From positions 22,889-86,888 of the forward strand of contig JAJEHQ010000011.1 of the NCBI GenBank assembly GCA_022823625.1: a stretch of 64,000 nucleotides of DNA. Direction: 5' to 3'. The DNA comes from Gammaproteobacteria bacterium. GTDB lineage: Bacteria > Pseudomonadota > Gammaproteobacteria > Arenicellales > JAJDZL01. This document shows positions 1 to 64,000 of this stretch, in pieces. Within the stretch, counting starts at the first letter, position 1. The number at the start of each line of letters is the position of its first letter. Position numbers and translations under genes: made by a program. Under the pieces are notes generated by a model. The model was given only the letters and a program-made list of their open reading frames with translations, was not told where the DNA came from and did not search any database.

Positions 1-1
1 A

Positions 2-2440
2 AAAATTGATATCGTGATTATTGGTGGCGGTGCAGTAGGGCTCTCGCTCGCCTACCATCTGCTTCAAATCGGTGGCTGCTCAGTTCGACTATTTGAAGCA
101 AACCAAATCGGAAGCGGTACTTCTTGGCATGCTGCAGGTATCGTAGGACCGCTGCGATCCTCCCTAAACATGACAAAAATTGCGATGTACGCGACACACC
201 TGTTCCCGGAACTCGAAAATGAGACGGGACAGTCAACGGGATTTCGGCAAACCGGTGGTCTTTGGCTGGCACAAAATCAGGAAAGACTCACTGAGCTAAG
301 AAGGATTCATGCAATGGGATGTCGAGTCGGATTAGGGGTTGAAATGATCAGTCCTCAGGAAGTGTTGCAAGTAGCACCATATCTGCGCGTAGATGACTTG
401 GCTGGAGCGCTCTGGGTTGACGAAGACGCGCAGGTTTCTCCGGTGGATTTATGTGCTGCTTATGCTGCTGCAATCAAACAGCTGGGTGGGCTGATCGAGG
501 AGGGGCAAGCCGTTGAACGAATTGAGACTAATAATGGCAGACTCAAAGGCATCGCCCTTTTGAACGGTGAGAGAGTTAACTGCGATCGGGTTGTATTGTG
601 TGCTGGCCTGTGGTCTCGAACTTTGGCTGCGAACGTTGGTGCTAATGTTCCTCTGCAGGCTGTTGAACACATGTATGTGGTGACAGAGCCGATTGATCAG
701 TTGCGAGAACCCATACCTGTAATACGTGATTTGGAGTGCGGTGTGTATCTCAAGGGAGATACAGGAAAAATGGTGATTGGCGGATTTGAAAAAGATGCCA
801 AGATCTGGAGTCCGGAGTCAGAGATTCCTGCAGATGATGGATATCTGATGTTTGCTGAAGACTGGGATCAGTTTGAACCGTTTATGCAAGCTGCCGTCGA
901 AAGGATGCCGGTTTTGGAGTCAACGGGAATCCAGATGTTCATGAATGGACCGGAGAGTTTTACACCCGATACAAAGCCATTAATCGGTGAAACACCCGAA
1001 CTTCCCGGGCTGTTTGTCGCAGCAGGATTCAATTCGGTTGGAGTGATGTCATCGGCGGGAGTTGGGCGCGAACTGTCAGAATGGATATTGAACGGTCGTC
1101 CCCGGTTCGATCTGTGGGAAGTTGATATTCGTCGTGTCAGCCCGAAATGGAATAAAACCAAAAACCTGCGCCTACGCATGCAGGAAGCGGTTCATACCCA
1201 GTTTGCAATGCACTGGCCTCTCAAACAGCCTGAGCCGCGAGTGGGGCTTCATCGATCTCCTCTATATGAACGTTTAAAGTGTGCAGGTGCAGTGATTGGG
1301 TGTTTGCCGCACTGGGAGGTGCCATTGTGGTACGCGGAATCAGAGTCGGAGCGCGGAATTATTCATACCTTTGGCGAACAGTCGTGGTGGGATATCAGCC
1401 AACGCGAGGCCGAACAAATGGCTTCTTCTGTTGCACTGATTGATTTCTCGCAGTTTTCAAAATTTGACATTACCGGAAAACGATCCCTTGAAGGTTTGCA
1501 ATACCTGTGTGCTGGTGATATGGATATGCGACCGGGGCAGTCAAAATACACAGTGATGCTAAACGAACGGGGCGGTATTGAAGCCGATGTGACAGTCAGT
1601 CGGCTTGGTTCCAACTCCTTTAGAGTTGTGAGTGGGGCTAGCACACGCTATCGAGACTTATCCCGGATGCGACAATTTTTAGCAGATTTTAATGGCGTAT
1701 TCATTGAGGATCGGACTCAGGATGAAGCAGTACTGGGAGTAATGGGACCATTGGCTAGAGAGGTGTTGCAACGCGTGTTCTCCGAAAATCTACAATCGGA
1801 AAGATTTCCGTTCGGAGACTTTCGAAAGGGAAATATTGGTGGAATGGAAGTAACAGCTCTGAGGCGAAGTTATGCAGGCGAGTTGGGATGGGAGATATAC
1901 ATGCAGGCGGATGATGCGGTGATGGTCTACGATTTGATCAGAGAGGCAGGTGAAGACTTTGGAATTTCGCATCTTGGAATGCTGGCATTAGACGGCTGTC
2001 GAATGGAAAAGGGTTTTGGACATTGGAGTCACGAATGGGGCCCTGACGTGACACCAATCGAAGCTAGGATTGAACACACACTAGGAACGCGTTATCGCGG
2101 CTATTTGGGTTATGGCGCGATACTGCGGCAAAAGGAACAGGGTGTCAGCCAAAGACTTCTTTTATTGGAAGTCCTTCTTCAGACGTCGGAACGCCCACTG
2201 TTGCTACATGATGAGTTGATTTTGTGCAACGATGAAATTGTGGGGTTGACTACATCTGGCTCAGTCGGCCCTAGAACAGGGAAACTGCTGTCTTTTGCAC
2301 TCGTCGAGTTTGAGCCTGGTGAATCATTTTCAGCAATTTGTGACAAGTATTTACAGATTGAAGTGGCTGGAGACTTATACGAAACACGCGTGTTGACTGA
2401 GGCACCATACGATCCAGACGGAATGCGAATGAGAGGCTAG
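2..2440 (+). CDS. Dimethylglycine/sarcosine dehydrogenase-family flavoenzyme (FAD DAO domain + GcvT-type folate-binding domain); 5' end lies outside the window
   Basis: Frame is open from base 2 (KIDIVIIGGGAVG, GxGxxG fold). GTSWHAAG covalent-flavin His motif. C-terminal aminomethyltransferase-like RRSYAGELGWE. Confidence 0.85.
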   Translation, partial: KIDIVIIGGGAVGLSLAYHLLQIGGCSVRLFEANQIGSGTSWHAAGIVGPLRSSLNMTKIAMYATHLFPELENETGQSTGFRQTGGLWLAQNQERLTELRRIHAMGCRVGLGVEMISPQEVLQVAPYLRVDDLAGALWVDEDAQVSPVDLCAAYAAAIKQLGGLIEEGQAVERIETNNGRLKGIALLNGERVNCDRVVLCAGLWSRTLAANVGANVPLQAVEHMYVVTEPIDQLREPIPVIRDLECGVYLKGDTGKMVIGGFEKDAKIWSPESEIPADDGYLMFAEDWDQFEPFMQAAVERMPVLESTGIQMFMNGPESFTPDTKPLIGETPELPGLFVAAGFNSVGVMSSAGVGRELSEWILNGRPRFDLWEVDIRRVSPKWNKTKNLRLRMQEAVHTQFAMHWPLKQPEPRVGLHRSPLYERLKCAGAVIGCLPHWEVPLWYAESESERGIIHTFGEQSWWDISQREAEQMASSVALIDFSQFSKFDITGKRSLEGLQYLCAGDMDMRPGQSKYTVMLNERGGIEADVTVSRLGSNSFRVVSGASTRYRDLSRMRQFLADFNGVFIEDRTQDEAVLGVMGPLAREVLQRVFSENLQSERFPFGDFRKGNIGGMEVTALRRSYAGELGWEIYMQADDAVMVYDLIREAGEDFGISHLGMLALDGCRMEKGFGHWSHEWGPDVTPIEARIEHTLGTRYRGYLGYGAILRQKEQGVSQRLLLLEVLLQTSERPLLLHDELILCNDEIVGLTTSGSVGPRTGKLLSFALVEFEPGESFSAICDKYLQIEVAGDLYETRVLTEAPYDPDGMRMRG

Positions 2441-2443
2441 ACC

Positions 2444-4867
2444 ATGACTGAGTATGCAAGTGTTTTAGTTATTGGCGGTGGGGTTATGGGAACCTCCACT
2501 CTTTACCACCTGACTAAACTCGGCTGGCATGACGTCATTCTGATCGAGAAAAACGAACTGACCCACGGATCGACATGGCATGCAGCAGGGCTTTGCACGC
2601 ACTTTGCACACAATGTGAGCATTATGCAGATGCGAGCTGAAAGCATTCGCCTTTACAAGTCAGCACTGACGGAAGACTCTGGTATGAATGTCGGGTTTCG
2701 TCAGACTGGTGCAATGCGCGTTACCAGGTTGACCGATCGCATGGATGAGTTTCGGCATGTTCAGGGATTGGGGCGATTTGTTGGGCACGAGTTTCACATT
2801 GTTTCTCCAAAAGAGATTGAGGAACTTTACCCGTTAGCCAAAATTCATGGATTGATTGGCGGTATTTACGAGCCGTATGATGGTAACGTTGATCCGAGTC
2901 AGGCAACACATGCATTTGCAGGGGCAGCGCGAGCTCGTGGTGCACGAATATTTCGACAGAGTCCTGCCCTGATGATTGAACGTACGGTTGGCGGTGAGTG
3001 GGAGGTGCATACACCCGCGCGCAAAATCAGGTGTGAACACATCGTCAATGCAGCTGGTACATGGTCTCGGGATATCGGGGAAATGATGGGAGTAGATTTG
3101 CCCGTCGTTCCAGTACTTCATCAGTATCTGGTTACTGAATCTATTGATGAGATTCGAGAAAGATCAACTTCATTACCGATATTCCGGGATCCGGAAGAAA
3201 GTTGGTACACCAGACAGGAACATGACGGATTGATCTTTGGTCCCTATGAGAAGACCCCAGAGGCATGGGCAATTGATGGTGTTCCACAAGACTTTGGTGC
3301 ACATTTGTTGCCACCGGCACTGGATAGGCTCAGCGACATTATTGATGCGGCAACCAAGAGAATTCCTGTACTTGGAAAAGTAGGCATTCGAAGTAATGTC
3401 AATGGTCCGATTACTTTTACGCCAGATGCTAATCCCTTAATCGGCCCAGCATTTAAACTGCCGAATGCATGGCTCATCACCGGATCTTCTATGGGTGTGA
3501 TGGAAGGTGGTGGTGCTGGCAAGTTCCTCGCTGAGTGGATTGAAAACGGCGAGCCGCCGATGGATGCACTTGCTGTAGATCCTCGAAGATTTGGTGATTA
3601 TGTGAACCGGGAGTTTCGGGTTTCCAAAGCGATAGAGAGTTTTGCTCATCAATTTGGTATTCACTATCCGAAAGAGGAAAGACCGGCTGGTCGGCCAGCT
3701 GTCACATCTCCATTCTACCAACCTCTGAAAGAGGAGGGTGCCGTGTATGGCGCTGTATACGGATGGGAACGTCCGAACTGGTTTCGAACCTCGGATAGCG
3801 GTTCAGAAGCGATTGACAGTTTTCGACGGACCAATTGGATTGAGGCCGTAAGTCGCGAATGTCAATTAGTTTCTGAACACGTTGGATTGTGCGACATGTC
3901 AGCACTTGCAAAATTTGAAGTTACTGGTGTTGACGCAGAGAGATTCATGGAGGCTTTGGGTGCAAACACACCACCTCGAAGGATTGGGCGAATTTCGTTG
4001 ATACATGCATTGACTGAGTCGGGTGGTGTGCTATCTGAGTTTATGGCGTTTCGTGTTTCTGAGGATAAATACTATCTAACTTCAGCTGCTACAGCGGCGC
4101 GATTGGACCTTGATGTTTTGCTGGGCCGGTCAACCGATTATCGCGTTAAGGTGAGTTCGGTGACGGATCAATTTGCAGTTTTGAGTATCGCCGGACCTGA
4201 AGCACCTAAATTGCTGAGCAAACTATCTGATTTTGATTGTTCTCAATCGGGTTTTCCGTGGCTCAGTGGTTCAGAGATTCTAATCGCAGGTGTGCGGGTG
4301 CTTGCTCTTAGAATTTCATACACGGGAGAAACCGGTTGGGAACTGCACATTCCTCAAAATAAAGCGGCCACTGTATACGCTGCTTTAGTTAATGCCGGGA
4401 CAGAATTTGGACTTGGCGTATTTGGTGCGTTCGCTGTTGATTCGATGCGGTTAGAAAAAGGATACCGAGCCTGGGGAATGGATCTGACAACGGAGAGAAC
4501 ACCATTGGAGGCAGGGCTAACACACTTGGTCAATCCTGAAAATCGTCAGTTCATCGGACGAGAAGCGTTGTTGCGTCGTGAGGAGTCAAACAACCGATGG
4601 TGTATGAAGTTGTTCGAAATTGATTCTGGAAACATCGACCCCTTTTATCATCATACCATCTATCATGCTGATAAAGTTGTTGGAGTAGTAACTTCTGGTG
4701 TATATGGACATCGTATAAAAAAGCCAATAGCGTTAGGCTACCTGACTGATAAAGCTGTCGTTAGAGAAGGTGAATTTGAGATTGAAATTATTGGTAAGAG
4801 ATACTCAGCGAAGATTCTTGAGCAACCACCATACGACGCAATAAACAGTCTGCAGCAAAGCGATTAA
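2444..4867 (+). CDS. Second dimethylglycine/sarcosine dehydrogenase-family flavoenzyme (DAO + GcvT domains), tandem paralog
   Basis: VIGGGVMGTS Rossmann motif, GSTWHAAG motif, ISYTGETGWE GcvT motif. Starts 3 nt after the stop of the upstream paralog. Confidence 0.85.
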   Translation: MTEYASVLVIGGGVMGTSTLYHLTKLGWHDVILIEKNELTHGSTWHAAGLCTHFAHNVSIMQMRAESIRLYKSALTEDSGMNVGFRQTGAMRVTRLTDRMDEFRHVQGLGRFVGHEFHIVSPKEIEELYPLAKIHGLIGGIYEPYDGNVDPSQATHAFAGAARARGARIFRQSPALMIERTVGGEWEVHTPARKIRCEHIVNAAGTWSRDIGEMMGVDLPVVPVLHQYLVTESIDEIRERSTSLPIFRDPEESWYTRQEHDGLIFGPYEKTPEAWAIDGVPQDFGAHLLPPALDRLSDIIDAATKRIPVLGKVGIRSNVNGPITFTPDANPLIGPAFKLPNAWLITGSSMGVMEGGGAGKFLAEWIENGEPPMDALAVDPRRFGDYVNREFRVSKAIESFAHQFGIHYPKEERPAGRPAVTSPFYQPLKEEGAVYGAVYGWERPNWFRTSDSGSEAIDSFRRTNWIEAVSRECQLVSEHVGLCDMSALAKFEVTGVDAERFMEALGANTPPRRIGRISLIHALTESGGVLSEFMAFRVSEDKYYLTSAATAARLDLDVLLGRSTDYRVKVSSVTDQFAVLSIAGPEAPKLLSKLSDFDCSQSGFPWLSGSEILIAGVRVLALRISYTGETGWELHIPQNKAATVYAALVNAGTEFGLGVFGAFAVDSMRLEKGYRAWGMDLTTERTPLEAGLTHLVNPENRQFIGREALLRREESNNRWCMKLFEIDSGNIDPFYHHTIYHADKVVGVVTSGVYGHRIKKPIALGYLTDKAVVREGEFEIEIIGKRYSAKILEQPPYDAINSLQQSD

Positions 4868-4900
4868 ATTTTCACTAACCGAAAAAACCATCCAATCCGT

Positions 4901-5743
4901 ATGAGCGATCTATTTGATTTCCTGCCCAAAAATCAGCTTTTTGCTGTTTTTGGTAATCCCATCTCACACAGTAAATCGCCTTTGGTTCATGGCCTGTTCG
5001 CGAAAGAATTCGGGATCAATATGGAATATCGCGCTGTTCATGTTGATATTGGTGGGTTTGAGCAGGCGGTCAGTGGATTCCAAGCTAATGGCGGCAACGG
5101 TCTCAACGTAACGGTCCCGTTTAAATTGAATGCCTGGAAATTAGCTGATCAATTAACTGATCGTGCTCGCCTTGCTGGAGCAGTCAATACCTTGACACTT
5201 GACGATGTCCTCAAAGGTGACAATACTGATGGTGCAGGTTTGGTTAAGGACATCGAAACCAACCTTGGCGTACCTTTCGTCGACACAAATATTCTCATCG
5301 TTGGAGCCGGTGGCGCTGTCCGCGGCATACTGTCACCGATTCTAGAGCTAAGGCCAAAACTTCTCGCAATCGCAAATCGCACCAAGGGTAAAGCTGATGA
5401 GTTAGCTAAAACTTTTTCTGACTTCGGAAACGTCAAGGCATTTGCGTTGGACGAGGCGGATTCAATTGCTTATGACATCATCATTAACGCCACTTCAACA
5501 GGCATTCACGGAGAACTCCCTCAAATTTCATCTCGAATATTTGAGAACACCAAGCTGGTTTACGATCTTGTGTATGGCAAGCATCCCACTCGATTTATGG
5601 AATGGGCTAAAGAAAGCGGTGTTGATCAGATTTCAGATGGACTGGGTATGCTTGTTGAACAGGCTGCCGAGTCATTCAACGTGTGGCATGGTCTAATGCC
5701 GCAGACTATTCCGGTGATTCAGGCCGTCCGCGAAAAGTTATAG
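4901..5743 (+). CDS. aroE: Shikimate dehydrogenase
   Basis: NPISHSKSPLVH, NVTVPFK, NTDGAG and VGAGGAVRG motifs in canonical order; 280 aa. Confidence 0.9.
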   Translation: MSDLFDFLPKNQLFAVFGNPISHSKSPLVHGLFAKEFGINMEYRAVHVDIGGFEQAVSGFQANGGNGLNVTVPFKLNAWKLADQLTDRARLAGAVNTLTLDDVLKGDNTDGAGLVKDIETNLGVPFVDTNILIVGAGGAVRGILSPILELRPKLLAIANRTKGKADELAKTFSDFGNVKAFALDEADSIAYDIIINATSTGIHGELPQISSRIFENTKLVYDLVYGKHPTRFMEWAKESGVDQISDGLGMLVEQAAESFNVWHGLMPQTIPVIQAVREKL

Positions 5744-5785
5744 GCTCCCCGAAGAACGCTAATTCCAGCTGGTCAATAGCGATCC

Positions 5786-7411
5786 TTAAATTTCCCGGGC
5801 GCGCTCGCGTAGTACGAACTTCTGTATTTTTCCAGTTGAGGTTTTAGGCAAGGGTCCAAACACGACCGATTTCGGAATCTTATAGTGTGCGAGATTCTGT
5901 CTGCACCAGGTAGTTACATCCTCTTGTGTGAAAGAGTGTTCCTTTCCCGGGGCGATTGTGATGAACGCACAGGGCGTCTCGCCCCACGTTTCGTCCGGTT
6001 TGGCGACTACCGCTGCTTCCATGATGCTCGGATGGCGGTATAGAACATCTTCGACCTCGAGACTGGAGATATTCTCACCTCCCGAGATGATGATGTCCTT
6101 GGACCGGTCTCGCACTTCAATGTAACCGTCTTCATGGGTTACACCTAAATCTCCCGTGTGATACCAGTCGCCGGCAAACGCATCCCGAGTCGCGTCTTTG
6201 TTTTTCAAATAGCCGCGCATGACGGTATTGCCGCGTACCATCAACTCTCCCATCGTTGACCCGTCTTCCGGTACGGGTTCCATCGTATCCGGATCAATGA
6301 CTCTGACGTCTTCCAATGTTGGATAGTTCACACCCTGCCTGGCCATCATCGCTGCTCTTTCATCCAGTGAACTGCCGTCCCATTTTTCCTGCCACGCGCA
6401 GACGGTTGCAGGTCCATACGTTTCCGTCAATCCATAAAGGTGAGTGACCCGAAATCCCAACTTTTCCATCTCGGCAATCACCTGACTAGGTGGTGCAGCT
6501 CCACCAGTTGCGACCTCCACGACCCAATCAAACTTGATTTTTTGTTCCTCAGGCGCATGGACAAGCATGTTTAGCACAATTGGAGCGCCGCACATGTGGG
6601 TGACATGATTTTCTTTTATTGAAGGAAAGATATACGCAGGGTCAACCTTTCGAAGACATACATGGGTAGCGGAAACAGCAGTGACTGCCCAGGTGAATGT
6701 CCAGCCATTACAGTGAAACATAGGCAATGTCCAAAGATACACACTGCGGCTGTCCAGTTGAAAAGTCAGTGCATTGCCGAGCGCGTTGAGATATGCGCCG
6801 CGATGATGAAACACTACCCCTTTGGGATTGCCGGTTGTTCCAGATGTGTAGTTGAGACAAATCGCCTGCCACTCGTCCTCCGGTACTAGCCATTGGTAAT
6901 TCGAATCGCCCTCTTCAAGCAAAGATTCGTAATCAGTTTCACCGATCAGATCCCCGCCATCAGCATAGGGGTCATCAATATCAATCACTGTCACTTCGTG
7001 TTTGTGTTGCTGAAGCGCTTCACGGATAACAGGAGAAAATTCTCGGTCAGTAAGCAGTATCTTGGCTTCGCCGTGTTGAAGTGTGAAGCTGATCGTCGCG
7101 GCATCCAGACGATAATTGAGCGCATTCAACACCGCACCGCACATCGGCACACCGTAGTGTGCCTCAAGCATGGCCGGAGTATTCGGAGACATGATCGCGA
7201 CGGTGTTACCAATACCAACACCTCTTCCCGCCAGCGCACTTCCCAGTCTCCGGGCGCGACTGTATAGTTCGCTGTAGGTGTATGTAATATCACCATGAAC
7301 AACAGCAACCTTGTCAGGAAAGACCCGGGCCGTCCGCTCCAGAAAAGTGATCGGGGTTAGAGGATGATAATTTGCTGGATTCTTGTCCAGATGTTGTTCG
7401 TAAATGCTCAC
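5786..7411 (-). CDS. AMP-forming acyl-CoA synthetase/ligase (medium-chain type)
   Basis: YTSGTTGNPKGV AMP-binding motif, TGDLG, SGGENISS, C-terminal KTSTGKIQK. The track ORF extends to 7537. A GTG at 7411 (VSIYEQHLDKNPANY) matches typical N-termini of this family better; start is uncertain. Confidence 0.8.
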   Translation of the reverse strand: MSIYEQHLDKNPANYHPLTPITFLERTARVFPDKVAVVHGDITYTYSELYSRARRLGSALAGRGVGIGNTVAIMSPNTPAMLEAHYGVPMCGAVLNALNYRLDAATISFTLQHGEAKILLTDREFSPVIREALQQHKHEVTVIDIDDPYADGGDLIGETDYESLLEEGDSNYQWLVPEDEWQAICLNYTSGTTGNPKGVVFHHRGAYLNALGNALTFQLDSRSVYLWTLPMFHCNGWTFTWAVTAVSATHVCLRKVDPAYIFPSIKENHVTHMCGAPIVLNMLVHAPEEQKIKFDWVVEVATGGAAPPSQVIAEMEKLGFRVTHLYGLTETYGPATVCAWQEKWDGSSLDERAAMMARQGVNYPTLEDVRVIDPDTMEPVPEDGSTMGELMVRGNTVMRGYLKNKDATRDAFAGDWYHTGDLGVTHEDGYIEVRDRSKDIIISGGENISSLEVEDVLYRHPSIMEAAVVAKPDETWGETPCAFITIAPGKEHSFTQEDVTTWCRQNLAHYKIPKSVVFGPLPKTSTGKIQKFVLRERAREI

Positions 7412-7728
7412 TTCAAATTGAATGCACTGTTGTAATTTGGAAAATTTTACCCTGCGATGAAGATGCGCCTTTGCCTTATTGACATCGTGTAAAAATTGGA
7501 CTTCAAAAGTTGCTGACAAAATGAGAGAAATTCTCAAATTTTCCTGTCAATCAGACCAGCGATGCGAAACCTCAGTTCACTAGGAAAAATTGTTACAGGG
7601 TGGTCAAGATTTCGTGAGAATAATTGACCGGAATTCGCAAGTTTTTCAATTTCTCATTGTTTCTAAAATTGAGACACGACATTCAGATTGTCGAACTTGG
7701 CTCTGGGTTAGTACTGCTGTCTGCAAGG

Positions 7729-8970
7729 TCAAGACCATAAAGTAGAGATTGGGGCGGCAATCAAACGATCACCGAATGGAAGTGTTAAATTGTGATCGTA
7801 TAAAACGAGCCCAAGCACAAATTTATCACCGCATGCGTGCGCTAGACTGCGTAGACCTGCAAAGTCCTTTTTGCTTACACTCGCTGAGGCTTTTACTTCT
7901 ATACCGACAACATAACCACGCATATTTTCGATCACAATATCGACTTCATGTTGATTGTGTTGGCGAAAGTGTGAGAAGAAATACCGCTCTTCGGACCAAC
8001 TGGAAAGTTTCAATAACTCGCCAAGTATAAAACTCTCAAGAATCGGCCCAAACCAGGTTCTGTCGTGTTCAAGAGGATGTTGAGAGACGCCTTTTAGCAC
8101 AGCCAGTAATCCCGAATCAAGAAAATGAAGTTTGGGAGATTTTGCAAGTCGTTTTAGTCTGTTTGTAGTCCATGGACGTAATGGATGAATCAGTAATAAT
8201 TGTTCAAAAACTCTGACATACTTTTTTGTTGTCACATGATTCATTCCAACCATCGATCCAATTTTTGAAAAGTTAGCAAGTTGTCCTGACAACTCGGCAA
8301 GTGTCTGGAGCAATTCGGGCATTGCGTTTAACTGATCAATTCGTGTGATATCGTAAACATCCCGTCGAATAATAGCGTCAATGTAGTCCAGATACCAGTC
8401 CCGTCGACGGTGTCCACTCGGACGTGTAAGAGCTTCAGGATATCCACCTGCGAGCACAACTTCAGCAAGCTTATTGTCAATCAATAAATTCTTTGTCGGC
8501 ATTGAGATTTTTCGGGCGAAAACATCTGACAGAAATGATGAACGTGAATCGTTCAGCTCTGACTGTGACAAGGGCAATAAACGAATCATCGAAATACGGC
8601 CAGCAAGCGAATCTGCAAGTCGTGGAGATTTAAGAAAATCTGCGGAGCCCGTAAGCAAAAAACGTCCGGGCCGAGAATCAGAATCTACAGAATATTTAAT
8701 TGCCAGAATTAATTCTGGAACCCGATGTACTTCGTCTATAACCGCACGATCAAGAATACGTATGAAACCAACTGGATCATCTGATGCCGTTTTGCGTATT
8801 GTTAAATCGTCAAGTGAATAATATGGCATATTATCATCTGCGATTTTTTGTGCAAGCGTCGTCTTTCCAGACTGTCGGGGACCAGAAATAAATACGACTC
8901 GAGTATCGCTTAGCGCTTCTCGAACGCGGTCTTCAACAAAACGCGGATACATTCCAGTAGTCAATGTCAT
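7729..8970 (-). CDS. AAA+ ATPase of the COG1373 / DUF4143 type (function unknown)
   Basis: Walker A GPRQSGKTT, Walker B-like AVIDEV, 413 aa with the C-terminal region typical of this family. The gene looks AT-richer than its neighbours by eye. Confidence 0.7.
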   Translation of the reverse strand: MTLTTGMYPRFVEDRVREALSDTRVVFISGPRQSGKTTLAQKIADDNMPYYSLDDLTIRKTASDDPVGFIRILDRAVIDEVHRVPELILAIKYSVDSDSRPGRFLLTGSADFLKSPRLADSLAGRISMIRLLPLSQSELNDSRSSFLSDVFARKISMPTKNLLIDNKLAEVVLAGGYPEALTRPSGHRRRDWYLDYIDAIIRRDVYDITRIDQLNAMPELLQTLAELSGQLANFSKIGSMVGMNHVTTKKYVRVFEQLLLIHPLRPWTTNRLKRLAKSPKLHFLDSGLLAVLKGVSQHPLEHDRTWFGPILESFILGELLKLSSWSEERYFFSHFRQHNQHEVDIVIENMRGYVVGIEVKASASVSKKDFAGLRSLAHACGDKFVLGLVLYDHNLTLPFGDRLIAAPISTLWS

Positions 8971-8977
8971 TCAAAAT

Positions 8978-9075
8978 TGAAAGTATGATACACTAAAATA
9001 TGAAAGTATAGTAATGTAAATATGAAATAATATATTTACATAAATGAAAGAATAATAGTTGTATTTTGAAAGTAT
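8978..9075. repeat. Three direct copies of TGAAAGTAT(R)(R)TA plus a 10-bp inverted repeat, directly upstream of the ATPase start codon
   Basis: TGAAAGTAT at 8978-8986, 9001-9009 and 9067-9075. ATGTAAATAT (9014-9023) and ATATTTACAT (9032-9041) are perfect reverse complements. Confidence 0.6.
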
Positions 9076-9698
9076 GGATAGTGACAAATGAAAAACTGCA
9101 AGCGCCATCTGAACTAGACAGCGATGTGTCTGAAATGGCGATGTCTGGGTAATGTTTTCGTCCGCAGAAGCCGGAAGCACTGGTCTATCCTGGCACGACC
9201 TTCACGGAGATTTTCCAAGAGACATGTACAATGCCAGTCTGTCGTGGAGTTTTCTGGCTGGACAGCAGCTTGTTGGACGGGTTGCTCGTGTGGGTATGAA
9301 GAGCCATCCTGTCATTCATATAATTGAAGCCGAGGACGTGCTAATTGAAAAACTGTTTGCAACCCGTCTGACCAAAGGCATGCGGGACATGGGACTTTCG
9401 GCTTTTTGCGGGCTCAGCCAGTCATAGAGGTTTCTTTCTGGTAGCATGAAGGAAAGGGATGATGGCGGAGCAACTGCACGCTGACTGCAGCGTTTGACAA
9501 AGCACATCCGGGATGCCATCGTGAGGATCCCCAGCTGCTTCAAATCCTCTGAAAACAGGTTGTCAATGAGGCGTTTGCGGTTCTCAGATACCGGTGCGAT
9601 CAGTTCCGGCCGCAGGTCGGAATTGCTTCTATAATTCGTACCTGGGGCCTCCTTTGACAAAGATCGACTCCGAAACTTGGTAAACAGAGAACCCAATA

Positions 9699-11135
9699 TT
9701 GCCAACTGAAATTTCCACTGGATTTAATCCTCATCGTCGTCGTTTTCTGCAGGCTTCAGCCACCGCAGCTGCAGTAGCGATTCTACCGCTTGAAAGTAGT
9801 TCCAGCCAATCATTTCCCTCAAATTTGGTTGCATCACCAGCAGATGCCGCTTTGGTTTTGGACCATGGGCCGGTCACTAAAGTCTGGGCATTCAACGAGA
9901 CTGTGCCAGGACCGCTACTTCGCTATAGACAGGGCGATACGTTGAGTCTCATGGTTGAAAACAAACTGGATCAACCGACGACTGTTCACTGGCATGGTCT
10001 GAGGGTGCCAATCGGTATGGATGGAGTGCCACATCTCAGCCAGAAACCAATCGATCCGGGTGACTCATTCCACTACCAATTTAAATTGGAGGATGCAGGT
10101 ACTTTTTGGTATCACCCGCATTTTGCCAGCTCCCAACAGGTTGGTATGGGACTGCACGGTGTTTTGATTGTTGATGAGTACGAACCTGTTGCGGTTGATC
10201 GTGATGTTGTCTGGGTGTTGGATGATTGGCGGTTAGATCAGGATGCCCAGATTCTGCCATTTGAGTCAAACATGCGAGATACTAGTCATAACGGACGACT
10301 TGGCAATGTGGTGACTGTTAATGGCACCATCGACGAAAAATTTGAGGTGCATCCCGGTGAACGTCTGCGTCTTCGCTTGGTGAATGTTGCAAATGCCAGA
10401 ACGTTTGCACTCAATTTTAACGATCTGGAACCATGGGTTATTGCAGTGGACGGTCATCCGATCAATCCACGCCGTCTCGATCAAAGCCTTGCTCCGTTAG
10501 GTTCCGGGCAGAGAATGGATCTAATTGTGGATATTGCCGGTAATCCAGGTGAGGTGAGCTCTGTAATCGATCAGGCTTACGCTCCCAACTTTGCCTATGA
10601 ATTGATGCAACTGGTTCGAACCGATAATTCCACATCAATTCAAAATTCCGTACCGAAGCGTCTGGCAGACAATCCCGTATCACCTCCGGACCTTGTGCAC
10701 GCAAAACGAATATCATTCCTCTTCGAAGGTGGCGCGATGGGTGGGATGACAGGTGCCACAGTAGAGGGAGAGTTTAAGACAATTCAGGAGTTGGTCGGAC
10801 TTGGAAAGGTCTGGTCATTGAACGGTATCGTGCAAAATGACGTTCACCTTGACCCGCCAATGTTCACCCTTGAACTTGGTCAGTCCTACATATTCGAGCT
10901 GGAAAACCGTACCGCCTGGGAGCATCCTTTCCATTTACACGGACATAGTTTCCAGGTAATAAGCCGTAATGGAGAACCATTGGCTGAACAGTTCACGCGG
11001 GATACAGTTCTGCTACAGCCGGAGGAAAGTGCGGAAATTGCTTTTTTGGCGGATAACCCGGGCAAGTGGATGTTTCACTGCCATATTCTGGAGCATCAAG
11101 ATGCTGGAATGACATCTGTCATTGAAATCATATAG
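9699..11135 (+). CDS. Multicopper oxidase, Tat-exported
   Basis: Twin-arginine signal HRRRFLQASATAAAVA. Copper-binding motifs HWHG, WYHPH, HPFHLHGH, HCHILEHQDAGM. TTG start as given in the track. Confidence 0.85.
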   Translation: MPTEISTGFNPHRRRFLQASATAAAVAILPLESSSSQSFPSNLVASPADAALVLDHGPVTKVWAFNETVPGPLLRYRQGDTLSLMVENKLDQPTTVHWHGLRVPIGMDGVPHLSQKPIDPGDSFHYQFKLEDAGTFWYHPHFASSQQVGMGLHGVLIVDEYEPVAVDRDVVWVLDDWRLDQDAQILPFESNMRDTSHNGRLGNVVTVNGTIDEKFEVHPGERLRLRLVNVANARTFALNFNDLEPWVIAVDGHPINPRRLDQSLAPLGSGQRMDLIVDIAGNPGEVSSVIDQAYAPNFAYELMQLVRTDNSTSIQNSVPKRLADNPVSPPDLVHAKRISFLFEGGAMGGMTGATVEGEFKTIQELVGLGKVWSLNGIVQNDVHLDPPMFTLELGQSYIFELENRTAWEHPFHLHGHSFQVISRNGEPLAEQFTRDTVLLQPEESAEIAFLADNPGKWMFHCHILEHQDAGMTSVIEII

Positions 11136-11185
11136 ACAGCACCAGACAAGCAATCGCTTTTGGTAACCGGGGTCTGGACTCAACC

Positions 11186-11224
11186 AAAACAAAAAAAAGG
11201 CCTGCTATCAATCGATAGCAGGCC
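11186..11224 (-). terminator. Rho-independent terminator of the phasin-like gene (possibly bidirectional)
   Basis: Perfect 11-bp stem GGCCTGCTATC-AATC-GATAGCAGGCC at 11199-11224. On the minus strand it is followed by T8GT4 (complement of 11186-11198). Confidence 0.75.
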
Positions 11225-11268
11225 CATTTCAAATAAGGAGGAGTAGTATGAAATGAAATCTTTACTGC

Positions 11269-11610
11269 TTAAGCAGCTTTAGCTTTGACAACCTTGGCTT
11301 CGGCGACCGGTGAAACTGTGGGTGAAAGCACTTTCTTCCACAGTCCAAAGTAAGCGTCATAGGCTTCATTGCCAAGTTCAATAGCAGACTGGGTTGAACT
11401 CTGAATCTGATCGACAACCGATGCGTTCCAGATTTTCTGGCTTGCGACATAGTCATCAAAGTTTTTAATATTGGCCCATTCGACAGCCTGATCAGACACT
11501 TGCTGTGCGAATTTCTGACCAGATACAACGCTCTGGTTGACTGATTTGGACAAAAGTCCTGAGTTAATGCTGACTGCTTCGTTTACGAAATTGACAATTT
11601 TGTTTTGCAT
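11269..11610 (-). CDS. Small alpha-helical protein, phasin-like (PHA granule-associated family), tentative
   Basis: 113 aa, no Cys/Trp-rich or TM features, Ala/Lys-rich tail AEAKVVKAKAA. General resemblance to phasin-family proteins. Own terminator; long AT-rich upstream region. Confidence 0.4.
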   Translation of the reverse strand: MQNKIVNFVNEAVSINSGLLSKSVNQSVVSGQKFAQQVSDQAVEWANIKNFDDYVASQKIWNASVVDQIQSSTQSAIELGNEAYDAYFGLWKKVLSPTVSPVAEAKVVKAKAA

Positions 11611-11843
11611 GGCTTATTTTCTCCAAGAAAAGTTTCTATGTTGCAGTGCAATATAATTCCTTTTGAATGGAAAGTCAAGTCTTTTTTGAATAAAATTTCA
11701 ATTTATTTGTAATTTTGTCACATCAGAATCATATTTTGAGAATAAATACATAATAACAAAGATATATAAGTCTAACAAATTTTAACAATTTCCCAAAATG
11801 GCCGTTTTTATCTCATCAGATGAGGTGATTATTTGGGTTGAAG

Positions 11844-11867
11844 TGTATTGTGCTTATGCACAATACA
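11844..11867. promoter_or_regulatory. Perfect 10-bp inverted repeat (candidate operator) in the 466-bp intergenic region
   Basis: TGTATTGTGC-TTAT-GCACAATACA at 11844-11867. A second small palindrome TTGCA-G-TGCAA lies at 11641-11651, 31 nt upstream of the phasin-like start. Confidence 0.35.
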
Positions 11868-12076
11868 TGCAAAATTTCAAAAAAACTGGCAGGAAAATCG
11901 GTTTTAAGTCGAAGTGGTGTGAGTTATCCAATTGATTCAGTGAATTTTCAAGTTTTATAATTACTGAAATAATTAATAAACTATTGATAATGATAAAAAC
12001 AGGCCTTGATTAGAGTGCTGAAATCCCCGCACTCATTTTCAGGAAACCAGCCTGGATACCAGGGAGGCTATATCAA

Positions 12077-12862
12077 GTGAAATTAGGCTTCGCGTATCGG
12101 ATTGCGCTGATGCTCGCACTGACGCTTGTCGTAGGCACAGCAATGACAACTGTGTTGAGTCTGCACAAATTCGAACGTATCCTCGCAGACCTGCTGACAT
12201 CCAGGTTTGAGTTTGTAGCCAATAATTTGCGACACGATATAGAAACCCAGATGGACTTGGGTTTGGTGCTTGCAAATTTAGAAAACATCAATGAAGAGAT
12301 GGAAAATCTGCTGCTTGATGATGAGCAGATACTATCTATTGAGATTTTTGATGAATCAGGCACCGTTATTTTCAGTACTGACCCCAGTTTCATCGGCGAC
12401 CTGGTAGCAGAAGACTGGCTATTCTTGTGGCAGATTAACCGTAATAAGTCTTCCTGGTCGCTTCTGGAAAAAGACGCTGGTGTCGTTGGCGCAGGCCTGA
12501 AGAACAACCTGAACCAGGATGTTGGTTCAATCGCCCTACGCTATTCGCGAGTATTTCTTGATCAAAGCGTCAATCAGCAGCTTGAGCGTTTGCTGTTTCT
12601 GGTTGGCGTGGTTGCCGTTGTGATGGCAGTGCTCAGCGTATTGGGTTGCGCCTTGGTGCTGAGACGCTATTTCAAGGATTGGGCAAATATGAGTGAAGCG
12701 CTTACCGATATCAACTCGCAAAACCGCGACAGTCCTAATCTAGCTGAAGCTAACTCCCGTCACCCGGAATTTGAAGAGTTTTCCACTTCGGTCTTTGATG
12801 CCTTTGACTCAATTGATTCGGCAACCAGTGAAATTAGAAAACTCGACGAGGAAGCAGTATGA
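12077..12862 (+). CDS. Membrane-anchored extracytoplasmic sensor-like protein (two TM segments, no output domain)
   Basis: GTG start. TM1 IALMLALTLVVGTAMTTVLSL, ~150-aa loop, TM2 LFLVGVVAVVMAVLSVLGCALVL. The loop contains ILSIEIFDESGTVIFSTDP, a motif shared with the next two sensor proteins. ATGA overlap with the next gene. Confidence 0.6.
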   Translation: MKLGFAYRIALMLALTLVVGTAMTTVLSLHKFERILADLLTSRFEFVANNLRHDIETQMDLGLVLANLENINEEMENLLLDDEQILSIEIFDESGTVIFSTDPSFIGDLVAEDWLFLWQINRNKSSWSLLEKDAGVVGAGLKNNLNQDVGSIALRYSRVFLDQSVNQQLERLLFLVGVVAVVMAVLSVLGCALVLRRYFKDWANMSEALTDINSQNRDSPNLAEANSRHPEFEEFSTSVFDAFDSIDSATSEIRKLDEEAV

Positions 12863-15045
12863 CGACTAAGGCTAAAGCTTCCAGCGTCGGGAAACGCGCA
12901 AGTCAATCTATAGTCGATGTATTTCGTCGCGAGCAGCGTAATCTGCTGATACGTCTGGTTCTGCTTGCAGTTTTAGTACTGGTTCTCGGTCAGTCAGCTG
13001 TATCGTGGTTCGCATTAGATGGCTTCGAGCAGGAACTTGACCCACAGCTGCATCAGAAAGCGACTGTCGTTGGCAATGCATTGGCCGAGCAGTTCACGTA
13101 TGCAACGGAAGAACTCGAAATTCCAGTTCAGGGTTTAGTCGGTGTGGAAGAGTACTTCGAGAGTGTACTGATGGCCAACGATGACATCAAATACCTTTCG
13201 CTTTTCGATGATTCGGGCAATTTACTCTTCGTCAGTGGAATTTCACGCGGCGAAATGAACGAGATCATGCAGGCTATTGAGAATGATGAAGTACAAGCCC
13301 ATAGCTATGGCAGTGCAGTCGGTGCTCATTTCGATAGTGTATTTGAGGTTTCTGGTGGTAATGGAGCTAACAGTGAATTGCACGTTGGTGTCAGTAGCGA
13401 GCGGGTACGCAGCCACCTCAGAGAAATATTTCTGGAAGTCATCACCATTGTCGTGATCTGCTGGCTGGTTACCTTTGAATTTCTGTTGTTCTTCATCGTC
13501 GCCCGTGTTGAAAAACCGATGGAGACGATTTGGCGAATTATGTCAGAAGGTGCGCGTGGAAAATTTTCTTCCTGGCTGCCAGTCAGATCCAGTGATGAAA
13601 TTGGTCAGCTAATCACAAGCTTCAACCGCACGCTTTATGATTTACGTCATCGATACAGTGATTTTGTGTTTGACGTAAAGGAAACACAGGATGCGCAGAT
13701 CGATAGCACAATTTCCGAAAAGATTGAAGAGATCCATCATCAGGTTAGAAGGCGCTTCCAATTTGAGAAGGGTAGGATAATGCAGATTGAAGCGGCGGAT
13801 CGTATCCGAGTTCCGCTGTTTCTTTTCATATTTTCTGAAGAACTCACTCGTTCTTTCCTGCCGCTGTACATTCAGAAATACGCACCAACAGATTTGATGC
13901 TTTCGACCGAACTCATGATTGGGTTGCCAATCACGCTGTTTATGGTTGCGGCGATGATTGCAACCCCGCTAGGTGGCGGTTTTGTAGACCGTGTGGGAGT
14001 TAAGAAAGTATTTTTAACCGGAACAGTCCTGGCACTCATTGGGTTTGTCGGAAATTTCTATGCACAGGGCTATGTCGATCTGGTTTTGTTTCGAGTTTTG
14101 ACAGGCATTGGCTACGGGCTGGTATTCATTGCTTCTGAGAGCTGGGTTTCACAAAACGCCCGGCGTCACAGCAGAGCATCAGCGACAGGAGTGTTTGTTG
14201 CGGCGGTATTCGCAGGCATCATCTGCGGCCCACCAATTGGAGGAATTCTTGCTGACCGGTTTGGATTCGAAGCAACTTTCTTATTTTCCGCATCACTGGC
14301 AGTTATTTCAGGTTTGTTCATATTTCAAGTCTTTGGTCAGTCGGAAAAAGCTGAGGAAGATTCAAATCAAAAGCGAACTCGTCCTGCTCTGATCTTGGGA
14401 TTTAAGGGTTGGCTAACTCTGCTGACGGATCTGCGGTTTGTATCGGTGCTCATCTTTGCAGCAATCCCGGGAAAAATGATGGTAGCCGGATTTGTTGCAT
14501 ATCTAGTACCGCTCTATTTGAATGATCTTGGCCACAATGAACCTTCGATTGGCCGGATACTAATGCTTTATGGAATTGCAACCCTGCTCTGCCTTACGAT
14601 CGGTGCACGCTTTGCAGACCGGACGGAAAAATATGGCACTATGGTAAGCCTCGGTACAATTGTTGCCGGATTGGGTTGTCTTGCGGCACTGCTTTCCAAC
14701 GTTTATATAGATCCAACAACTGCGGTTGTTCTCGCCATCGCATCACTTGGCGTTGGGCATGCTCTCACGCTGACATCGCAAAATTCAATTATTCAACAAG
14801 TTGCGGAAAGATATCGATACACCCTTGGCAGGGCATCAGTAATCGGCGCATATCGTCTGTGTGAACGGTTTGGCATGGTGGCGGGACCGATGATCGCGGT
14901 CGCTCTGATATCAGGATTTGGTTATGTGGGTGCGATTGTCGGATTCGGAGTGATACTGATTGGATTGATCAGCCTCTTTGTCATCACAAATCTGACCAGA
15001 GCCAATACCCCAATGGAAACAGAAGTTGGACTGGCAAATGAGTAA
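12859..15045 (+). CDS. Fusion protein: extracytoplasmic sensor module + HAMP domain + MFS transporter
   Basis: N-terminal TM/loop/TM. HAMP-like PMETIWRIMSEGARGKFSSWLPVRSSDEIGQLITSFNRTLYDL. C-terminal ~400 aa of multi-TM MFS body with motif-A-like GGGFVDRVGVKK. Confidence 0.7.
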   Translation: MTTKAKASSVGKRASQSIVDVFRREQRNLLIRLVLLAVLVLVLGQSAVSWFALDGFEQELDPQLHQKATVVGNALAEQFTYATEELEIPVQGLVGVEEYFESVLMANDDIKYLSLFDDSGNLLFVSGISRGEMNEIMQAIENDEVQAHSYGSAVGAHFDSVFEVSGGNGANSELHVGVSSERVRSHLREIFLEVITIVVICWLVTFEFLLFFIVARVEKPMETIWRIMSEGARGKFSSWLPVRSSDEIGQLITSFNRTLYDLRHRYSDFVFDVKETQDAQIDSTISEKIEEIHHQVRRRFQFEKGRIMQIEAADRIRVPLFLFIFSEELTRSFLPLYIQKYAPTDLMLSTELMIGLPITLFMVAAMIATPLGGGFVDRVGVKKVFLTGTVLALIGFVGNFYAQGYVDLVLFRVLTGIGYGLVFIASESWVSQNARRHSRASATGVFVAAVFAGIICGPPIGGILADRFGFEATFLFSASLAVISGLFIFQVFGQSEKAEEDSNQKRTRPALILGFKGWLTLLTDLRFVSVLIFAAIPGKMMVAGFVAYLVPLYLNDLGHNEPSIGRILMLYGIATLLCLTIGARFADRTEKYGTMVSLGTIVAGLGCLAALLSNVYIDPTTAVVLAIASLGVGHALTLTSQNSIIQQVAERYRYTLGRASVIGAYRLCERFGMVAGPMIAVALISGFGYVGAIVGFGVILIGLISLFVITNLTRANTPMETEVGLANE

Positions 15046-16087
15046 TCACAACAAGACTCAAAAAATATTATTAACAGTATTTCTGGTGCTGGCATTTGGC
15101 ATTACATCGTTGTCAAGCGCAATGGAACCTGAAGATGTGCCTGGCTTTACGCGTCCATTTTATGTTTTCGCGGTGCTTTGGCGTGGTGAAACTGAAGTGG
15201 AAGCGGGCTTTCGTGAATACTTTAGTCAGCGCGGTATTCCAGTCAGAATGACAGTGCGAAGTCTCGAATTGGATCGAGGTAACGCACCACCCATCATTGA
15301 AGAAATTCGACGGACTAAACCAGATTTGGTTTACACGTGGGGGACTGGAACCACGTTAAGTATTCTAGGCCCGCTGAATCCTGAAGAACCTGAGAAATTT
15401 GTTCAGGACATTCCAGGAATGTTTGTACTGGTTGCATATCCAATCAGTGCAAAAATTGTACAGAGTTTCGAAAACACCGGACGCCCGGTTACCGGGGTAT
15501 CGTTTCTGGCGTCAATTGAGTCTCAGCTGAAGGCAATTGTCGATTATGGCAAATTCCAGAAAATCGCTGTAATTTACGATGAGACTTCCAGCAATTCCAG
15601 AATCAATGTTGAATCACTGAAAGAAAGTGCCCCTGAACTTGGGCTTGAATTGGTGGTACTGCCTGTTCCCCTTGGAGAAAACGGTAAACCTGATCCAGAA
15701 AAATTAACTGAATTGATTCAAACAGCAAAAAATGAAGGTGCACAACTACTGTATATGGGGCCGGATTCGTTTATTACGCGCCATGGTGATGCATTCACAT
15801 CAGAGGCCATCGCAGTTGGACTGCCGACATTTGCATCAACGCAGGCACCACTCAATGGGTCGCGGGCCATGTTTGGATTGGTATCGGATTACCACACGCT
15901 CGGCAAACTGGCTGCGACACAGGCGGAAAAAATACTCGTCGATAAACAAAATCCGCAAGATCTGCCTGTGGTCAGTCTGTCTCGGTTTAAGTTGTGGATC
16001 AACATAGACGTTGCCCGTGAAGTCATGATGTACCCGCCAATGGACATGATCGCGATCGCAGATTTCAAAACATCCCCACAGAACTAA
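15038..16087 (+). CDS. Periplasmic substrate-binding protein (COG2984-like ABC-type SBP fold) with signal peptide
   Basis: Signal peptide KILLTVFLVLAFGITSLSSAME; ~340 aa alpha/beta SBP-like sequence. No cognate ABC permease or ATPase is adjacent. The ATG at 15038 overlaps the upstream stop; the track start is 15026. Confidence 0.55.
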   Translation: MSNHNKTQKILLTVFLVLAFGITSLSSAMEPEDVPGFTRPFYVFAVLWRGETEVEAGFREYFSQRGIPVRMTVRSLELDRGNAPPIIEEIRRTKPDLVYTWGTGTTLSILGPLNPEEPEKFVQDIPGMFVLVAYPISAKIVQSFENTGRPVTGVSFLASIESQLKAIVDYGKFQKIAVIYDETSSNSRINVESLKESAPELGLELVVLPVPLGENGKPDPEKLTELIQTAKNEGAQLLYMGPDSFITRHGDAFTSEAIAVGLPTFASTQAPLNGSRAMFGLVSDYHTLGKLAATQAEKILVDKQNPQDLPVVSLSRFKLWINIDVAREVMMYPPMDMIAIADFKTSPQN

Positions 16088-16119
16088 CAACCGGGTGAAC
16101 TGAATGTTCAAAGTAAGTC

Positions 16120-18696
16120 ATGCAGATACGAACCCGGATTAGTCTACTCAGCGCAATTGTCACAATTGTTGTGGCCGCAGCGATCACTTTCGCAGCGCTG
16201 CAACGCGAAGTTTTGATCGACAAACGCTATTCGAATCAGATTATTGCGGACCAGCTGATTTTGTGGAACAAGATCAAGGACGGGCTGATCGATGAGATGG
16301 AAGATCTTGTTTGGTTGCTTCAGGAAAATCGTGAACTTCTGGATGCACTGGAATCAGAAAACCTGGTCGAAATCCAAAGAGTTGGCAACAAGATAAAAGA
16401 AGAGTTTGAGTCTGAACCGGCGCTTGATCGGGTCGATCTCATTATGCCAGACGGTTCGTTGGCGTATTCCTCCCAAACTGCTGTATTTCCAAGTTCTATT
16501 ATTTCGAATGCTGTAATTGAAGATGTGATCGAAAGTGAAATTCCAGTCAGGGGAGTGGGTAATGATAAGCAGCGAAACACAGCACTGGTTTACGGCACGC
16601 CAATTTATGGCGATGATGGCAGCGTTTTGGCTCTTGGTGTTCTTGGTCTTGATATCTCTAGCGCACTGCTGGAATTTGAGGAAGTCAATTTTGCTTCAGT
16701 TGTTATTGTTAATCGACGTGGTCGCATACTTGCAGCAACCGGAGAAAATTTGTGGGATCGCTACAGCGAATTGATCGATATTTCTGAAGCAAACAATCTT
16801 CAGACCATTGAAGATGAAGGCCGTTATTTTTCAGTTATTGTTTTACCTCAAACTGCTGAGTTAGGCGGGTTGGTCGGCCGGTTGCTCAACATCAGGGAAG
16901 TGACGGAACTGGTTACCCGTCAACAGCAAATCTCTCAAAGAACGCTTCTGGTAGCAGTCGTTTTTCTTGCGCTCGCCGTGTTTGGAGTCTATTTGTATAT
17001 GGCACACGCATTTGCTCCATTGGTCGAGGGAGTGAGTGTTCTCAGTGCACTAAGTAAAGGTGATTTGCGAGCTAGAATTGAACGTAACACAGGCAATGAC
17101 GAAGTTGGCATGATCGCCAACGCAGTGAATGTCTTTCACAACAATTTACTAACGATTCAACGCATCCGTCGTTCCCGCGAGCGACAGTATGGACGGCAGC
17201 AGCGATTTATTTTTCGAGAAATGCAAGGACTTGCTGACACACTCGACGGTGATGAACGCGACGCATTACTTACGGAATTACAGGAACTTGGCGATCTGGT
17301 TGAGCTGAAGGCGGGGCTTAGGTCGAGACAGACAGATGTAGCAAACACTGAAGATCCTGCACAAGGCGAGCAGGATTCCGACAGTCTTGCGATGCTGGCA
17401 CAGGCATTTCAAGGGATGTCGAACCGTGTTCAGAACCAGCATCAAAGATTGCGAGACGCATTGGCAACCAAAGAGGCTCTGATTGCGCTTCGGAACGAAC
17501 TGAATATTGCGACTCGCGTTCAACAGTCATTGCTGCCTCCAAATGTAGAGTTGTCCAGTGCTTACAAAATATGGGGTGGTATGTGGCCCGCAAAAGAAGT
17601 GGGCGGTGATTTTTATGACTTCTTCCCACTCGATGACCATCGTCTTGCAATTGCAATTGCGGATGTATCCGGCAAAGGTGTTCCAGCTGCACTGTTTACG
17701 GTGATGGCGCGTACGATGCTGCACGCCTCTGCTGCGTTTTTGAATTCGCCTGGCAAGGCGTTGTCAGTCATTAATAATTTTTTGGAAAGCAATAATGATG
17801 AAGGCTTGTTTGTAACGGTGTTTTACGGCATTCTGGATATTCAGACTGGTAAATTCAGATATGCAAATGGCGGTCACAATCCACCAATTATTCTGGACAG
17901 CAAAGGGGCGCGTTCTCTGGAAACAACCTCAGGAATGGTGCTTGCGATGTTTCGGAACATCTTATACAAGGATACCGAAATTGAATTGGAACCAGACGCT
18001 CGCCTTATCATGCTAACCGATGGAATTCCAGAGGCATTCAATGCAGAGGAGGAGGCATTTGGCGACGACCGTGTACTCAAGACAATAGAAGCTCTGCCCG
18101 AAAACAGCACACCAGCGGAAGATGTCGAATTTATCGTCAACACCGTCAATAAATTTGTTGGTGATGCGCCGCAATTTGACGATATTGCGTGTGTTGTTTT
18201 TCGGTTCAAGGAGTTTTTTGAGGCGGTTAGGAGGAAAAGCGAAGAGGGCGGTGATTCTTCAGACCAAGACGAATCTGCTAAATTGGAATTGATGATCGAC
18301 ACCGATCTTGCAGAACTGGGCAGAATCGCGGTTGAAATTGAAGAACATGGTAAGGCACACAATTGGCCGAACGAGTGGTTGTTCAATGTCAATTTGTCTT
18401 TAGATGAATTGGTCACCAACGTCATCAATTATGGATACGCGGAAGGTAAGACTACAAAAGAGATTCAACTTACTCTGAAAGTTGTCAATGGGAGTTTGTG
18501 GGTTGTATTGGTCGATGATGGTATTGAGTTCAACCCGTTCAGCGATGCACCGGCACCGGATACCGATGCGCCGTTAGAAGAACGTCAAATCGGAGGGCTT
18601 GGGATTTTCTTTGTGAAATCTTTAGTCAACGAGACGGACTATACAAGAAAAGATGGGAAAAATTACACAACCCTGATTTTGCACCCATCGACATAA
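16120..18696 (+). CDS. Sensor-HAMP-PP2C (SpoIIE/RsbU-type) phosphatase fused to an RsbW/SpoIIAB-type serine kinase (GHKL ATPase) domain
   Basis: N-terminal TM, ~260-aa extracytoplasmic region, second TM. HAMP (GDLRARIERNTGNDEVGMIANAVNVF). PP2C motifs GGDFYDF, ADVSGKGVPAAL, LTDGIPEA, DDIACVV. C-terminal kinase-like ELVTNVINYG, DDGIEFNP, GGLGIFFVKS. Confidence 0.75.
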   Translation: MQIRTRISLLSAIVTIVVAAAITFAALQREVLIDKRYSNQIIADQLILWNKIKDGLIDEMEDLVWLLQENRELLDALESENLVEIQRVGNKIKEEFESEPALDRVDLIMPDGSLAYSSQTAVFPSSIISNAVIEDVIESEIPVRGVGNDKQRNTALVYGTPIYGDDGSVLALGVLGLDISSALLEFEEVNFASVVIVNRRGRILAATGENLWDRYSELIDISEANNLQTIEDEGRYFSVIVLPQTAELGGLVGRLLNIREVTELVTRQQQISQRTLLVAVVFLALAVFGVYLYMAHAFAPLVEGVSVLSALSKGDLRARIERNTGNDEVGMIANAVNVFHNNLLTIQRIRRSRERQYGRQQRFIFREMQGLADTLDGDERDALLTELQELGDLVELKAGLRSRQTDVANTEDPAQGEQDSDSLAMLAQAFQGMSNRVQNQHQRLRDALATKEALIALRNELNIATRVQQSLLPPNVELSSAYKIWGGMWPAKEVGGDFYDFFPLDDHRLAIAIADVSGKGVPAALFTVMARTMLHASAAFLNSPGKALSVINNFLESNNDEGLFVTVFYGILDIQTGKFRYANGGHNPPIILDSKGARSLETTSGMVLAMFRNILYKDTEIELEPDARLIMLTDGIPEAFNAEEEAFGDDRVLKTIEALPENSTPAEDVEFIVNTVNKFVGDAPQFDDIACVVFRFKEFFEAVRRKSEEGGDSSDQDESAKLELMIDTDLAELGRIAVEIEEHGKAHNWPNEWLFNVNLSLDELVTNVINYGYAEGKTTKEIQLTLKVVNGSLWVVLVDDGIEFNPFSDAPAPDTDAPLEERQIGGLGIFFVKSLVNETDYTRKDGKNYTTLILHPST

Positions 18697-18732
18697 GACG
18701 CTTATCAACTGCCATCGTGCTACGGTTCTGAT

Positions 18733-19830
18733 ATGGATCAATCGTCTGCTATTGAGGCCGATTCAGCACTACGCGAGTGGTATGCATCAAAGGGTTCTCC
18801 GAGTGTCGAAACTTTCGATTGGAGCCACTACGATGCAATGGTCAGTTCTGTGCGATGCAGTATTCCTGACTGGCCATTTCGATTCAGTTTCACTTATATC
18901 CATTCCGAACAACTTCAGGATAAGGAGTTCGGATTGGGAAAGCCTTATGAAATTCCGCTAAATGCTACTGATCCAGGCGGTGACGGACTTCCAATAATTG
19001 CTATTGGTGGACTGATCAATGTTGCCCAGCGTTTTGATTTTATGTCGCTCGATCTGATGCCGCACTTTCGCCTGATTAGCCTCGACCTTGCGGGACGCGG
19101 TCGAAGTGGCTGGATGGCTGAGCAATCAGACTACACTCTGGACGCTTACGTTGAACAATTGCGTCAGTTGATGGATTTCCTGAAATTTGATTGCTGCATA
19201 CTGCTGGGTTCATCACTGGGCGGGTCAATTGCGTTGCGTTTTGCGGCAAACAATCCGGATCGTGTCAGAAAAATCATATTGAACGATAGCGGTCCGTTTA
19301 TACCACTGGAGCGACGCGCACGGCGTGCATCTGCAGTTGGCCGACATTATGTCTTCCGATCCCCAGCTGAGTTACTGCGTCGTACTGGCGCTGCAACGCG
19401 TCCAGTGGGTTATGCGCCAGATGCAGTTCTCCTGCACAACTTTCACCACAAAACGCGCTGGTCAGACGACGAGGGCGGTCGAATTTATAGACATGATCTT
19501 CGGGCAACACTTGCCTATCGAAATATTGCGGTACAAGACTTGAATCTGTGGGATGAGTGGAATCATTTGACCTGCCCAGTGCTGCTACTTCATGGTACAG
19601 AGAGTGACGCCACTTCGACCAATACGATTAACCGTATGCGTGAGCATCCTGATCTGTCCGTCATACATGTACATGGTGCAGGTCACACTCCTTCTCTTGG
19701 CGACTTTGGCCTGACTCAGTTGATCGCGGAATGGCTGAAATTTGACCGTCCGTACAGTGCGGATATAGAATTTCGTACGGCTTACAATCCAGTCCGTCTG
19801 TTCTACCCCGATGCTCGACGAAGAAGCTAA
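18733..19830 (+). CDS. Alpha/beta-fold hydrolase
   Basis: Nucleophile elbow GSSLGGSIA, LHGTESD and HGAGHTP in the order expected for the Ser-Asp-His triad; 365 aa with a ~90-aa N-terminal extension. Confidence 0.7.
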   Translation: MDQSSAIEADSALREWYASKGSPSVETFDWSHYDAMVSSVRCSIPDWPFRFSFTYIHSEQLQDKEFGLGKPYEIPLNATDPGGDGLPIIAIGGLINVAQRFDFMSLDLMPHFRLISLDLAGRGRSGWMAEQSDYTLDAYVEQLRQLMDFLKFDCCILLGSSLGGSIALRFAANNPDRVRKIILNDSGPFIPLERRARRASAVGRHYVFRSPAELLRRTGAATRPVGYAPDAVLLHNFHHKTRWSDDEGGRIYRHDLRATLAYRNIAVQDLNLWDEWNHLTCPVLLLHGTESDATSTNTINRMREHPDLSVIHVHGAGHTPSLGDFGLTQLIAEWLKFDRPYSADIEFRTAYNPVRLFYPDARRRS

Positions 19831-20401
19831 ACCAGGTCGAGGCTTCATATTCATGCGCCACGGCGAGACCGCGGCAAACTACGACAAGATTTGTTGTGGT
19901 GGTGATCGTGAGATGCCGATGATTGATTCCGGACGTCAACAGGTCAGAACTGCGGCTGAGATATTGCGGAATCATCGGCTAATTCCACAAGTCATTATTA
20001 CAGGCGATCTCCAGCGAACGGTTGAGAGCGCAAAAATTATCCAGAACGAACTGAATCCTCTTGCTCAGATACTCATTGATCAGGATCTAAATGAACGCCA
20101 TCTTGGAGACTGGAATGGGCAAACTCAAGCAGTGATCAACCCGATAATGATCGCAGGAGAAACGCCTAATGGTGGCGAGAGCAGGGCTGAATTTCGATCA
20201 CGAATGAACCGTTCCCTCGATAGACAGTTGAAATACTTTTCCAACTGGCCTTTGCTCATTGGCAGTCGCGGCAATGCTCGCATTTTGCTGGAAGCGGTTC
20301 AGGACCCAGACGCCCCTTTTTTTCCTAATGGGCAGATTCTTAAAGTTAAAATCGCCGAAATCGGCGATTTTTCTGTGCAGAATATTGAAAGGCTGGAGTG
20401 A
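19811..20401 (+). CDS. Histidine phosphatase family protein (phosphoglycerate-mutase-like)
   Basis: FIFMRHGETAAN (RHG catalytic motif) near the N-terminus; 196 aa; 20-nt overlap with the hydrolase gene. Confidence 0.7.
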   Translation: MLDEEAKPGRGFIFMRHGETAANYDKICCGGDREMPMIDSGRQQVRTAAEILRNHRLIPQVIITGDLQRTVESAKIIQNELNPLAQILIDQDLNERHLGDWNGQTQAVINPIMIAGETPNGGESRAEFRSRMNRSLDRQLKYFSNWPLLIGSRGNARILLEAVQDPDAPFFPNGQILKVKIAEIGDFSVQNIERLE

Positions 20402-20536
20402 ATCTAAATTCTGTCAGATGTGTATTCCTTCTCAGAATTAGAGTCAAAATTTACTGTCGGTCTTCTGAATGCGATTCAGGCTACGGTACCTTCCGTGGTC
20501 GTTTGATAGTCTAGCAGGCAGGTCTTCTGCACAAAA

Positions 20537-20869
20537 TTAAATCGCATTCAGAGCATCTTGACGCGAGTCTTTTATATCGATGATGTTGCCAAAACCGCTT
20601 ATTTCAAAAACCTCTTTGACTCCAGGCGCAATTGAGCAGATGGAAAAGTGAACACTTTTACTGGACAGTGTTTTTGCCAGCAAAAGAATTACTCGTAATC
20701 CAGCACTGCTTATGTAGCTTAACTGACTCAATTCCAAAATGACCGGCTGATTGGCATCACCGACTGATTTATTGATTGATGCTTGAAAATCAAGTGCGTT
20801 CTGGCCGTCAATACGGCCACTCGGTATAAGAATAATTGCACCGTTCGCATGTTCAGTCGCAATTTCCAT
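20537..20869 (-). CDS. STAS-domain protein (anti-sigma-factor antagonist, RsbV/SpoIIAA type)
   Basis: 110 aa. LSQLSYISSAGLRVILL carries the conserved phosphorylatable Ser context (DSSG-like). Sits 89 nt downstream of amt on the same strand and converges on the + strand sensory operon. Confidence 0.8.
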   Translation of the reverse strand: MEIATEHANGAIILIPSGRIDGQNALDFQASINKSVGDANQPVILELSQLSYISSAGLRVILLLAKTLSSKSVHFSICSIAPGVKEVFEISGFGNIIDIKDSRQDALNAI

Positions 20870-20958
20870 TACATTCTCTCCAAAGTTGAAGTGTTGTGTT
20901 TATTATTTTATTCTAGCATTACTTAGTCAGCCAGAACGAAATGGGGTTACATTATGGC

Positions 20959-22335
20959 TCAATCCGGATCATTATCCGGCATAATCATAAATTCTGGATA
21001 AGCCTCAATTCCAAGTTCAGCAACATCCTGCCCAAGTTCTTCGACATTCGGTGTCACTCGTGCTTTCATCGTCATGTCGAGTATTTTCCATACTATTAAC
21101 GATGTGATAAATACGAATGCTCCAATTGCAAGAATACCGATTAATTGTACTGAAAATTTTGCACCGCCTGCAATACAGACTGCAAGTGTACCCCAGATTC
21201 CGGCGAACAAATGTGCTGGGACTGCGCCGACAACGTCATCGATCTTCAAATTCTCTAGTAATTTTACACCTGCTGTGGAAACCAAACCACCAATTCCACC
21301 GATCACAATTGCCCATTGATGAGAAACAATATCCGGTCCAGCAGTAATTGCGACCAACCCCGCGATCGCCCCATTCAGACAGGCAAGTAAATCGACCCGG
21401 CCCAAAATTGGCCTGGACACCATCATTGCAACCATGACACCTGCCGCTGCAGCCAGGTTGGTGTTGGCGAGAATGATACTCATTGCAACAACGTTGAGCG
21501 CCGAGTCCATGGCTAACTGAGACCCGCCATTAAATCCAAACCAGCCGAGCCAGAGAATGAAAACACCTAAAGTAACGACTGGAATATTGGATGGCGGTGT
21601 ATTTTTCACTGTGCCATCTTTTCTAAACTTCCGTGCCCGGGCACCGACTATGATTGCGCCGGCCAAAGCCGCCCAACCGCCTGTCGAGTGAACGATCGTT
21701 GATCCCGCAAAATCCTGAAAGCCCATTTCTGAAAGCCAGCCGCCACCCCAGGTCCAGGACCCGATAATCGGATAAATGATTGCTGTAAGTATCAGGGTAA
21801 ATGCGAAGAATGTCCACAACTTAACTCGTTCGGCCAATGTGCCCGAAACAATTGATGCGGTTGTAGCAACAAAGACCATCTGGAAAAACCAATCCGACAT
21901 GGTCGAGTATCCAGATTCAATGACCGGACCCAAGGCCGCACTGTCGCCGCCCAAAAGGGCGATTTCTTCGGGTGTGGAGCTATAGAAAAGGGTGAATGTC
22001 CCGAAAAAACTGCCAACGTCAATGTACATCAGGTTGTAGCCTAATGTGTAATAGGCCAGCCCTGCGATGGCATAAAGCCCGATGTTTTTAAGACAGATGA
22101 CCGAGGCATTCTTGGTTCGCACCGAACCGGATTCAAGCATGGTAAATCCGGCACACATCCACATAACCAGTGCGCCCCAAAGAATGAAGGAAAAGGAATT
22201 CAGAACAAAGCCAGTTTCACCATCTGGTGATGCAACTGCTATGGGTGCAACAGCCGTAAGTGCAATTGCGGTTATCCCTTTCAACCCAATTTTCAAAATC
22301 CGTATAAGAATTGCATTTCTCGCGATTGGTGCCAT
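20959..22335 (-). CDS. amtB: Ammonium transporter (Amt family)
   Basis: FQDFAGSTIVHSTGGWAALAGAIIVGAR signature; 11-TM-like. The ATG at 22335 is preceded by GGAGA at 7-nt spacing and gives a signal-peptide-like N-terminus. The track ORF extends to 22362. Confidence 0.9.
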   Translation of the reverse strand: MAPIARNAILIRILKIGLKGITAIALTAVAPIAVASPDGETGFVLNSFSFILWGALVMWMCAGFTMLESGSVRTKNASVICLKNIGLYAIAGLAYYTLGYNLMYIDVGSFFGTFTLFYSSTPEEIALLGGDSAALGPVIESGYSTMSDWFFQMVFVATTASIVSGTLAERVKLWTFFAFTLILTAIIYPIIGSWTWGGGWLSEMGFQDFAGSTIVHSTGGWAALAGAIIVGARARKFRKDGTVKNTPPSNIPVVTLGVFILWLGWFGFNGGSQLAMDSALNVVAMSIILANTNLAAAAGVMVAMMVSRPILGRVDLLACLNGAIAGLVAITAGPDIVSHQWAIVIGGIGGLVSTAGVKLLENLKIDDVVGAVPAHLFAGIWGTLAVCIAGGAKFSVQLIGILAIGAFVFITSLIVWKILDMTMKARVTPNVEELGQDVAELGIEAYPEFMIMPDNDPD

Positions 22336-22525
22336 TTGCTTGTCTCCACAAGTTGTTTTCAAACAACGCTATGGATTATAACCATATTAATAAAATGGCT
22401 AGTCAATCGGTTGCGAATTGCCTCTGTTCGTCGATCGCCTGAAAGTAACATCAATTAATAGTAATTTGGTGAATCGTCTCTGATCGACGACACGTTTTAC
22501 AAACGACAAAAAAAAGAAAAATGAC

Positions 22526-24121
22526 GTGAAATACAGCCTCCGTTTACTTACAGGGGACATTTTCGGCGGTATTACCGCTGCAATCATTGCCCTACCTTTA
22601 TCGATAGCATTTGGTGTCGCGTCAGGTGTCGGCGCGCAGGCAGGATTGTATGCCGCAATCGCTATAGCAGTCTGTGCCGCAATATTTGGCGGTACCCGTG
22701 CGATGGTGTCAGGTCCCACTGCACCGATGATTGTTGCCATGGCGGTAATTGTCACCCATTCTGCAGATTCTCTGGCAGAAGCTTTTACCATCGTGATGCT
22801 TGCAGGATTACTGCAAATCGGCTTTGGCATATTTCGCTTAGGCCGATTCATTGCTTACACACCTTACTCCGTGATCTCTGGATTCATGTCGGGCATCGGC
22901 GTCATCATTATTGCACTTCAGGTATTTCCGATTCTTGGGATCAGTCTTGACAGTCATTTAGACATTCACATCATTTCGCAAATACCCGACATTCTAGCCA
23001 GTATCAATTTGCATGCAGTAAGTGTGGCTGCGATCACGCTTTTGACTATTCTGTTTTGGCCACTCAACCTGCATCGGTTCATTCCAGCTACTTTAGGCGC
23101 AATGATTGTTGGTTCTTTAATTGGCTATTTCATTTTTCAGCAGGCGCCTGTCGTTGGTACTATCCCCTCAGGTCTCCCTGAGCTTCAAATCCCTGTTCTT
23201 GGACTTGAGTTTTTAGTTAAAGTCATTCAGCCTGCGTTGGTTCTCGCAATTATCGGGGTTATCGAAACTTTGCTCGTCGCACTGATTTCAGATGCCATGA
23301 CCCGCTCGCGGCACAAACCCAATCGAGAAATTGTTGCCCAAGGAATTTCAAACATACTCTCCGGTCTGGTTGGTGGTTTACCTGGATCTGGTTCGCCTGT
23401 TCCCACAATAGTAAATATCAAGGCTGGCGGCAGAACTCGAGTTTCGGCTATTTTGTGTGGATTGATTCTTTTCGCGTTTCTTTTCGATCTTGGCAGAATG
23501 GTAGAACAGATTCCGCTGGCAGTTCTGGCGGCACTGCTCGTCAGAATCGGCTGGAATGTGATCGACTGGCGGTTTATCTCCAGAATTCACAAGATTCAGA
23601 AAACACACGTTACGGTTATGGTGTTAACTGCATTCCTTACCGTGTTTGTGGACCTGATCACCGCAGTCGCAATTGGGCTGATTGCTTCGGGCATGATCAA
23701 CGCAATGAATGCAGAGAGTATCGAGTTAGACAGTGTTTTGTCTGTACCGCTGATTGATCCTGACTCAGATGATGTGTTTTTATCAAGAACTGGGCTCGTT
23801 AGAATGACCGGTCGATTTACATTTGCTTCTGCGAGCAGGCTGCAGCACGTAATAGCTGCCGACATCAGGGATCACGAAGTGGTGATTTTTGATTTTTCCC
23901 AAACCGATGACTTAGACGACAGTGCAGTCATTGTTATCGGTGCATTGATTAGCAGTTCCTACGAGCAGGGCAAGCCGTGTGTCATATTGGGTCTGGATAA
24001 GAAAATTGGCCGGCTGTTGCATTCACTCCATGCCCTAGAGGAAGTTGACGAAGCCAACTATGTCGATACACTCGATGAAGCGAAAAAGCTGGCAAACTCC
24101 TTACTCCCACCTTTGTCATGA
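22526..24121 (+). CDS. SulP-family anion transporter with C-terminal STAS domain
   Basis: N-terminal LTGDIFGGITAAIIALPLSIAFGVASG, multi-TM core, cytoplasmic C-terminal ~130-aa STAS-like region. GTG start. Confidence 0.85.
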   Translation: MKYSLRLLTGDIFGGITAAIIALPLSIAFGVASGVGAQAGLYAAIAIAVCAAIFGGTRAMVSGPTAPMIVAMAVIVTHSADSLAEAFTIVMLAGLLQIGFGIFRLGRFIAYTPYSVISGFMSGIGVIIIALQVFPILGISLDSHLDIHIISQIPDILASINLHAVSVAAITLLTILFWPLNLHRFIPATLGAMIVGSLIGYFIFQQAPVVGTIPSGLPELQIPVLGLEFLVKVIQPALVLAIIGVIETLLVALISDAMTRSRHKPNREIVAQGISNILSGLVGGLPGSGSPVPTIVNIKAGGRTRVSAILCGLILFAFLFDLGRMVEQIPLAVLAALLVRIGWNVIDWRFISRIHKIQKTHVTVMVLTAFLTVFVDLITAVAIGLIASGMINAMNAESIELDSVLSVPLIDPDSDDVFLSRTGLVRMTGRFTFASASRLQHVIAADIRDHEVVIFDFSQTDDLDDSAVIVIGALISSSYEQGKPCVILGLDKKIGRLLHSLHALEEVDEANYVDTLDEAKKLANSLLPPLS

Positions 24122-24261
24122 GTCTGGCCAAATCCTTTTATCGGTAGCCAGAAATCTTGAAACGGAGTATAGCGGTGGACTTTTTTTATGGGAATTGGGT
24201 ACTTCGAACGTTGTCCTATTTTTAATCAAGCACTAGATGTCAACCAGCTGACGCAATTCGT

Positions 24262-25602
24262 TTACAGGTTAGAAGCCAGGGCTTTTGCGGACTGACTGTG
24301 TTCAGCCATCAGTTGCTGTAGATCGAAACCGACGATATTTCCGTCGATCACCCGCCACTCACCTGCAATCATGACGCGGTCTGCCCGGTGTGCGCCACAT
24401 AATATGACGGCTGCCATTGGGTCCCATGCACCAGAAAAGCGTGGTTCATCGAGTTTGTACATCGCGAGATCAGCTTGGCGGCCGACTTCAATCTTGCCAA
24501 TGTCCTGCCGCCCCAGGCAGTGAGCAGAACCCTCAGTTGCCCACTGAATCACATCCAGATGGTCAACTTTGTGAGCACCATAGCGCAGTTTTTGCACCAG
24601 TAATGCCTGCTTTACTTCCTGAATCAGGTTGGATGCGTCTTCTGATGCAGATCCGTCAACGCCGATTCCGACAGACACGCCGGCCTGTTTTAGTTCCAGT
24701 GTGGGGCAGATTCCCGAAGCCAGTAGCATGTTTGAACCTGGGCAGTGTGAAACTGAAGTCCCTGCGCGACCCAGGCGCTCAATCTCACTCTCCGTGAAGT
24801 GAATTCCGTGAGCAAGCCAAACCCGGTCCGAAAGCCAACCGGTATTTTCCAGGTAGTCAAGCGGACGACAGCCGTACTGCTGTTCACAGAAATGGACTTC
24901 ATCCTCTGTTTCTGCCAAATGTGTGTGAAGCCCGACATTTTTCTCAGCCGCTAGTCGAGCAGTTTCCACCATGATTGACTCAGTCACTGTGAATGGTGAA
25001 CACGGGGCAAGCACAATATTCTGAAATGAACCGTCCTGTGGGTCGTGATAAGCGTTGATGACCCGTTCGCAGTCGGCAAGTATGGTGTCCTCGTCCTGAA
25101 CTGTCGAACGGGGTGGTTGACCACCCTCCTCAACCGAAAGATTCATACTTCCCCGCGAAATAGCGACACGAACACCAATCTCACGAGCCGCCTGAATTTG
25201 AATATCGACAGCTTCTTCCAATCCTTGAGGAAATACGTAATGATGATCTGACGCAGTCGTGCAACCTGAAAGCAATAATTCGGCCAGTGCGAGTCGGGTT
25301 GCGTTGTACAGTTGTTCAGGAGTCAGCCGCGCCCAGATCGGGTAAAGTGCTTCTAGCCAGTCGAACAGTTTCTTATTCAGTGCAGGCGGGCAAGCCCGCG
25401 TCAGTGTCTGGTAAAAATGATGGTGTGTGTTAATCAGACCCGGAAGGACAACGTGCTCGGATGCATCAAAGATTCTGTCACACTCTTTTTCCGGTGACGC
25501 ACCTTGACCAACGTATTCTGCAATCTGGCTATTTTCTACAACAATACCGCCCTTTGCCTGATCGGAAAAAATTGCCAGAGGATTTTTGATCCAGGTTCGC
25601 AT
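24262..25602 (-). CDS. Amidohydrolase-superfamily deaminase (8-oxoguanine deaminase / cytosine-deaminase-like)
   Basis: Metal-binding INTHHHFYQ, later HLAE and GVDGSAS motifs; 446 aa. Confidence 0.7.
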   Translation of the reverse strand: MRTWIKNPLAIFSDQAKGGIVVENSQIAEYVGQGASPEKECDRIFDASEHVVLPGLINTHHHFYQTLTRACPPALNKKLFDWLEALYPIWARLTPEQLYNATRLALAELLLSGCTTASDHHYVFPQGLEEAVDIQIQAAREIGVRVAISRGSMNLSVEEGGQPPRSTVQDEDTILADCERVINAYHDPQDGSFQNIVLAPCSPFTVTESIMVETARLAAEKNVGLHTHLAETEDEVHFCEQQYGCRPLDYLENTGWLSDRVWLAHGIHFTESEIERLGRAGTSVSHCPGSNMLLASGICPTLELKQAGVSVGIGVDGSASEDASNLIQEVKQALLVQKLRYGAHKVDHLDVIQWATEGSAHCLGRQDIGKIEVGRQADLAMYKLDEPRFSGAWDPMAAVILCGAHRADRVMIAGEWRVIDGNIVGFDLQQLMAEHSQSAKALASNL

Positions 25603-25635
25603 CGGTGTACTTCAGTTATTGTTAAAATAATCGCT

Positions 25636-26688
25636 CTAATTGCGTTGACTGACAGGACTCCAGTTAAGTCTGAGCATGATGATCAGCACAGTTAGCAGCA
25701 AAATGAATCCACTCTGGTGGGCCAGCGCAATTGGCAGATGAACTTGACTGAGCAACGCAGAGATACCGAATCCGAACTGCAATAATGCTGCCATCAACAC
25801 CATGTCTGCCATTCTACATAATTGAGGCTGACGTGTGCGCAGACGTCCAACCCAGAGTAAGAATACTGATATGAGTGTTGCCACCGCAATCCAGCGATGA
25901 AAAAACTGAATGGTTACGACATTCTCAAATAGATTTCGCCACCAGGGTTGGAGTGAACCCATCATCTGAGGGACCAGTTCGCCGTTCATATCAGGATAGG
26001 TGTTGATCACAAATCCGGCATGTGTTCCTGCCATAAAACCACCGCTGATCTGCATTAGTGCGACGAAAAAGATACAGAGGATTGAAGTCTTACGAAAGTA
26101 GGACACTAGTGGATCGTCAACCGGTTGTCGCGTTGATATCAGTCCGACTCCAAGCCATAGTACATAACTGAAAAGCAGCACAGCGAGCGATAGATGCGCA
26201 GTGAGCCGATACTGACTGACTGCAGGATTATCCACTAGCCCGCTGGCGACCATATACCAGCCAAGCAGCCCCTGAAACCCACCTAGCACGAAAATTAATG
26301 CCAGCCTTAGTGTGAGTGCGCGCGACAGGTATCGACGAGTCAGAAAGTACAGAAATGGTAAAAGAAATACCAGGCCAACCAGTCGTGCGGCGAGTCTATG
26401 CGCATATTCGACCCAGTAAATTCGTTTAAAGTCGTCAAGTTGCATATCCTGATTGACGATTTTGAATTCTGGATATTGCTGATAATGCTCAAACTCCCTG
26501 AGCCACTCCGAATCTGAAAGTGGCGGGATAACGCCGGAAATTGGATCCCAGGAAACAATTGAAAGTCCTGAATCGGTCAGTCGGGTAAATCCTCCAATTG
26601 CAATAACCATGTAGATCAGTGCACAGACAATAAACAGCCAAACGCCTACATGCAGGGGATTTCGGTCGGGGAGTACCAGCAGCGTCAT
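25636..26688 (-). CDS. ctaA: Heme A synthase (COX15/CtaA family)
   Basis: GGFTRLTDSGLSI motif, 8-TM pattern with conserved His residues. The track ORF (to 26784) would overlap fabB; the ATG at 26688 (MTLLVLPD) avoids this. Confidence 0.8.
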   Translation of the reverse strand: MTLLVLPDRNPLHVGVWLFIVCALIYMVIAIGGFTRLTDSGLSIVSWDPISGVIPPLSDSEWLREFEHYQQYPEFKIVNQDMQLDDFKRIYWVEYAHRLAARLVGLVFLLPFLYFLTRRYLSRALTLRLALIFVLGGFQGLLGWYMVASGLVDNPAVSQYRLTAHLSLAVLLFSYVLWLGVGLISTRQPVDDPLVSYFRKTSILCIFFVALMQISGGFMAGTHAGFVINTYPDMNGELVPQMMGSLQPWWRNLFENVVTIQFFHRWIAVATLISVFLLWVGRLRTRQPQLCRMADMVLMAALLQFGFGISALLSQVHLPIALAHQSGFILLLTVLIIMLRLNWSPVSQRN

Positions 26689-26713
26689 TCGACTCGACGC
26701 GTCCAGGCGCGGG

Positions 26714-27928
26714 TTAGTTCGTGATTCGCTGAAACACCAGTGAAGCATTGGTGCCGCCAAACCCAAAACTGTTGGACATGGCAACGTTTAATTCAACATT
26801 TTCAATTAACTGTCGCACGATCGGAAAACCTTCTGCGGCAGGATCAAGATTTTCAATGTTAATGGAGGGACTGATGAAGCCTCCATCCATCATCAGCAGG
26901 GTATAGATGGCTTCGTTGACACCGGCACCACCGAGCGCGTGTCCGGTGAGTGACTTGGTAGAACCAATATGAGGTGTATCTTCAAACACCTGGCTTATCG
27001 CTTCGAGTTCCTTCACGTCACCAACAGGTGTACTGGTTCCGTGGGCGTTAATGTATTGAACCGGATGTTCCAGGTCTGCAAGGGCCAGTTGCATGCAGCG
27101 TACTGCACCCTCGCCAGACGGCTGCACCATATCAAAACCGTCTGAAGTTGCGCCATAGCCGACTAATTCTGCATAAATTCGCGCACCGCGTTTTTGTGCG
27201 GATTCCAATTCTTCAAGAACAACGACTCCGCCGCCACCTGAAATTACAAAACCATCTCGGTTGGCGTCAAAAGGCCTGGACGCAGCCTCGGGACGATCGT
27301 TGTATTTAGTCGACAACGCTCGCATTGCATCGAACAGCATGGTCATGGTCCAGTGAATTTCGTCTCCACCACCTGCGAATACGATGTCCTGCTTGCCCAG
27401 TTGAATCTGTTCCATACCAATACCGATACAGTGAGCGCTTGTGGCACAGGCGGAACTCACTGAGTAGTTCACACCGCGAATTCCGAACAATGTGCTGATT
27501 CCGGCAGAATTAGTGCTTGACATGGTGCGAGAAACCATGTAGGGACCAACAGCTCTAGGTCCTTTGGTTTTCAAAAGACTGGCAGCCAGTTCAAGATTCT
27601 CGGTTGATGCACCACCAGAACCCATGATGCAACCAGTGCGGGGATTCGAAATCAGGTCTTCTGGTAGACTGGAGTCTTCAATCGCCTCATTCATGGCGAT
27701 GAAATTGAACGCCGCTCCGTCACCCATAAACCGCCGCGCTTTTCGTGCAACTATGCTGTTAATGTCGATGTCGATACTGCCGTGAATTTGGCTTCGTAAT
27801 CCGAGTTCCCGGTATTCGGGTACGAATTCCACGCCAGAGCGGCCTTCGCGAAGCGACTCTGTCACTTCCACACGGTTGTTGCCGATGCTGGATACAATCC
27901 CAATTCCTGTTACGACAACTCGTCTCAT
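26714..27928 (-). CDS. fabB: 3-oxoacyl-ACP synthase I
   Basis: Active-site [29 protein letters not shown]; 404 aa; immediately downstream of fabA. Confidence 0.92.
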
Positions 27929-27930
27929 CG

Positions 27931-28446
27931 CTACATATCGAAAAGTCCGACTCGAAGATCGGAACCGGTGTATATCTGTTTCCCGTCTGCCTCAACCTCT
28001 CCATCCGCGAGTCCCATAATCAGCTTGGATGAAATGACCCGCTTGATATGAATTCGGTAGGTAATTATCTTGTGCTCCTTTGTTACCTGGCCGGAAAACT
28101 TAACTTTGCCAGAGCCCAGTGCCCGCCCGCGACCGGGATTACCCAGCCATCCCAGGTAAAATCCAACCAGTTGCCAGCAGGCATCAAGACCAAGACATCC
28201 AGGCATGACAGGATCCCCCTTGAAGTGGCAATCAAAAAACCACAACTCAGGTCGAATATCAAGTTCCGCTTCAAGCACGCCTTTATTGAACTCGCCGCCC
28301 TCGCGGGAAATGTTGGTAATTCGATCAAACATCAGCATTGGTGGAAGCGGCAATTGCGCGTTGCCTGGACCAAATAGTTCGCCTTGACCACAGGCGATCA
28401 GTTCATCGTAGTCGTAACTTCCCTTTGGAACAAATTCGTGCTTCAT
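27931..28446 (-). CDS. fabA: 3-hydroxydecanoyl-ACP dehydratase/isomerase
   Basis: [20 protein letters not shown] active-site region; 171 aa. Confidence 0.92.
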
Positions 28447-28483
28447 ACGAAATTCGCTTGAAAACCGCTTGCTGTCAAATCAG

Positions 28484-29164
28484 TTATCGTGCAGATGTAC
28501 TGGAATCAACAAATATTGCGTGCAAGCGTCGAGGCCCGTGGGCGCCGTACTGAATAGTCTGTTCAACATCAGCAGTTTTGGACGGTCCGGTAATCATATG
28601 AATACCGCGTGAATGTCCAGAAACTTGCTGAGAAGCGAGGTGCATGGCGTCATCCAGGTGCCTTACCAGCTGACCAATGTCCATAATGACAACATGATTT
28701 TCCGGAAGATAAAAGTGAGTAGCAGAAACCTTGGGTGAACTGGCAATCAAAATGGTTCCGGTTTCCGCAATCGCGCAGATTGCATCAGTAACGGAAGTGA
28801 CATCGGATTTGCATGCAGTACGTCTTTCAATTTTCCAGTCGTCTGGCCAATCGATTGTCTGTAAGAAATCGGTGTTGCCCATGACCATTTCAGTGAGCAG
28901 GTCGTTTGCCGAAAGAAAATCATTGACTGCTGCCGGAATTTGAGAGTGTTTTGAGACGATTTTGTAAGTGCCATGTACTGCAGTGTGCTTATCAATGAAG
29001 CAGTCTATGAGCGCACCATCAACAACCGGACGAGGATTTTCTGACGCACATATTTCATCATAACGACGATTGAATTCAGCCCGCTCAGAATCAGAAAAAT
29101 GCGCGAGTGCGCTACGTATGTCACTCAATACCTGTGATTTTGCTGTGTCAGAACTGGTGACCAA
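28484..29164 (-). CDS. LUD-domain protein (LutC/YkgG-like)
   Basis: 226 aa. The C-terminal half (AIAETGTILIASS ... ITGPSKTADVEQTIQYGAHGPRRLHAIFV) resembles the LutC/DUF162 fold family. No lutA/lutB is adjacent. Confidence 0.55.
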   Translation of the reverse strand: MVTSSDTAKSQVLSDIRSALAHFSDSERAEFNRRYDEICASENPRPVVDGALIDCFIDKHTAVHGTYKIVSKHSQIPAAVNDFLSANDLLTEMVMGNTDFLQTIDWPDDWKIERRTACKSDVTSVTDAICAIAETGTILIASSPKVSATHFYLPENHVVIMDIGQLVRHLDDAMHLASQQVSGHSRGIHMITGPSKTADVEQTIQYGAHGPRRLHAIFVDSSTSAR

Positions 29165-29241
29165 TTGAGAGCCTCTAATTCGTTGCGGTGAGAAGGTTGG
29201 CGTGAGCCTGCCATTATAAACTTGATGATATGAGGCGTGAT

Positions 29242-30219
29242 TTACCAGATTCGGTCGGCATCAAGTCGTTTGATCACGTTTGCCAGGGTTTCGTTTGAAT
29301 AGGAATTGAACCAGTCTTCGATCAGCCGATAAGCGATCGATAGCGGAGTTGGCAGTCGAAAGTCGTCGTGTTCGAGGCCACTGACTACTTCATCTATACT
29401 CCGCCAGTGCGCCTCTTGCAACTCTCCATCATTGAGATTGATTGCTTCGCTGGTTGCCGTCGCAGAGAATCCCAGCATGATGGAGCCCGGAAATGGCCAC
29501 GGCTGTGAGGAGTGGTAGAAGATCTGACCAATTTCAATGTTGGTTTCTTCGAGCACTTCTCTGGCAACTGCCTGTTCAATGCTTTCCCCAGGCTCGACAA
29601 ATCCGGCAATGACCGAAAAACGTTTCGGCGGCCATGACGTCTGCCGACCAAAAAGGCATTTACCGTCTCGCACCACTGAGACGATGATTGCCGGATCAGT
29701 CCGAGGGAAGTGGTTTTTCTCACATTTTTCATTGGAACATCTTCGAACATGTCCACCTTGTACTGAATAAGTGTCAGACCCACAGAGCCCGCAGAATTGA
29801 TGCGTCCAGTGCCAGTTGAACATAGCCTTGGCATAAGACAACAGCGATGCATTGTGGGCTTTGAGGTTGCGACCGCATTCTCTCAGACCGGTAAATCCTC
29901 TTCCGTCATCGGCTACCCGGTCAGCGGCTTGGATGCTGCCGAGTTCGGCAGCAAAGTAGTGCTTTGATTTACGCGAACCCAGAAAAACAATGTTTGTGAT
30001 ATCGGACGCAAGTTCATCAATTTCGTGAGCATGAAAAAAGCATGGTTTGGTTCTTGGCTCTTTGGCAACCAAAAACTGATTGCCAAAAAATACCAGGAAT
30101 CGCGCTGAAGGGTTTGCCTGAAGAATAGTCAGACGGTCTTCTTCTTTACGTTGCTTGACTTTTCGGTCGAGGTCGCTGTAGGTAAATACATTCAGCAACG
30201 ACCGTTGAAGTTCATCCAT
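29242..30219 (-). CDS. nudC: NAD(H) pyrophosphatase, Nudix family with zinc ribbon
   Basis: CGLCGSDT...CSNEKCEKNHFPRTDPAIIV zinc-ribbon plus Nudix box GFVEPGESIEQAVAREVLEETNI. Confidence 0.85.
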   Translation of the reverse strand: MDELQRSLLNVFTYSDLDRKVKQRKEEDRLTILQANPSARFLVFFGNQFLVAKEPRTKPCFFHAHEIDELASDITNIVFLGSRKSKHYFAAELGSIQAADRVADDGRGFTGLRECGRNLKAHNASLLSYAKAMFNWHWTHQFCGLCGSDTYSVQGGHVRRCSNEKCEKNHFPRTDPAIIVSVVRDGKCLFGRQTSWPPKRFSVIAGFVEPGESIEQAVAREVLEETNIEIGQIFYHSSQPWPFPGSIMLGFSATATSEAINLNDGELQEAHWRSIDEVVSGLEHDDFRLPTPLSIAYRLIEDWFNSYSNETLANVIKRLDADRIW

Positions 30220-30822
30220 TTAGCCGGGCAGTTTGGAGGAGACAAATTCTTTTACTTGTTTAAATCGCTTTGCCACCGGCACTTCCGGGTGCAACCCTAA
30301 GATCTGACTCCGTTCATCCAGCCAGGCGATGGCGGGTTTATTGTACCGAACCGCGAGTTCGGCTTCTGAGGCAGTTCCCAGTTGCCCTGGTAGAATGACC
30401 AGTACATCGCTGCTCAGTACATTGATGTGATTTCTGGAGGTTGGCCCCATTCCCAAATGGCCGGAATCCGGCAAATGGGTGAAAACAGGCACTTCAATCC
30501 AGGGATTTGGATAACCTTCAAGCGAATCGTATTCATTAACCGCTTCATCAACCCGTCCCGGAATCACACCAATTGCCAGCCCTCGTCTCTCTGAAGCGCT
30601 GGTGAACGCTCGGCTGACAGATAACATAACGCCTCCGCCTCCGCCAGTCAGCAGATGAACGGGCTGAGTCGCAAGCCACTTGCCCAGTTTTGTGGAACGT
30701 TTACTGTGCAAATCAGACCCGGAACCGAGGACACCCACAATTGGCAGGCGTTTTAATGTGACATTAACGTCAATGGCATCGTCCGATAGACTCATGACAT
30801 CAGAATTACTTGAGATAATCAT
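30220..30822 (-). CDS. LOG/TIGR00725-like Rossmann-fold nucleotide-binding protein (SLOG superfamily)
   Basis: LLTGGGGGVM glycine-rich loop and LPGQLGTASE (PGGxGTxxE-like) motif; 200 aa. Its stop codon abuts the nudC start codon. Confidence 0.6.
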   Translation of the reverse strand: MIISSNSDVMSLSDDAIDVNVTLKRLPIVGVLGSGSDLHSKRSTKLGKWLATQPVHLLTGGGGGVMLSVSRAFTSASERRGLAIGVIPGRVDEAVNEYDSLEGYPNPWIEVPVFTHLPDSGHLGMGPTSRNHINVLSSDVLVILPGQLGTASEAELAVRYNKPAIAWLDERSQILGLHPEVPVAKRFKQVKEFVSSKLPG

Positions 30823-30993
30823 GGCTGATTCAAGCGCTCTTAAATTTTGCAGTGGCTGTTTAGTCGCTTTGTTGAATTTTCTGAAAAAGATTGAGACTTA
30901 AAAATTTAGACTAAAGGACCAGGCGTAAAAATATAAAATTTTTTGCCAAATTTTCTAAGTCTGGAATCTAGAATTACTTTTTTGCGACGAATT

Positions 30994-31875
30994 ATGGCCC
31001 ACATCATTGACGGAAAATCCATTTCAGCGCAATTGCGTCAGAGCGTAACCGAACAGGTTGCCGTGCTTCGTTCCCAACACGAGATTACCCCAGGTCTCGC
31101 TGTCGTACTGGTTGGGGAAAATCCCGCAAGCCAAGTCTATGTGAAAAACAAAATTATACAGACCGCCAATGCTGGAATGAATTCATACTGTCACCGGCTC
31201 TCTGCCGAAGTTTCCGAGGAAGAGTTGCTTAATCTGGTGGAACATCTGAATGCAGACCCGTCAGTGAATGGAATTCTGGTTCAGTTACCGCTGCCTGATC
31301 AAATTGACTCTGACAAGGTGATCAGCATGATCGATCCCAACAAGGATGTTGATGGTTTTCATGTCATGAATGCGGGCCGTTTGACTGTTGGACTGGACGG
31401 TCTTGTTCCCTGCACGCCGGTCGGTTGCATTATTTTGCTAAAGTCTTATCTGAATGACCTGACTGGCTGCAATGCTGTTATTGTTGGTCGATCAAATATT
31501 GTTGGAAAACCGCTTGCTGCACTGCTTCTCAGAGAGCATTGCACCGTCACGATTGCTCATTCACGCACCCGAAATCTCGCTCAGGTCTGTCGGCAGGCTG
31601 ACATTTTGATCGCTGCTGTCGGGCGGCCAGAGATGGTTAAGGGCGACTGGGTTAAGCCCGGTTCGACCGTGATTGATGTTGGTATAAATCGCATCGAAGG
31701 CGATGGTGGCAAAACGCGGTTAGTCGGTGATGTTGACTATCAGGAGGCTTCGGAAGTTGCCGGTGCCATTACGCCGGTTCCCGGTGGTGTGGGCCCCATG
31801 ACGATTGCCTGTTTATTGCAGAATACGCTTCGAGCTGCCTGCCTTCAAAACGGCATTCAAGTACCGCACGTTTAG
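30994..31875 (+). CDS. folD: Bifunctional methylene-THF dehydrogenase / methenyl-THF cyclohydrolase
   Basis: [15 protein letters not shown]-terminus, [37 protein letters not shown]. The ATG at 30994 is preferred over the track start at 30943. Confidence 0.92.
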
Positions 31876-31884
31876 AGCACCTTT

Positions 31885-33678
31885 CTACCAGCAGTAGGCG
31901 GCTGCAGGAAAAACATCCCCCTTGGCGCCGCGCGGGTCGTACCCGGCTTCGAGCACTCCCGTATCTGCATCTCGTTCGATTGCCAGCAAAAAGCCTTCGC
32001 TCCAGTCTGGAACAATATTCACTTCATGACCGCGGTTTTCCAGATCAGCGACAACTGACTCGCCAATTCTTCGTTCTAAATTGACATGATTTGGAACTCG
32101 CTCGTGTGGTGAGAAGAACCCAGGTGCATTCTGACTGGAAAATTTAGGTGCTTCTATCGACTCAGCGATGGTCATGTCAAACACCGTACGGTTCATAAGG
32201 AATTGCAGCATCCACTGATCCTGCTGATCGCCTCCCATGCTACCGTATACCATCCACGGTTTTCCGCTGCGGTAGACAAGCGTCGGGCTGATTGTCGTAC
32301 GCGGCTGTTTGTGAGGTGCCACGATATTGGGGTGGTTGTCAGGTGCCAGATAGAAGGTCATCAGTCTATTGCCGAGTGGCACGCCAAGTGCTTTGACGAC
32401 TTCTGAAGACTTAAGCCACGCACCACTTGGGGTGGCGGAAACCATGTTACCATCGCGATCAATGGCATCGACGTGTACCGTGCCATGTCCCCAGGATTTG
32501 CCACCTACACGTTTTTCAGCCGGTAGCAAAGGTTTACCTTCAAATGGATCACCTGGTCGAACTTCTGCATTCGCACGCCGCGAATCAATCAGTTCAGCGC
32601 GCATTTTGCCGTAGGCATCGTCTAGCAGTGAGGCAATGGGTACGTTCACATGCTTCGGGTCCGCGTACCACTGCTCGCGATCAGCAAAGGCCAACTTGAC
32701 GGCTTCGATCACCGTGTGCAGATAATCTGCCTGGTTGTGTCTCATGGACCGGAGTGACAGATTCTTCAAGATGGACAGCGCCTGAAGTAACACCGGTCCC
32801 TGGTTCCATGGGCCGCACTTGAAAACCTCGAAGTGTTCAAAATTGACTGAAACTGCCCGTTCAACTTGGGTTTCGAATGCTTCTAAATCGCTTCGAGCAA
32901 GAAACCCGTCGCGTTCTTTTGAGTGCCGTGCAATTTCTGTGGCGATATCACCTCGATAGAACTCACTGCGAGCGGCTTCAATGCCTTTTTCCCGAGTGCC
33001 GGAAGCTTTCTTTTCAGTTGAAACGAGTGTCTGTAGCAGGTCCGCTAGTGCCGGGTTTTGGAGCAGTTGGCCAGGAGATGGAACATTCCCTTGCGGTAAG
33101 TAAATCTCAGCAGTGTTTGGCCAGTCCTGGCGAAATCGGGTTGCATTTTCAAGAACGCCAAAGTCTGCCATATTCAAAAGGCCGCAGTGTACTGGAAATC
33201 CATCTCTGGCAAGCTTGAGAGCGGTGTGACAAATCTCTGCCAAAGACAGCGTACCGAAATTTTCAAGTGCCACTGTCAAGGCGCCAAATGCTGCTGGTAC
33301 CCCAGCTGCCAGAATTCCAACATCGGGGACATCATTCAGTCCGCGCTGTAGATAAGCGTCAACATTGGCAGCAGCTGGTGCCATGGTGTTGCCATTGATA
33401 ACCACGGGCTGATTTCGATCAGCCATTTGAATCAGCATGGGGCATTCGCCACACAAGGTATGCTGATGCGGGTTGAGTACACCCTCGACGAAAGCAGCGG
33501 CTACAGCTGCATCGACCGCATTGCCACCCGCTTTTAGTATGTCAGCGCCAGCGTTGGCGGCCAAATAGTGTTCGCTGGTAATCGCGCAGTGGGTTCCAAA
33601 AAGACGCGGGTGAAACGGCGTTGCGCGAATCTGTTCTTCGTTTCGATATCGAATGGCCACCAGTGCAGCCCTCGGCAA
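31885..33678 (-). CDS. Gamma-glutamyltransferase-family protein
   Basis: 597 aa. GGNAVDAAVAA N-terminal motif, autoprocessing-site-like HGTVHV, C-terminal SMGGDQQ. Confidence 0.7.
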   Translation of the reverse strand: MPRAALVAIRYRNEEQIRATPFHPRLFGTHCAITSEHYLAANAGADILKAGGNAVDAAVAAAFVEGVLNPHQHTLCGECPMLIQMADRNQPVVINGNTMAPAAANVDAYLQRGLNDVPDVGILAAGVPAAFGALTVALENFGTLSLAEICHTALKLARDGFPVHCGLLNMADFGVLENATRFRQDWPNTAEIYLPQGNVPSPGQLLQNPALADLLQTLVSTEKKASGTREKGIEAARSEFYRGDIATEIARHSKERDGFLARSDLEAFETQVERAVSVNFEHFEVFKCGPWNQGPVLLQALSILKNLSLRSMRHNQADYLHTVIEAVKLAFADREQWYADPKHVNVPIASLLDDAYGKMRAELIDSRRANAEVRPGDPFEGKPLLPAEKRVGGKSWGHGTVHVDAIDRDGNMVSATPSGAWLKSSEVVKALGVPLGNRLMTFYLAPDNHPNIVAPHKQPRTTISPTLVYRSGKPWMVYGSMGGDQQDQWMLQFLMNRTVFDMTIAESIEAPKFSSQNAPGFFSPHERVPNHVNLERRIGESVVADLENRGHEVNIVPDWSEGFLLAIERDADTGVLEAGYDPRGAKGDVFPAAAYCW

Positions 33679-33690
33679 GTTAAGAATGTG

Positions 33691-35370
33691 TCAGAATAGT
33701 CCCTCGATTTGACCGCTGCTGCCCAAGCGGATCGAATTGGCTGCTGGAACGCGGGGAAGCCCCGGCATGGTCATGATGTCACCGCAAATTGCAACAGCAA
33801 ATCCCGCACCTGCGAGAAGTCTGACTTCACGGACCGGTACGACATGTCCCTCAGGTGCGCCAATTTTGGTCGGATCGACAGAGAAACTGTACTGCGTCTT
33901 TGCCATGCAAACTGGCAGGTGGCCAAATCTAGATTCCTGAAGCTGCGTAAGAAAACTTGCAGCCTTGCTTTCCACTGCAATATCTGAGGCGCGGTAAATT
34001 TCTCTTGCCGTAGTACGAATCTTCTCCTCAAGCGGTATGTCGTTGTCATACAGCAACTTGAATCCGGACTCACCGGAGTCAACTATATCAACGACTTTGT
34101 GTGCGAGCTGCTCGGCGCCTGCACCGCCATCTGACCAGTGAGTGCACTCAATCGCTTCAACACCGTATTCAGCACAGCTCTGTCTGACGGCTGCGACCTC
34201 TGCATCAGTATCCGAGACAAACCGGTTTATCGCAACAACCGCTCGCAAGCCGTATTTGGCAAGGTTTGACAGATGGCGTCGTAGATTGACACATCCTGAT
34301 TCAACCGCTGCCACATTCTCCGTTTGAAGCTCAGACTTTGCAACGCCACCATGCATTTTGAGTGCCCGGATTGTGGCGACAAGCACTACTGCCGATGGGT
34401 TGAGTCCCGCTGAGCGACACTTGATATCAAAAAATTTCTGGGCTCCCAGGTCGGCGCCAAACCCGGCTTCAGTTACCACGTAATCTGACAGTTTGAGGGC
34501 GGTGCGGGTTGCAATCACGGAATTACAGCCATGGGCAATGTTGGCAAATGGACCGCCGTGAATAAACGCCGGGTTATTTTCCAAGGTCTGTACAAGATTT
34601 GGTGCGAAAGCGTCTTTGAGCAGTACGGTCATCGGTCCTTGGGCGTTCACGTCGCTCGCTGTGACTGCCGAACGGTCGCGTCGATAGCCGACGTTAATTC
34701 TTCCAAGCCTTGCTTCCAGGTCCGAAAGGCTGTTAGCAAGACAGAATATCGCCATAATTTCGCTGGCAACCGTAATGTCGAAGCCGCTTTCCCGAGGAAA
34801 GCCATTGGCTACGCCTCCCAAGGAACAGGTAATCTGTCGCAGTGCTCGATCATTCATATCGACGACGCGACGCCAGGTAACGCGCCGGCTGTCAAGATTT
34901 GAATCAGCACCCCAATAAATTGAGTTGTCAACCAATGCCGACAGCAGATTATGAGCAGCACTGATGGCGTGAAAATCTCCGGTAAAGTGAAGGTTGATAT
35001 CTTCCATCGGAACGACCTGTGCGTAGCCTCCTCCGGCCGCACCGCCTTTCATACCGAAACAGGGTCCGAGACTAGGCTCTCTCAGACACATCATGGTATT
35101 TTTGTTGATACGATTGAGAGCGTCCCCCAAAGCGACGGAGGTTGTCGTTTTACCTTCTCCTGCAGGGGTGGGAGTGATGGCAGTGACAAGAATTAACTTG
35201 CCATCCGCTTGATCGCTGAGCGAATCAATATAGTCAAGATCAATTTTTGCCTTTGTATGCCCGTATGGAATCAGGGCATCGTGCGGGATATTCAGCTGTC
35301 CACCAATTTCCCCGATGGGTTTCATGGTTGCCTCGCGGGCGATTTCTATATCACTTTTTACCTGTAACAC
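33691..35370 (-). CDS. fhs: Formate-tetrahydrofolate ligase
   Basis: [14 protein letters not shown]-loop of FTHFS; 559 aa. GTG start preceded by AGAGGAG. Confidence 0.92.
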
Positions 35371-35420
35371 CGACTAGTACTCCTCTTTATGGTGTTGCTC
35401 GAATCAATTCCGATCGCGTT

Positions 35421-35450
35421 CAAAATAAAAATAAAACGCGTAGAACGCGC
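35421..35450 (-). terminator. Terminator-like hairpin plus U-tract in the fhs leader / rnpB trailer
   Basis: On the minus strand: CGCGT-TCT-ACGCG (35437-35449) followed by TTTTATTTTTATTTT. The stem is short (5 bp, GC-rich) and lies ~50 nt upstream of the fhs start. Confidence 0.45.
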
Positions 35451-35614
35451 AATCAAGAAGTGACTGTTTGAAAGTCGCCGTGCAAAACGAATCCATCCCC
35501 CGTTACCGACCAAATCGGCACTAATTCTCCGTCAATTCGTGCAACAGAATGTGGCGACTCGAAACTTGAGGCGAAGTGCCTCAATTTTACTATATGCAAA
35601 TACTGGGGGAGGAG

Positions 35615-35992
35615 AAAAGAGCCGGTCTATAAGCCGGGTTCTGTACGATTTAGCAATCGATGGCAGCCATTTGTCTAGGACTCACATCACTGTGAGACTC
35701 AAGCGACCTACCCAAGTCCAACGAGGGCCGCGTTATCGGACTTCTATTTGGTCTTGCTCCGGGTGGGGTTTACAATGCCGACTTCGTTACCGAAATCGCG
35801 GTGCGCTCTTACCACACCATTTCACCCTTACCTGCCTCTACCGTCCAGAGCCTGAACGAAATCGCCAGGCGGTATACTTTCTGTTGCACTTTCCGTCAGC
35901 TCGCGCCGCCCAGGCGTTACCTGGCACCTTGCCCCTGGAGCCCGGACTTTCCTCCTGAACCGTAATCCAGGCGACTACCCAACCAGCTCTTT
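35615..35992 (-). ncRNA. rnpB: RNase P RNA, bacterial type A
   Basis: Minus strand reads AGAGCUGGUUGGGUAGUCGCC...GGAGGAAAGUCCGGGCUCC...ACAGAACCCGGCUUAUAGACCGGCUCU. The universally conserved GGAAAGUCCGG and ACAGAAnCCGGCUUA blocks and P1 pairing (AGAGCUGGU/ACCGGCUCU) are present. Ends are approximate, within about 5 nt. Confidence 0.93.
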
Positions 35993-36231
35993 TCATCAGA
36001 TTTAAATTTTACTGCACACCGGAACGCAGTCGAGGGCTGCCGACAGGTTCCATTGGATTGACCGGAGCCAATCTTTGGATCAGCCTTAGCTTATTTCGCG
36101 TCAGTTTTAGTGTAGCAATGCATCTCAATTCACTTGATTTCTTAAATCAATTGACAGTGAACTGACTCAAAATCCAAAAATCACACTACAGCCAAAATCA
36201 ACCAGTCTGTATCTGTGATTCATGGAATTCG

Positions 36232-36672
36232 TTAGAATTTTAGAATTTTCTTAAACTCTGCAGGACTCAGGATAGATACTGAAAAATGCTTGTCAAGTGT
36301 AAGTAAATCTTCATCACCGGTTACAAGGAACTCGGCATCGCTCACAAGTGCCAATGACAGAAACGGAATGTCAAAGTGATCGCGACACTCGGGTACAGCA
36401 GGTAGTGAGCTTGGCATGGTTACGCATTCGCAAAATGGTAGAAAATCGTCAAGCAACTCACTCTGCTCATCGTCTTTCAACGCAAATTTTGGATAGGCAA
36501 GAACTCCGACCAGTTCCATCAAAGTCAAATTGCTGATCAGCGGCAATATGTGTTCGGAGTACCAAGCCGAACGCATCCAAGATAGCCGGCCAGTCTGAAA
36601 CAACAGAGCTGAAATCAGAACATTTGTGTCGAGAACTACTCGAACTGGTGCTGTCTTTGTGTTCTTGCCCAC
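36232..36672 (-). CDS. PIN-domain toxin (type II TA)
   Basis: VVLDTNVLISALLF N-terminal PIN acidic motif, later LVTGDEDLL; 146 aa; overlaps the upstream antitoxin gene. Confidence 0.8.
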   Translation of the reverse strand: MGKNTKTAPVRVVLDTNVLISALLFQTGRLSWMRSAWYSEHILPLISNLTLMELVGVLAYPKFALKDDEQSELLDDFLPFCECVTMPSSLPAVPECRDHFDIPFLSLALVSDAEFLVTGDEDLLTLDKHFSVSILSPAEFKKILKF

Positions 36673-36863
36673 GCGATCGCGTCAGAAATGTCTCTCTCTG
36701 TCAGGCCAAGTTCGGCAAGTTTCGCCCGCACTCCATTGGCGCGATTGACTCGAACAGGCGTCAGTATGATTCGACCGTTCTCAACGGCGACATCGAAATA
36801 ATCGGTAGATTCAACTGCGGCTGTCACAGCTTTGGGCAGAGTCAATTGATTTTTGGAAGTCAT
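36636..36863 (-). CDS. AbrB/SpoVT/MazE-fold antitoxin
   Basis: MTSKNQLTLPKAV swapped-hairpin motif; ~75 aa. Alternative GTG start at 36875. Confidence 0.75.
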   Translation of the reverse strand: MTSKNQLTLPKAVTAAVESTDYFDVAVENGRIILTPVRVNRANGVRAKLAELGLTERDISDAIAWARTQRQHQFE

Positions 36864-37243
36864 TTTCGCTAGCACTGCTACAACCTCTGCGATTCCTTCA
36901 AATGATTCAAGATTCTATATAGCAGATTATAAAGGAATTATTACATCCTTACTATAAGAATTAATAGTTATACAAATCCAAGACTCGGTAACTACTACCC
37001 AGTTGATGCATTTAAATCGATAAGACTTGTACGATTTCTTGTTGATGGTAACTGTTGTCAGGTGCGTCGTCCGAAAACTCATACAGGCTGAATCATTATT
37101 TCACGTGTGAGAGAGTCACTCAAAATCAAACCACAAGACATCCGATTACATCAATGCTGGCAGTCTGACGCGCTCAGCCGAAACGACAAGAAAATCAGAT
37201 TTGGCAGGCAGATGCATCAGGGCTAATTCTGTTGAGTCAACTT

Positions 37244-38113
37244 TTAGTCAGTTTTGGACTGTTTCTCTTCAGTCTCAGACTGTAGTTCGAGCGTCCGTTG
37301 ATACAGCAAATTACGCCTGACGCCAAATATTCTGGCAGTAATTTCAGCAGCCTTGCGTGGCGTTAACTCTTTCATCAGAATTTTGAGAGTCTGATCAATC
37401 TGCAAATCAATTCCGCGTTCTGAACGAGAAGCGGGACCAACAATTACTACGAACTCACCTTTGATTTCGTTGGTATTTTCGCGAACCTGTTCGGTGATAA
37501 CTCCAAGCTTACCAACCCGGATGCTTTCATAGACCTTTGTCATTTCTCTTGCAATGCAAACCTCCCTGGCGCTGCCAAGAGCGGCAGTCAGGTCCTCGAG
37601 TGAGACAACAATGCGATGCGGGGCTTCGAAAAAAACAAGTGCACTGTCGAGTTCTGACAACTGACGTATGCGTCGTTTTCGATCACCCGAACTCGATGGT
37701 AGAAAGCCTTCAAAGTGAAACTGACGAAATTTAAGTCCACACACTGAAAGAGCGCTGCTTACAGCACTGGCCCCAGGGACCGGAATAACACGAATACCAT
37801 TCTCATGTGCAGTTTTGACCAGGGTGGCGCCTGGGTCGGAAAAAAGTGGCGTGCCAGCGTCAGAGACAAGAGCGACGCTCTCTCCATCGAGCAGGCGCTG
37901 TTTCAGTTTGAGTGCACTTTTGGTTTCGTTGTGCTGATGGTGTGCAATCACTGGGGTCTTGATGCCAAAATGACTCAACAGCTTACGACTTTGCCGAGTG
38001 TCCTCGGCAGCGATGACATCAACATTTTTCAGCACTTCCAACGCTCGCGCGGAAATGTCAGCGAGATTGCCAATCGGGGTCGCGACGATATATAGATGTC
38101 CGGGCGGTTTCAT
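37244..38113 (-). CDS. rsmI: 16S rRNA (cytidine1402-2'-O)-methyltransferase
   Basis: LYIVATPIGNLADIS N-terminus, tetrapyrrole-methylase-like fold; divergent from lpoA as in other gammaproteobacteria. Confidence 0.9.
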   Translation of the reverse strand: MKPPGHLYIVATPIGNLADISARALEVLKNVDVIAAEDTRQSRKLLSHFGIKTPVIAHHQHNETKSALKLKQRLLDGESVALVSDAGTPLFSDPGATLVKTAHENGIRVIPVPGASAVSSALSVCGLKFRQFHFEGFLPSSSGDRKRRIRQLSELDSALVFFEAPHRIVVSLEDLTAALGSAREVCIAREMTKVYESIRVGKLGVITEQVRENTNEIKGEFVVIVGPASRSERGIDLQIDQTLKILMKELTPRKAAEITARIFGVRRNLLYQRTLELQSETEEKQSKTD

Positions 38114-38237
38114 GGTGATATTGTGAAGTAATATAATTTGAGACGAAATTTAGTTGCGAAATTTCGATTTTGCGCCTGACGGTGCTCCTTCCAAATTATC
38201 AAGTCCGTGTGTGGAATTTTCACGTAAAGGTGCTCAT

Positions 38238-40211
38238 TTGAAGAACATTCGACATCTGTCAATTGTCACCCTATGCCTGATTCTGGTCAGCTGCACATCA
38301 GGAACACCTGCACCCGTAACCACCGTCCCGCCGGTGGAGTCTGCAACTCAGGAATCGCCTGAACCTGAAGTTCAAGTGGAGTTGCCGAGCAGTGAAATTG
38401 CCGAAGACATCATTATTGACGAAGCCAGACCAAAAGCTTGGGAGAAGATCGAAGCAGCAGCAAATGATACAGTCTATCAGCACACGCAACTTTTGGCGGC
38501 AGCGGAGAGCTTGGTATACGAACGCCGAAACCAGGAATCCCAGGAAATTCTTGAGCTAATCGATGTTACCCAATTAAGTCATAGCGAACGGGTCAGTCTC
38601 GACATACTCAGGGCACGTTTAAACCAAGCGGAAGGTGAGCATCATTCAGCAGTTCGCGATCTAGGTAGATTGCAGCGTTCTGGTTTAACGGACCTAGACC
38701 AGAGTTTGCGCATTGCCAGGCTCAAATCCTACTCGTATTCGCAACTTAAAGAGCCTGTTAACATGGCCAGCGAATTGGTGCAGCTTTATGGACTGCTATT
38801 TGAAGATCGTACTCAACAGCTTGAAGCTGGACACCAGTTGTGGGCAGTATTGTCTCGAATGACTCTGGAAGAATTACGGGATGCGCTACAGAAAACGGAA
38901 GATCCGATTGCCCGTCAATGGTATGTATTGGCACTGGCGCTGGGACTCAACTCTGTTCGCTCAGACCCATTTGAGTACGAACAGGCTATCAACAACTGGC
39001 GACAGAATAATCCGGAGCATCCAGCGAATGAACTGATTGATGCGGGTCTTGCTCCTGGGCCGGTTGTCACTTCAAGAATTGCTTTGTTGCTCCCCCTCTC
39101 TTCGGTCAATCGCGCATTTGTGCAAGCGATGCTAGATGGATTTATGGCTCAGCATGCGGCCGACACGAACCCGCTTAAACCGCAAATTGATGTGATCGAC
39201 ATCGGTGATCAGCCTGCGAATGTGACACATTTCTATTATCAGGCTGTTGACAATGGAGCGGACTTTGTTGTTGGACCGCTTGGCGTAGGTTTTGTGAATG
39301 AAATCACGCAATACGTGGATTTCATTGTTCCGACACTTCTGTTGGGCGAGACATCATCAATCAGTTTGCCAGATTATGTATATCAGTTTGCGTTGGCTCC
39401 TGAGCACGAAGGTGTCGGAGTCGCAAATCGCGCATGGCAGGATGGTCATGTCACCGCGCTGGTGATTCGTTCACCACAACAATGGTCTGATCGAGCATTT
39501 TCGGCGTTTAGTGACAGTTGGGAAAAACGAGGTGGCCATGTTATTCAAGTTTACGATTATGAACTCAATCAGAGTGACTACTCGGAAGCCACGAAACAAA
39601 TTTTGCTGATTGATGCCAGTGCGAATCGCTATCAGACCATTCGTGCGATGATGGGAAAGTCAATGAAGTTTGTTCCCCGACGTCGTCAGGATGCTGATTT
39701 CATTTATTTGAGCGCTGATTCTGAGCATGGACGATTGCTCAAGCCATATCTGGATTTCTTGAAAGCACATGATCTGCCCATCTATGCGACATCCCATATT
39801 TATCCCGGCAAAATCAACAAAATCAGAGATCAGGATTTGAACGGTATTCGATTCGCTGATATGGACTGGATAATCGACAAAAGCGAGAGAATGTCGGAAC
39901 TGAAGTCTACGTTGGAGGCTGGCCTGTCGGTTGACGAAAGAGTCAATCGCTTGTTTGCCATGGGAGTCGACATCTACAATCTGGTGTCCCGTATAGAAGT
40001 GCTCAGTTTTGATCGGGCAGCCCGCTTTCATGGGGTAACGTCGATTATTCATTTGGCTGAAAATGGCAGAGTGTTGCGACAACCGCGCTGGGCTGTGTTT
40101 GAAGATGGCACTCCAGAACTGATTCCCAATATGGCGCCTCCCGAGTTAGGCCCGATTCCAAAACTGAATGTTGGTGTTGTGCAGGCAATAATCCGTGAGG
40201 GGCGCGAGTAA
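38238..40211 (+). CDS. lpoA: Penicillin-binding protein activator LpoA (outer-membrane lipoprotein)
   Basis: TTG at 38238 gives (M)KNIRHLSIVTLCLILVSC with a lipobox LVSC, preceded by AAAGG. TPR-like N-domain and periplasmic-binding-fold C-domain. Synteny with rsmI. Confidence 0.8.
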   Translation: MKNIRHLSIVTLCLILVSCTSGTPAPVTTVPPVESATQESPEPEVQVELPSSEIAEDIIIDEARPKAWEKIEAAANDTVYQHTQLLAAAESLVYERRNQESQEILELIDVTQLSHSERVSLDILRARLNQAEGEHHSAVRDLGRLQRSGLTDLDQSLRIARLKSYSYSQLKEPVNMASELVQLYGLLFEDRTQQLEAGHQLWAVLSRMTLEELRDALQKTEDPIARQWYVLALALGLNSVRSDPFEYEQAINNWRQNNPEHPANELIDAGLAPGPVVTSRIALLLPLSSVNRAFVQAMLDGFMAQHAADTNPLKPQIDVIDIGDQPANVTHFYYQAVDNGADFVVGPLGVGFVNEITQYVDFIVPTLLLGETSSISLPDYVYQFALAPEHEGVGVANRAWQDGHVTALVIRSPQQWSDRAFSAFSDSWEKRGGHVIQVYDYELNQSDYSEATKQILLIDASANRYQTIRAMMGKSMKFVPRRRQDADFIYLSADSEHGRLLKPYLDFLKAHDLPIYATSHIYPGKINKIRDQDLNGIRFADMDWIIDKSERMSELKSTLEAGLSVDERVNRLFAMGVDIYNLVSRIEVLSFDRAARFHGVTSIIHLAENGRVLRQPRWAVFEDGTPELIPNMAPPELGPIPKLNVGVVQAIIREGRE

Positions 40212-40285
40212 CTTGCAACAAATTTTTAACGAAACTTGAATCTTAACACAAAAATTTTGGTCAAATTTCTAAAGGAAAGACACAG

Positions 40286-40918
40286 ATGGGGTCAACTATG
40301 AAAACTGCAATTAGGTCTTCTATAGTCTCACCGAAATTGGCCGTGGCAGTCGGTATCGCAGTGCTGTCTATCGCGGTGTTACCCGCAAACAGTAGCATTT
40401 CTTATGCGCAGAGCGCTGAAGTTAAATCACTGAATCCAGTGGTGGAAAACCGCGGGGTGATGCAGCAACTGGAAGATACGTCTATTACCTTCAGAGTCAA
40501 CAATCTGATTTCGGAAAATGAGCAGGTGATGAGCAAATCCGAAGTCAACGTTACGACTGTGAACGGAATAGTATTGCTGACTGGCGCTGTGAAGTCCGCG
40601 CAGGACAAGCATTGGTGCGAGCAAATCGCTAGCAGTCACCCGAAAGTTCTCAAAGTCATTAACGAGTTGAAGGTGCGCAAACAGCGATCACTGCTTGATA
40701 TCGGGCGCGACAAGGCACTGCAGGCTTCGGTAAAAATTCGAATCATCAACGAATTGGATGCTGAATCTCCAACGGTGCATGTTGTCACTTATGACAAGGT
40801 TGTTTACCTAATGGGAGTGGTCAGCAAAGATGTAGCAGATAGGGCTACAAAAGTGGCGAGCAATACCAAAAAAGTCGATCGGGTCATTACAATTTTCCAG
40901 TTCAAGAAAGACGTTTAA
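40286..40918 (+). CDS. Dual BON-domain periplasmic protein (DolP/YraP-OsmY-like)
   Basis: Signal peptide, then two BON-like repeats (VNVTTVNGIVLLTGAV..., VHVVTYDKVVYLMGVV...). Position downstream of lpoA. Confidence 0.75.
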   Translation: MGSTMKTAIRSSIVSPKLAVAVGIAVLSIAVLPANSSISYAQSAEVKSLNPVVENRGVMQQLEDTSITFRVNNLISENEQVMSKSEVNVTTVNGIVLLTGAVKSAQDKHWCEQIASSHPKVLKVINELKVRKQRSLLDIGRDKALQASVKIRIINELDAESPTVHVVTYDKVVYLMGVVSKDVADRATKVASNTKKVDRVITIFQFKKDV

Positions 40919-41061
40919 GTCTGAACATCGCAAATAGCATGCCAATGGTTTGAAATTGGCCAGGCAGGAGAGACTTGCTACACGGTGTGAATTGGGACTG
41001 TGATCAATTCAACTGTCGAGGTTCGTACCAGGAAGTTCCGGAGACTGAACTAAAGAAAATT

Positions 41062-41135
41062 TGGAGCGGACGATGGGAATCGAACCCACGTAATCAGCTT
41101 GGGAAGCTGAGGTTCTGCCATTGAACTACGCCCGC
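41062..41135 (-). tRNA. tRNA-Gly (anticodon CCC)
   Basis: Minus strand GCGGGCGTAGTTCAATGGCAGAAC...CTTCCCAAG...GGTTCGATTCC...CGTCCGCTCCA. Cloverleaf stems pair; anticodon loop is UUCCCAA. Confidence 0.93.
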
Positions 41136-41167
41136 TGAAACGGCCAACACGGCGAAGAGTTCAAATT

Positions 41168-41698
41168 CTATCCGTTTGCAGGCTGCCTCGCGAAGTGAGA
41201 TTCACTATGTATCTGGTCGATGTATGGTTCAAGCTCTGTAAGTGCTCTTCGGTAAACATCCCGTTTGAAGCTAATCACGCGATCAGCGGGAGTCCAATAA
41301 CTGACCCATTTCCAATCGTCAAATTCGGGGTGGCCGGAGCAGTCCAGACAAAAGTCTGATTCATCGCCAATAAACTTGAACATAAACCATTTCTGTTTCT
41401 GACCTTTGAAAGTGCTTCTGCTACGCACTCGAACATATCGGCGTGGAATTTCATACTTCAGCCAGTCTTTGGTGTAGGCGATCAGCTCGACATGAGTTGG
41501 TTTTAGTCCGAGTTCTTCATCCATTTCGCGATAAACAGCATCCAGAATCGATTCATCCCGGTTGACACCGCCTTGCGGAAATTGCCAGCCATCATGGCCA
41601 ACTCGACGCGCCCAAAGAACCTGTGCACGGTCGTTACAGAGTACGATCGCCACATTTGGCCGGTATTCCTGTTGATTTGACATCGAATGAACTGACAT
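41168..41698 (-). CDS. rppH: RNA pyrophosphohydrolase (Nudix)
   Basis: YRPNVAIVL, Nudix box GGVNRDESILDAVYREMDEELGL, WQFPQGG. Confidence 0.88.
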   Translation of the reverse strand: MSVHSMSNQQEYRPNVAIVLCNDRAQVLWARRVGHDGWQFPQGGVNRDESILDAVYREMDEELGLKPTHVELIAYTKDWLKYEIPRRYVRVRSRSTFKGQKQKWFMFKFIGDESDFCLDCSGHPEFDDWKWVSYWTPADRVISFKRDVYRRALTELEPYIDQIHSESHFARQPANG

Positions 41699-41764
41699 GT
41701 AGATCAGAGAACGAAATTTCAGAATATATCAAAAATATACTATTATCTATCGATTGTATACAAT

Positions 41765-41791
41765 TCCTGTTTGAATTACAACAGGATTTTT
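41765..41791 (+). terminator. Terminator-like hairpin with T5 run, adjacent to a 12-bp palindrome
   Basis: TCCTGTT-TGAATTAC-AACAGGA (41765-41786) followed by TTTTT (41787-41791). ATTGTATACAAT palindrome at 41753-41764. No + strand gene lies upstream. Confidence 0.35.
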
Positions 41792-41861
41792 ACCATTAAC
41801 TGGGAGAGGAAGACGCGGGGTATTGTTTGTCGGATACGACCGTCAAACTGAAAGTTGCGTC

Positions 41862-42911
41862 TTAGTTTGAAACGGATTGAGCCTGAGAATAGGCCTTGAG
41901 TTTTTGGTAGAGATCGTATTCGAGCGTTACGCCCTGTTCGGCGAATAACGCGCGGTTTAGTAATCGACGATTGCCGGGCAGGCGTACGTTCTCCTGTGCA
42001 AGCATGGCGCTGATCATTGCTTCGGCTCGTTGCGCGAAATCACTGTTAAAAACACTTGGGTCGATTGCGATGAAGAACTGCCCGACATTTGGCGGCCCGC
42101 CACTATTTCCGGCAAAAAGTGATGCGTTGTACGACATACTGGGGCCTCCTAGTGCACCTGCAAGCAAGTCGACAATCATTGCCATAGCGACACCTTTGTA
42201 ACCGCCCGCCGGTGACATAGACCCTTCAAGTCCGGCCTTCGGATCAGTTGTTGGATTGCCATACTTGTCCAGCGCCCAGGTATCGGGAATTGGCTCTCCT
42301 TTATTGGCCGCTTGAACCACATTCACCTTCGCAGTCGTACTGGATGACTGATCAATGAGGACCGGAAAATCATCGGGACGAGGAAATGCAAAGGCCATTG
42401 GATTGGTTCCAAAAAATGCGCGGGTTCCTCCCCAAGGTGCAATTGCGACAGGTGAATTTGCAAATGCAAGCCCCACCAGTCCCTGTTCTGCAATTTTTTC
42501 GACATACCAGCCGATAACCCCGGCAGCGTAGGAATTTTGGAGGCAAAGCGAACCGATTCCATTGTTAAGCGCAACGCTGGCAAACTTTTCGAATGTAAGA
42601 ACAAAAGCAGAATGGGCAAATCCATTCCTGGCATCGCAGATGACAACTCCCGGAGCAGTTTGTTTGAAAGCGGCTTTTACTTGCCCGTTAACCTTGCCAC
42701 AGAGGAGGTGTTCACAATAATGAGGCAGATAATTCAAACCGACATTTCGAATGCCGTCTGCTTCAGCATCGCGAATGGATTCAGCGACTGGTTTCGCGTT
42801 ATCTGAATTCGCACCACAACCGACAAGAGCATCAAGACTCAGTGAAAATACGTCATCCAGTGTGAGGTGGACAGTTTCGGTTGTAGCCATCAGATTGCGA
42901 TAATTTTGCAA
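41862..42911 (-). CDS. Ldh_2-family (malate/L-lactate dehydrogenase type 2) oxidoreductase
   Basis: 349 aa; FFGTNPMAFAFP and AGGYKGVAMAMIVDLLAG motifs typical of the family. Confidence 0.75.
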   Translation of the reverse strand: MQNYRNLMATTETVHLTLDDVFSLSLDALVGCGANSDNAKPVAESIRDAEADGIRNVGLNYLPHYCEHLLCGKVNGQVKAAFKQTAPGVVICDARNGFAHSAFVLTFEKFASVALNNGIGSLCLQNSYAAGVIGWYVEKIAEQGLVGLAFANSPVAIAPWGGTRAFFGTNPMAFAFPRPDDFPVLIDQSSSTTAKVNVVQAANKGEPIPDTWALDKYGNPTTDPKAGLEGSMSPAGGYKGVAMAMIVDLLAGALGGPSMSYNASLFAGNSGGPPNVGQFFIAIDPSVFNSDFAQRAEAMISAMLAQENVRLPGNRRLLNRALFAEQGVTLEYDLYQKLKAYSQAQSVSN

Positions 42912-42920
42912 ATAACCGAA

Positions 42921-43568
42921 TCAGACTTTTGCTTCAGTCGGTGCGTAACAGACTCCGGTACCGCCTAATCCGCAATAGCCAAATGGATTCTTGGCTAGAT
43001 ACTGCTGATGTTCTGCCTCTGCAAAGTAAAACTCGGAAGCATTCTGAATCTCGGTAGTAATCGGGCCATATTTCCGGGTACGAAGCGACGAATCATAAGC
43101 TGAACGAGATTCGTGAGCCTGTCTTGACTGTTCATCGCCATAGACATAAATGCCGGATCGATACTGTGTGCCGAGATCGTTGCCCTGTCGCATTCCCTGC
43201 GTAGGATCGTGACACTCCCAAAACACTCGAAGCAGTTCCTGATACGAGATTTGGTTCGGATCAAATACAATCCGCACCACCTCATTGTGAGCTGTCAACC
43301 CAGTACAGACCTCCCGATAAGTCGGATTTGGAGTGTATCCACCCGAATAACCTGCCGCAGTGACGTATACACCTTTGAGCTTCCAATACTGTTTTTCTAC
43401 TCCCCAAAAGCAGCCCGCTCCGAACATGGCCAGTTCAGTTCCTTCGGGATAGGGTTCAAACAAGCTTCGATTGTTTACAAAATGGGTTCGTGATGTCTCT
43501 ATCGTTACACCGCGTCCCTTAAGAGCATCCTGCGGTGATGGCATGGAACTTTTTCGTTTGAAGAACAT
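42921..43568 (-). CDS. msrA: Peptide-methionine (S)-S-oxide reductase
   Basis: [10 protein letters not shown] catalytic motif, [16 protein letters not shown]. Confidence 0.92.
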
Positions 43569-43746
43569 GGCTGTGCCTCACTGTTCGAATGGTAATTTAC
43601 GTGATGCAGAATTCTGTCTGACTCATTTCAATGGTAGAGTCGACTCTCTGCCTGAACTTCTTCGTAGATAGTATCTTCGAGTCCAACTCGCGCAGAAAGT
43701 GTCAGAACGTGTTCAATTATTTCACTATCTTGCAGAATGTGAAAAA

Positions 43747-43977
43747 CTAAAGTCCAGTATGAACCGACGAATAGGACGAAGCAGGATGTACGCCTAGCTG
43801 TCGACCAGCGAGATGAAATGCCACCCCTGCATCGTACAGCAATTCTCGTGAGTTACTGCGTCGTCCGTCCCCGTTTACTGGATCCTGTGAAGCATCACAG
43901 ATATTGACAATGTCAACAATTGATCGGGCCATATTTCCGCCCAGCCAGATCGCGGCGGCGGATTGACCGTCATTCAT
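43747..43977 (-). CDS. Hypothetical 76-aa protein, start overlaps the panB stop
   Basis: ATG at 43977 lies inside the panB terminal codons (8-nt overlap). No recognisable motif. Confidence 0.3.
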   Translation of the reverse strand: MNDGQSAAAIWLGGNMARSIVDIVNICDASQDPVNGDGRRSNSRELLYDAGVAFHLAGRQLGVHPASSYSSVHTGL

Positions 43978-44761
43978 AGCAATGCTCCAGAGCTGGAAAT
44001 TCGTGTGACTTAACAGCATGAACATAGGACTTGATTGCAGTTTGAATGTCAGCGCTTTCTGCAAGAAAATTCTTGACAAACTTAGCGGGCCGCCCCGGAT
44101 AAAAGCCCAGTAAATCATGCAGCACCATAATCTGCCCGTCTGTATGTGGTCCAGCACCAATGCCAATCACGGGCACCTGTAAGCTTTCGGTGATTGCCTG
44201 CCCAAGTTTACTCGGTACACATTCAAGCAGAATGAAACTGGCCCCGGCATCTTGTAGAACCAGTGCTTCATCAATCATTGTCTTTGCCTGATCCGGATCG
44301 CGTCCCTGAACGCGATAACCGCCCAGATGATTGACCGACTGCGGTGTTAATCCCATGTGTGCGCAGACCGGAACCCCTCGTTCGACCAAAAGTCGGGTAG
44401 ATTCCGCTAGCCAGGCACCTCCTTCGAGTTTGACAACCTGTGCACCTTCCCTCATCAGACGTGCAGCATTTTCAAGGGTTGCATTCTCACTGTAATAACT
44501 CATGAATGGCAGGTCTGCCATAAGAAATGCACCGCGATTGCCTCGCTGGACACAGCGCACGTGATACGTAACGTCTTCAATGGTTACTGGCAAACTACTT
44601 TCATGTCCTTGCACGACCATTCCAAGAGAATCTCCGACCAGCAGCAGTTCAACGCCAGCCTCACTGGCAGCAACCGCTTCACAATAACCATAGGAGGTGA
44701 GGCAGGCGAATTTTTCGCCGTTGAGTTTCATTTTGCGAAATGTATTGATGCTGATCTTCAT
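43970..44761 (-). CDS. panB: 3-methyl-2-oxobutanoate hydroxymethyltransferase
   Basis: LLVGDSLGMVVQGH, VVKLEGG, GHMGLTPQS-like (AHMGLTPQS), GIGAG motifs. Confidence 0.92.
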   Translation of the reverse strand: MKISINTFRKMKLNGEKFACLTSYGYCEAVAASEAGVELLLVGDSLGMVVQGHESSLPVTIEDVTYHVRCVQRGNRGAFLMADLPFMSYYSENATLENAARLMREGAQVVKLEGGAWLAESTRLLVERGVPVCAHMGLTPQSVNHLGGYRVQGRDPDQAKTMIDEALVLQDAGASFILLECVPSKLGQAITESLQVPVIGIGAGPHTDGQIMVLHDLLGFYPGRPAKFVKNFLAESADIQTAIKSYVHAVKSHEFPALEHCYE

Positions 44762-44808
44762 ACCAGAAATATCCTGGACTTAAGCGGTTCAAAACTGATT
44801 CAGGACTT

Positions 44809-45000
44809 TTATTTTTGCCAATTACAGAATTCAGACCAACTACCGCCGCGCGGATGTTCTTCAAATATATCCGTCAATGCGTGGTGCTCATCGGCAGAGA
44901 TCTGAACAATTTCTTCCAGAGATTTGCCACGCACCCGTACCCACATCCATAGCAGAATAATTGCCATCATCAGATAGAGCAGATAGGCAGAAATTGACAT
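44809..45000 (-). CDS. Small single-TM membrane protein (hypothetical)
   Basis: 63 aa. N-terminal TM AYLLYLMMAIILLWMWV then a charged tail. Start codon overlaps the stop of the upstream PhyH gene (TAATG). Confidence 0.45.
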   Translation of the reverse strand: MSISAYLLYLMMAIILLWMWVRVRGKSLEEIVQISADEHHALTDIFEEHPRGGSWSEFCNWQK

Positions 45001-45830
45001 TATTCAGTCCTCAATTTTATGTCGGGATGTTCTGCAGATCGCGTACCACTGATGGGCTGGTTGTCATGAGCGTAGTAGGTAAATACGACTGCAAGCTTAA
45101 CGAGATCCGTCTGATTACGACCAGCACTATGAAGCAATCGGCAATGAAAGAACAGGACGTCGCCGGCATTCAGTTCGACTACCTTGGCTGTACTTGTCAG
45201 TTGTTGGTTTTTCTTGACATCGGTCCTGAAAAACAGCGCAGCGTCAAATTGTCCGCGATCGTAAGAGTTGCGATGTGATCCTGGAATCACGATAAGACTT
45301 CCATTTCTACGGTCCTCATGTCCAAGTGCCAACCATGCTGTAATCAATTCCGGTCGATCGAAACTCCAGTAGCGTATGTCTTGATGCCATCCGGTTTCGC
45401 TGCCATAGCCGGGGAATTTTGTCATCACACAGTTGTGGTGATTCTGGCTGACCTGAAGTTCATCTGATTGGAGCAGGTTGCCTACGTGTCTTATTACTTC
45501 GGGACTTTGAGCCCACCGCCTGAACACCTCGTCCCGCGCGAATGCGTTCAATAGTCGACGCGGTGTGTCTCCACCAGGAGAAGTACGTGATGGGGGTGAG
45601 CCCGGGTAATGCACTTCGGCTTCGTATTCGACAGGTGCAAGAGCGGGGTAAAGCGACTCTTCAACCACCTTCAGCATTTCGTTTCGCACATTTTCCTTAC
45701 AAAGATCGCGCACGACCAGATAGCCATCTCTCTGAAAAGCGGAGAGGTCTTTTTTGTCCAACCAGGCTGCTCGCCCTGCTGAATTTTGAGATTGCGATTT
45801 CTCGCTCAGTGATATAGGTTGATTAACCAA
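45000..45830 (-). CDS. Phytanoyl-CoA dioxygenase (PhyH) family Fe(II)/2-oxoglutarate oxygenase
   Basis: FQRDGYLVVRDL, WHQDIRYW (HxD), VIPGSH, FFHCRLLHSAGRN. Confidence 0.8.
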   Translation of the reverse strand: MVNQPISLSEKSQSQNSAGRAAWLDKKDLSAFQRDGYLVVRDLCKENVRNEMLKVVEESLYPALAPVEYEAEVHYPGSPPSRTSPGGDTPRRLLNAFARDEVFRRWAQSPEVIRHVGNLLQSDELQVSQNHHNCVMTKFPGYGSETGWHQDIRYWSFDRPELITAWLALGHEDRRNGSLIVIPGSHRNSYDRGQFDAALFFRTDVKKNQQLTSTAKVVELNAGDVLFFHCRLLHSAGRNQTDLVKLAVVFTYYAHDNQPISGTRSAEHPDIKLRTE

Positions 45831-45889
45831 TTGAGTTTGCCTGATCAGCTGCTTCGATTTTTTTGTGAAGTCTATTCAGATTATACAAA

Positions 45890-46609
45890 TCAGTGATTCC
45901 TTGCCGAAAGGTACGCAGAACGCGTGTAGAGCAATTCAAACACTTGGCTACCGGATTGACTGGCCTTTCTGGCATAACGAGTTTGCCGTAGTTTGTCTTG
46001 TACTCCTACTGCATCTTGTCCAGGTGTCATACTGTCAAGATTGGGATTTTTTTCGAGAATTTCAAGAACCTGATGCGCGTAGTTACTTGAATCCGTAACG
46101 ATCAGAATAGTACCTCCAATCGCCAACCGGTCTACACACAGTTCAACAAACTCAGAGTTAACCAGACGGCGCTTTCGATGACGTACTTTCGGCCAGGGAT
46201 CGGGAAACAAAATGATGAATTCGTTCACTGCATTGGATGGTACCTGTTGCAGCAGAACGTCCCTCGCATCATTTGTTGATACCCGAACGTTCTTCACATT
46301 GTTTTTATGGAGTCGGAGCAGGCATTTACCTACACCCGGTCGATACACTTCAATACCAAGATAAGCGGTAGTTTTGTTCTGCTGAGCCCGATGAACCAAG
46401 GTTTCACCATCTCCGAAGCCAATTTCAATAGCAAATCGACTTGTACCTGGAAAAACTTCCGAGACGCGTATTGGTGAATCGGTTAGCGGTAGTTCATACA
46501 GACTTAGCAATTCGGTAAGTGCCTTTTTCTGAGCAGGTGTGATGCGACTCTCACGCCGCGCATATGTTTTGACACGATATTGCTTCCTGCCTGATTCCGA
46601 GATTGTCAT
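45890..46609 (-). CDS. trmB: tRNA (guanine46-N7)-methyltransferase
   Basis: IEIGFGDGE SAM motif and LFPDPWPKVRHRKRRLV signature. Confidence 0.9.
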   Translation of the reverse strand: MTISESGRKQYRVKTYARRESRITPAQKKALTELLSLYELPLTDSPIRVSEVFPGTSRFAIEIGFGDGETLVHRAQQNKTTAYLGIEVYRPGVGKCLLRLHKNNVKNVRVSTNDARDVLLQQVPSNAVNEFIILFPDPWPKVRHRKRRLVNSEFVELCVDRLAIGGTILIVTDSSNYAHQVLEILEKNPNLDSMTPGQDAVGVQDKLRQTRYARKASQSGSQVFELLYTRSAYLSARNH

Positions 46610-46691
46610 GTGAAAGATTTACTCGCTAATGGGACTTTCAGAACTTACAAGTCATATCGAAATATTGAGGAATGATGATAGGATGGACACG

Positions 46692-48284
46692 TCAGTTTGA
46701 AAGCATGGCTGCAGCGCGTTCCCCGATCATTAGACTTGGTGCATTGATGTTACCATTGGTAATGAAAGGCATCACGGACGCATCGACGACTCTCAGACTT
46801 TCGATACCATGTACTCGAAGCTCGCTATCCACAACCGACATTTCATCGTTACCGATTTTGCAAGTACCACACGGATGATAAGCACTGTTTGCGTTCTCCC
46901 TCACATAAGCATCAATGTCGGCGTTCGAAACAACGTCTGGGCCTGGTGATACCTCCGGTCCGCGACAGAAATCAAACGCTTTCATGGCGGCAATATCTCG
47001 GGTAATTTGAATGCACTGACGAAACTCTTCAATATCCCGCTGACTTGAAAGTCCGTTCAAGAGGATTCGGGGTGCGTCCAACGGGTTAGAGGATTTCAGT
47101 TTAACCCACCCACGGCTTTTTGGCCTAACGGGTCCTACGTCAAAACAGTACCCATCTTTTCCTGGCGGTGGTGACCAGCCTTCCAGAAAATAAGGCCAGA
47201 AATGGTATTGCATGTTCGGGTATTCAACAGCATCTGAAGTTCGCAAGAATCCGCCAACCCGGCTGACAGGTGTCGAGGCTGGACCGCTGTGGAACAGAAA
47301 CCACTGAAGTCCCGCAAGCAGCATGTTGTGTTTTCGCAGCAGACGGTTTCTGGAAAGTCCTTTCGGGCATCGATGCTTAACATGTACCTCAAGGTGGTCG
47401 TGAAGATTTCTGCCGACACCTGGCAGATTGATAAGGGGTTTAATGTCAAATTGTCTGAGCTCATCTGCAGGCCCGATTCCGGACAGCATCAGTATCTGTG
47501 GCGACTGAAATGCACCAGCGGAAACGATCACTTCCCTCTCTGCATAGGCCATATGGCGCGTACCGTCATGAAGGAATTCGACCCCGCGGGCCTGATCGTT
47601 GCTAATGACCAGACGCGTTGCATGTGCTCCAGACAACAGATGTAAATTTGGCCTTGGCAGAATGGAGTGCAGTAGCTTCGCAGTTCCGCTGCGAAAACCA
47701 CCGCCAATATTCGCATCGAATGCACTGACTCCTTCTTGCTCCGCTCCGTTATAGTCGTCTACTATGCGATATCCAGCCTGTTCTCCCGCTTTCAGATATG
47801 CCAGTTCAATCGGATGAAGATTTGACATATGTTCAACTGCGACGGGTCCGTTTCCGCCTCGGAATTCTGAAGGTCCCGAGGAATAGGTTTCCATACTTTT
47901 GAAATATGGAAGAACATCGTCATAGGACCACCCTTTTGCGCCTTCACGCACCCAATAATCGTAATCCTGACGATGCCCGCGGACAAACACCATGCCATTC
48001 AGTGAGGACGATCCACCGATCACTCTGCCGCGTGGTTGAAACAGTTTGCGATTGTTCATGTAGGGCTCGGGGTCGGTTTCGAAGCTCCAGTTTCGTGGAC
48101 CACCAAGAAAATTATGACGGGCGGCTGCCGGCATGCGAATTGTCCAATGATGTTCTGCTGATCCGGCTTCGAGTAGCAGAATACGGATCGACGGATCTTC
48201 AGACAGGCGATAGCTAAGCAGACCTCCAGAAGAACCAGAACCAATCACGATATAGTCATACTGCTTCTTGTTTGTCGTGTTCAT
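46692..48284 (-). CDS. GMC-family FAD oxidoreductase (choline dehydrogenase-like)
   Basis: YDYIVIGSGSSGG FAD motif, GGSSSLNGMVFVRG, C-terminal AYHPCGTCKIG and VVDASVMP. Confidence 0.85.
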   Translation of the reverse strand: MNTTNKKQYDYIVIGSGSSGGLLSYRLSEDPSIRILLLEAGSAEHHWTIRMPAAARHNFLGGPRNWSFETDPEPYMNNRKLFQPRGRVIGGSSSLNGMVFVRGHRQDYDYWVREGAKGWSYDDVLPYFKSMETYSSGPSEFRGGNGPVAVEHMSNLHPIELAYLKAGEQAGYRIVDDYNGAEQEGVSAFDANIGGGFRSGTAKLLHSILPRPNLHLLSGAHATRLVISNDQARGVEFLHDGTRHMAYAEREVIVSAGAFQSPQILMLSGIGPADELRQFDIKPLINLPGVGRNLHDHLEVHVKHRCPKGLSRNRLLRKHNMLLAGLQWFLFHSGPASTPVSRVGGFLRTSDAVEYPNMQYHFWPYFLEGWSPPPGKDGYCFDVGPVRPKSRGWVKLKSSNPLDAPRILLNGLSSQRDIEEFRQCIQITRDIAAMKAFDFCRGPEVSPGPDVVSNADIDAYVRENANSAYHPCGTCKIGNDEMSVVDSELRVHGIESLRVVDASVMPFITNGNINAPSLMIGERAAAMLSN

Positions 48285-48458
48285 CAGACGCGGGAGTTTG
48301 ATGGGTCAAGAGAAAAAAGTCAAACGACGGTTCGAGGGCGGCAGGGCACAGGAAAGTGGCAAAGAATGACTCTAGCTGACCAAACCAAAATCAGTGCATC
48401 AGTCAGAATCGAAATTCTGTTCTGGCTGCTATATGGGATTGAATGAGACAAAGCGCAT

Positions 48459-49460
48459 TCAATCCCCATAGTGAATCATAGATGCGTTGTCTTTGTCTTC
48501 GTTAATATCGTCAATCGCGGTTTCAATGTCTGCAATAGCGCGCTTCAAATGCTCAGTGATGATTTGTCGATCATCAGTATAGGGAATGGTTTCAATCAAC
48601 TGATGTAGTTTGCCGACTGACAGCCACGCCTTGTGCCGCGCCCACTCCGCAAACAGAACGTGGTGTGGGTCGACCAGAGTCAAATCTGAAAATCGGCATA
48701 CATCCTCCACTTGCGAATTCAGCGGTACGTAACCATTAACCAGAGTGATTCTTTCGGCTCGTTGAGTCAGTCGGGTAGTCCGATGAACAACCATGTTGCC
48801 ATGCAACACAATGGCATATCCGGCACCTGGAAAATTGGGACTGACAGCCCGCTCTTCCGGTATGGGTATTCCTTTATCTGAAAATTCCTGTGCTTCGTCT
48901 CGAGTACCCAGAAAGTACTGAAAGTCGCCGCCCTGTAATTCGGTAGGGTCGGAAAGCATCAGTACGTAGTCGAGTCCAAGCGTATCGTAGTGCCACTTGT
49001 CAACTGCGCGATCCAAATCATCCGGTGCGAAATTCAAGTGTCCCAGATGCAGTGGCATGGTATGCGGTGCAACGGGTGTTTTAAAAATTTCGCCTAAGAA
49101 TTCAGTCACTTCTCGGCTCATGCAAAAGTCGCGTAAAAATTCAGACTGGTAGGTTCCACCTCGAACCATATTCTCAATTCGTTCGCAATTGACTGCATAC
49201 TTTTTGAGTGAACGGGCAACATCAAGCATGACTTCAACCCCTTCATCTGACAAAAGTCTGACGGCACTAGAGACGGCGAAGTCGGTTGAACAATTTTTGA
49301 TCTGATCGGGTCCATAGCCGAGGTCGTCCAGCCGCAATACTGATTCCGGCGGCTCCAACTGAAGGTGTCGGACAGGATCAAATTTGACCGGCTCACCTTG
49401 GTAGTGATATCCGTCTGGCAAGCGGTCTGGAAACGGTAGTGGTGAATTCAAACTTTGCAT
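48459..49460 (-). CDS. Uncharacterised protein with Fe(II)/2-oxoglutarate-oxygenase-like HxD...H...R pattern
   Basis: WHYDT (HxD), ~70 aa later NMVVHRTT (His), then RITLVNGY (Arg). Spacing fits the double-stranded beta-helix oxygenase facial triad. I recognise no specific family. Confidence 0.4.
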   Translation of the reverse strand: MQSLNSPLPFPDRLPDGYHYQGEPVKFDPVRHLQLEPPESVLRLDDLGYGPDQIKNCSTDFAVSSAVRLLSDEGVEVMLDVARSLKKYAVNCERIENMVRGGTYQSEFLRDFCMSREVTEFLGEIFKTPVAPHTMPLHLGHLNFAPDDLDRAVDKWHYDTLGLDYVLMLSDPTELQGGDFQYFLGTRDEAQEFSDKGIPIPEERAVSPNFPGAGYAIVLHGNMVVHRTTRLTQRAERITLVNGYVPLNSQVEDVCRFSDLTLVDPHHVLFAEWARHKAWLSVGKLHQLIETIPYTDDRQIITEHLKRAIADIETAIDDINEDKDNASMIHYGD

Positions 49461-49670
49461 ACTCTACTGACCTGACAATCGAAAGCGTTCCAGTGTTGAT
49501 GATGCAAAATTTTAAACTGACTTATAGAGTTGTAAATTCAATTTATTCGTACCAACTCCAGTGCGAAGCCAACGACGTTAAATTGTCAATCCCCTTGCCG
49601 GTCATTGCGATCATTGCAGGTGAAATAAAATGTGTGCGTTCCATTCATCCGTAACTCTCTATTTCACAGC

Positions 49671-50291
49671 GTGCTCGAAATCAATAACCTCGCCGGTACG
49701 AGAGGCGAACGCTTGCTGTTCAAGAATCTTTCGTTTGCTGTAAACGAGGGCGAATTGCTATTAATCAAGGGGCGAAACGGTGCTGGCAAAACCAGTCTGC
49801 TACGTCTGATTTGTGGGCTTGCCACACCCGATACTGGAGAAATCTTGTGGGATGGCGAATCAATCGCCAACATTCGTTCCGAGTACTTTCGTTCACTGGT
49901 ATTTGTCGGGCATGACAACGGTGTGAATCTTGACTTGACCGTTCAGGAAAACCTGAATTTTCATCAGGCGCTTAAAGGAAATCCTTCTGCACATTCAATC
50001 CCTGAAGTTCTGCAGAGATTGGGAATTTCCCGATATCTGAAGGTGCCCTGCCGGTTTTTGTCCGCTGGGCAGAAAAGACGCGTCGCTTTGGGTAGGCTCG
50101 CAATTTCAGATGCCAGGTTATGGCTGCTCGACGAGCCATTTACTTCGCTGGATGAACGGGCACTCGATGCAGTGAAAAATTTAATCATACAGCATCTGGA
50201 TCAGGGGCGACTGTGTCTTGCGACTTCCCATCAGACGATTGACTGGCGAGACAGTAAAGTCAACCAAATTCGGTTGGGGGAAGTTTCATGA
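49671..50291 (+). CDS. ccmA: Heme exporter ATP-binding protein
   Basis: GRNGAGKTSLLR Walker A, LSAGQKRRVAL signature, WLLDEP Walker B. The GTG at 49671 gives the typical (M)LEINNL N-terminus; the track start is 49632. Confidence 0.88.
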   Translation: MLEINNLAGTRGERLLFKNLSFAVNEGELLLIKGRNGAGKTSLLRLICGLATPDTGEILWDGESIANIRSEYFRSLVFVGHDNGVNLDLTVQENLNFHQALKGNPSAHSIPEVLQRLGISRYLKVPCRFLSAGQKRRVALGRLAISDARLWLLDEPFTSLDERALDAVKNLIIQHLDQGRLCLATSHQTIDWRDSKVNQIRLGEVS

Positions 50292-50959
50292 CCCGAGCAT
50301 TTGGGGCGCTCTTGAAACGCGATCTGACACTGGTTGCCAGAACACCGGGTGACTACACAACACCCGTCATTTTTTTTGTTGTCTGTACTACGCTGTTTTC
50401 GTTCGTCGCAGGCAAGGATATTGCAGTTCTGAAGTCAATTGGCCCCGGTGTAATCTGGGTCTCTGCACTTCTCGCCTCCATGCTTTCGCTGGAAGGATTG
50501 TTTCGAAGTGACTACGAAGATGGGACGCTCGAACAGATTTTGACGGCACCGGCACCACTACCACTAATAGTACTGGCAAAAGCCTTTGCACACTGGATCT
50601 CTGCTGGTGTACCACTACTGCTGATTAGTCCGATTCTGGGTATACTAATGAATCTTGATTTCCACAGCACGACAATACTAGTAGTGACAATTGCGATCAG
50701 TACACCCACTTTCAGTCTGATTGGTATATTTGGTGCAGCATTGGTCATCAGCCAGAAAAAGGCTGGAATGCTGCTCTCGCTGCTGACATTACCACTTTGT
50801 GTTCCCATCCTGATTTTTTCCGTTTCAGCTGTATCGGCTGCTGCTGATCAATTGCCAATTGGCGGGCATCTGATGTTGCTTGCTGCATTCTTCGTGTTTA
50901 CTTTGACGCTATCGCCGTTTGGTACCGCAGGTGCGCTTCGAATTATGTTGAGCAATTGA
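50288..50959 (+). CDS. ccmB: Heme exporter membrane protein
   Basis: 223 aa, 6-TM. FRSDYEDGTLEQIL motif. ATGA overlap with ccmA. Confidence 0.88.
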   Translation: MTRAFGALLKRDLTLVARTPGDYTTPVIFFVVCTTLFSFVAGKDIAVLKSIGPGVIWVSALLASMLSLEGLFRSDYEDGTLEQILTAPAPLPLIVLAKAFAHWISAGVPLLLISPILGILMNLDFHSTTILVVTIAISTPTFSLIGIFGAALVISQKKAGMLLSLLTLPLCVPILIFSVSAVSAAADQLPIGGHLMLLAAFFVFTLTLSPFGTAGALRIMLSN

Positions 50960-50960
50960 G

Positions 50961-51698
50961 ATGTGGCTTTGGTTTCATAAACTGAGCACTGCCAGGCATT
51001 TCTATGCACTGGCAACCAGACTGACCCCATGGTTGGGTTGGCTGGCTGGGATATCAATTGCAATAGGGCTCTATCTGGGACTGGTCGTTGCGCCGATCGA
51101 CTACCAGCAGAAAGATGCCTATCGGATTATGTTCGTGCATGTTCCATCCGCATGGATGTCTATGATGATTTACACTATGATGGCGGTCAGCGGCGCGATT
51201 GGGCTGATCTGGCGGATTAAGCTGGCACATGTGGCGTGTACTGCCGCGGCAACGATTGGAGCGTCATTTACACTCATCACACTGGTAACCGGATCAATCT
51301 GGGGCAAACCCATGTGGGGCGCATGGTGGGCCTGGGATGCGAGACTGACCTCAGAGTTGATTTTGCTATTCCTTTACCTGGGTTTTATTGCGCTTGAGTC
51401 CGCAATTCCAGACCGTACTAAAGGGCAAAAGGCCGGTGCGATACTACTACTGGCCGGTGTTGTCAATATTCCAATTATTCATTACTCGGTATTGTGGTGG
51501 CATACTCTTCATCAGACCGCATCAGTTTCGAAATTCGGTATCCCTTCGATACATATCAGTATGCTGATACCATTGCTGGTTATGACGTTCGGGTTCATGT
51601 TGCTGTTTTTGACGGTCCTGGCGCTTCGAATGAGAGCGATGATTCTGGAAACAGAGTATCAGTCGAAATGGCTTAGGCAGCTTGAGGAGTCCGGATGA
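50961..51698 (+). CDS. ccmC: Heme exporter / heme lyase subunit
   Basis: Trp-rich WGKPMWGAWWAWDARLTSE (WWD) motif. Confidence 0.9.
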   Translation: MWLWFHKLSTARHFYALATRLTPWLGWLAGISIAIGLYLGLVVAPIDYQQKDAYRIMFVHVPSAWMSMMIYTMMAVSGAIGLIWRIKLAHVACTAAATIGASFTLITLVTGSIWGKPMWGAWWAWDARLTSELILLFLYLGFIALESAIPDRTKGQKAGAILLLAGVVNIPIIHYSVLWWHTLHQTASVSKFGIPSIHISMLIPLLVMTFGFMLLFLTVLALRMRAMILETEYQSKWLRQLEESG

Positions 51699-51853
51699 GT
51701 TTTTCAGAATTTATTTCCATGAGTGGCTATGGGGAGTACGTCTGGAGCGCCTATGGTGTCGCACTGCTCGTTCTTGTTATCAATGTCGCCAGTGCGGTGC
51801 GGCGGTTGAGGAAATCCAGAAGACTGGATCATTCTGAAGACCAAGGCGAATAG
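51695..51853 (+). CDS. ccmD: Heme exporter protein D (not in the ORF track; 52 aa)
   Basis: ATG at 51695 overlaps the ccmC stop (ATGA). MSFSEFISMSGYGEYVWSAYGVALLVLVINVASAVRRLRK is the typical CcmD single-TM pattern. TAG stop at 51851-51853. Confidence 0.8.
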   Translation: MSFSEFISMSGYGEYVWSAYGVALLVLVINVASAVRRLRKSRRLDHSEDQGE

Positions 51854-52041
51854 TTTCGAGATTGTTGCTAATCCTCACCATCAGCTTTGTACGTGGTAAT
51901 CGCCGCCTACATGTTGAGAAAAAATCACAATGTTGATTTGAATTTTTGACTTTCAATCATAAAAACACAAGTCCGTTCAGGGACTTACCTTCTTAAATGA
52001 GAAACGCAAGATAGTCCCAAACTGCAAGGCGGAAAAAGTTT

Positions 52042-53289
52042 TTGACCGAATTTCAGGCAGTTCTAGGTATCGTTGCAATCATCGCAACAGGATGGGCGCT
52101 AAGTGAAAATAGGCGCGTTTTCCCTTGGCGAATCGTCATTGCAGGGCTTAGCGTTCAGATCGTATTCGCTGTTATCCTGCTTAAATTTCCCGCGTCTCAA
52201 ACAATATTTGTTCCAATAAACCAAGGTATCGGAGCACTGCAACAGGCAGTCGATTCTGGAACATCATTGGTATTCGGATACTTAGGTGGCGCTCCCTTGC
52301 CCTTTGAGGAAAGTTATCCTGGAGCAGCATTTGTTTTCGCATTTCGCGCTCTTCCGTTGGTAATCGTATCAAGTGCGGTTGCAGCTGTCTTGTACTACTG
52401 GCGGGTACTTCCATGGGTTGTGAGAGGGTTTGGATGGCTTCTTGGAAAAGCACTTCGTTTAGGAGGAGCTGCGAGTTTCGCAACCGCGGCTAATGTTTTT
52501 TTGGGAAGTGTGGAAGCTCCGCTGCTAATCAGACCTTATCTGGAACGACTAACTCGGGGTGACTTGTTTGTATTGATGGTTGCCGGTATGTCTACCATCG
52601 CTGGCACCGTTTACGTTTTATATGCCACCATTTTGCAATCAATCATTCCCGATGTTGCAGGCCATCTTCTGACAGCTTCCCTGATTAGTGCTCCCGCTGC
52701 AGTAATGCTGGCCCGATTAATCATTCCGGAAGATACGCAGCTTGAAGCAGCCGAAGTGTTCAGAGTTCCTCGACTATACGAAGGCACAATGGATGCTTTA
52801 ACTCAGGGTACTATTGCCGGATTACGGCTTTTTGCCTACATCATCGGTATGGTTCTTGTTCTGGTTGCTCTTGTCGAGTTGGTAAATATCATTCTTGGGT
52901 CTATTTTCGACATAGGTGGACAACCACTCACAATGCAGATGATTCTCGGCTGGATTTTAGCGCCGGTTGCATGGCTACTTGGAATTCCCTGGAGTGAGTG
53001 CTTTACAGCTGGACAACTGCTAGGAGCAAAAGTCGTGTTAAACGAGCTCATTACCTACATAGAAATGGCATCAATGTCTCCAGAAACATTAAGCCAGGAA
53101 AGTCGCCTGATTCTGACTTATGCAATGTGCGGATTCGCAAATTTTGGCGGTTTAGGTGTGATGCTCGCCGGTTTACTTTCTCTTGTTCCGGAAAGACGTA
53201 TTGAGATCATGGGGTTGGCAATGAAAACTCTGGTTGCAGGAAATTTAGCCGCGTACATGACTGCTGCAATGGCTTCGTTGATGGCATAA
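52042..53289 (+). CDS. NupC/CNT-family nucleoside transporter
   Basis: 415 aa multi-TM. N-terminal LGIVAIIATGWALSENRR and C-terminal CGFANFGGLGVM motifs typical of the CNT family. TTG start. Confidence 0.8.
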   Translation: MTEFQAVLGIVAIIATGWALSENRRVFPWRIVIAGLSVQIVFAVILLKFPASQTIFVPINQGIGALQQAVDSGTSLVFGYLGGAPLPFEESYPGAAFVFAFRALPLVIVSSAVAAVLYYWRVLPWVVRGFGWLLGKALRLGGAASFATAANVFLGSVEAPLLIRPYLERLTRGDLFVLMVAGMSTIAGTVYVLYATILQSIIPDVAGHLLTASLISAPAAVMLARLIIPEDTQLEAAEVFRVPRLYEGTMDALTQGTIAGLRLFAYIIGMVLVLVALVELVNIILGSIFDIGGQPLTMQMILGWILAPVAWLLGIPWSECFTAGQLLGAKVVLNELITYIEMASMSPETLSQESRLILTYAMCGFANFGGLGVMLAGLLSLVPERRIEIMGLAMKTLVAGNLAAYMTAAMASLMA

Positions 53290-53862
53290 AGAGACATAGA
53301 TGGAAAAAGAGGCTTCACCATTGCTCCGGAAATTGGGAGATAGAGTAATCGGACAGATAGGGAGGTACTAACAGGTAATTTCCAACGGCGCGGATTGAGT
53401 GGCAACTCCTAGACATCGTGCTATGGGCGGGTTCAAATACTCCTGGGTCCTTTAGATTGGGTGCGTGTCCGACTGAAATCACGTCAGAAAATAGGGAACT
53501 TGATTAGTGAATGGATTGGAGGGATAACCATCGGTTTTGTACGCAGCAATCGCCACTATGATGGTAGGTGAATTGAAATTCGCGGAACTCAATTTAAACC
53601 GCTGTTGACAGCTTTGAGTCAGCCAGTGCACATTGAATCCGGGCCTGCTGAATATGCGATACCAGTCGGCCGCACATCCGAAGGAGAAGTGCTCAGGGCA
53701 TCCAGCTCGGCCGACCATAAATCCTCGTGTAGGAGTATGATCGAACCAATTATCGCAACTCAGACAGATAACCGAATAGTCCAGCAGCATCCTGAATTTG
53801 GTCTTGATAGATGCGACATATTTCGATATACTTCTACTATATACTACATTAGGAGAATGTGA

Positions 53863-54108
53863 ATGCGTAGCGTTTCGCTAATGACTGCCAACCAGAATTT
53901 TTCCAAATTAATCAAACAAGTTGAGAGCGGCGAAAATTTCATAATTACGAGACGCGGACTTCCGGTAGCCAAGCTGACGCCTCATCAGTTGGACAAAACG
54001 GCAGACCCCGATTGGGTCTCCGCGTATGAACGGATGATGGCACATATGGATGAGGGTGTATCACTCGCGGGCCTTAGGGTCAAGCGTGAGGAGCTTTATG
54101 ACCGTTAA
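53863..54108 (+). CDS. Phd/YefM-type antitoxin (VapB)
   Basis: 81 aa; ANQNFSKLIKQVESGENFIITRRGLPVAKL. Preceded by AGGAGA and by two ATATACT direct repeats (53826, 53839). Confidence 0.8.
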   Translation: MRSVSLMTANQNFSKLIKQVESGENFIITRRGLPVAKLTPHQLDKTADPDWVSAYERMMAHMDEGVSLAGLRVKREELYDR

Positions 54109-54562
54109 AGGGCGTTTCACCCTGGATACCAACATTCTGATCTATGCTGTTGACCGTGACGCGGGACACAAACACGATTACTCAAAATCCCTTGTGGGAC
54201 AGGCGGCTCTTTGTGACTGCGTTTTGACGGTTCAAGTGCTAGGTGAGTTTGTTCATGCGACAACCCGCAAGAACTTGCTGGATATTTCCCATTCAAGCAA
54301 ATTCGTGAAAGACTGGTTAGAGGTGTTTGAAACAGCATCTGCCACCGACTTAGTGCTTCTTGAGGCAATTGACACCGTTGAAAGCCATAAGCTGTCATTC
54401 TGGGATGCAATGCTTTTGGTCACTGCCCGACGGTCGGGATGCTCAGCGCTCCTTAGTGAAGATTTGCAGGACGGGTGGCGACTACAAGGTTTAGAAATCA
54501 TTAATCCTTTCGCTACAGATGCCCCGGCGCGTCTTCAGGACTTCATTAAAAACGACTTTTAA
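54098..54562 (+). CDS. vapC: VapC PIN-domain toxin
   Basis: The ATG at 54098 overlaps the antitoxin stop. FTLDTNILIYAVD, later FWDAML and LLSEDLQDG PIN acidic residues. Confidence 0.82.
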   Translation: MTVKGRFTLDTNILIYAVDRDAGHKHDYSKSLVGQAALCDCVLTVQVLGEFVHATTRKNLLDISHSSKFVKDWLEVFETASATDLVLLEAIDTVESHKLSFWDAMLLVTARRSGCSALLSEDLQDGWRLQGLEIINPFATDAPARLQDFIKNDF

Positions 54563-54587
54563 TAACGAGCTTATGCTTGAGCAAAGG

Positions 54588-54875
54588 TCAGTGATTGGAC
54601 TTAAGAGATGCAATCCCTAGCATTAGTTCCTGAGCTTCAATGACTCCTTTTCTTAGTACCAGGGATTCCAGAGCTTTCAACCAACTTTCATAGTAAGGTG
54701 CTTCAGCATTTGTAGCGATCGCCTCCCCAAGTGAGTTGCTCCACTCGGCCCAACTGAACAAGCCCTGTTCGTGTAACTTCACAGTCAAGGCAAATGCATG
54801 CGCCTCCCATGGAGCTGCAAATACAGGCTCTTCACCGTTGCGATAAAACTTCGAAATTGAAGAGTCGGTGGACAC
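54588..54875 (-). CDS. Nitrile hydratase accessory (activator) protein
   Basis: 95 aa; EEPVFAAPWEAHAFALTVKLHEQGLFSWAEWSNSLGEAI resembles the beta-homolog accessory family. 1-nt overlap with the upstream gene. Confidence 0.75.
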   Translation of the reverse strand: MSTDSSISKFYRNGEEPVFAAPWEAHAFALTVKLHEQGLFSWAEWSNSLGEAIATNAEAPYYESWLKALESLVLRKGVIEAQELMLGIASLKSNH

Positions 54876-55219
54876 TATTCTTCGACCAGATAAGATTCAA
54901 AGAGATCGACATAAATGGCGCCGCGACGAGATTCATCTGCCCAAATATCTGCAGCTTCAAATCGCACACTGTAAAGACGCTGTGCTTGTTTAATCCCGTC
55001 GGCATGCAGGTCCGGGAAAATGAACATGCCGTGATCCGAGGCAATTTGGCCGCGGTGTCCTTGAACATATTCCGGCAGACGAATGTGGCCAGCATGATTG
55101 AGCACTTTTGCCGTCACTGAATCGCCGACGGAAAACTTCGCTTCACCATCATCAGCCATTTTGGCGCTGCCGCCTCTTTTCAGAGTTGGCCAGATGTCTT
55201 CTGCACTCAGTGCACTCAT
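54875..55219 (-). CDS. Nitrile hydratase beta subunit, C-terminal half as a separate polypeptide
   Basis: 114 aa; FSVGDSVTAKV...GHIRLPEYVQGHRGQI...FPD...LYSVRFEAADIW matches the C-terminal beta-barrel domain of NHase beta. Confidence 0.8.
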   Translation of the reverse strand: MSALSAEDIWPTLKRGGSAKMADDGEAKFSVGDSVTAKVLNHAGHIRLPEYVQGHRGQIASDHGMFIFPDLHADGIKQAQRLYSVRFEAADIWADESRRGAIYVDLFESYLVEE

Positions 55220-55530
55220 CAGGAATCACTCTTTGAAAGTTCAGACATCCGTTCGCGGATTTCCTCTTCAGTCAGAAGTCCCTTCTCCACCAGCAGCAGA
55301 CTTAATCCATGAGCCCACTTTTCGTAGTAGGTGGAAGCAAGGTACTCTGGGTCTGGCATCCGTTCCCGGGCATATCGCGCCATATCGAGATTCCACTCAC
55401 CCAAAAATCCACAGGCTACTGTAATGGCGAACGCGCGTTTTTCCCACTCGCGATGAAAAACCGGCTCGTCTTTCTCTGGTGCGATGGGACCTAGACCGGT
55501 CTTACCGCCTAAATCGTGTGCACCTTTCAT
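55219..55530 (-). CDS. Nitrile hydratase beta subunit, N-terminal half as a separate polypeptide
   Basis: 103 aa; [16 protein letters not shown]...[15 protein letters not shown] matches the NHase beta N-terminal domain. Stop/start junction is TGATG at 55219. Confidence 0.8.
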
Positions 55531-56141
55531 TGAATCACTTCCGGAGACAGTGCGAGCCCTGTTCCAATCATGGAGTCGCGGGTTACCAACTCAGCGAGTT
55601 CACTTTCCGACAGGTTTTCAGTACCTTCTGGACGCATCGGAATCACCAGGTACCGTACTTCCGCAGTACTGTCCCAAACACGAATTTCTACATCCTCGCC
55701 AAGTTCAACACCAAACTCCGCAAGTACACTCCTTGGTTCAGAAACTGCTCTCGCACGGTAGGGCGCTGACTTGTACCAGACAGGCGGCAATCCAAGTACA
55801 GGCCAAGGATAACAAGAGCAGAGCGTGCACACAACCATGTTGTGAACGGTTGGTGAGTTTTCGAGAACAACCATGTCTTCGCCCTGACGCCCTTCAAATC
55901 CGATTTCACGAATCGCGTCTGTCGCATTGTGCAGCAGTCGATGAAGATAATCTGGATTACACCACGCTCGGGCAACGACCCGAGCACCATTCTGTGGACC
56001 TACCCGATGCTCGTAGATATCGATCAACTCATCCAGAGCGAGTGGATCGACCAGCCCTTTTTCTATCAGTAGTGATTCCAGGGCCTTAACCTTGAGTTCA
56101 ACCTCTGAAGGGGGATGGGCATGCTTATGTTTGGAACTCAT
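55527..56141 (-). CDS. nthA: Nitrile hydratase alpha subunit, cobalt-type metal site
   Basis: [15 protein letters not shown] metal-binding claw (Thr variant). The ATG at 56141 is preceded by AGGTGG; the track ORF extends to 56162. Confidence 0.88.
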
Positions 56142-56242
56142 CAATAACCACCTGAAAAGCAATTTATGGTATTAACCTTATGATATTCAAATTCAGGCAA
56201 TTGTGAAACTGGCAAGAACTGAGTTGATTGATTAGGAATGCT

Positions 56243-57010
56243 TCAGACAAAAAACTGGGCGACAATCATTGCACCACAGCCTAGCAGAGCAACTGCAACG
56301 GTACGCTGCATGGTAATGGCAGAAATCTTATGTGCAATACGCGCTCCAATCAGCACGCCTGAAGACAGCCCGACCGCTACTGGGACGGCTAGTGCCCAAT
56401 CGATGGTACCATGAATGACGTGACCTAGCGTTGCGAACGGCGCAATAGGAATCTGAATCGCCATGCTCAAGCCGACCGCGACCATGATTGGAAAATCTAG
56501 CAATAGAAGAGTCGGGATCAGGAGCAATGGTCCACCCGTACCGCTCAATGAAGAGCCATACCCGACAGCCAAACCGACCAGTATCAATGCACCATTGGGA
56601 ACGCGGTGGATGCCGAGGCCACGGTTCTCACTTGATGACGAAAGGAATGCACGCAAACCCGACCCGATCACCAGTGTTGCCATGATAACTTCAAGCACCA
56701 GTGATGACACTGCAAGGACTGTAACCGACCCTAGGTACGCACCGGGTGCTGCACCGATCGAAATGAACAGTGCTTTATCCCAGCGAATTGAACCACGCTT
56801 TGCGTAGGCATAGTTTGCGAATATCGCATTCACGATAAATCCTGCCATACATGCGGGAATGACGATGTGAATGTCAATACTTGCGACGTAAACTAGAAAT
56901 GGGATAATCAGAATGCCGCCGATTCCGCAGGTACCGATTAACACACCCACCAGAAAACAAAATCCAGTGGTGACGGAATAGAACAAAACGGGCGTACTGA
57001 GGACGTCCAT
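56243..57010 (-). CDS. TauE/SafE-family (DUF81) anion exporter
   Basis: 255 aa, ~8 TM, Gly-rich repeated halves (GIGGILIIPFL ... GTGGPLLLIPTL). Confidence 0.75.
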   Translation of the reverse strand: MDVLSTPVLFYSVTTGFCFLVGVLIGTCGIGGILIIPFLVYVASIDIHIVIPACMAGFIVNAIFANYAYAKRGSIRWDKALFISIGAAPGAYLGSVTVLAVSSLVLEVIMATLVIGSGLRAFLSSSSENRGLGIHRVPNGALILVGLAVGYGSSLSGTGGPLLLIPTLLLLDFPIMVAVGLSMAIQIPIAPFATLGHVIHGTIDWALAVPVAVGLSSGVLIGARIAHKISAITMQRTVAVALLGCGAMIVAQFFV

Positions 57011-57062
57011 TTGAATCTAGATCAGGAAATTTGCCCCGCTCGGTTGGGGCAGTGGACAAAAA

Positions 57063-57392
57063 TCAAATGCCGAAAGACGATCCGCAACCACAGGTAGTGG
57101 ATGCATTCGGGTTTTGCACGAGAAATCGAGCGCCCATCAGATCGTCCAAGTAATCGACTTTGGCTCCCATAAGGTATTGGATACTGAGTGAATCGACCAG
57201 TAGGGTAATTCCATTTTCTTCAATGACGAAATCATCATCCTGCTTCTCCGTTTCCAATTGAAATCCATATTGGAATCCGGAACAGCCGCCGCCCTCAATA
57301 TAGACTCGAAGTCCGATGTCATTGTCGGACATCAGCTGCGATACGCGCTTTGCTGCGCTCGGTGATATTTCTACAGGTGTGCTGTTTTCCAT
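57063..57392 (-). CDS. erpA: Iron-sulfur cluster insertion protein (A-type carrier)
   Basis: GGGCSGFQY and C-terminal CGCGSSF motifs; 109 aa. Confidence 0.88.
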   Translation of the reverse strand: MENSTPVEISPSAAKRVSQLMSDNDIGLRVYIEGGGCSGFQYGFQLETEKQDDDFVIEENGITLLVDSLSIQYLMGAKVDYLDDLMGARFLVQNPNASTTCGCGSSFGI

Positions 57393-57987
57393 GGAATAAG
57401 AACACTCAATTCGAGTTCAGACGATTTCGGCAATCATTCGTCTGTGGATCTCAAATTATATTGGTAATTTTCCGCCTGCGCTTATTTCCAGGAAGTGTCA
57501 GAAATAATGTAGATCCGATAGAGCGGAAATTCAACGTTGATATTGTCTGGACAACCAAATAATCGCTGGTCCCGAATCTAAGGCGTTGGTCAGGTGATAA
57601 GGTCGCTAGGGGCTATCTACCAATACATGTGTGCTTAGATATCAAAACTTAGCTTTCCTCAAAATTGCCTGATTTTGCAAAAAAAACAATGCTCGGAATG
57701 TACTCTCCTGCCTGCAGTAGTGTTAACACTTTTGCGACTGATTCAACCTATAAAGAGATTGAAAAGAAGTTCTTGCAATACGGCTAATTTGAATATCATA
57801 TCCTCCATATCTATGCAACCCCCTGTTGCTTCGAATGCAGGCTGTTAGTGCTTTTTGGCCTTTCTGATTTTCTTTCAATTGAAACGTGTGAACATTCAGT
57901 TCCTATAGACCTATGCTCTTACGATACTGAATTGATACAGATTCAACAAAACTAACAATTTCAATTTTCTTCAGTTTCCGACCTTAA

Positions 57988-58956
57988 GTGATTCAATCAG
58001 GCACCTCAAATCAGGCGCTTTCCGTATCCAACCTAAAGAAAACCTACTCCAACGGCAGAATCGCACTGAAGGGAGTGTCCTTTTCAGTTGAAGAGGGGGA
58101 TTTCTACGCACTGCTCGGAAGAAACGGAGCTGGTAAATCAACAACCATCGGCATTACCTGTTCGCTGGTTACCAAGTCATCCGGCAAGGTCTATATATTT
58201 GGTGTAGATATCGATCAGGACTTTGGTCGTGCCAAGTCAAATATTGGCTTGGTGCCACAGGAAATCAATTTCAACCAGTTTGAAACACCATGGAATATCG
58301 TGATCAATCACGCCGGTTACTACGGAGTCCCGCGCACCAAAGCGCTTCTTCAGGCTGAAAAGTACCTGACGACTCTGAATTTGTGGGATTACCGCAATAA
58401 CACGGCGCGCAGGTTGTCAGGTGGCATGAAAAGAAAACTGATGATTGCTCGCGCACTTATGCATGAACCCCGATTGCTGATACTGGATGAACCGACTGCC
58501 GGCATTGACTTTGAAACACGGCTGTCGATGTGGGAATTCTTGCAGGATCTGAACCAGAAGGGTGTCACCATCATTCTGACGACGCACTACCTTCAGGAAG
58601 CGGAAAAATTGTGCCGCAACGTGGGGATAATTGAACTTGGTGAATTGATTCTGGATAGTGACATGAAGTCCTTGTTCAAACAACTCAACCAGGAAACCTA
58701 TGTTCTTGATCTGGTACAGCCGATTGATTCACAAGTTCTGCCGCACGAGTTGAACGACTCCGTTCGATTAGTCGACCCAACGACAGTCGAAGTGGATATC
58801 GCCCGAAACAGTAGCATCAATGTAGTGTTCGAGACACTATCGAAACACAATATCCACGCCATCAGCATTCAAACCAAGTCCAACCGTCTGGAAACGCTGT
58901 TTATGGAACTATTGAGAAGAGAGGCCATAGAAATGCAGATGAATCAATCAGAATGA
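57988..58956 (+). CDS. ABC transporter ATP-binding protein (ABC-2 / YadG-like)
   Basis: GRNGAGKST Walker A, LSGGMKRKL signature, LILDEPT Walker B. GTG start. Confidence 0.85.
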   Translation: MIQSGTSNQALSVSNLKKTYSNGRIALKGVSFSVEEGDFYALLGRNGAGKSTTIGITCSLVTKSSGKVYIFGVDIDQDFGRAKSNIGLVPQEINFNQFETPWNIVINHAGYYGVPRTKALLQAEKYLTTLNLWDYRNNTARRLSGGMKRKLMIARALMHEPRLLILDEPTAGIDFETRLSMWEFLQDLNQKGVTIILTTHYLQEAEKLCRNVGIIELGELILDSDMKSLFKQLNQETYVLDLVQPIDSQVLPHELNDSVRLVDPTTVEVDIARNSSINVVFETLSKHNIHAISIQTKSNRLETLFMELLRREAIEMQMNQSE

Positions 58957-59729
58957 ACAGGTCATTACACAGTTCCGTTGCACTTTACACCTTGTGTCGC
59001 AAGGAAATCATGCGATTCATGAGAATTTGGACACAGACGCTGATCCCGCCAGTTATCACAACCTGTCTGTATTTTCTGATATTCGGAAATTTGATCGGAC
59101 CTCGAATAGGACCAATGCAGGGTCACACCTACATTGATTTCATTGTCCCCGGTCTGGTTCTCATGTCTGTCATCACAGGAAGTTACACGAATGTAGCTTC
59201 TTCATTCTTCTCGGCGAAATTTCAGCGGTTTATCGAAGAAATTATGGTTTCACCGGTTCCCAGCTCGGTGATATTGATTGGCTACCTAACCGGAGGCGTT
59301 TGTCGAGGGGTGCTGGTGGGAATTGTGGTTCTACTGGTGGCAACGGTGTTTGCCACGGTCGATATAGTCCATCCGTTTACAACTGCCCTGGTCATACTTA
59401 TGACATCAGTGGTGTTTTCTTTGGGCGGGATGTTGAATGGAATGTTCGCAAAGAAGTTCGACGATGTTTCCATCATTCCCAACTTTGTTCTGACCCCGCT
59501 GATCTACCTTGGAGGAGTCTTTTACTCGGTTCAGCTGCTGCCGGAATTCTGGCGACTCGTGTCTCTGGCTAACCCAATTCTTTACGTAATCAATATCGCC
59601 CGCTATGGCTTCCTGGGGTCCAGTGATGTGGGGATAGGAATCTCGTTTACGGTGATTCTTGTCGCTGCCGCGATTCTGTTCACCCTCTGTCTGGTTCTGT
59701 TGGAACGAGGCTATGGCATACGCGACTGA
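58953..59729 (+). CDS. ABC-2 type transporter permease (YadH-like)
   Basis: 258 aa, 6 TM; ATGA overlap with the ATPase gene. Confidence 0.8.
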   Translation: MNRSLHSSVALYTLCRKEIMRFMRIWTQTLIPPVITTCLYFLIFGNLIGPRIGPMQGHTYIDFIVPGLVLMSVITGSYTNVASSFFSAKFQRFIEEIMVSPVPSSVILIGYLTGGVCRGVLVGIVVLLVATVFATVDIVHPFTTALVILMTSVVFSLGGMLNGMFAKKFDDVSIIPNFVLTPLIYLGGVFYSVQLLPEFWRLVSLANPILYVINIARYGFLGSSDVGIGISFTVILVAAAILFTLCLVLLERGYGIRD

Positions 59730-59765
59730 AACTGGATTCAGCAATCAGTTCTAATGGTCAAGGAA

Positions 59766-59839
59766 TGGCTGGGGAACTAGGATTCGAACCTAGATTGACG
59801 GAGTCAGAGTCCGTTGTCCTGCCGTTAGACGATTCCCCA
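59766..59839 (-). tRNA. tRNA-Gln (anticodon CUG)
   Basis: Minus strand TGGGGAATCGTCTAACGGCAGGACAACGGACTCTGACTCCGT...GGTTCGAATCCTAGTTCCCCAGCCA. Close to the E. coli tRNA-Gln pattern; anticodon loop is CUCUGAC. Confidence 0.92.
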
Positions 59840-59886
59840 GAAACTGGAATCCCTAACAATAAAACCGCAGCGCTATTTTTTAGCAA

Positions 59887-60285
59887 CTATCGTTTGGAGT
59901 ATTGCGGTCGTTTTCTTGCTTTGTGCAGACCGACTTTCTTTCTTTCGACTTCACGGGCGTCGCGGGTCAAGAATCCACCCTTACGTAGCGCGGGCCGATT
60001 AGCTTCATCGTAATTCACCAGTGCTCGGGCGATGCCAAGTTGAATTGCGCCTGCCTGACCGCTTTGACCACCACCAGCTACGTTCACTTTCACATCGACT
60101 GTGTTCAGCATGCCAAGATGCTCAAGTGGCTGACGGATAATCATTCGAGAAGTTTCCCGTCCGAAATATTCTTCAATTGGACGGTTGTTCGCGACAATAC
60201 TGCCGCTTCCTTTGGTCAGGTAGACTCGAGCTGTTGAAGACTTTCTTCGACCGGTTCCGTAGTACGTTTCGCTGGATGTTGCCAT
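59887..60285 (-). CDS. rpsI: 30S ribosomal protein S9
   Basis: [26 protein letters not shown]-terminal [18 protein letters not shown]. Confidence 0.95.
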
Positions 60286-60296
60286 GATCACTAACT

Positions 60297-60725
60297 CTAG
60301 AAATTAAGCGGCTTCGGAGATTGCGCCTTATGCGGCTGATCCGGGCCGGCGTAGACTTTCAGTTTGGACATCATTGCTCGACCGAGAGGACCTTTGGGCA
60401 TCATGCCTTTGACGGCAAGTTCAATGATGCGGGTCGGATGCCTTTTTCGCATTGTGCTGACTGGGACAGTGGTCAGGCCACCAGGTCGACCGGAGTGTCG
60501 ATGATAGACTTTGGCATTGTCCTTGTTTCCGGTCAGGATCACTTTCTCGGCATTGACAACCACCACATAGTCCCCTGTGTCAACATGCGGTGTGTAGATC
60601 GGTTTGTGTTTGCCGCGCAGACGAATTGCAATTTCAGTTGCCATCCGCCCCAATACCTTGTCCGACGCGTCAATCAGATACCATTCGCGTTTCACATCGC
60701 TGGCTTTCGCTGAAATCGTCTTCAT
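60297..60725 (-). CDS. rplM: 50S ribosomal protein L13
   Basis: [31 protein letters not shown]; 142 aa. Confidence 0.95.
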
Positions 60726-61051
60726 TGTCCTCTGACCAAGTCTGGCCCTCTATAGATGCGCTTTTGTTTCAAAGAGCGGAAATTATATAAATTTGTTGCT
60801 TAATCTGTTGACAGATTGAAGCTTGAGAAGACAGATTTTGTTAACGCGAAAATTTTGATCCAGGTAAAAGAAATTGACTTTTTTCAGCTAATTTAGTGGG
60901 CACCAGTAAACTTGCAAATTCATTTCTGAGAATGACTTTCAGATACTGATGGGGAGACCGATCGAGATTGACATGGAAAAATAAGCCGAATGGTTTAGCA
61001 TACGAGTGTAATATTATTCACTGGTATCAAGGATATACAGCAGGTTTGCAA

Positions 61052-62008
61052 ATGGCCGAGAAACGGTCAAAAGGTCAATATTACACACAAGGTAATCCGT
61101 TCACGCTGAGCCCGTTCCTGGAGTGGTCTGAACAGATTTCTTTGTCTTCGAAAATTGTGTTGGAACCTTTTGCCGGGTCCAACAACATCGTAAAGTCTTT
61201 GCAACAAACAGGGCTGTGCAATCAGTTCAGCTCTTACGACATCGAACCGGCTGACATCTTTGTAGAGCAAAGAGATACGATCAATTCCTTTCCACAAGGA
61301 TTTGAAGTCTGTATTACAAACCCTCCCTGGTTAGCCAGAAATTCAGCGACCAGAAGAGGGTTAGATTATCCGGACACAATTCATGATGACCTATACAAAC
61401 ATTGTCTTGAACTATGCCTGCTCAATTGCGGGCACGTTGCGGCACTGATTCCAGCAAGCTATCTTCAGAGCGGACTGTTTCGCGACAGGCTGTCAGTCTA
61501 CATACTTTTGCACGACAGAGGGATGTTCAATGACACAGACAATCCAGTTTGCCTGGCGCTATTCGGTGAATGTCCGAGCCCTCAAATCAAAATCTACTAC
61601 GACCAAAAATTCATTGGATTCCTTGATGACTTGGAAAGCAAGATACCGAGTTCTTCACAGCTCAAGAAAATCCGATTCAACGACCCGACTGGTGAGTTGG
61701 GATTTATCTCTTTTGATAATGTTCGCGAGCCTTCAATTCGATTCTGCGAAGTCGAAGAAATTAACGAATATTCCATCAAAATTTCTTCGAGATTCTTTAC
61801 CAGAATCAGCGGGGAGTTTGAAGAGATTCCGGTACTGGTGAAAATTCTTAATAAGAGATTGGACACATTCCGCAATGAAACCCAGGATATTTTCCTGACA
61901 CCATTTAAAGGTATCCGAAAAGATGGCTGTTATCGAAGGAGAATGGAGTTTGCATTAGCGAGGAAGATAATCAATGCTACACTAGGTTCCGAAAGCCGCC
62001 CATGCTGA
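61052..62008 (+). CDS. N6-adenine DNA methyltransferase-like protein (gamma-class order), solitary
   Basis: KGQYYTQ (motif X-like), LEPFAGSNN (motif I-like, degenerate), ITNPPW (motif IV), then a ~170-aa C-terminal region without recognisable motifs. The ATG at 61052 is preferred; the track start is 60968. Confidence 0.6.
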   Translation: MAEKRSKGQYYTQGNPFTLSPFLEWSEQISLSSKIVLEPFAGSNNIVKSLQQTGLCNQFSSYDIEPADIFVEQRDTINSFPQGFEVCITNPPWLARNSATRRGLDYPDTIHDDLYKHCLELCLLNCGHVAALIPASYLQSGLFRDRLSVYILLHDRGMFNDTDNPVCLALFGECPSPQIKIYYDQKFIGFLDDLESKIPSSSQLKKIRFNDPTGELGFISFDNVREPSIRFCEVEEINEYSIKISSRFFTRISGEFEEIPVLVKILNKRLDTFRNETQDIFLTPFKGIRKDGCYRRRMEFALARKIINATLGSESRPC

Positions 62009-62321
62009 TGGCAAGTCCTAGTAATCCCAGTTTTGCGATATCTGTCTCACATCGGTTGAAACGGACATCGCCTGTGTTGAATGTAAACGCGATGCAGTGT
62101 AAAACTTGACTAATGTAGCATTTTTATTGGGTATGCAAATCACTTGACGAGCCAATCCGTTTGGTCCGCAACCACTCGCACTCCAACGTGTTCATACAAA
62201 TAAATCAACCAAATAGTCACCGCTGTTTTCCACTAACTTTATTGTCCGGGTATGAACCCAACACGAAGTCTGTGTGCTAAATTAAAAAAAACAGCCGTTC
62301 AAATTATTTCCCGCTTATTAC

Positions 62322-64000
62322 GTGACTAACAAACGCTCTAGATTTCCCCTGTTCAAGGACATCAGGCTGTACGGACGTCTGCTGAGCTATGTCATGGTTT
62401 ACAAGTGGTACTTCTTACTGGGTCTTTCCCTGGTCGCGCTTTTCGCTCTGACGACGCCTGCTGTTGCAGTTTTAATGAAACCTCTGCTCGACGGCAGCTT
62501 TGTACAGCGTGACCCGGACTACATTCTCTGGACTCCGATCATACTGATCAGTCTCTTCGCCATTCGAGGCATTGCCAGCTACCTGCACGGCGTGTGCATG
62601 AGTTGGGTACTCGGTTACGTCGTTTACGACCTTCAGACTCAAATGATTGATCGTATGATTGCGTTTCCCACCCAGTTCTACGATGACATTTCGGCCGCCC
62701 AAATCAATATCAGAATCTCTTCAGATGTCAATCAGTTAACGGACACCGCTTCAACGGTGGTCATCACGATCATTCGTGAGTCTCTCACCATTCTCGGTTT
62801 GCTTGTTTGGATATTCATTCTTGACTGGGCTTTGAGTCTGATCCTGCTGATTGCAACCCCGTTGATTGCGACGCTAGTCGCCTTTATCGCCAGACGTCTA
62901 CGTAAACTTTACCGCGACTTTATGCAAATGGGTGAGCGTCTACTGGCACATCTGCAGGAAGTGACTGCTTATCACCGGCTGGTCAAACTTTATCAGACTC
63001 AGAATTATGAACGCGAGCGTCTCTACAATTACGCAAACCGAGTTCGGCAGCTGAAGCTGAAGCAGGCGGTCGCCAGCCATCTCACAGTACCTGCTGCTGA
63101 GTTTATTTCAACGGTAGTGATCGCTTGTACGGTCTACTTCAGTTTAACCCGTGATCTGACCGATCCACTGACTGTCGGGGGCTTCGTTTCATTTATGGCT
63201 GCTCTGGCACTGATTTCAAGTTCATTGAAAAAACTGCTCCGAGTCAATGAAATGCTTCAGGCCGGGCTAACGGCATCAGAGCGGGTTTTCTTCCTCATCG
63301 ATCAGGAGGTGGAAATCGACGAAGGCGAACGTTCGATGATCGACAAGAAGGTTGATGGCGAAATTCAGTTCAGGAACATTACCTACAAGTACCCCAAATC
63401 GGATGCAAGTTCGCTAAATGACGTCAGTTTGGACATCAAGCCTCGTCAGACCATCGCATTGGTTGGTTCATCCGGTAGCGGCAAGAGCACTCTGACTTCA
63501 TTGATTCCACGCCTTTATGAGATTCAGGATGGTACCCTGCTGATTGATGGTGTCGATATTCGCGAATATACGCTAGCGGATATCCGCAGTCAGATAGCGC
63601 TGGTTAGTCAGGATATTTTCTTGTTTGATGACACGGTCGCCGTTAATATTGCCTATGGAAACATTAAGAATGCGACGGATGAGAAAATTCGCGAGGCAGC
63701 CAAATCCGCTTACGCGCTAGACTTCATTGAAAACCTGCCAAATGGATTTGACACGCAAATCGGAGAACGCGGTGTTCGCCTGTCTGGTGGACAAAAACAG
63801 AGAATTGCTATTGCCCGTGCCTTCATCAAGGATGCACCCATACTGATCTTCGATGAAGCAACCTCGTCGCTGGACACCAAATCTGAATTTGAAGTTCGTA
63901 AGGCGCTAGACGCTCTGGGTGAAGGCCGAACGGTGATTATCGTTGCCCACCGGCTGGCGTCGATAGAGCATGTTGAGCGGATTGTAGTGCTGAGTGAGGG
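62322..64000 (+). CDS. msbA: Lipid A export ABC transporter MsbA-like (TMD+NBD), 3' end outside the window; not in the ORF track
   Basis: Frame is open from the GTG at 62322 to the window end. Six-TM ABC exporter domain, then GSSGSGKST Walker A, LSGGQKQRIAIARA signature, LIFDEATS Walker B. Confidence 0.85.
   Translation, partial: MTNKRSRFPLFKDIRLYGRLLSYVMVYKWYFLLGLSLVALFALTTPAVAVLMKPLLDGSFVQRDPDYILWTPIILISLFAIRGIASYLHGVCMSWVLGYVVYDLQTQMIDRMIAFPTQFYDDISAAQINIRISSDVNQLTDTASTVVITIIRESLTILGLLVWIFILDWALSLILLIATPLIATLVAFIARRLRKLYRDFMQMGERLLAHLQEVTAYHRLVKLYQTQNYERERLYNYANRVRQLKLKQAVASHLTVPAAEFISTVVIACTVYFSLTRDLTDPLTVGGFVSFMAALALISSSLKKLLRVNEMLQAGLTASERVFFLIDQEVEIDEGERSMIDKKVDGEIQFRNITYKYPKSDASSLNDVSLDIKPRQTIALVGSSGSGKSTLTSLIPRLYEIQDGTLLIDGVDIREYTLADIRSQIALVSQDIFLFDDTVAVNIAYGNIKNATDEKIREAAKSAYALDFIENLPNGFDTQIGERGVRLSGGQKQRIAIARAFIKDAPILIFDEATSSLDTKSEFEVRKALDALGEGRTVIIVAHRLASIEHVERIVVLSE

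Follow-up and report, generated by a model that had tools for sequence, protein, structure and literature searches.

A six-gene sensory operon faces an ammonium transporter gene pair

We analyzed a 64,000-nucleotide stretch of DNA from a Gammaproteobacteria bacterium (contig JAJEHQ010000011.1), referred to here as the window. Six tightly packed plus-strand genes, A to F, occupy positions 12077-20401, each an open reading frame, and lie beside the following features:

11269-11610, minus strand: small gene in divergent position, 113 aa, a loosely associated conserved neighbour
11611-12076: AT-rich intergenic region, 466 bp, between the small divergent gene and A (GC 0.30)
12077-12862, plus strand: A, a TM-sCache(PDC)-TM-HAMP protein (AF2 model, Foldseek)
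12859-15045, plus strand: B, an sCache-like sensor, HAMP and 12-TM MFS transporter in one polypeptide (Pfam, AF2)
15026-16087 (start alternatively ATG 15038), plus strand: C, a periplasmic solute-binding protein with a signal peptide (PF04392, TrpX-like; Pfam)
16120-18696, plus strand: D, comprising TM, dCache-like domain (16252-16803), TM, HAMP (17035-17151), coiled linker, PP2C/SpoIIE domain (17632-18207) and RsbW-type GHKL kinase (18301-18678) (Pfam)
18733-19830, plus strand: E, an alpha/beta-fold hydrolase (Abhydrolase_1, 58.6 bits)
19811-20401, plus strand: F, a histidine-phosphatase superfamily protein (His_Phos_1, 82.7 bits)
20537-20869, minus strand: V, a single-domain STAS protein of the anti-sigma-factor-antagonist type, 110 aa (Pfam, TIGR00377)
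20959-22335, minus strand: Amt, a sensor-like ammonium transporter of the "marine subtype" (Ammonium_transp, 325 bits)
22526-24121, plus strand: SulP-family anion transporter with its own STAS domain, BicA-like (Sulfate_transp, 270 bits), a variable neighbour outside the core

An earlier note on this DNA had described the six co-directional genes, their junctions and the ORF-free region before them, and the sequence bears it out. A and B share an ATGA overlap (12859-12862); C starts at TTG 15026 or at ATG 15038, the latter choice giving an 8-nt overlap with the end of B at 15045; gaps of 32 and 36 nt separate C from D and D from E, and E runs 20 nt into F. The intergenic region has a GC content of ~30%, against ~46-50% in its flanks. 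The block ATGTTGCA[G/A]TGCAATATA (11638-11655), located at the small gene's promoter, is invariant in a five-locus alignment and includes the palindrome TTGCAGTGCAA (11641-11651). A sigma-70-like, promoter-like site lies upstream of A (11932-11961); positions 11611-12076 hold no sigma-54 consensus, and a search for NtrC/sigma-54 sites found none. The small gene has no Pfam or NCBIfam match. A gene of 111-115 aa takes the same divergent position in loci L001, L002, L004, L088, L172 and L173, with tblastn identities of 75% in L001, 51% in L002 and 37% in L004.

Sensors, binding protein and a fused phosphatase-kinase

The domain contents that had been assigned to A-F hold in Pfam and NCBIfam profile searches, with a weak HAMP match in B (E 0.004, aa 234-258) that is called in many homologues and visible in the AF2 model (pLDDT 79). 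Behind its N-terminal sensor, B carries an MFS_1 domain (147 bits, aa 321-650), and its homologues, named "MFS family permease/HAMP domain-containing protein" by JGI, keep a constant length of 713-729 aa. A, for which Pfam and NCBIfam hold no family, has TM segments at residues ~5-30 and 172-190 and no output domain; its AF2 model (pLDDT 94.5) shows a TM-sCache-TM-HAMP build like the sensing half of WalK. Foldseek matched it to the full-length WalK model 9a5d (E 5e-11) and the WalK extracellular domain 4ywz (TM 0.76), and further to DcuS, CitA and KinD. The N terminus of B likewise gave a WalK-like match in profile searches and aligned to A by hhalign (probability 94%, E 1.3e-7): A is a stand-alone paralogue of the sensing module of B, in a family of 819 representative clusters.

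C matches ABC_sub_bind (PF04392, 68 bits) and, far under the cutoff, TrpX (60.6 bits); its PDB relatives are 6hni, 3lkv and 3lft, and the three solved members of the PF04392 family bind Trp, Tyr or Phe (PMC10443332). As the earlier note had it, this binding protein is an orphan: the window shows no ABC permease or ATPase gene close to it, and the annotated syntenic loci have no ABC genes up to 10 kb away. TorT/TorS and LuxP/LuxQ are binding-protein-dependent sensors, and UhpC/UhpB is an MFS-type sensor. The operon is reminiscent of the former two in its orphan periplasmic binding protein accompanying membrane sensors without an ABC transporter, and of the latter in its transporter-like protein within a signalling operon, but here the output is a PP2C/kinase pair on a STAS protein rather than a histidine kinase, and the MFS protein is fused to its own Cache-HAMP module.

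The reading of D as both PP2C and GHKL kinase is upheld by profile searches (SpoIIE/PP2C 169 bits, HATPase_c_2 69.7 bits), which also gave HAMP at 34.6 bits and dCache_1 at 35.9 bits, below its gathering score of 45. The metal-binding aspartates D497, D515, D634, D687 and D688 of the PP2C domain are invariant in 12 homologues, and the alignment shows conservation of the N-box, G1 and G2 motifs in the kinase; phosphatase and RsbW-type serine kinase are both intact in sequence. Elsewhere the kinase is a separate gene, of 141-147 aa immediately after D in L004, L006 and L087, and upstream of the cassette in L005. E has an intact Ser-Asp-His triad (GSSLG, SDAT, GH), with motifs conserved in 8 orthologues, and found only generic matches in the PDB and NCBIfam; in L087 its translation is coupled to that of the kinase gene. 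F carries an RHG motif, but across the aligned family an Arg (SRG) stands where the second catalytic His would be.

The STAS gene is paired with a sensor-like Amt

V scores 70.5 bits for STAS and 79.4 on TIGR00377 (cutoff 53.45). Ser54 (codon 20708-20710, motif YISSAGLR) is the predicted phospho-acceptor, and Y52, S54, S55, G57, L58 and R59 do not vary among 15 orthologues, be they neighbours of Amt or of D and the kinase. With a PP2C phosphatase, an RsbW-type kinase and a STAS protein with the conserved Ser all present, the locus encodes a partner-switching set, in line with the earlier proposal. The 110-aa STAS gene does converge on the operon as had been described, but it is not merely facing it: it is the downstream member of an Amt→STAS pair.

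The Amt gene, directly upstream of V on the minus strand and unmentioned in the earlier note, probably starts at ATG 22335, behind a GGAGA ribosome-binding site, rather than at TTG 22362. An 89-nt gap, in which no terminator-like hairpin was found, separates it from V. Amt scores 518.5 on TIGR03644 (cutoff 514), and in the PDB it is matched best by Sd-Amt1 (235 bits) and Ks-Amt5 (202 bits), with AmtB at ~108. These nearest solved relatives share with it the N1-site ligands and a narrowed cytoplasmic exit, where Amt retains the narrowing Asn (signature-residue table; PMC11152129, PMC5764959). Unlike those ammonium receptors, Amt departs from the published receptor signature at two positions, having neither Q22 nor the N2 ligand D48, and it stands alone without a fused transducer, so any transducer would be a separate protein. 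STAS-linked and unlinked Amt genes do not differ at the residues compared.

Besides the window, the pair occurs in 13-15 fetched loci (those listed are L001-L006, L088, L091, L092, L094, L096, L172 and L173), always on one strand and mostly with gaps of 57-172 nt. It converges on the cassette in the window, follows it co-directionally in L005, is separated from it by a PLP-decarboxylase gene in L006 and stands without a cassette within 10 kb in L091; in L092 a kinase gene precedes the pair and overlaps the Amt start. A second input module appears in L096, in the order Amt→STAS→REC-PP2C→kinase→Peripla_BP_6 SBP→HAMP histidine kinase, and with the same genes, convergent, in L094. The input binding proteins of both types come from amino-acid-type families (PF04392, and Peripla_BP_6 in the second). 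Amt of the same subtype occurs without STAS in L089 and L090, and the cassette without Amt-STAS within 10 kb in L087. Only about three of the eight closest metagenomic STAS relatives are Amt-linked; those without an adjacent Amt include L099, beside a molybdopterin oxidoreductase and an MFS gene in a nitrate-assimilation-like setting. Since STAS is the downstream member of a conserved pair, the ammonium transporter is its conserved associate. No P-II/GlnK gene was found in any Pfam-annotated neighbourhood.

The cassette is conserved and its flanks vary

Eleven further loci keep the order A-B-C-D(-kinase)-E-F, at 44-72% identity in D and among varied flanking genes, bearing out the gene order on which the earlier note had built. 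The arrangement is far beyond chance; many of the loci belong to uncultured Gammaproteobacteria that are related to one another, which means that they cannot be counted as independent events. An A-B-C-D core with kinase and STAS but without a nearby Amt is found in Alphaproteobacteria and one spirochaete MAG, where it is self-contained and has no further conserved neighbour; Amt therefore cannot be a universal target. The Amt-side STAS is orthologous to the STAS adjoining D and the kinase in these distant cassettes. We found no paper describing this gene combination, which the earlier note had not recognised as a known system.

That note had named transport as a possible output, through either B or the SulP protein. 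The latter (415 bits on the BicA model, cutoff 880) is present in L001, L002 and L004 and absent from L003, L005, L006 and L088, with a beta-carbonic anhydrase adjoining Amt in L004, L172 and L173 and unrelated genes elsewhere; this inconsistent linkage makes it a poor output candidate, while the fused MFS of B draws some support from the distant core.

A candidate link between partner switching and ammonium transport

From gene context only, we tentatively favour a membrane-anchored partner-switching module coupled to the sensor-like Amt. C and/or the Cache domains would bind a nutrient in the periplasm, probably organic nitrogen in a form such as an amino acid. The nutrient would flip D, via HAMP, between kinase and phosphatase modes and so set how far STAS is phosphorylated. 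The gene for STAS stays paired with Amt, much as glnK does with amtB, from which we infer that one phospho-form of STAS may dock on the Amt trimer, where it would either gate ammonium uptake or relay the ammonium-occupancy signal of Amt. Organic-nitrogen availability and ammonium could thereby be integrated without a PII protein at the locus. B would carry the sensed compound into or out of the cell in response to the same signal, A possibly supplying its second HAMP protomer, and E and F would be co-transcribed enzymes. Several of the observations above count against this reading: the Amt-free distant cores, the cassette of L087, the STAS-free Amt genes of L089 and L090, the small share of Amt-linked STAS relatives, the similarity of linked and unlinked Amt genes, the two missing signature positions and the negative search for NtrC/sigma-54 sites.

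The closest precedents share parts of this design. As in RsbU/RsbW/RsbV and SpoIIE/SpoIIAB/SpoIIAA, there are a PP2C phosphatase, a GHKL serine kinase (HATPase_c_2) and a single-domain STAS protein with the phospho-Ser motif, but here phosphatase and kinase are fused in one Cache-HAMP membrane protein, the STAS gene is Amt-paired and no sigma factor is encoded nearby. SiaABCD of P. aeruginosa likewise has a membrane-anchored HAMP-PP2C, a kinase and a STAS-like switch, and works without a sigma factor, SiaC activating the diguanylate cyclase SiaD (PMC7647112). In contrast, the present locus has a fused kinase and no linked GGDEF gene, D scores only 72.7 bits on the SiaA model (cutoff 700), and A, B, C and Amt have no Sia counterpart. 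By analogy, GlnK-AmtB offers a small cytoplasmic signalling protein with nutrient-set covalent modification and a conserved Amt gene pair, although GlnK is a uridylylated or adenylylated PII trimer, V a STAS fold with predicted Ser phosphorylation, and the order here is Amt then STAS. An independent link of Amt to a PP2C phosphatase, in favour of the reading above, is found in SAR11, where Amt-GI5 is an Amt-HAMP-like-PP2C fusion and a proposed ammonium sensor (PMC11796062).

A serious rival, which we consider distinctly less probable, is a conventional partner switch controlling a sigma or anti-sigma factor encoded elsewhere in the genome: the D kinase domain would keep the sigma factor bound until unphosphorylated STAS freed it, the Amt pairing merely placing STAS under nitrogen-regulated expression. 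The models are HsbR/HsbA of P. aeruginosa and CrsR/CrsA of S. oneidensis, which also combine PP2C and RsbW-like kinase in one polypeptide with a separate STAS protein and a sigma factor encoded outside the locus, and act on RpoS post-translationally (PMC6482189). Their input is a phosphorelay-fed receiver domain, whereas D senses through a periplasmic dCache-HAMP module in the same protein; the REC-PP2C variant of L094 and L096 comes nearer, but its kinase is separate and it is Amt-linked. The PP2C of D is closest to the Pseudomonas RssB and SiaA families in profile searches and its kinase is RsbW/SpoIIAB-like, V passes the anti-sigma-factor-antagonist model, and distant cassettes do without Amt, all of which suits a sigma target. 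To our knowledge, rpoS is not adjacent to the HsbR/HsbA or CrsR/CrsA genes; a lack of nearby sigma genes thus does not prove a sigma-free system. The earlier observation that the locus holds no sigma or DNA-binding gene stands and extends to the annotated relatives (neither sigma nor anti-sigma genes were found in any Pfam-annotated or probed neighbourhood), which counts against this rival without establishing sigma-free output. Weighing further against it, Amt→STAS survives several rearrangements and two input architectures, a tighter link than co-regulation alone requires; the 57-172 nt gaps may contain a separate promoter; and the SAR11 Amt is fused directly to PP2C (PMC11796062).

An output within the cassette appears improbable. 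Here STAS or D would directly regulate the fused MFS of B, with Amt a mere neighbour, and the operon would be a ligand-gated uptake or efflux system whose substrate E and F process. In its favour, STAS domains control SulP/SLC26 transporters in cis, translational coupling ties E and F to the signalling genes, B has its own sensor and HAMP, and the distant A-B-C-D-kinase-STAS set is self-contained. Yet with its own sensing module B would need no second input, the Amt-linked REC-PP2C architecture keeps STAS, PP2C and kinase without a B-like MFS, and in the close clade STAS sits with Amt and not beside B, though the cassette is usually adjacent. That operon and pair are functionally unrelated units, syntenic merely through genome kinship, is very improbable: a wider synteny (COX15, FabB, FabA, LUD) does point to common ancestry of the window, L001, L004, L172 and L173, but adjacency persists with wholly different flanks (L002, L003, L005, L006, L088) and with D at 44-55% identity, the kinase and phosphatase require a STAS substrate of which V is the sole gene nearby, and V is orthologous to the STAS inside distant cassettes.

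This signalling gene cluster is conserved and uncharacterised, and in it the gene for the STAS protein forms a fixed pair with that of a sensor-like Amt. The Amt-STAS cluster suggests nutrient sensing linked to ammonium uptake without the usual GlnK regulator.

The locus encodes a complete partner-switching set

Six co-directional genes, A to F, face a STAS gene that shares its strand with an ammonium transporter (Amt) gene. The features of the region and of the rest of the window are as follows:

11269-11610, minus strand: divergent gene of about 113 aa, without family assignment
11638-11655: 18-nt block ATGTTGCA[G/A]TGCAATATA, with the palindrome TTGCAnTGCAA at 11641-11651, invariant across five syntenic loci
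12077-12862, plus strand: A, TM-sCache-TM-HAMP protein
12859-15045, plus strand: B, sensor-HAMP-MFS fusion
15026-16087, plus strand: C, PF04392 binding protein
16120-18696, plus strand: D, dCache-HAMP-PP2C-RsbW-type kinase fusion
18733-19830, plus strand: E, alpha/beta hydrolase
19811-20401, plus strand: F, His_Phos_1 protein
20537-20869, minus strand: STAS protein, 110 aa
20959-22335, minus strand: Amt, likely start ATG 22335, with a GGAGA ribosome-binding site and a signal-peptide-like N-terminus
22399-22851, minus strand: 150-aa ORF without family match, spanning the Amt-SulP intergenic region and overlapping the SulP start; probably not a gene
22526-24121, plus strand: BicA-like SulP anion transporter
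24262-25602, minus strand: amidohydrolase (8-oxoguanine deaminase model, 663 bits, cutoff 532)
35614-35990, minus strand: class A bacterial RNase P RNA (321 bits)
41065-41135 and 59769-59839, both minus strand: tRNA genes

An earlier note, made from the sequence alone, had placed the six plus-strand ORFs and the convergent STAS ORF exactly here, and the junctions it described are present: the ATGA overlap of A and B (12859-12862), gaps of 32 nt between C and D and of 36 nt between D and E, a 20-nt overlap of E and F, and an 8-nt overlap of B and C, the last provided that ATG 15038 is the start of C. The AT-rich region that it saw upstream spans 466 bp (11611-12076) at about 30% GC, against 45-50% in the flanks. 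The invariant 18-nt block looks like a candidate regulator-binding site and overlaps the predicted -10 region of the divergent gene, which accompanies the cassette in the window and in six other loci; no HMM match, down to the lenient threshold of E <= 1, backed the idea that this gene encodes a phasin. A search for sigma-54 promoters gave matches at chance level, with zero in the relevant intergenic regions, and neither a terminator scan nor RNA folding revealed a convincing terminator in the Amt-STAS gap or in the convergent F/STAS gap.

The same note had proposed a partner-switching module composed of a PP2C phosphatase, a kinase and a STAS protein, and all three parts were found complete with their key motifs intact. 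In D, the PP2C domain (SpoIIE, 169.4 bits, aa 505-696) has invariant metal-binding aspartates (D497, D515, D634, D687, D688), and the kinase domain (HATPase_c_2, 69.7 bits, aa 728-853) has N-box, G1 and G2 motifs that are conserved in other fused kinases and in those with a gene of their own. The STAS protein scores 79.4 bits on the anti-sigma-factor antagonist model TIGR00377 (cutoff 53.45); its YISSAGLR motif is invariant, S54 and S55 are unchanged in 15 orthologues, and Ser54 occupies the canonical phospho-acceptor position. Gene context makes it very probable that D controls the phosphorylation of this STAS protein. As the note had also claimed, no sigma-factor family was called in this region of the window or in the annotated or probed neighbourhoods.

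Sensor, transport and accessory proteins

Profile searches of the encoded proteins (Pfam, NCBIfam) upheld each domain call of the note, with the HAMP domain of B (E 0.004) and the sensor of D (dCache_1, 35.9 bits, cutoff 45) weaker than it had implied; both are backed by family-level matches, and the structure model of B agrees. A matched no family in Pfam or NCBIfam. Its AlphaFold model, built with 41 homologues as input (pLDDT 94.5), has the order TM helix, PDC/sCache domain, TM helix and HAMP, and Foldseek placed it closest to the sensing half of WalK (9a5d, E 5e-11; 4ywz, TM-score 0.76), followed by the sensor domains of DcuS, CitA, KinD and DctB. Profile-profile comparison with the N-terminal module of B (probability 94%, E 1.3e-7) shows A to be a stand-alone paralogue of that module; the periplasmic domain of D is larger and different from both. 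The A family comprised 819 representative clusters in an exhaustive search, mostly of about 260 aa.

In B, the sensor is N-terminal to an MFS domain (MFS_1, 147 bits), and the model (pLDDT 79) predicts that the A-like sensor and HAMP helices run into a 12-helix MFS core, a consistent topology, given that HAMP lies on the cytoplasmic side and so does the N-terminus of the MFS domain. C carries a signal peptide, and solved relatives bind aromatic amino acids (PMC10443332). No BPD_transp or ABC_tran gene occurs in the cassette across the annotated loci, leaving C an orphan binding protein.

E retains the Ser-Asp-His triad; a role as an RsbQ-like signalling hydrolase is speculative, the 60 PDB matches listed being generic and including no RsbQ-named entry. 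F has the RHG motif; at the position of the second catalytic His, 8/8 aligned orthologues carry Arg (SRG for SHG), so that the enzyme may have an altered chemistry or be a pseudo-enzyme.

The cassette is conserved across different flanks

Using D, B or Amt homologues as anchors, the neighbourhood-conservation check suggested in the earlier note recovered A-B-C-D(-kinase)-E-F in 11 other loci carrying homologues (L001-L006, L087, L088, L172 and L173, plus L008 in part), with D identity of 44-72% and different flanks. About half of the cassette loci have the kinase fused to D. In L004, L006 and L087 a separate gene of 141-147 aa encodes it immediately downstream of D, and in L005 its gene lies upstream of the cassette. 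Just upstream of the L005 cassette (2903-5676), this RsbW-type kinase gene is accompanied by a type III glutamine synthetase gene, and Amt and STAS follow the cassette co-directionally, a further association with nitrogen assimilation.

In a more distant core, D is accompanied by kinase and STAS genes and has no Amt gene close by; this version is found in Alphaproteobacteria (including Magnetospirillum moscoviense, L023, and Azospirillum and Rhodobacterales MAGs), a Spirochaetia MAG (L007) and the metagenome contigs L108 and L166. L011 and L023 share the order A-B-C-D-kinase-STAS; the order in the others varies. Probing the flanks of these distant cassettes for a common output returned Pkinase, GGDEF, DctP, FtsW and FlaF, with nothing consistent and no sigma factor. 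The matches listed from a genome contig scan with the D alignment were chiefly generic Firmicutes PP2C-HATPase_c_2 fusions, with few true orthologues, and greedy ORF calls were uninformative in high-GC loci such as L008.

An Amt-STAS gene pair accompanies the cassette

The earlier note had the STAS gene rightly facing the operon and missed its same-strand partner: in the window, STAS lies 89 nt downstream of Amt. The pair stands beside the cassette in L001-L006, L088, L172 and L173, in three relative arrangements; in L088 (18394-21369), the marine-subtype Amt is present in two tandem copies ahead of the STAS gene. The cassette occurs without Amt-STAS in L087, and the pair occurs in L091 with the cassette absent within 10 kb. 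The same Amt subtype lacks an adjacent STAS gene in L089 and L090, and only about 3/8 of the closest metagenomic STAS relatives are Amt-linked.

A metagenome scan with the STAS alignment brought up other combinations. L096 has the order Amt, STAS, REC-PP2C, RsbW-type kinase, Peripla_BP_6 binding protein and HAMP histidine kinase, and L094 the same gene set in convergent orientation; in L092, a kinase gene precedes Amt (4-nt overlap) and two successive STAS genes; L101 and L102 have kinase, STAS and REC-PP2C, with Amt about 5 kb off. Together with the cassette loci, these combinations show that the Amt link spans two input designs, a direct Cache-HAMP-PP2C protein and a binding protein with histidine kinase feeding REC-PP2C. 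The Amt-adjacent STAS protein is orthologous to the one inside the distant cassettes. No P-II (PF00543)/GlnK gene was found in the Pfam-annotated Amt neighbourhoods, where the STAS gene holds the adjacent position.

Several further genes recur near these loci. Divergent from Amt is the SulP gene in the window, L001 and L002, and a beta-carbonic anhydrase gene in L004 (16668-17252) and L172/L173 (about 9121-9730); since both families relate to bicarbonate/CO2, this hints at a recurrent ammonium/inorganic-carbon pairing. An Amidohydro_1 gene is again found near the marine-subtype Amt in L004, L088, L089, L172 and L173. Genes for circularly permuted ATP-grasp, Alpha-E and transglutaminase proteins adjoin partner-switch genes in L006 (1332-4772), L089 (1-186) and L093 (3116-3997), loci otherwise different from one another, and a PLP-dependent decarboxylase gene lies directly beside the STAS orthologue in the unrelated L006 (13023-14447) and L097 (7871-9388). 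In L099 (92-5634), the gene for a close STAS relative comes after two others: one for a molybdopterin oxidoreductase resembling an assimilatory nitrate reductase, which gives another nitrogen-assimilation context, and an ORF annotated as an MFS joined with an Alginate_exp porin-like domain, an odd possible fusion.

The paired Amt is predicted to be receptor-like

With its start at ATG 22335 and not at the mechanical TTG 22362, Amt is probably 458 aa long; PF00909 is its sole domain, and it has no fused cytoplasmic transducer domain. Homologues of 529-554 aa proved to be N-terminal (start-codon) miscalls or an internal duplication rather than fusions. The protein scores 518.5 bits on TIGR03644 ("probable ammonium transporter, marine subtype"), just over the cutoff of 514, and is 72-80% identical across the 120 homologues listed. 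Among solved structures it is closest to Sd-Amt1 (8qj3, 8qj4, 8qpf; 235 bits) and Ks-Amt5 (6eu6; 202 bits), with far lower scores for Af-Amt1 (140 bits) and E. coli AmtB (about 108 bits). Sd-Amt1 and Ks-Amt5 are ammonium receptors and not transporters (PMC11152129, PMC5764959), and stand-alone proteins of this cluster are possibly bifunctional (PMC11152129).

We mapped the N1/N2 receptor signature, Q-x6-E-x15-N-x2-D-[F/T]-x54-60-T-x2-[S/T] (PMC11152129), on the Amt alignment. The window Amt has C61, E68, N84, L87, Y88, S161 and S164 at these positions: E, N and S are retained, S stands in for T, neither Q nor D is present, and a loop insertion extends the spacing to 72, a pattern repeated in the 120 homologues listed. 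The subfamily thus retains the N1-site ligand set (Glu, Asn, Thr->Ser, Ser) and is missing Gln-22 and the N2 ligand Asp-48. N321 aligns with Asn-269 at the exit narrowing of Sd-Amt1 and F64 with Phe-25, and the canonical pore (Trp/Ser vestibule, Phe gate, twin His) is kept. With Gln and Asp lost, a longer loop and the N1 set kept, the Amt fails the strict signature and is still clearly receptor-like. Residues at the examined pore and N1/N2 positions are the same in STAS-linked and unlinked genes. The acidic C-terminal tail, ...LGIEAYPEF[M/V]xMPDxDD (window 20959-21040 region), is strongly conserved in the Amt sequences inspected and might serve as the docking motif of a cytoplasmic partner.

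In SAR11, an Amt-HAMP-like-PP2C fusion has been proposed as an ammonium sensor, with its output unknown (PMC11796062). This fusion is a link, of the Rosetta-stone style, between Amt and PP2C signalling.

Comparison with known systems

Membrane HAMP-PP2C proteins and PP2C-kinase fusions are already known. Partner switching without a local sigma factor also has precedents in SiaABCD (PMC7647112) and HsbR/HsbA (PMC6482189). The locus shares PP2C, GHKL kinase and STAS with RsbU/W/V-type partner switching but has no cognate sigma factor at the annotated loci. D reaches only 72.7 bits on the SiaA model NF038263 (cutoff 700), and the locus has no GGDEF gene (SiaD). Whereas HsbR and CrsR carry a receiver domain before PP2C and kinase, D has TM-dCache-TM-HAMP in its place and no N-terminal receiver domain; REC-PP2C proteins do appear among the other loci with an Amt link (L094, L096 and L102). 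Encoding binding protein C with membrane sensors and without an ABC permease or ATPase resembles the logic of TorT/TorS. In the GlnK-AmtB pair a P-II gene adjoins amt, while here a STAS gene does; and Amt shares with Ks-Amt5/Sd-Amt1 the exit Asn and overall closeness but lacks the strict signature and the fused transducer.

The note had not recognized a described system, and our full-text searches indeed brought up no description of the Cache-HAMP-MFS / PF04392 / PP2C-kinase cassette and no paper tying partner-switching or anti-sigma antagonists to ammonium transporters. The main interest lies in the Amt-STAS pair, and the claims of function throughout come from gene context.

Proposed mechanism and alternatives

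Gene context tips the balance slightly towards a functional tie of the system to Amt and nitrogen. In the mechanism we propose, a periplasmic ligand would bind C and/or the Cache domains and, via HAMP, toggle D between kinase and phosphatase, determining whether Ser54 of STAS is phosphorylated; STAS in one of these two states would then act on the Amt trimer or report from it, on the pattern of GlnK and AmtB, and A would possibly provide a second HAMP protomer for B. Organic nitrogen is the most sensible guess for the sensed signal, because relatives of C bind aromatic amino acids and the alternative design uses a protein of the Peripla_BP_6 family, which binds amino acids, urea and amides. 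Direct binding of STAS to Amt is less likely than not. Equally tentative is the fuller proposal that STAS replaces GlnK as a serine-phosphorylated, PII-independent plug or transducer of a sensor-like Amt, its phosphorylation being set by binding-protein-dependent sensing of another nutrient.

The system may instead control a sigma factor in trans, as do HsbR/HsbA and CrsR/CrsA, whose target is RpoS (PMC6482189), the Amt pairing then being co-regulation only. The fused MFS of B may also be the real output, as the earlier note suggested; this matches the self-contained distant cassettes, but Amt-linked REC-PP2C loci lack any B-like gene. The note's other candidate output, SulP (22526), was rejected, as its linkage is inconsistent: it is present in some loci only, and others have the beta-carbonic anhydrase beside Amt. 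Mere neighbourhood with no shared function is unlikely because gene conservation persists across different flanks.

Significance

To our knowledge, bacterial control of ammonium uptake is understood almost wholly via GlnK/PII. The marine-subtype Amt is in use by many marine bacteria, and in none of the annotated loci was it found next to GlnK. If the Amt-STAS pair is driven by PP2C/kinase modules, it would represent a second, mechanistically different route of ammonium control or sensing, and would link the sensing of organic nitrogen to ammonium. Even apart from Amt, A-B-C-D is a widespread signalling cassette that has yet to be named, in which the Cache-HAMP-MFS fusion of B is an unusual and rare case of HAMP wired to a secondary transporter.

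The role of stand-alone receptor-like Amts was left open by the work on Sd-Amt1 (PMC11152129). If our reading of the Amt-STAS pair is true, those of "cluster 2" would gain their missing cytoplasmic transducer and a testable role, the enigmatic SAR11 Amt-PP2C fusion would find an explanation, and uncultured, probably marine, Gammaproteobacteria would have a new mode of control of ammonium transport and sensing.

Follow-up and report, generated by a model that had tools for sequence, protein, structure and literature searches.

Our analysis indicates that the 858-aa protein encoded at 16120..18696 of the window (the whole stretch of 64,000 nucleotides that was analysed, from an uncultured marine gammaproteobacterium) is probably a membrane-bound, bifunctional partner-switch protein, in which an RsbU-like PP2C phosphatase is fused to an RsbW-like kinase and which would act, under the control of a ligand, on a STAS protein encoded nearby. 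The evidence for this consists of the observed domain architecture, the intact catalytic motifs of both domains, the acceptor serine of the STAS protein and the linkage of the three activities across phyla.

Architecture and catalytic motifs of the sensor

The features of the protein and of its predicted substrate are as follows.

16120..18696, plus strand: sensor phosphatase/kinase, 858 aa (ORF, Pfam and AF2 model)
16144-16200, plus strand: first transmembrane segment (TM1)
16201..16944, plus strand: periplasmic dCache-like domain, residues 28-275, between TM1 and TM2
16945-17001, plus strand: second transmembrane segment (TM2)
17035..17151, plus strand: HAMP domain, residues 306-344 (Pfam, 2.4e-8)
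17563..18207, plus strand: PP2C/PPM (SpoIIE-family) phosphatase domain, residues 482-696 (Pfam)
18208..18300, plus strand: acidic disordered junction between PP2C and kinase, residues 697-727 (pLDDT <50 at 703-718)
18301..18678, plus strand: RsbW/SpoIIAB-type GHKL serine kinase domain (HATPase_c_2), residues 728-853 (Pfam, 3.1e-19)
20537..20869, minus strand: single-domain STAS protein, 110 aa, predicted substrate (Pfam and NCBIfam)
20705-20707, minus strand: Ser55 codon of the STAS protein

The protein runs from a transmembrane segment through a dCache-like periplasmic domain, a second transmembrane segment, a HAMP domain and a coiled-coil linker to the PP2C/SpoIIE domain and the RsbW-type kinase. 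The Pfam domains and the two hydrophobic segments (residues 9-27 and 276-294, with about 248 aa outside the membrane between them) bear out the layout proposed in the preliminary description, namely TM, external region, TM, HAMP, linker, PP2C and GHKL kinase. The dCache_1 match (residues 45-228, E 7.7e-9) scored 35.9 bits, under the Pfam gathering score of 45, which counts against the dCache assignment. PF02743 is precomputed in many homologues, and the AF2 model places a long stalk helix and two alpha/beta modules in this region with pLDDT 80-90. The helical linker after the HAMP domain is conserved and reaches about residue 470. It contains the motifs RRSRERQ..RQ.RFI and DSLA..AFQ.MS.RVQ, conserved among the aligned relatives, and the AF2 model shows helices at 299-403 and 421-470, although the HAMP/linker part of this monomer is of low confidence (pLDDT 50-60, pTM 0.39).

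All PP2C and kinase motifs quoted earlier were found in the 858-aa ORF. Those of the PP2C domain (SpoIIE/PP2C Pfam match at residues 505-696, E 1.2e-49) are GGDFYDF (495-501), DVSGKG (515-520) and FDDIACVV (686-693), and those of the kinase are DELVTNVINYG (762-772), DDGIEFNP (799-806) and GGLGIFFV (825-832). It had been suggested that alignment might reveal missing catalytic residues in either domain; none is missing. D497, D500, D515, G518, G520, D634, G635, D687 and D688 of the PP2C domain are invariant in 18 aligned relatives (47-95% identity), and the N (E763/N767), G1 (D799-x-G801) and G2 (G825-G-L-G828) boxes of the kinase align with those of B. subtilis RsbW (PDB 6M36, E 2.9e-4), as well as with the stand-alone kinases of split orthologues. 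Judged by sequence, every catalytic motif of both domains is thus intact. The PP2C domain matched RssB, SiaA, Rv1364c and SpoIIE in the PDB, by sequence and by structure alike, and the top structural match was 3KE6, the RsbU+RsbW di-domain of Rv1364c (380 aligned columns).

The STAS protein and its linkage to both activities

The 110-aa protein matched PF01740 (1.2e-19) and the anti-sigma-factor antagonist model TIGR00377 (1.7e-22), and YISSAGL occupies residues 52-58, so it is the STAS protein that had been proposed at this place. The E-values of the domain matches in both proteins lie well outside the range of chance. Its Ser55 aligned to SpoIIAA Ser58, a position which is Ala in 1TID, and is predicted to be the equivalent phospho-acceptor. 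Of the 16 sampled loci, 15 have YISSAGLR unchanged in their STAS orthologues, and the remaining one (L013) has YVSSAGLR, a conservative Ile-to-Val change.

The STAS gene is present in 8/8 close loci, and also in distant Spirochaetia and Alphaproteobacteria loci beside PP2C or kinase genes. The gene order in L004 is PP2C-STAS-kinase, and in L005-L007 the STAS gene again adjoins PP2C or kinase genes. Among PP2C-kinase fusions of diverse phyla, 46 of 59 have a STAS gene within 6 kb.

The STAS gene is not co-transcribed with the sensor gene, since it lies behind amt on the other strand, where it may have a promoter-like site of its own (20930-20902). This separate transcription unit would fit a different substrate: the phosphatase and kinase might act on a non-STAS protein, for instance on the neighbouring MFS protein at its cytoplasmic HAMP/linker, or one of the domains might be a non-catalytic binding module. 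One of the best PDB matches is the SiaA PP2C. A preprint places SiaA in the SiaABC threonine phosphorylation pathway, where its substrate is not a STAS protein, so that SiaA/SiaB-type PP2C-kinase pairs can have such substrates (bioRxiv 10.1101/674879). However, the STAS linkage persists across phyla and gene orders, the acceptor serine is invariant, both domains keep all their catalytic motifs, and the 858-aa protein reaches only 72.7 bits with the NCBIfam SiaA model, whose cutoff is 700. We regard this explanation as very improbable.

The preliminary description had stressed that two usually separate activities are fused. They do lie on one polypeptide, but the fusion is not distinctive, since the tree of the family has fused and split forms intermingled and L087 and L170 are split; there are also closer precedents (HsbR/CrsR and Rv1364c) than SypE, which had been named. 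The PP2C-kinase fusion is a widespread, recurrent and already known design. A separate kinase gene follows the PP2C gene by about 25-30 nt in L087 and L170, and in L003 it is found just upstream of the cluster. At the junction point the PP2C gene of L087 ends in a stop codon and the kinase ATG comes after a 25-nt spacer, and residues 697-727 of the fused protein correspond to the former intergenic spacer plus the kinase N-terminus. These split orthologues, with the kinase gene near the PP2C gene or the cluster, are Rosetta-stone evidence for the bifunctional-sensor explanation.

The conserved cluster and its ammonium transporter

The other genes of the cluster are listed below.

12077..12862, plus strand: two-TM membrane protein, 261 aa, first gene of the operon (ORF)
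12859..15045, plus strand: HAMP-MFS fusion, 728 aa (Pfam, MFS_1 6.5e-43; HAMP 0.004, weak)
15026..16087, plus strand: periplasmic solute-binding protein, PF04392 (ABC_sub_bind; Pfam, 9.6e-19)
18733..19830, plus strand: alpha/beta hydrolase, 365 aa, GSSLGG nucleophile elbow (Pfam, Abhydrolase_1 9.8e-16)
19811..20401, plus strand: His_Phos_1 (histidine-phosphatase-superfamily) protein, 196 aa, RHGE motif (Pfam, 3.6e-23)
20959..22362, minus strand: ammonium transporter, "marine subtype" (Pfam, 6.8e-97; TIGR03644, 518.6 bits against a cutoff of 514)

All 8 loci at 47% identity or more share one cluster, composed of the small membrane protein, HAMP-MFS, PF04392, PP2C with kinase, alpha/beta hydrolase, His_Phos_1 and the amt-STAS pair. 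The 261-aa membrane protein (TM segments 5-23 and 172-190) had no family match in Pfam or NCBIfam, weakly resembles the N-terminus of the adjoining HAMP-MFS protein (E 7e-5), and is encoded in 8/8 close loci and in L004-L007. The HAMP-MFS protein begins with a sensor-like region, an external domain flanked by two TM segments, which is followed by a weak HAMP and a 12-TM MFS transporter. Its homologues carry precomputed HAMP matches and the JGI name "MFS family permease/HAMP domain-containing protein", and its gene is co-distributed with the PP2C sensor family. The PF04392 protein has a signal-peptide-like N-terminus and PDB relatives 6HNI, 3LKV and 3LFT; its gene immediately precedes the PP2C gene in all close loci, L004 and L005, and lies elsewhere in L006 and L007. 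The alpha/beta hydrolase has only generic PDB and NCBIfam relatives. Its gene and that of the His_Phos_1 protein, the last of the plus-strand operon, are kept in all close loci and L005. These two genes sit between the sensor and STAS genes, and three co-oriented genes lie upstream of the sensor.

The true start of the Amt is probably at 22335, giving 458 aa, over which P0142 and P0143 are 100% identical to it. The amt gene is immediately upstream of the STAS gene on the minus strand, and no glnK/PII gene was found in the 64-kb window. The small regulatory protein encoded beside amt recalls GlnK-AmtB, but the neighbour here is a STAS protein and not PII. It is conceivable, though unlikely, that transport by the glnK-less Amt, by the HAMP-MFS protein or by both is gated through binding of the STAS protein (a functional GlnK analogue in that case) or of the kinase domain, or that the Amt is an ammonium receptor feeding the kinase/phosphatase balance. 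In 8/8 close loci amt is followed by the STAS gene on the same strand, even though the orientation of the pair to the operon is flipped in L003 compared with the others. We also surveyed 80 metagenome loci centred on Amt genes. Among the 8 closest relatives (62-72% identity) none had glnK (0/8) and 3/8 had STAS and kinase genes, whereas 48/72 of the more distant loci had glnK and 0/72 had STAS or kinase genes (Fisher exact test, p about 7e-4 and about 4e-4, optimistic values, as the phylogenetic relatedness of the loci means that they are not independent). In L088 there is a 4-nt overlap between the kinase gene and the amt start, and two STAS genes come after; partner switches that take REC or HAMP inputs are linked to the same Amt type in L075, L090 and L091, the last of which also has glnA adjacent. 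Partner-switch genes (STAS, kinase and PP2C) with other input domains are thus found repeatedly next to Amts of this glnK-less clade. Among Amts of solved structure, the ammonium receptors Sd-Amt1 and Ks-Amt5 are nearest in sequence; the window Amt keeps their receptor-type N1 ligands and exit-blocking Asn but has no fused transducer domain.

Several observations stand against such a switch. The window Amt lacks the N2 Asp, and the N1 signature, being equally common in glnK-linked relatives, does not single out the STAS-linked clade. The top 120 Amt clusters contained no fusion of Amt with STAS or kinase, and several loci with Amts of the same clade (L089, L092-L095 and L169) have no STAS gene nearby. 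In distant phyla the cluster core and STAS persist without amt, and loci with PP2C, kinase, STAS, MFS and binding-protein genes had no amt within 10 kb. The possibility raised earlier, that the STAS gene varies with amt rather than with the operon, therefore does not hold in its simple form, as the amt-less loci L004-L007 keep STAS beside PP2C/kinase; the choice is also a false one, because the amt-STAS pair is itself a conserved part of the cluster.

Related systems and the proposed mechanism

Rv1364c of M. tuberculosis resembles the window protein in having PP2C directly followed by an RsbW-type kinase in one chain, and matches it in sequence too. However, Rv1364c is a cytoplasmic PAS-PP2C-RsbW-STAS protein with PAS input and the STAS domain fused in, whereas the window protein is membrane-bound, with a Cache-HAMP input and a separate STAS gene. 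SypE/SypA of Vibrio fischeri also has kinase and PP2C in one protein acting on STAS, but SypE is cytoplasmic, with the order kinase-REC-PP2C and a receiver-domain input, and is a more distant analogue than Rv1364c and HsbR/CrsR. Chlamydia trachomatis RsbU (with RsbW and RsbV1/2) and P. aeruginosa SiaA are membrane PP2C phosphatases as well. SiaA also has a HAMP domain. Chlamydial RsbU has a periplasmic sensor domain, according to a work cited in PMC13463777. The kinase is always a separate protein in these systems, unlike in the fused window protein; the split orthologues L087, L170 and L003 share their layout of sensor-PP2C plus separate kinase.

HsbR/HsbA of P. aeruginosa and CrsR/CrsA of Shewanella oneidensis are Gram-negative systems with PP2C followed by a kinase/anti-sigma domain and a separate STAS protein, whose phosphorylation state is set by the fused PP2C-kinase (PMC6482189). 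Their input (REC-PP2C-kinase) is a receiver domain fed by a phosphorelay, whereas the window protein lacks REC and has a transmembrane Cache-HAMP input, and their known outputs RpoS, FlgM and HsbD have no counterpart in the window cluster. Both proteins bind RpoS although rpoS is outside the operon (PMC6482189), and the C-terminal domain of the window protein is RsbW-like by sequence and structure. By this comparison that domain might be mainly a membrane-tethered anti-sigma factor sequestering a sigma factor encoded elsewhere, such as RpoS, until unphosphorylated STAS releases it, with the transporters as inputs only. We consider this rather doubtful: neither the window nor any of the 8 close loci yielded a sigma-factor gene, the partners that are conserved consist of transporters and a binding protein rather than transcription factors, and membrane tethering is unusual for RsbW-type anti-sigma factors. 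It extends the bifunctional-sensor explanation rather than excluding it.

Under the bifunctional-sensor explanation, the dCache-like domain would sense a periplasmic ligand, probably in concert with the PF04392 protein and the two sensor-like membrane proteins. By analogy with the published PPM linker mechanism, the signal would pass through TM2, HAMP and a dimeric coiled-coil linker to the "switch" helices of the PP2C domain and turn the phosphatase up or down. The kinase domain would phosphorylate Ser55 of the STAS protein and the PP2C domain would remove the phosphate, and the ligand would therefore set the unphosphorylated STAS fraction. The preliminary description had an extracytoplasmic signal acting directly, and its interpretation as a whole is partly supported. 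The input is probably multi-component, because genes for the PF04392 protein and the two sensor-like membrane proteins always accompany the sensor gene. A point against this model is that it gives no role to the hydrolase and His_Phos_1 genes, conserved though they are. As for the output, the 64-kb window yielded no gene for a sigma factor or another classical target. Because they are conserved neighbours, the Amt and HAMP-MFS proteins are the leading candidate partners, as targets or co-sensors; the classical alternative would be a sigma factor whose gene lies elsewhere. The conserved gene cluster, with its glnK-less ammonium transporter, is undescribed and is more interesting than the fusion itself.

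Domain architecture and catalytic residues

Analysis of the 858-aa ORF at 16120-18696 (+) confirmed, by both the ORF call and the Pfam domains, the membrane-bound sensor phosphatase/kinase claimed in the preliminary description. The domains were found at the following residues.

Residues 45-228: dCache_1 (Pfam E 7.7e-9, under the gathering score)
Residues 306-344: HAMP (Pfam)
Residues 505-696: SpoIIE/PP2C, PF07228 (Pfam E 1.2e-49)
Residues 728-853: HATPase_c_2, PF13581 (Pfam E 3.1e-19)

Two hydrophobic segments (9-27 and 276-294) enclose ~248 external residues, and the motifs quoted previously were all located where they had been placed. Response_reg was not matched by Pfam in this protein, whose N-terminus instead consists of a TM segment, the dCache-like domain, a second TM segment and HAMP; the Pfam search also found no PAS or STAS domain within it. 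In the AlphaFold2 model (18 sequences as input; mean pLDDT 76), the external part forms a stalk helix and two alpha/beta modules, and the second TM segment is followed by a helical HAMP and linker region. The PP2C fold (482-696) and the GHKL fold (722-854) were confident, and the acidic junction (703-718) was disordered. Structural matches to the PP2C part of the model were RssB, SiaA, SpoIIE and RsbX. The protein scored 72.7 bits against the SiaA equivalog model NF038263, whose cutoff is 700, and a member of its 90% cluster is labelled 'SpoIIE family protein phosphatase [Gammaproteobacteria bacterium]' in the database.

The window protein was aligned with 13 fused and four unfused relatives (47-95% identity). 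The PP2C residues D497, D500, D515, G518, G520, D634, G635, D687 and D688 were invariant in this alignment, as were the motifs GGDF.D, DVSGKG, GGHNPP, TDG..E and FDDI.C. The kinase domain aligns with Bacillus subtilis RsbW (PDB 6M36), and its N-box (E763/N767), G1 box (D799-x-G801) and G2 box (G825-G-L-G828) match RsbW, SpoIIAB and the stand-alone orthologues. The RsbW row of this alignment is confirmed by the alignment with 6M36.

[quoted passage not shown] Its Ser55 (Y-I-S-S55-A-G-L) aligns with SpoIIAA Ser58 in 1TH8, 1AUZ and 1TID, the position being Ala in entry 1TID. The acceptor Ser was conserved in every STAS orthologue of 16 sampled loci; YISSAGLR was unchanged in 15 of them, and the other one (L013) has the conservative YVSSAGLR. 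The alignment and this conservation support the proposed phospho-acceptor context. As no motif was missing from the PP2C domain, the kinase domain or the STAS protein on alignment, catalytic competence survived the residue check as a prediction from sequence, and the 858-aa protein is predicted to phosphorylate and dephosphorylate Ser55.

Fused and split kinases

In a search of 5.8 billion proteins, the 858-aa protein had 827 relatives at E <=1e-10. Among the best 120 of these 827, the kinase domain was present in 46 (47 with the window protein), while the other relatives listed were ~700-720 aa long and ended after the PP2C domain. At the split loci the kinase has its own gene, which lies 25 nt 3' of the PP2C gene in L087, ~30 nt 3' in L170, and just upstream of the cluster in L003. 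Residues ~720-858 of the window protein match the stand-alone kinases end-to-end, and residues 697-727 take the place of the former spacer. In a neighbour-joining tree of residues 1-696 (no bootstrap), fused (F) and unfused (u) database proteins were interspersed, P0043_F being placed with P0106_u, and P0034/35_F with P0052/54_u. This indicates repeated loss or gain of the stop codon, and the two forms appear to be equivalent in function.

When genome contigs were scanned with the family alignment, most of the matches were distant relatives (29-45% identity). In the species-level genome collection, a kinase domain was found directly 3' of PP2C in 59 out of 80 PP2C loci, and 46 of these 59 PP2C-kinase fusions had a STAS gene no more than 6 kb away. 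Such fusions were present in Clostridia, Treponema, Bacteroidales, Dehalococcoidia and other groups, and are thus widespread beyond the family of the window protein.

Close precedents are also known. The best structural match was 3KE6, a structure of RsbU and RsbW from Rv1364c, and the alignment covers both domains in 380 columns. Rv1364c has PP2C followed by RsbW, like the 858-aa protein, but it also has a PAS input and a C-terminal fused STAS domain, and the match is confined to the central di-domain. The domain order of HsbR and CrsR is REC-PP2C-kinase/anti-sigma, and the STAS proteins that they act on are HsbA and CrsA (PMC6482189). Both regulators similarly carry PP2C and then a kinase/anti-sigma domain in one polypeptide, but their N-terminal receiver domain is fed by a phosphorelay, and the 858-aa protein has no such domain. 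It is predicted to work like the HsbR/CrsR regulators but is outside their family. Chlamydia RsbU is a membrane sensor PP2C with a separate kinase (PMC13463777).

The fused design was put forward earlier as something special. This was not borne out, given the interspersed split and fused forms, the wide distribution of fusions and the close precedents. The protein is a known PP2C-RsbW partner-switch chassis with a new input, the transmembrane Cache-HAMP. By itself it adds little, namely one further input type on this chassis.

A conserved cluster with two transporters

The sensor phosphatase/kinase gene lies in a plus-strand operon (12077-20401), next to the STAS gene and an ammonium transporter gene (amt).

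12077-12862 (+): 261-aa two-TM protein without Pfam or NCBIfam match, always first in the operon
12859-15045 (+): 728-aa sensor-HAMP-MFS fusion (HAMP-MFS), with generic names only
Between HAMP-MFS and the sensor phosphatase/kinase (+): PF04392 periplasmic binding protein (Pfam)
16120-18696 (+): sensor phosphatase/kinase
3' of the sensor phosphatase/kinase (+): alpha/beta hydrolase, whose role the partner-switch model does not explain
Within the operon ending at 20401 (+): His_Phos_1 protein, whose role is likewise not explained by the model
20537-20869 (-): STAS protein
20959-22362 (-): amt, with the STAS gene 89 nt further on, on the same minus strand

The plus-strand genes overlap by 4-20 nt or stand 32-36 nt apart. 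A promoter/terminator scan found no convincing internal terminator in the operon, and its signals were not above the shuffled expectation.

Each of the eight loci analysed in the range of 47-95% sensor identity had this gene set (the window, L084, L085, L001, L086, L087, L003 and L170). In all eight, amt is followed directly by the STAS gene on the same strand; the orientation of this pair relative to the operon differs in L003. The nine-gene cluster is conserved from 95% to ~47% sensor identity. At 29-35% identity, in Spirochaetia, Rhodobacterales, Azospirillum and other Alphaproteobacteria, a core was kept, which consists of the small membrane protein, HAMP-MFS, the binding protein and the sensor-PP2C. 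No amt was found within 10 kb at these distant loci. STAS was present in L004-L007, and L004 and L006 also showed a kinase domain, the order in L004 being PP2C-STAS-kinase. The phosphatase, kinase and STAS genes are therefore linked in the eight close loci and in distant loci of other gene orders. The preliminary description had named co-variation of STAS with amt, rather than with the operon, as an argument against the partnership. This argument fails, because STAS was kept with the phosphatase/kinase module in loci lacking amt and so does not simply track amt.

HAMP-MFS was co-distributed with the sensor in the same genomes, and its name in the databases is 'MFS family permease/HAMP domain-containing protein'. 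It has an unusual structure, kept across phyla, in which an N-terminal TM segment, an external domain, a TM segment and HAMP are joined to a full 12-TM MFS transporter. A HAMP domain that feeds into an MFS suggests a ligand-gated transporter or transceptor. The 261-aa protein is weakly similar to the N-terminal sensor region of HAMP-MFS (E 7e-5) and looks like a stand-alone copy of this module. Paralogy of the three periplasmic domains was considered and rejected, since this weak similarity was the only one found and the 858-aa sensor showed none.

Several other genes were observed around the cluster. A 113-aa ORF at 11269-11610 (-), followed by a strong terminator-like hairpin (11225-11198), looks phasin-like by composition alone and had no family match in Pfam or NCBIfam; an ORF of 112-115 aa occupies the matching position in L001, L084, L085 and L087. 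The alpha/beta hydrolase of the cluster has weak matches to intracellular PHA depolymerases (NF050089, PDB 8YNV), and a storage-polymer link of these two proteins is possible. Divergent from amt, at 22526-24121 (+), is a SulP/SLC26 transporter that itself ends in a STAS domain; in NCBIfam it most resembles the bicarbonate transporter BicA, though with a score well under the cutoff; a SulP-STAS gene is also near the cluster in L085 and L087. Two tandem ~807-aa genes at 14-4867 (+) encode DAO-FAO_M-GCV_T proteins resembling dimethylglycine/sarcosine dehydrogenases, genes for FolD and formate-tetrahydrofolate ligase are at 30943-31875 (+) and 33691-35370 (-), and an MTTB trimethylamine methyltransferase is near the cluster in L086. 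Methylated-amine catabolism, which releases ammonium, surrounds the locus. An AAA_14/DUF4143 ATPase gene (7729-8970, -) and a 129-aa ORF (9316-9705) lie between AMP-binding and multicopper oxidase genes. L084, which is 95% identical and syntenic apart from this, lacks the ATPase gene, which has probably been inserted recently. Two PIN-domain proteins, at 36232-36672 (-) and 54050-54562 (+), are likely toxins of toxin-antitoxin pairs.

The ammonium transporter and the possible output of the switch

The Amt of the window scored 518.6 bits against TIGR03644 ('probable ammonium transporter, marine subtype'), above the cutoff of 514. Its annotated TTG start is probably nine codons too early, because the 100%-identical database proteins have 458 aa. 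Its clade is tight, with at least 72% identity in all of the best 120 clusters listed. Among these 120, a Rosetta-stone search found no Amt fused to STAS or a kinase.

In the GlnK-AmtB pair a PII gene stands beside amt, whereas the amt of the window has a STAS gene, and no PII (glnK) gene was matched anywhere in the 64-kb window. We then compared 80 Amt-centred metagenome loci (L088-L167). Of the eight closest Amt relatives (62-72% identity), none had glnK and three had STAS and a kinase, with or without PP2C. In the 72 more distant relatives (<=61% identity), glnK was directly upstream in 48 and partner-switch genes were found in none. The 48 matches showed 52-69% identity to the GlnK query sequence. 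Fisher exact tests on these loci, which are not phylogenetically independent, gave p values of ~7e-4 and ~4e-4.

Gene order and input differ among the Amt-linked partner-switch modules. In L088 there is a 4-nt overlap between a kinase gene and the start of amt, with two STAS genes next in order; L090 has a HAMP-PP2C gene and two kinase/STAS pairs. In L091, glnA-amt is convergent with kinase-STAS-REC/PP2C-Peripla_BP_6-HAMP histidine kinase genes (8429-16825), and in L075 (Gemmatimonadota) kinase and STAS genes come after amt, with a REC-PP2C gene running divergently. The association is not found everywhere, glnK and STAS both being absent from L089, L092-L095 and L169. In L168 a module of REC-PP2C, kinase, binding-protein and histidine-kinase genes (405-5389) lies 8 kb from amt, with no STAS called. 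The operon type of L091 and L168, found repeatedly close to this kind of Amt, is a counterpart of the window's system with two-component input. A single 290-aa ORF in L075 (8432-9304, -), adjoining a 69%-identical Amt, has HATPase_c_2 and STAS Pfam matches; it may represent a fusion of kinase and STAS, or the ORF call may have joined two genes in this high-GC DNA.

Among solved structures, those nearest to the window Amt are Sd-Amt1 and Ks-Amt5, both ammonium receptors, and not AmtB. With the N1/N2 signature mapped from PMC11152129, the window Amt was found to share their N1 ligands (E, N, S/T, S) and the exit-blocking Asn-269, but N2 Asp-48 is Leu and Tyr-119 is Phe, and no transducer module is fused to it. 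The same pattern was present in 48 glnK-linked and 31 unlinked relatives. The signature therefore neither sets the STAS-linked clade apart nor shows that the window Amt is a dedicated sensor, and we rejected it as specific evidence.

By the proposed mechanism, a ligand would bind outside the cell, probably with the PF04392 binding protein and the two sensor-like membrane proteins. The signal would then pass through HAMP and the coiled-coil linker to the PP2C switch element, as the PPM linker mechanism suggests (PMC12143880). A shift of phosphatase activity against the tethered kinase would in turn set the phosphorylation state of STAS Ser55, as may be expected from HsbR/CrsR (PMC6482189). The earlier interpretation was partly supported: catalytic competence and the STAS partnership hold, while the special fusion and the 'direct' input, as they had been worded, are not supported.

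Searches of the 64-kb window for a sigma factor, a PII gene and a further partner-switch gene found none, and the related loci likewise gave no sigma factor or known switch target. By analogy with CrsR and HsbR, a distal sigma factor may be the output. Gene linkage points to Amt and/or HAMP-MFS as candidate targets or co-sensors. We also raise, as a speculative reading to which we give a low probability, that the partner switch is a transporter-coupled regulator and not a sigma-factor switch. STAS, with the kinase and PP2C, would then stand in for GlnK with the glnK-less 'marine subtype' Amt, either controlling it post-translationally or acting as its transducer, and the switch would also be wired to the HAMP-gated MFS and the binding protein.

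No paper was found on partner switching, STAS and an ammonium transporter together, and a looser literature search gave incidental co-mentions only. The transporter-linked cluster and the glnK-less Amt association appear to be undescribed in the literature searched. The value of the finding lies in this context, a cluster that joins the partner switch with two transporters and a binding protein. If the transporter-coupled reading is true, it would be a previously undescribed way to regulate or read ammonium transport and a new output class for STAS partner switches. The Amt clade of the window is widespread and marine, and is without the otherwise near-universal glnK partner. A STAS switch that controls or reads Amt would explain the regulation of such glnK-less transporters, and would provide a tractable non-sigma partner-switch output in abundant uncultured marine bacteria.

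Follow-up and report, generated by a model that had tools for sequence, protein, structure and literature searches.

The window, by which we mean the whole 64,000-nucleotide stretch of DNA analyzed here, carries on its minus strand four consecutive genes related to nitrile hydratases, preceded by a putative promoter. Coordinates were taken from the list of open-reading frames and a reading of the reverse strand, and products were assigned with Pfam and NCBIfam models.

56180..56207, minus strand: putative sigma-70-like promoter, TTCACA-16-TATCAT, matching 10 of 12 positions, from a consensus match only
55527-56141, minus strand: alpha, the nitrile hydratase alpha subunit, 204 aa (Pfam/NCBIfam)
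55219-55530, minus strand: beta-N, the N-terminal domain of the beta subunit, 103 aa (PF21006)
54875-55219, minus strand: beta-C, a linker tail and the C-terminal SH3-like domain of the beta subunit, 114 aa (PF02211)
54588-54875, minus strand: accessory (activator) protein, 95 aa (TIGR03889)

The alpha gene runs from an ATG at 56141, with AGGTGG located 6 nt on its 5′ side, to a TGA stop at 55529-55527. Its product begins with a His-rich stretch of 11 residues, and because the same N-terminus is conserved in two relatives (L003 and L016), this ATG is favored over an upstream TTG at 56162. The beta-N frame opens with an ATG at 55530, sharing the four nucleotides ATGA (55527-55530) with alpha, and closes with a TGA at 55221-55219, which overlaps the ATG of beta-C at 55219 by 1 nt (TGATG). 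The TAG stop of beta-C at 54877-54875 overlaps the GTG start of the accessory gene at 54875 in the same manner (TAGTG, 1 nt), and the accessory gene ends at 54588. An earlier sequence-only reading of this DNA had described four minus-strand genes joined by 4-, 1- and 1-nt overlaps, with the beta halves as separate frames each provided with its own ATG, and the reverse-strand sequence and open-reading-frame list agree with it on both points. The same four genes were predicted by two further gene-calling pipelines, NCBI names beta-N and beta-C alike "nitrile hydratase subunit beta", and contig JAJEFY010000019.1 (GCA_022820165.1) encodes alpha and beta-N identical to those of the window together with a beta-C differing at 2 residues, so that the window derives from a nearly identical genome; an exact look-up of the beta-C sequence returned no record. 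The promoter-like site occupies part of the 101 nt that separate alpha from the TauE gene. It is a weak candidate for the operon's own promoter, as such sites occur in the region just as often as expected from shuffled sequence and the match at 56180..56207 is no better than chance. An Rfam search of positions 53000-58500 at E values up to 1 matched no riboswitch or other RNA element, and no convincing terminator was found.

The alpha subunit matches the Pfam NHase_alpha model (PF02979) with an E value of 4e-89 and 297 bits against a cutoff of 27.2, and it scores 306 bits on the nitrile hydratase equivalog TIGR01323, above the cutoff of 249.85. The metal motif CTLCSC, read directly from the translation within a stretch of 10 residues, satisfies the Co-type signature V-C-T-L-C-S-C-Y, in which the Thr and Tyr mark cobalt enzymes. 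The best solved relative is the Co-type chain 3qxe_A (E 6e-89), which belongs to the two-subunit nitrile hydratase of Pseudomonas putida NRRL-18668 (PDB 3QXE), and this enzyme is also the top match for beta-N (5e-21) and beta-C (2e-16); in the ranking of solved structures for the three chains, Co-type P. putida stands at the top and thiocyanate hydrolase at the bottom. The gene order alpha, beta, accessory is likewise shared with 3QXE and its P14K-type activator and with the alpha-first Co-type enzymes of Rhizobiales and Burkholderiales, and the Co motif and conserved beta residues of the P. putida-type enzymes are identical to those encoded here. The difference lies in beta, which is one chain of ~219 aa in the P. 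putida type and two chains of 103 and 114 aa in this operon.

No single beta subunit of ~210-230 aa with both domains is encoded, and all of its domain content and conserved residues are nonetheless present on the two halves. Beta-N matches NHase_beta_N (PF21006; E 4e-41) and beta-C matches NHase_beta_C (PF02211; E 2e-27), while on the 226-position full-length beta model TIGR03888, beta-N covers positions 1-99 with 126.8 bits and beta-C positions 117-223 with 103.4 bits, both under the full-length cutoff of 152.2. Beta-N can be aligned gap-free with residues 1-92 of 3qxe_B, so that its numbering equals that of the solved enzymes over this range, and residues 13-111 of beta-C align to residues 115-216. 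Projected onto the 219-aa beta of P. putida, the break sits near residue 103, and nothing is lost there, as the halves add up to 217 aa compared to 208-225 aa in unsplit relatives. Across 78 loci, Arg52, Tyr68, Tyr69, and Trp72 of beta-N and His45, Arg47, Pro49, and Tyr51 of beta-C are invariant, and the beta residues that form hydrogen bonds with the oxidized cysteines and the substrate (two Arg, Tyr68, and Trp72) are all present, distributed over the two halves. In the pocket, split and unsplit relatives share Thr at beta37, Leu/Ile at beta48, Ser/Ala/Gly at beta51, and Trp at beta72, and the fission therefore probably did not alter substrate choice.

The fourth gene product scores 73.9 bits on the TIGR03889 equivalog (cutoff 46) and matches PF21006 with an E value of 4.5e-14, which makes it a paralogue of the beta N-terminal domain and confirms the earlier assignment of a beta-homologous accessory protein encoded after beta-C. 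The free beta-N is, conversely, a paralogue of the swapping chaperone. A homologue of the accessory gene lies 3′ of beta-C in the other split loci, the exceptions being the truncated locus L014 and L077, where it occurs in a SnoaL-fused version. Taken together, the domain and curated models and the Co-type motif support the core of the sequence-only reading, a cobalt-type nitrile hydratase of three polypeptides with its accessory protein. The four genes very probably constitute one operon for a cobalt-dependent nitrile hydratase (EC 4.2.1.84, R-CN + H2O -> R-CONH2) whose beta subunit has undergone fission in the inter-domain linker.

Given that beta-N and beta-C lie in different frames and abut exactly as they would after a 1-nt indel, an artefact of sequencing or assembly, or a recent pseudogenizing frameshift in an ordinary beta gene, had to be considered, all the more since a close pair of loci, L069 (split) and L051 (fused), differ only in this respect. 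However, all 88 beta-N homologues found in a 5.8-billion-protein set are short (60-145 aa), and the identical break occurs in ~25 of 81 related genomic loci, representing ~25 species-level genomes from Arenicellales, Kiloniellales, Rokubacteria, SAR324, and other lineages. These carriers were assembled independently and include complete long-read chromosomes, and in the 25 loci the break maps to one and the same column of the alignment, within the variable linker, although the junction sequences vary among them; 22 of the 25 overlap by 1 or 4 nt, and the rest have a 14-nt overlap, a 1-nt gap, and a 217-nt spacer, respectively. Each half has its own start codon, and dN/dS between the window and L002 is 0.10-0.19 in all four genes; against more remote relatives, synonymous sites are saturated and the proteins are still 65-88% identical. 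All four genes are thus under purifying selection, and neither chance nor error could plausibly account for the split arrangement. The sequence-only reading had allowed that correcting an indel at ~55219 might restore one ordinary beta gene; the short beta-N homologues, the persistence of the break across assemblies and selection on both halves exclude this, and an artefactual or degenerating beta gene is a scarcely credible explanation. Programmed ribosomal frameshifting, by which a full-length beta would be made and the split would be merely apparent, draws on the fact that in most loci the beta-C frame is shifted by -1 with respect to that of beta-N and overlaps the beta-N stop codon. Against this, a conserved slippery heptamer is absent, junction sequences and frames vary (TGATG, ATGA, GTGA, TTGA, the 14-nt overlap, and the 1-nt gap), the 217-nt spacer in L009 contains stops, a separate start codon stands at the homologous position of every beta-C, and the Streptomyces three-subunit enzyme was resolved as three separate gel bands (PMC7329996), making such recoding just as hard to credit. 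A profile search with the beta-N alignment returned 3797 family members from a fragment-rich representative library whose lengths are unusable for estimating split frequency. Members of 206 and 313 aa in one beta-N cluster, considered as fused forms, were in fact alpha subunits plus a single alpha/beta-N fusion call, a clustering artefact.

Since three-piece nitrile hydratases are already known, the operon represents a modest variation on a familiar enzyme type rather than a new one. Active three-subunit Co-type enzymes are exemplified by ScNHase (AnhD/AnhE/AnhA) of Streptomyces canus CGMCC 13662 (PMC7329996) and the toyocamycin nitrile hydratase ToyJKL of S. rimosus (PMC12648386). As in the present operon, both have beta divided into an N-terminal and a C-terminal polypeptide (PMC7329996, PMC13243292, PMC12648386), which shows that such a format is catalytically competent. 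A literature search, conducted mostly outside subscription journals, revealed no earlier account of split-beta nitrile hydratases of proteobacterial or marine origin. Outside the split clades, the closest relatives of the operon are ordinary two-subunit enzymes, with identities of 60-73% for alpha and 50-66% for beta-N. The possibility raised earlier, that alpha nests among ordinary enzymes with an unsplit beta, is therefore right in part; alpha does belong to the P. putida-like Co-type group at 60-73% identity, but the Arenicellales orthologues in its own clade (100% bootstrap) are split in 13 of 13 species-level genomes. In neighbor-joining trees, whose deep nodes are unresolved, 78 split and unsplit relatives together with one archaeal alpha are separated from the Streptomyces and thiocyanate hydrolase sequences with 99% bootstrap support.

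Two functional assignments suggested by the three-piece architecture were weighed against this background. Thiocyanate hydrolase (SCN- -> COS + NH3; ScnA/B/C of Thiobacillus thioparus, PDB 2DD4) is homologous in fold, contains a Co center with oxidized cysteines, and is built from subunits equivalent to alpha and the two parts of a split beta; the operon shares this architecture and the Co-binding CTLCSC motif, and a TauE/SafE gene adjoins both the window operon and the Roseomonas scnC cluster. Nevertheless, alpha scores only 189.9 bits on the thiocyanate hydrolase model TIGR03887 (cutoff 291.45), yet passes the nitrile hydratase equivalog, and 2DD4 is the farthest of the solved relatives, its chains giving the weakest matches for alpha and beta-N and none for beta-C at E 0.01. 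Alpha is 43.6% identical to the scnC product compared to the 60-73% seen for ordinary nitrile hydratases, the gene order is alpha first here and beta-halves first in Roseomonas, where a plasmid homologue (L083) has the two beta parts fused in one 283-aa protein, and TauE is a synteny neighbor only within Arenicellales, lying ~4.7 kb from alpha in five of those. These comparisons effectively rule out thiocyanate hydrolase as the identity of the enzyme. A specialized hydratase for nucleoside or natural-product nitriles resembling ToyJKL (toyocamycin -> sangivamycin), or an AnhDEA orthologue, would also account for the three-polypeptide Co-type architecture, and 1.3 kb downstream, at 52042-53289, there is a gene for a NupC-type nucleoside transporter. 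The comparison was made with a Streptomyces plasmid cluster (L082), chosen by architecture and genus as a stand-in for ToyJKL/AnhDEA, whose proteins are 52.7% identical to those of the operon for alpha and 34% and 32% for the halves. Its order is beta-N, beta-C, alpha, followed by a Ni/Co transporter, its halves of 111 and 102 aa are without the ~25-residue linker segment that begins beta-C here, and the Streptomyces type (S. canus, PMC7329996; L082) has no accessory gene, unlike the present operon. Deazapurine genes are absent from 33.7-62 kb of the window, and nupC is found beside the operon in just three cases, the window, L001, and L002. With the 99% bipartition added, this assignment is very unlikely, and both the L082 identities and that bipartition speak against common descent of the split with the Streptomyces type. 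Because the Streptomyces type is much more distant, has the opposite gene order and is without the accessory gene, the sequence comparisons indicate that the fission seen here is independent of it, and that the likeness to ToyJKL, AnhDEA, and thiocyanate hydrolase is one of convergent architecture, the split not being of shared ancestry. Within the window's own clade, the same linker has seen at least two to three such events, whether renewed fission or reversion.

As stated in the sequence-only reading, no amidase, aldoxime dehydratase or deazapurine gene adjoins the operon, none being found in 33.7-62 kb of the window, and an amidase-signature motif is absent from every frame of the whole window; a pathway role for the enzyme thus gains no support from a neighboring amidase or nitrile-producing gene. 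TauE/SafE was considered as a functional partner and set aside as part of a synteny backbone, being adjacent only in close relatives and absent outside the order, and NupC was rejected as a pointer to a nucleoside nitrile on account of its limited distribution. On the unlikely view that the clade serves a habitat-specific nitrile, host nitriles such as aeroplysinin-1 would be candidate substrates if these Arenicellales are associates of animals or sponges. The aeroplysinin-1 nitrile hydratase of Aplysina was rejected as a physiological link because its properties do not fit; the partially purified enzyme showed 26- and 72-kDa bands, was most active with Mn, and yielded peptides without nitrile hydratase homology (PMC3766881).

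By analogy with solved Co-type enzymes, the three Cys of the CTLCSC motif in alpha, two of which would be oxidized post-translationally, would coordinate Co(III), while beta-N would contribute Arg52, Tyr68, and Trp72 and beta-C the second conserved Arg, Arg47, so that the active-site shell would be drawn from three chains with catalytic residues on all three polypeptides. The fission point corresponds to the flexible linker between the N-terminal helical and C-terminal SH3-like domains of beta, and homology suggests that the complex is (alpha/beta-N/beta-C)2, restoring the usual alpha2-beta2 architecture. The overlapping stop and start codons are expected to couple translation and therefore to yield the pieces in equal amounts. 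The 95-aa accessory protein, as judged from its homologues in the self-subunit-swapping pathway, would load cobalt into alpha and swap the loaded alpha into the apo-enzyme. In S. canus the beta-N-like subunit AnhD is itself the chaperone and an accessory protein is absent (PMC7329996), so that the division of labor between beta-N and the accessory protein may differ from this scheme. It is conceivable, though unlikely, that the fission is adaptive and not neutral, with free beta-N acting in cobalt loading or regulated assembly like AnhD, or with the clade serving a habitat-specific nitrile; the basis of this suggestion is that the split is stable in the Arenicellales clade of 13 species-level genomes and has been gained or reversed repeatedly at the same linker.

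The operon opens no new chemistry. What it indicates is that the three-polypeptide format is not a Streptomyces curiosity but recurs independently, always at the inter-domain linker, and that it is found in widespread uncultured marine and soil lineages, here combined with a classical activator. For annotation, a pair of short "beta subunit" genes should be left as it stands, neither repaired nor marked as frameshifted. In an enzyme family of industrial importance, split and fused sister pairs such as L069/L051 offer a natural experiment on the effects of fission on stability, assembly, and cobalt loading.

The four minus-strand genes of the nitrile hydratase operon, whose coordinates and overlaps had all been given correctly by the sequence-only reading, lie as closely packed ORFs at 54588-56141 in the ORF list and the reverse-strand sequence:

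55527-56141, minus strand, alpha subunit, 204 aa, ATG start with AGGTGG 6 nt 5′ of it
55219-55530, minus strand, beta-N, 103 aa, ATG start, ATGA overlap with alpha
54875-55219, minus strand, beta-C, 114 aa, ATG start, TGATG overlap with beta-N
54588-54875, minus strand, accessory protein, 95 aa, GTG start, TAGTG overlap with beta-C
56207-56180, promoter-like site in the TauE-alpha gap, a match no better than chance expectation

Alpha, in which [10 protein letters not shown] is present, matched Pfam NHase_alpha (E 4e-89), beta-N matched NHase_beta_N (E 4e-41), and beta-C matched NHase_beta_C (E 2e-27); the accessory protein, a paralogue of the beta N-terminal domain, matched NHase_beta_N more weakly (E 4.5e-14). 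The NCBIfam equivalog cutoffs were passed by alpha (nitrile hydratase alpha, 306 bits vs 249.85) and by the accessory protein (accessory-protein model, 73.9 bits vs 46), and the 226-position NCBIfam beta model was covered at positions 1-99 by beta-N and 117-223 by beta-C. The best solved-structure match for all three chains was the Pseudomonas putida Co-type nitrile hydratase 3QXE (E 6e-89 for alpha, 5e-21 for beta-N, 2e-16 for beta-C), followed by other Co-type and then Fe-type enzymes, in agreement with the cobalt-type identity read from the sequence; the initial observation was judged sound and its interpretation correct. Thiocyanate hydrolase ranked last among the solved matches for alpha and beta-N and was not found among those for beta-C. 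As an identity it is effectively ruled out, with alpha scoring 189.9 bits against the TIGR03887 cutoff of 291.45 and sharing 43.6% identity with a scnC product. The N-terminal tail of alpha (window 56107-56141) is His-rich, [11 protein letters not shown], with similar tails in relatives (e.g., MSHHHHNDP, MSHPHDHAH), and is possibly a metal-binding tail.

A beta-N query against 5.8 billion proteins returned 88 homologues at 53-94% identity, almost all of 100-110 aa (range 60-145) and many located on megabase contigs. Scanning one genome per species gave 80 loci, to which the near relative L001 was added separately. Of the 81 loci, about 25 have a split beta, in which the beta-N ORF ends after 99-110 aa and is followed by a distinct beta-C ORF in another frame; in the remainder beta is one ORF of 208-225 aa. 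The split loci come from Arenicellales (complete chromosomes included), Kiloniellales, other Alpha- and Gammaproteobacteria, Rokubacteria, one SAR324 genome, and unclassified bacteria. Their beta-N/beta-C junctions vary, taking the form of TGATG, of ATGA, GTGA or TTGA, of a 14-nt overlap, of a 1-nt gap or, in locus L009, of a 217-nt spacer, and despite these differences full-length alignment placed the break in one shared column, within the variable linker that joins the two domains. In the comparison with L002, the closest relative, dN/dS came to 0.12 (alpha), 0.10 (beta-N), 0.19 (beta-C), and 0.10 (accessory gene), and against more distant Arenicellales synonymous sites were saturated with the proteins still 65-88% identical, selection that confirms the split beta pieces as functional. 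An indel near 55219 had been named as a possible refutation, but both that artefact and a recently formed pseudogene are excluded because homologue lengths, locus conservation, the shared break column with differing junctions, and low dN/dS in both beta halves agree; the separate ORFs are genuine. A programmed frameshift at the junction is unlikely, given that no conserved slippery site was found across the junctions, that the beta-N/beta-C frames vary, and that L009 has its long spacer.

The alignment of beta-N to residues 1-92 of the solved beta subunits is gap-free, and their numbering therefore applies here as well; beta-C residues 13-111 aligned with residues 115-216 of 3QXE chain B. These alignments place the break near residue 103 in a beta of 219 residues, with nothing missing (103 + 114 = 217 aa). 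The conserved beta residues are divided between the two pieces, with Arg52, Tyr68, Tyr69, and Trp72 invariant in beta-N and His45, Arg47, Pro49, and Tyr51 invariant across 78 loci in beta-C. In Co-type enzymes, two beta arginines hydrogen-bond the oxidised alpha cysteines, and Tyr68 and Trp72 line the substrate site. By this analogy, the active-site shell here would be built from three polypeptides together.

Alpha, beta-N, and beta-C sequences from 75 loci were concatenated into a 390-column alignment, from which a neighbor-joining tree was computed with 200 bootstraps. All 13 split loci from Arenicellales, the window's among them, formed a single clade with 100% support, and most other split loci fell near it with weak support. 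Two split Rokubacteria loci grouped with unsplit Rokubacteria (63%), and the split L069 was sister to the unsplit L051 (100%), which has an in-frame Met exactly where the L069 beta-C begins. This topology requires a minimum of two to three events of fission or re-fusion, each at the same linker; with its deep nodes unresolved, the tree gives this lower bound and no exact count. The sister pair (L069 5978-6627, split; L051 8001-8663, fused) offers a natural comparison for the effect of fission.

The three-subunit format is already published for Streptomyces, whose three-piece enzymes lack an accessory protein and form their own branch (PMC7329996, PMC13243292). In the Streptomyces plasmid cluster L082, a stand-in for these by architecture and genus, two genes code for proteins annotated as 'nitrile hydratase' (111 aa) and 'SH3-like' (102 aa); the others are nthA and genes for an aquaporin, a hypothetical protein, and a HoxN Ni/Co transporter, and the cluster has no accessory gene. 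Identity to the window was 34% for beta-N, 32% for beta-C, and 52.7% for alpha, whereas ordinary unsplit nitrile hydratases are closer (alpha 60-73%, beta-N 50-66%), and the L082 beta-C lacks the ~25-residue linker segment that opens the window beta-C. In the alpha phylogeny, which had been proposed as a check, a bipartition with 99% bootstrap support set the Streptomyces alpha and a thiocyanate hydrolase gamma apart from 78 relatives, both split and unsplit, and one archaeal alpha. On these grounds the fission here is independent of that in Streptomyces. In a thiocyanate-hydrolase-like cluster on the Roseomonas marmotae plasmid NZ_CP061099.1 (L083, 2062-6615), the beta parts are fused, scnC lying beside a single 283-aa NHase_beta_N + NHase_beta_C protein, with cbtB/cbtA cobalt transporter genes and a TauE/SafE gene downstream. 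The proteins are already in public databases as 'nitrile hydratase subunit alpha' or 'nitrile hydratase subunit beta'; a search of an incomplete literature library found no paper on a split form with alpha first and an activator, or on its occurrence across uncultured lineages. The split operon is of moderate evolutionary and enzymological interest and would not surprise a specialist.

The four genes are probably expressed as one transcript from the TauE-alpha gap, and the stop/start overlaps are predicted to couple translation of the four cistrons. The predicted product is an (alpha/beta-N/beta-C)2 cobalt enzyme hydrating a nitrile to its amide. By homology, the accessory protein may load cobalt into alpha and mediate its exchange into apo-enzyme; in studied Co-type enzymes, this class inserts cobalt into alpha, which is then swapped into the apo-enzyme (self-subunit swapping). 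Active three-piece Co-type nitrile hydratases are represented by Streptomyces canus ScNHase (AnhD 10.4 kDa, AnhE 11.4 kDa, AnhA 21.3 kDa; PMC7329996) and likewise by the toyocamycin enzyme ToyJKL (PMC12648386).

The operon neighbours are housekeeping genes, with ccmABCD, a NupC transporter, and a Phd/PIN toxin-antitoxin pair on one side, a TauE/SafE membrane protein, ErpA, an ABC-2 transporter, and rpsI on the other, and pantothenate, folate, and rRNA-modification genes farther out. TauE-ErpA and ccm form an Arenicellales synteny backbone holding variable inserted genes, and neither TauE nor NupC accompanies the operon beyond its closest relatives. As the sequence-only reading had noted, there is no neighbouring amidase, the amidase-signature motif being absent from every frame of the 64-kb window. 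Its caution on substrate held in part: 'a nitrile' is kept because pocket positions beta37, beta48, beta51, and beta72, compared as it had suggested, are the same in split as in unsplit relatives, and thiocyanate is removed by the TIGR03887 score. The PhdYeFM antitoxin and PIN-domain toxin genes (53863-54562, plus strand) are convergent with the operon, 26 nt from the accessory gene end; in L002 the PIN gene is reduced to fragments (82% identity over two short pieces).

Several relatives depart from this layout. In the Arenicellales loci L003 (6584-8000) and L016 (6989-8000), small unrelated genes lie between alpha and beta-N, namely a CCDC90-like coiled-coil protein (L003, 7053-7565) and an 86-aa ORF together with a 149-aa protein carrying a gag-type aspartyl protease domain (L016), and the operon tolerates this alpha-to-beta separation of 1-1.4 kb. 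The Gammaproteobacteria MAG locus L014 (7378-8333) has alpha and a 110-aa beta-N without beta-C or accessory gene, followed directly by a 360-aa opposite-strand ORF, by eye 4-hydroxyphenylpyruvate dioxygenase-like, and is possibly a decaying copy. In the SAR324 MAG locus L077 (8001-9503), beta-N and beta-C precede a 283-aa accessory protein with a fused C-terminal SnoaL_2; no alpha gene was found within 8 kb upstream, where a 485-aa membrane-protein ORF lies instead on the opposite strand. A 313-aa JGI metagenome call, P0291, runs alpha and beta-N from a related operon together, reading out of frame for a stretch at their ATGA overlap, placing alpha and beta-N sequences in one 90% cluster, and is probably a frameshift or gene-calling artefact. 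Directly 5′ of alpha in six Arenicellales genomes (L004, 6164-7366; L005, L008, L009, L010, L015), and absent from the window, is a 400-aa protein whose N-terminus resembles a signal peptide and which has no Pfam match; farther upstream, L004 carries CbbQ/NorQ-type AAA and VWA (NorD-like) genes.
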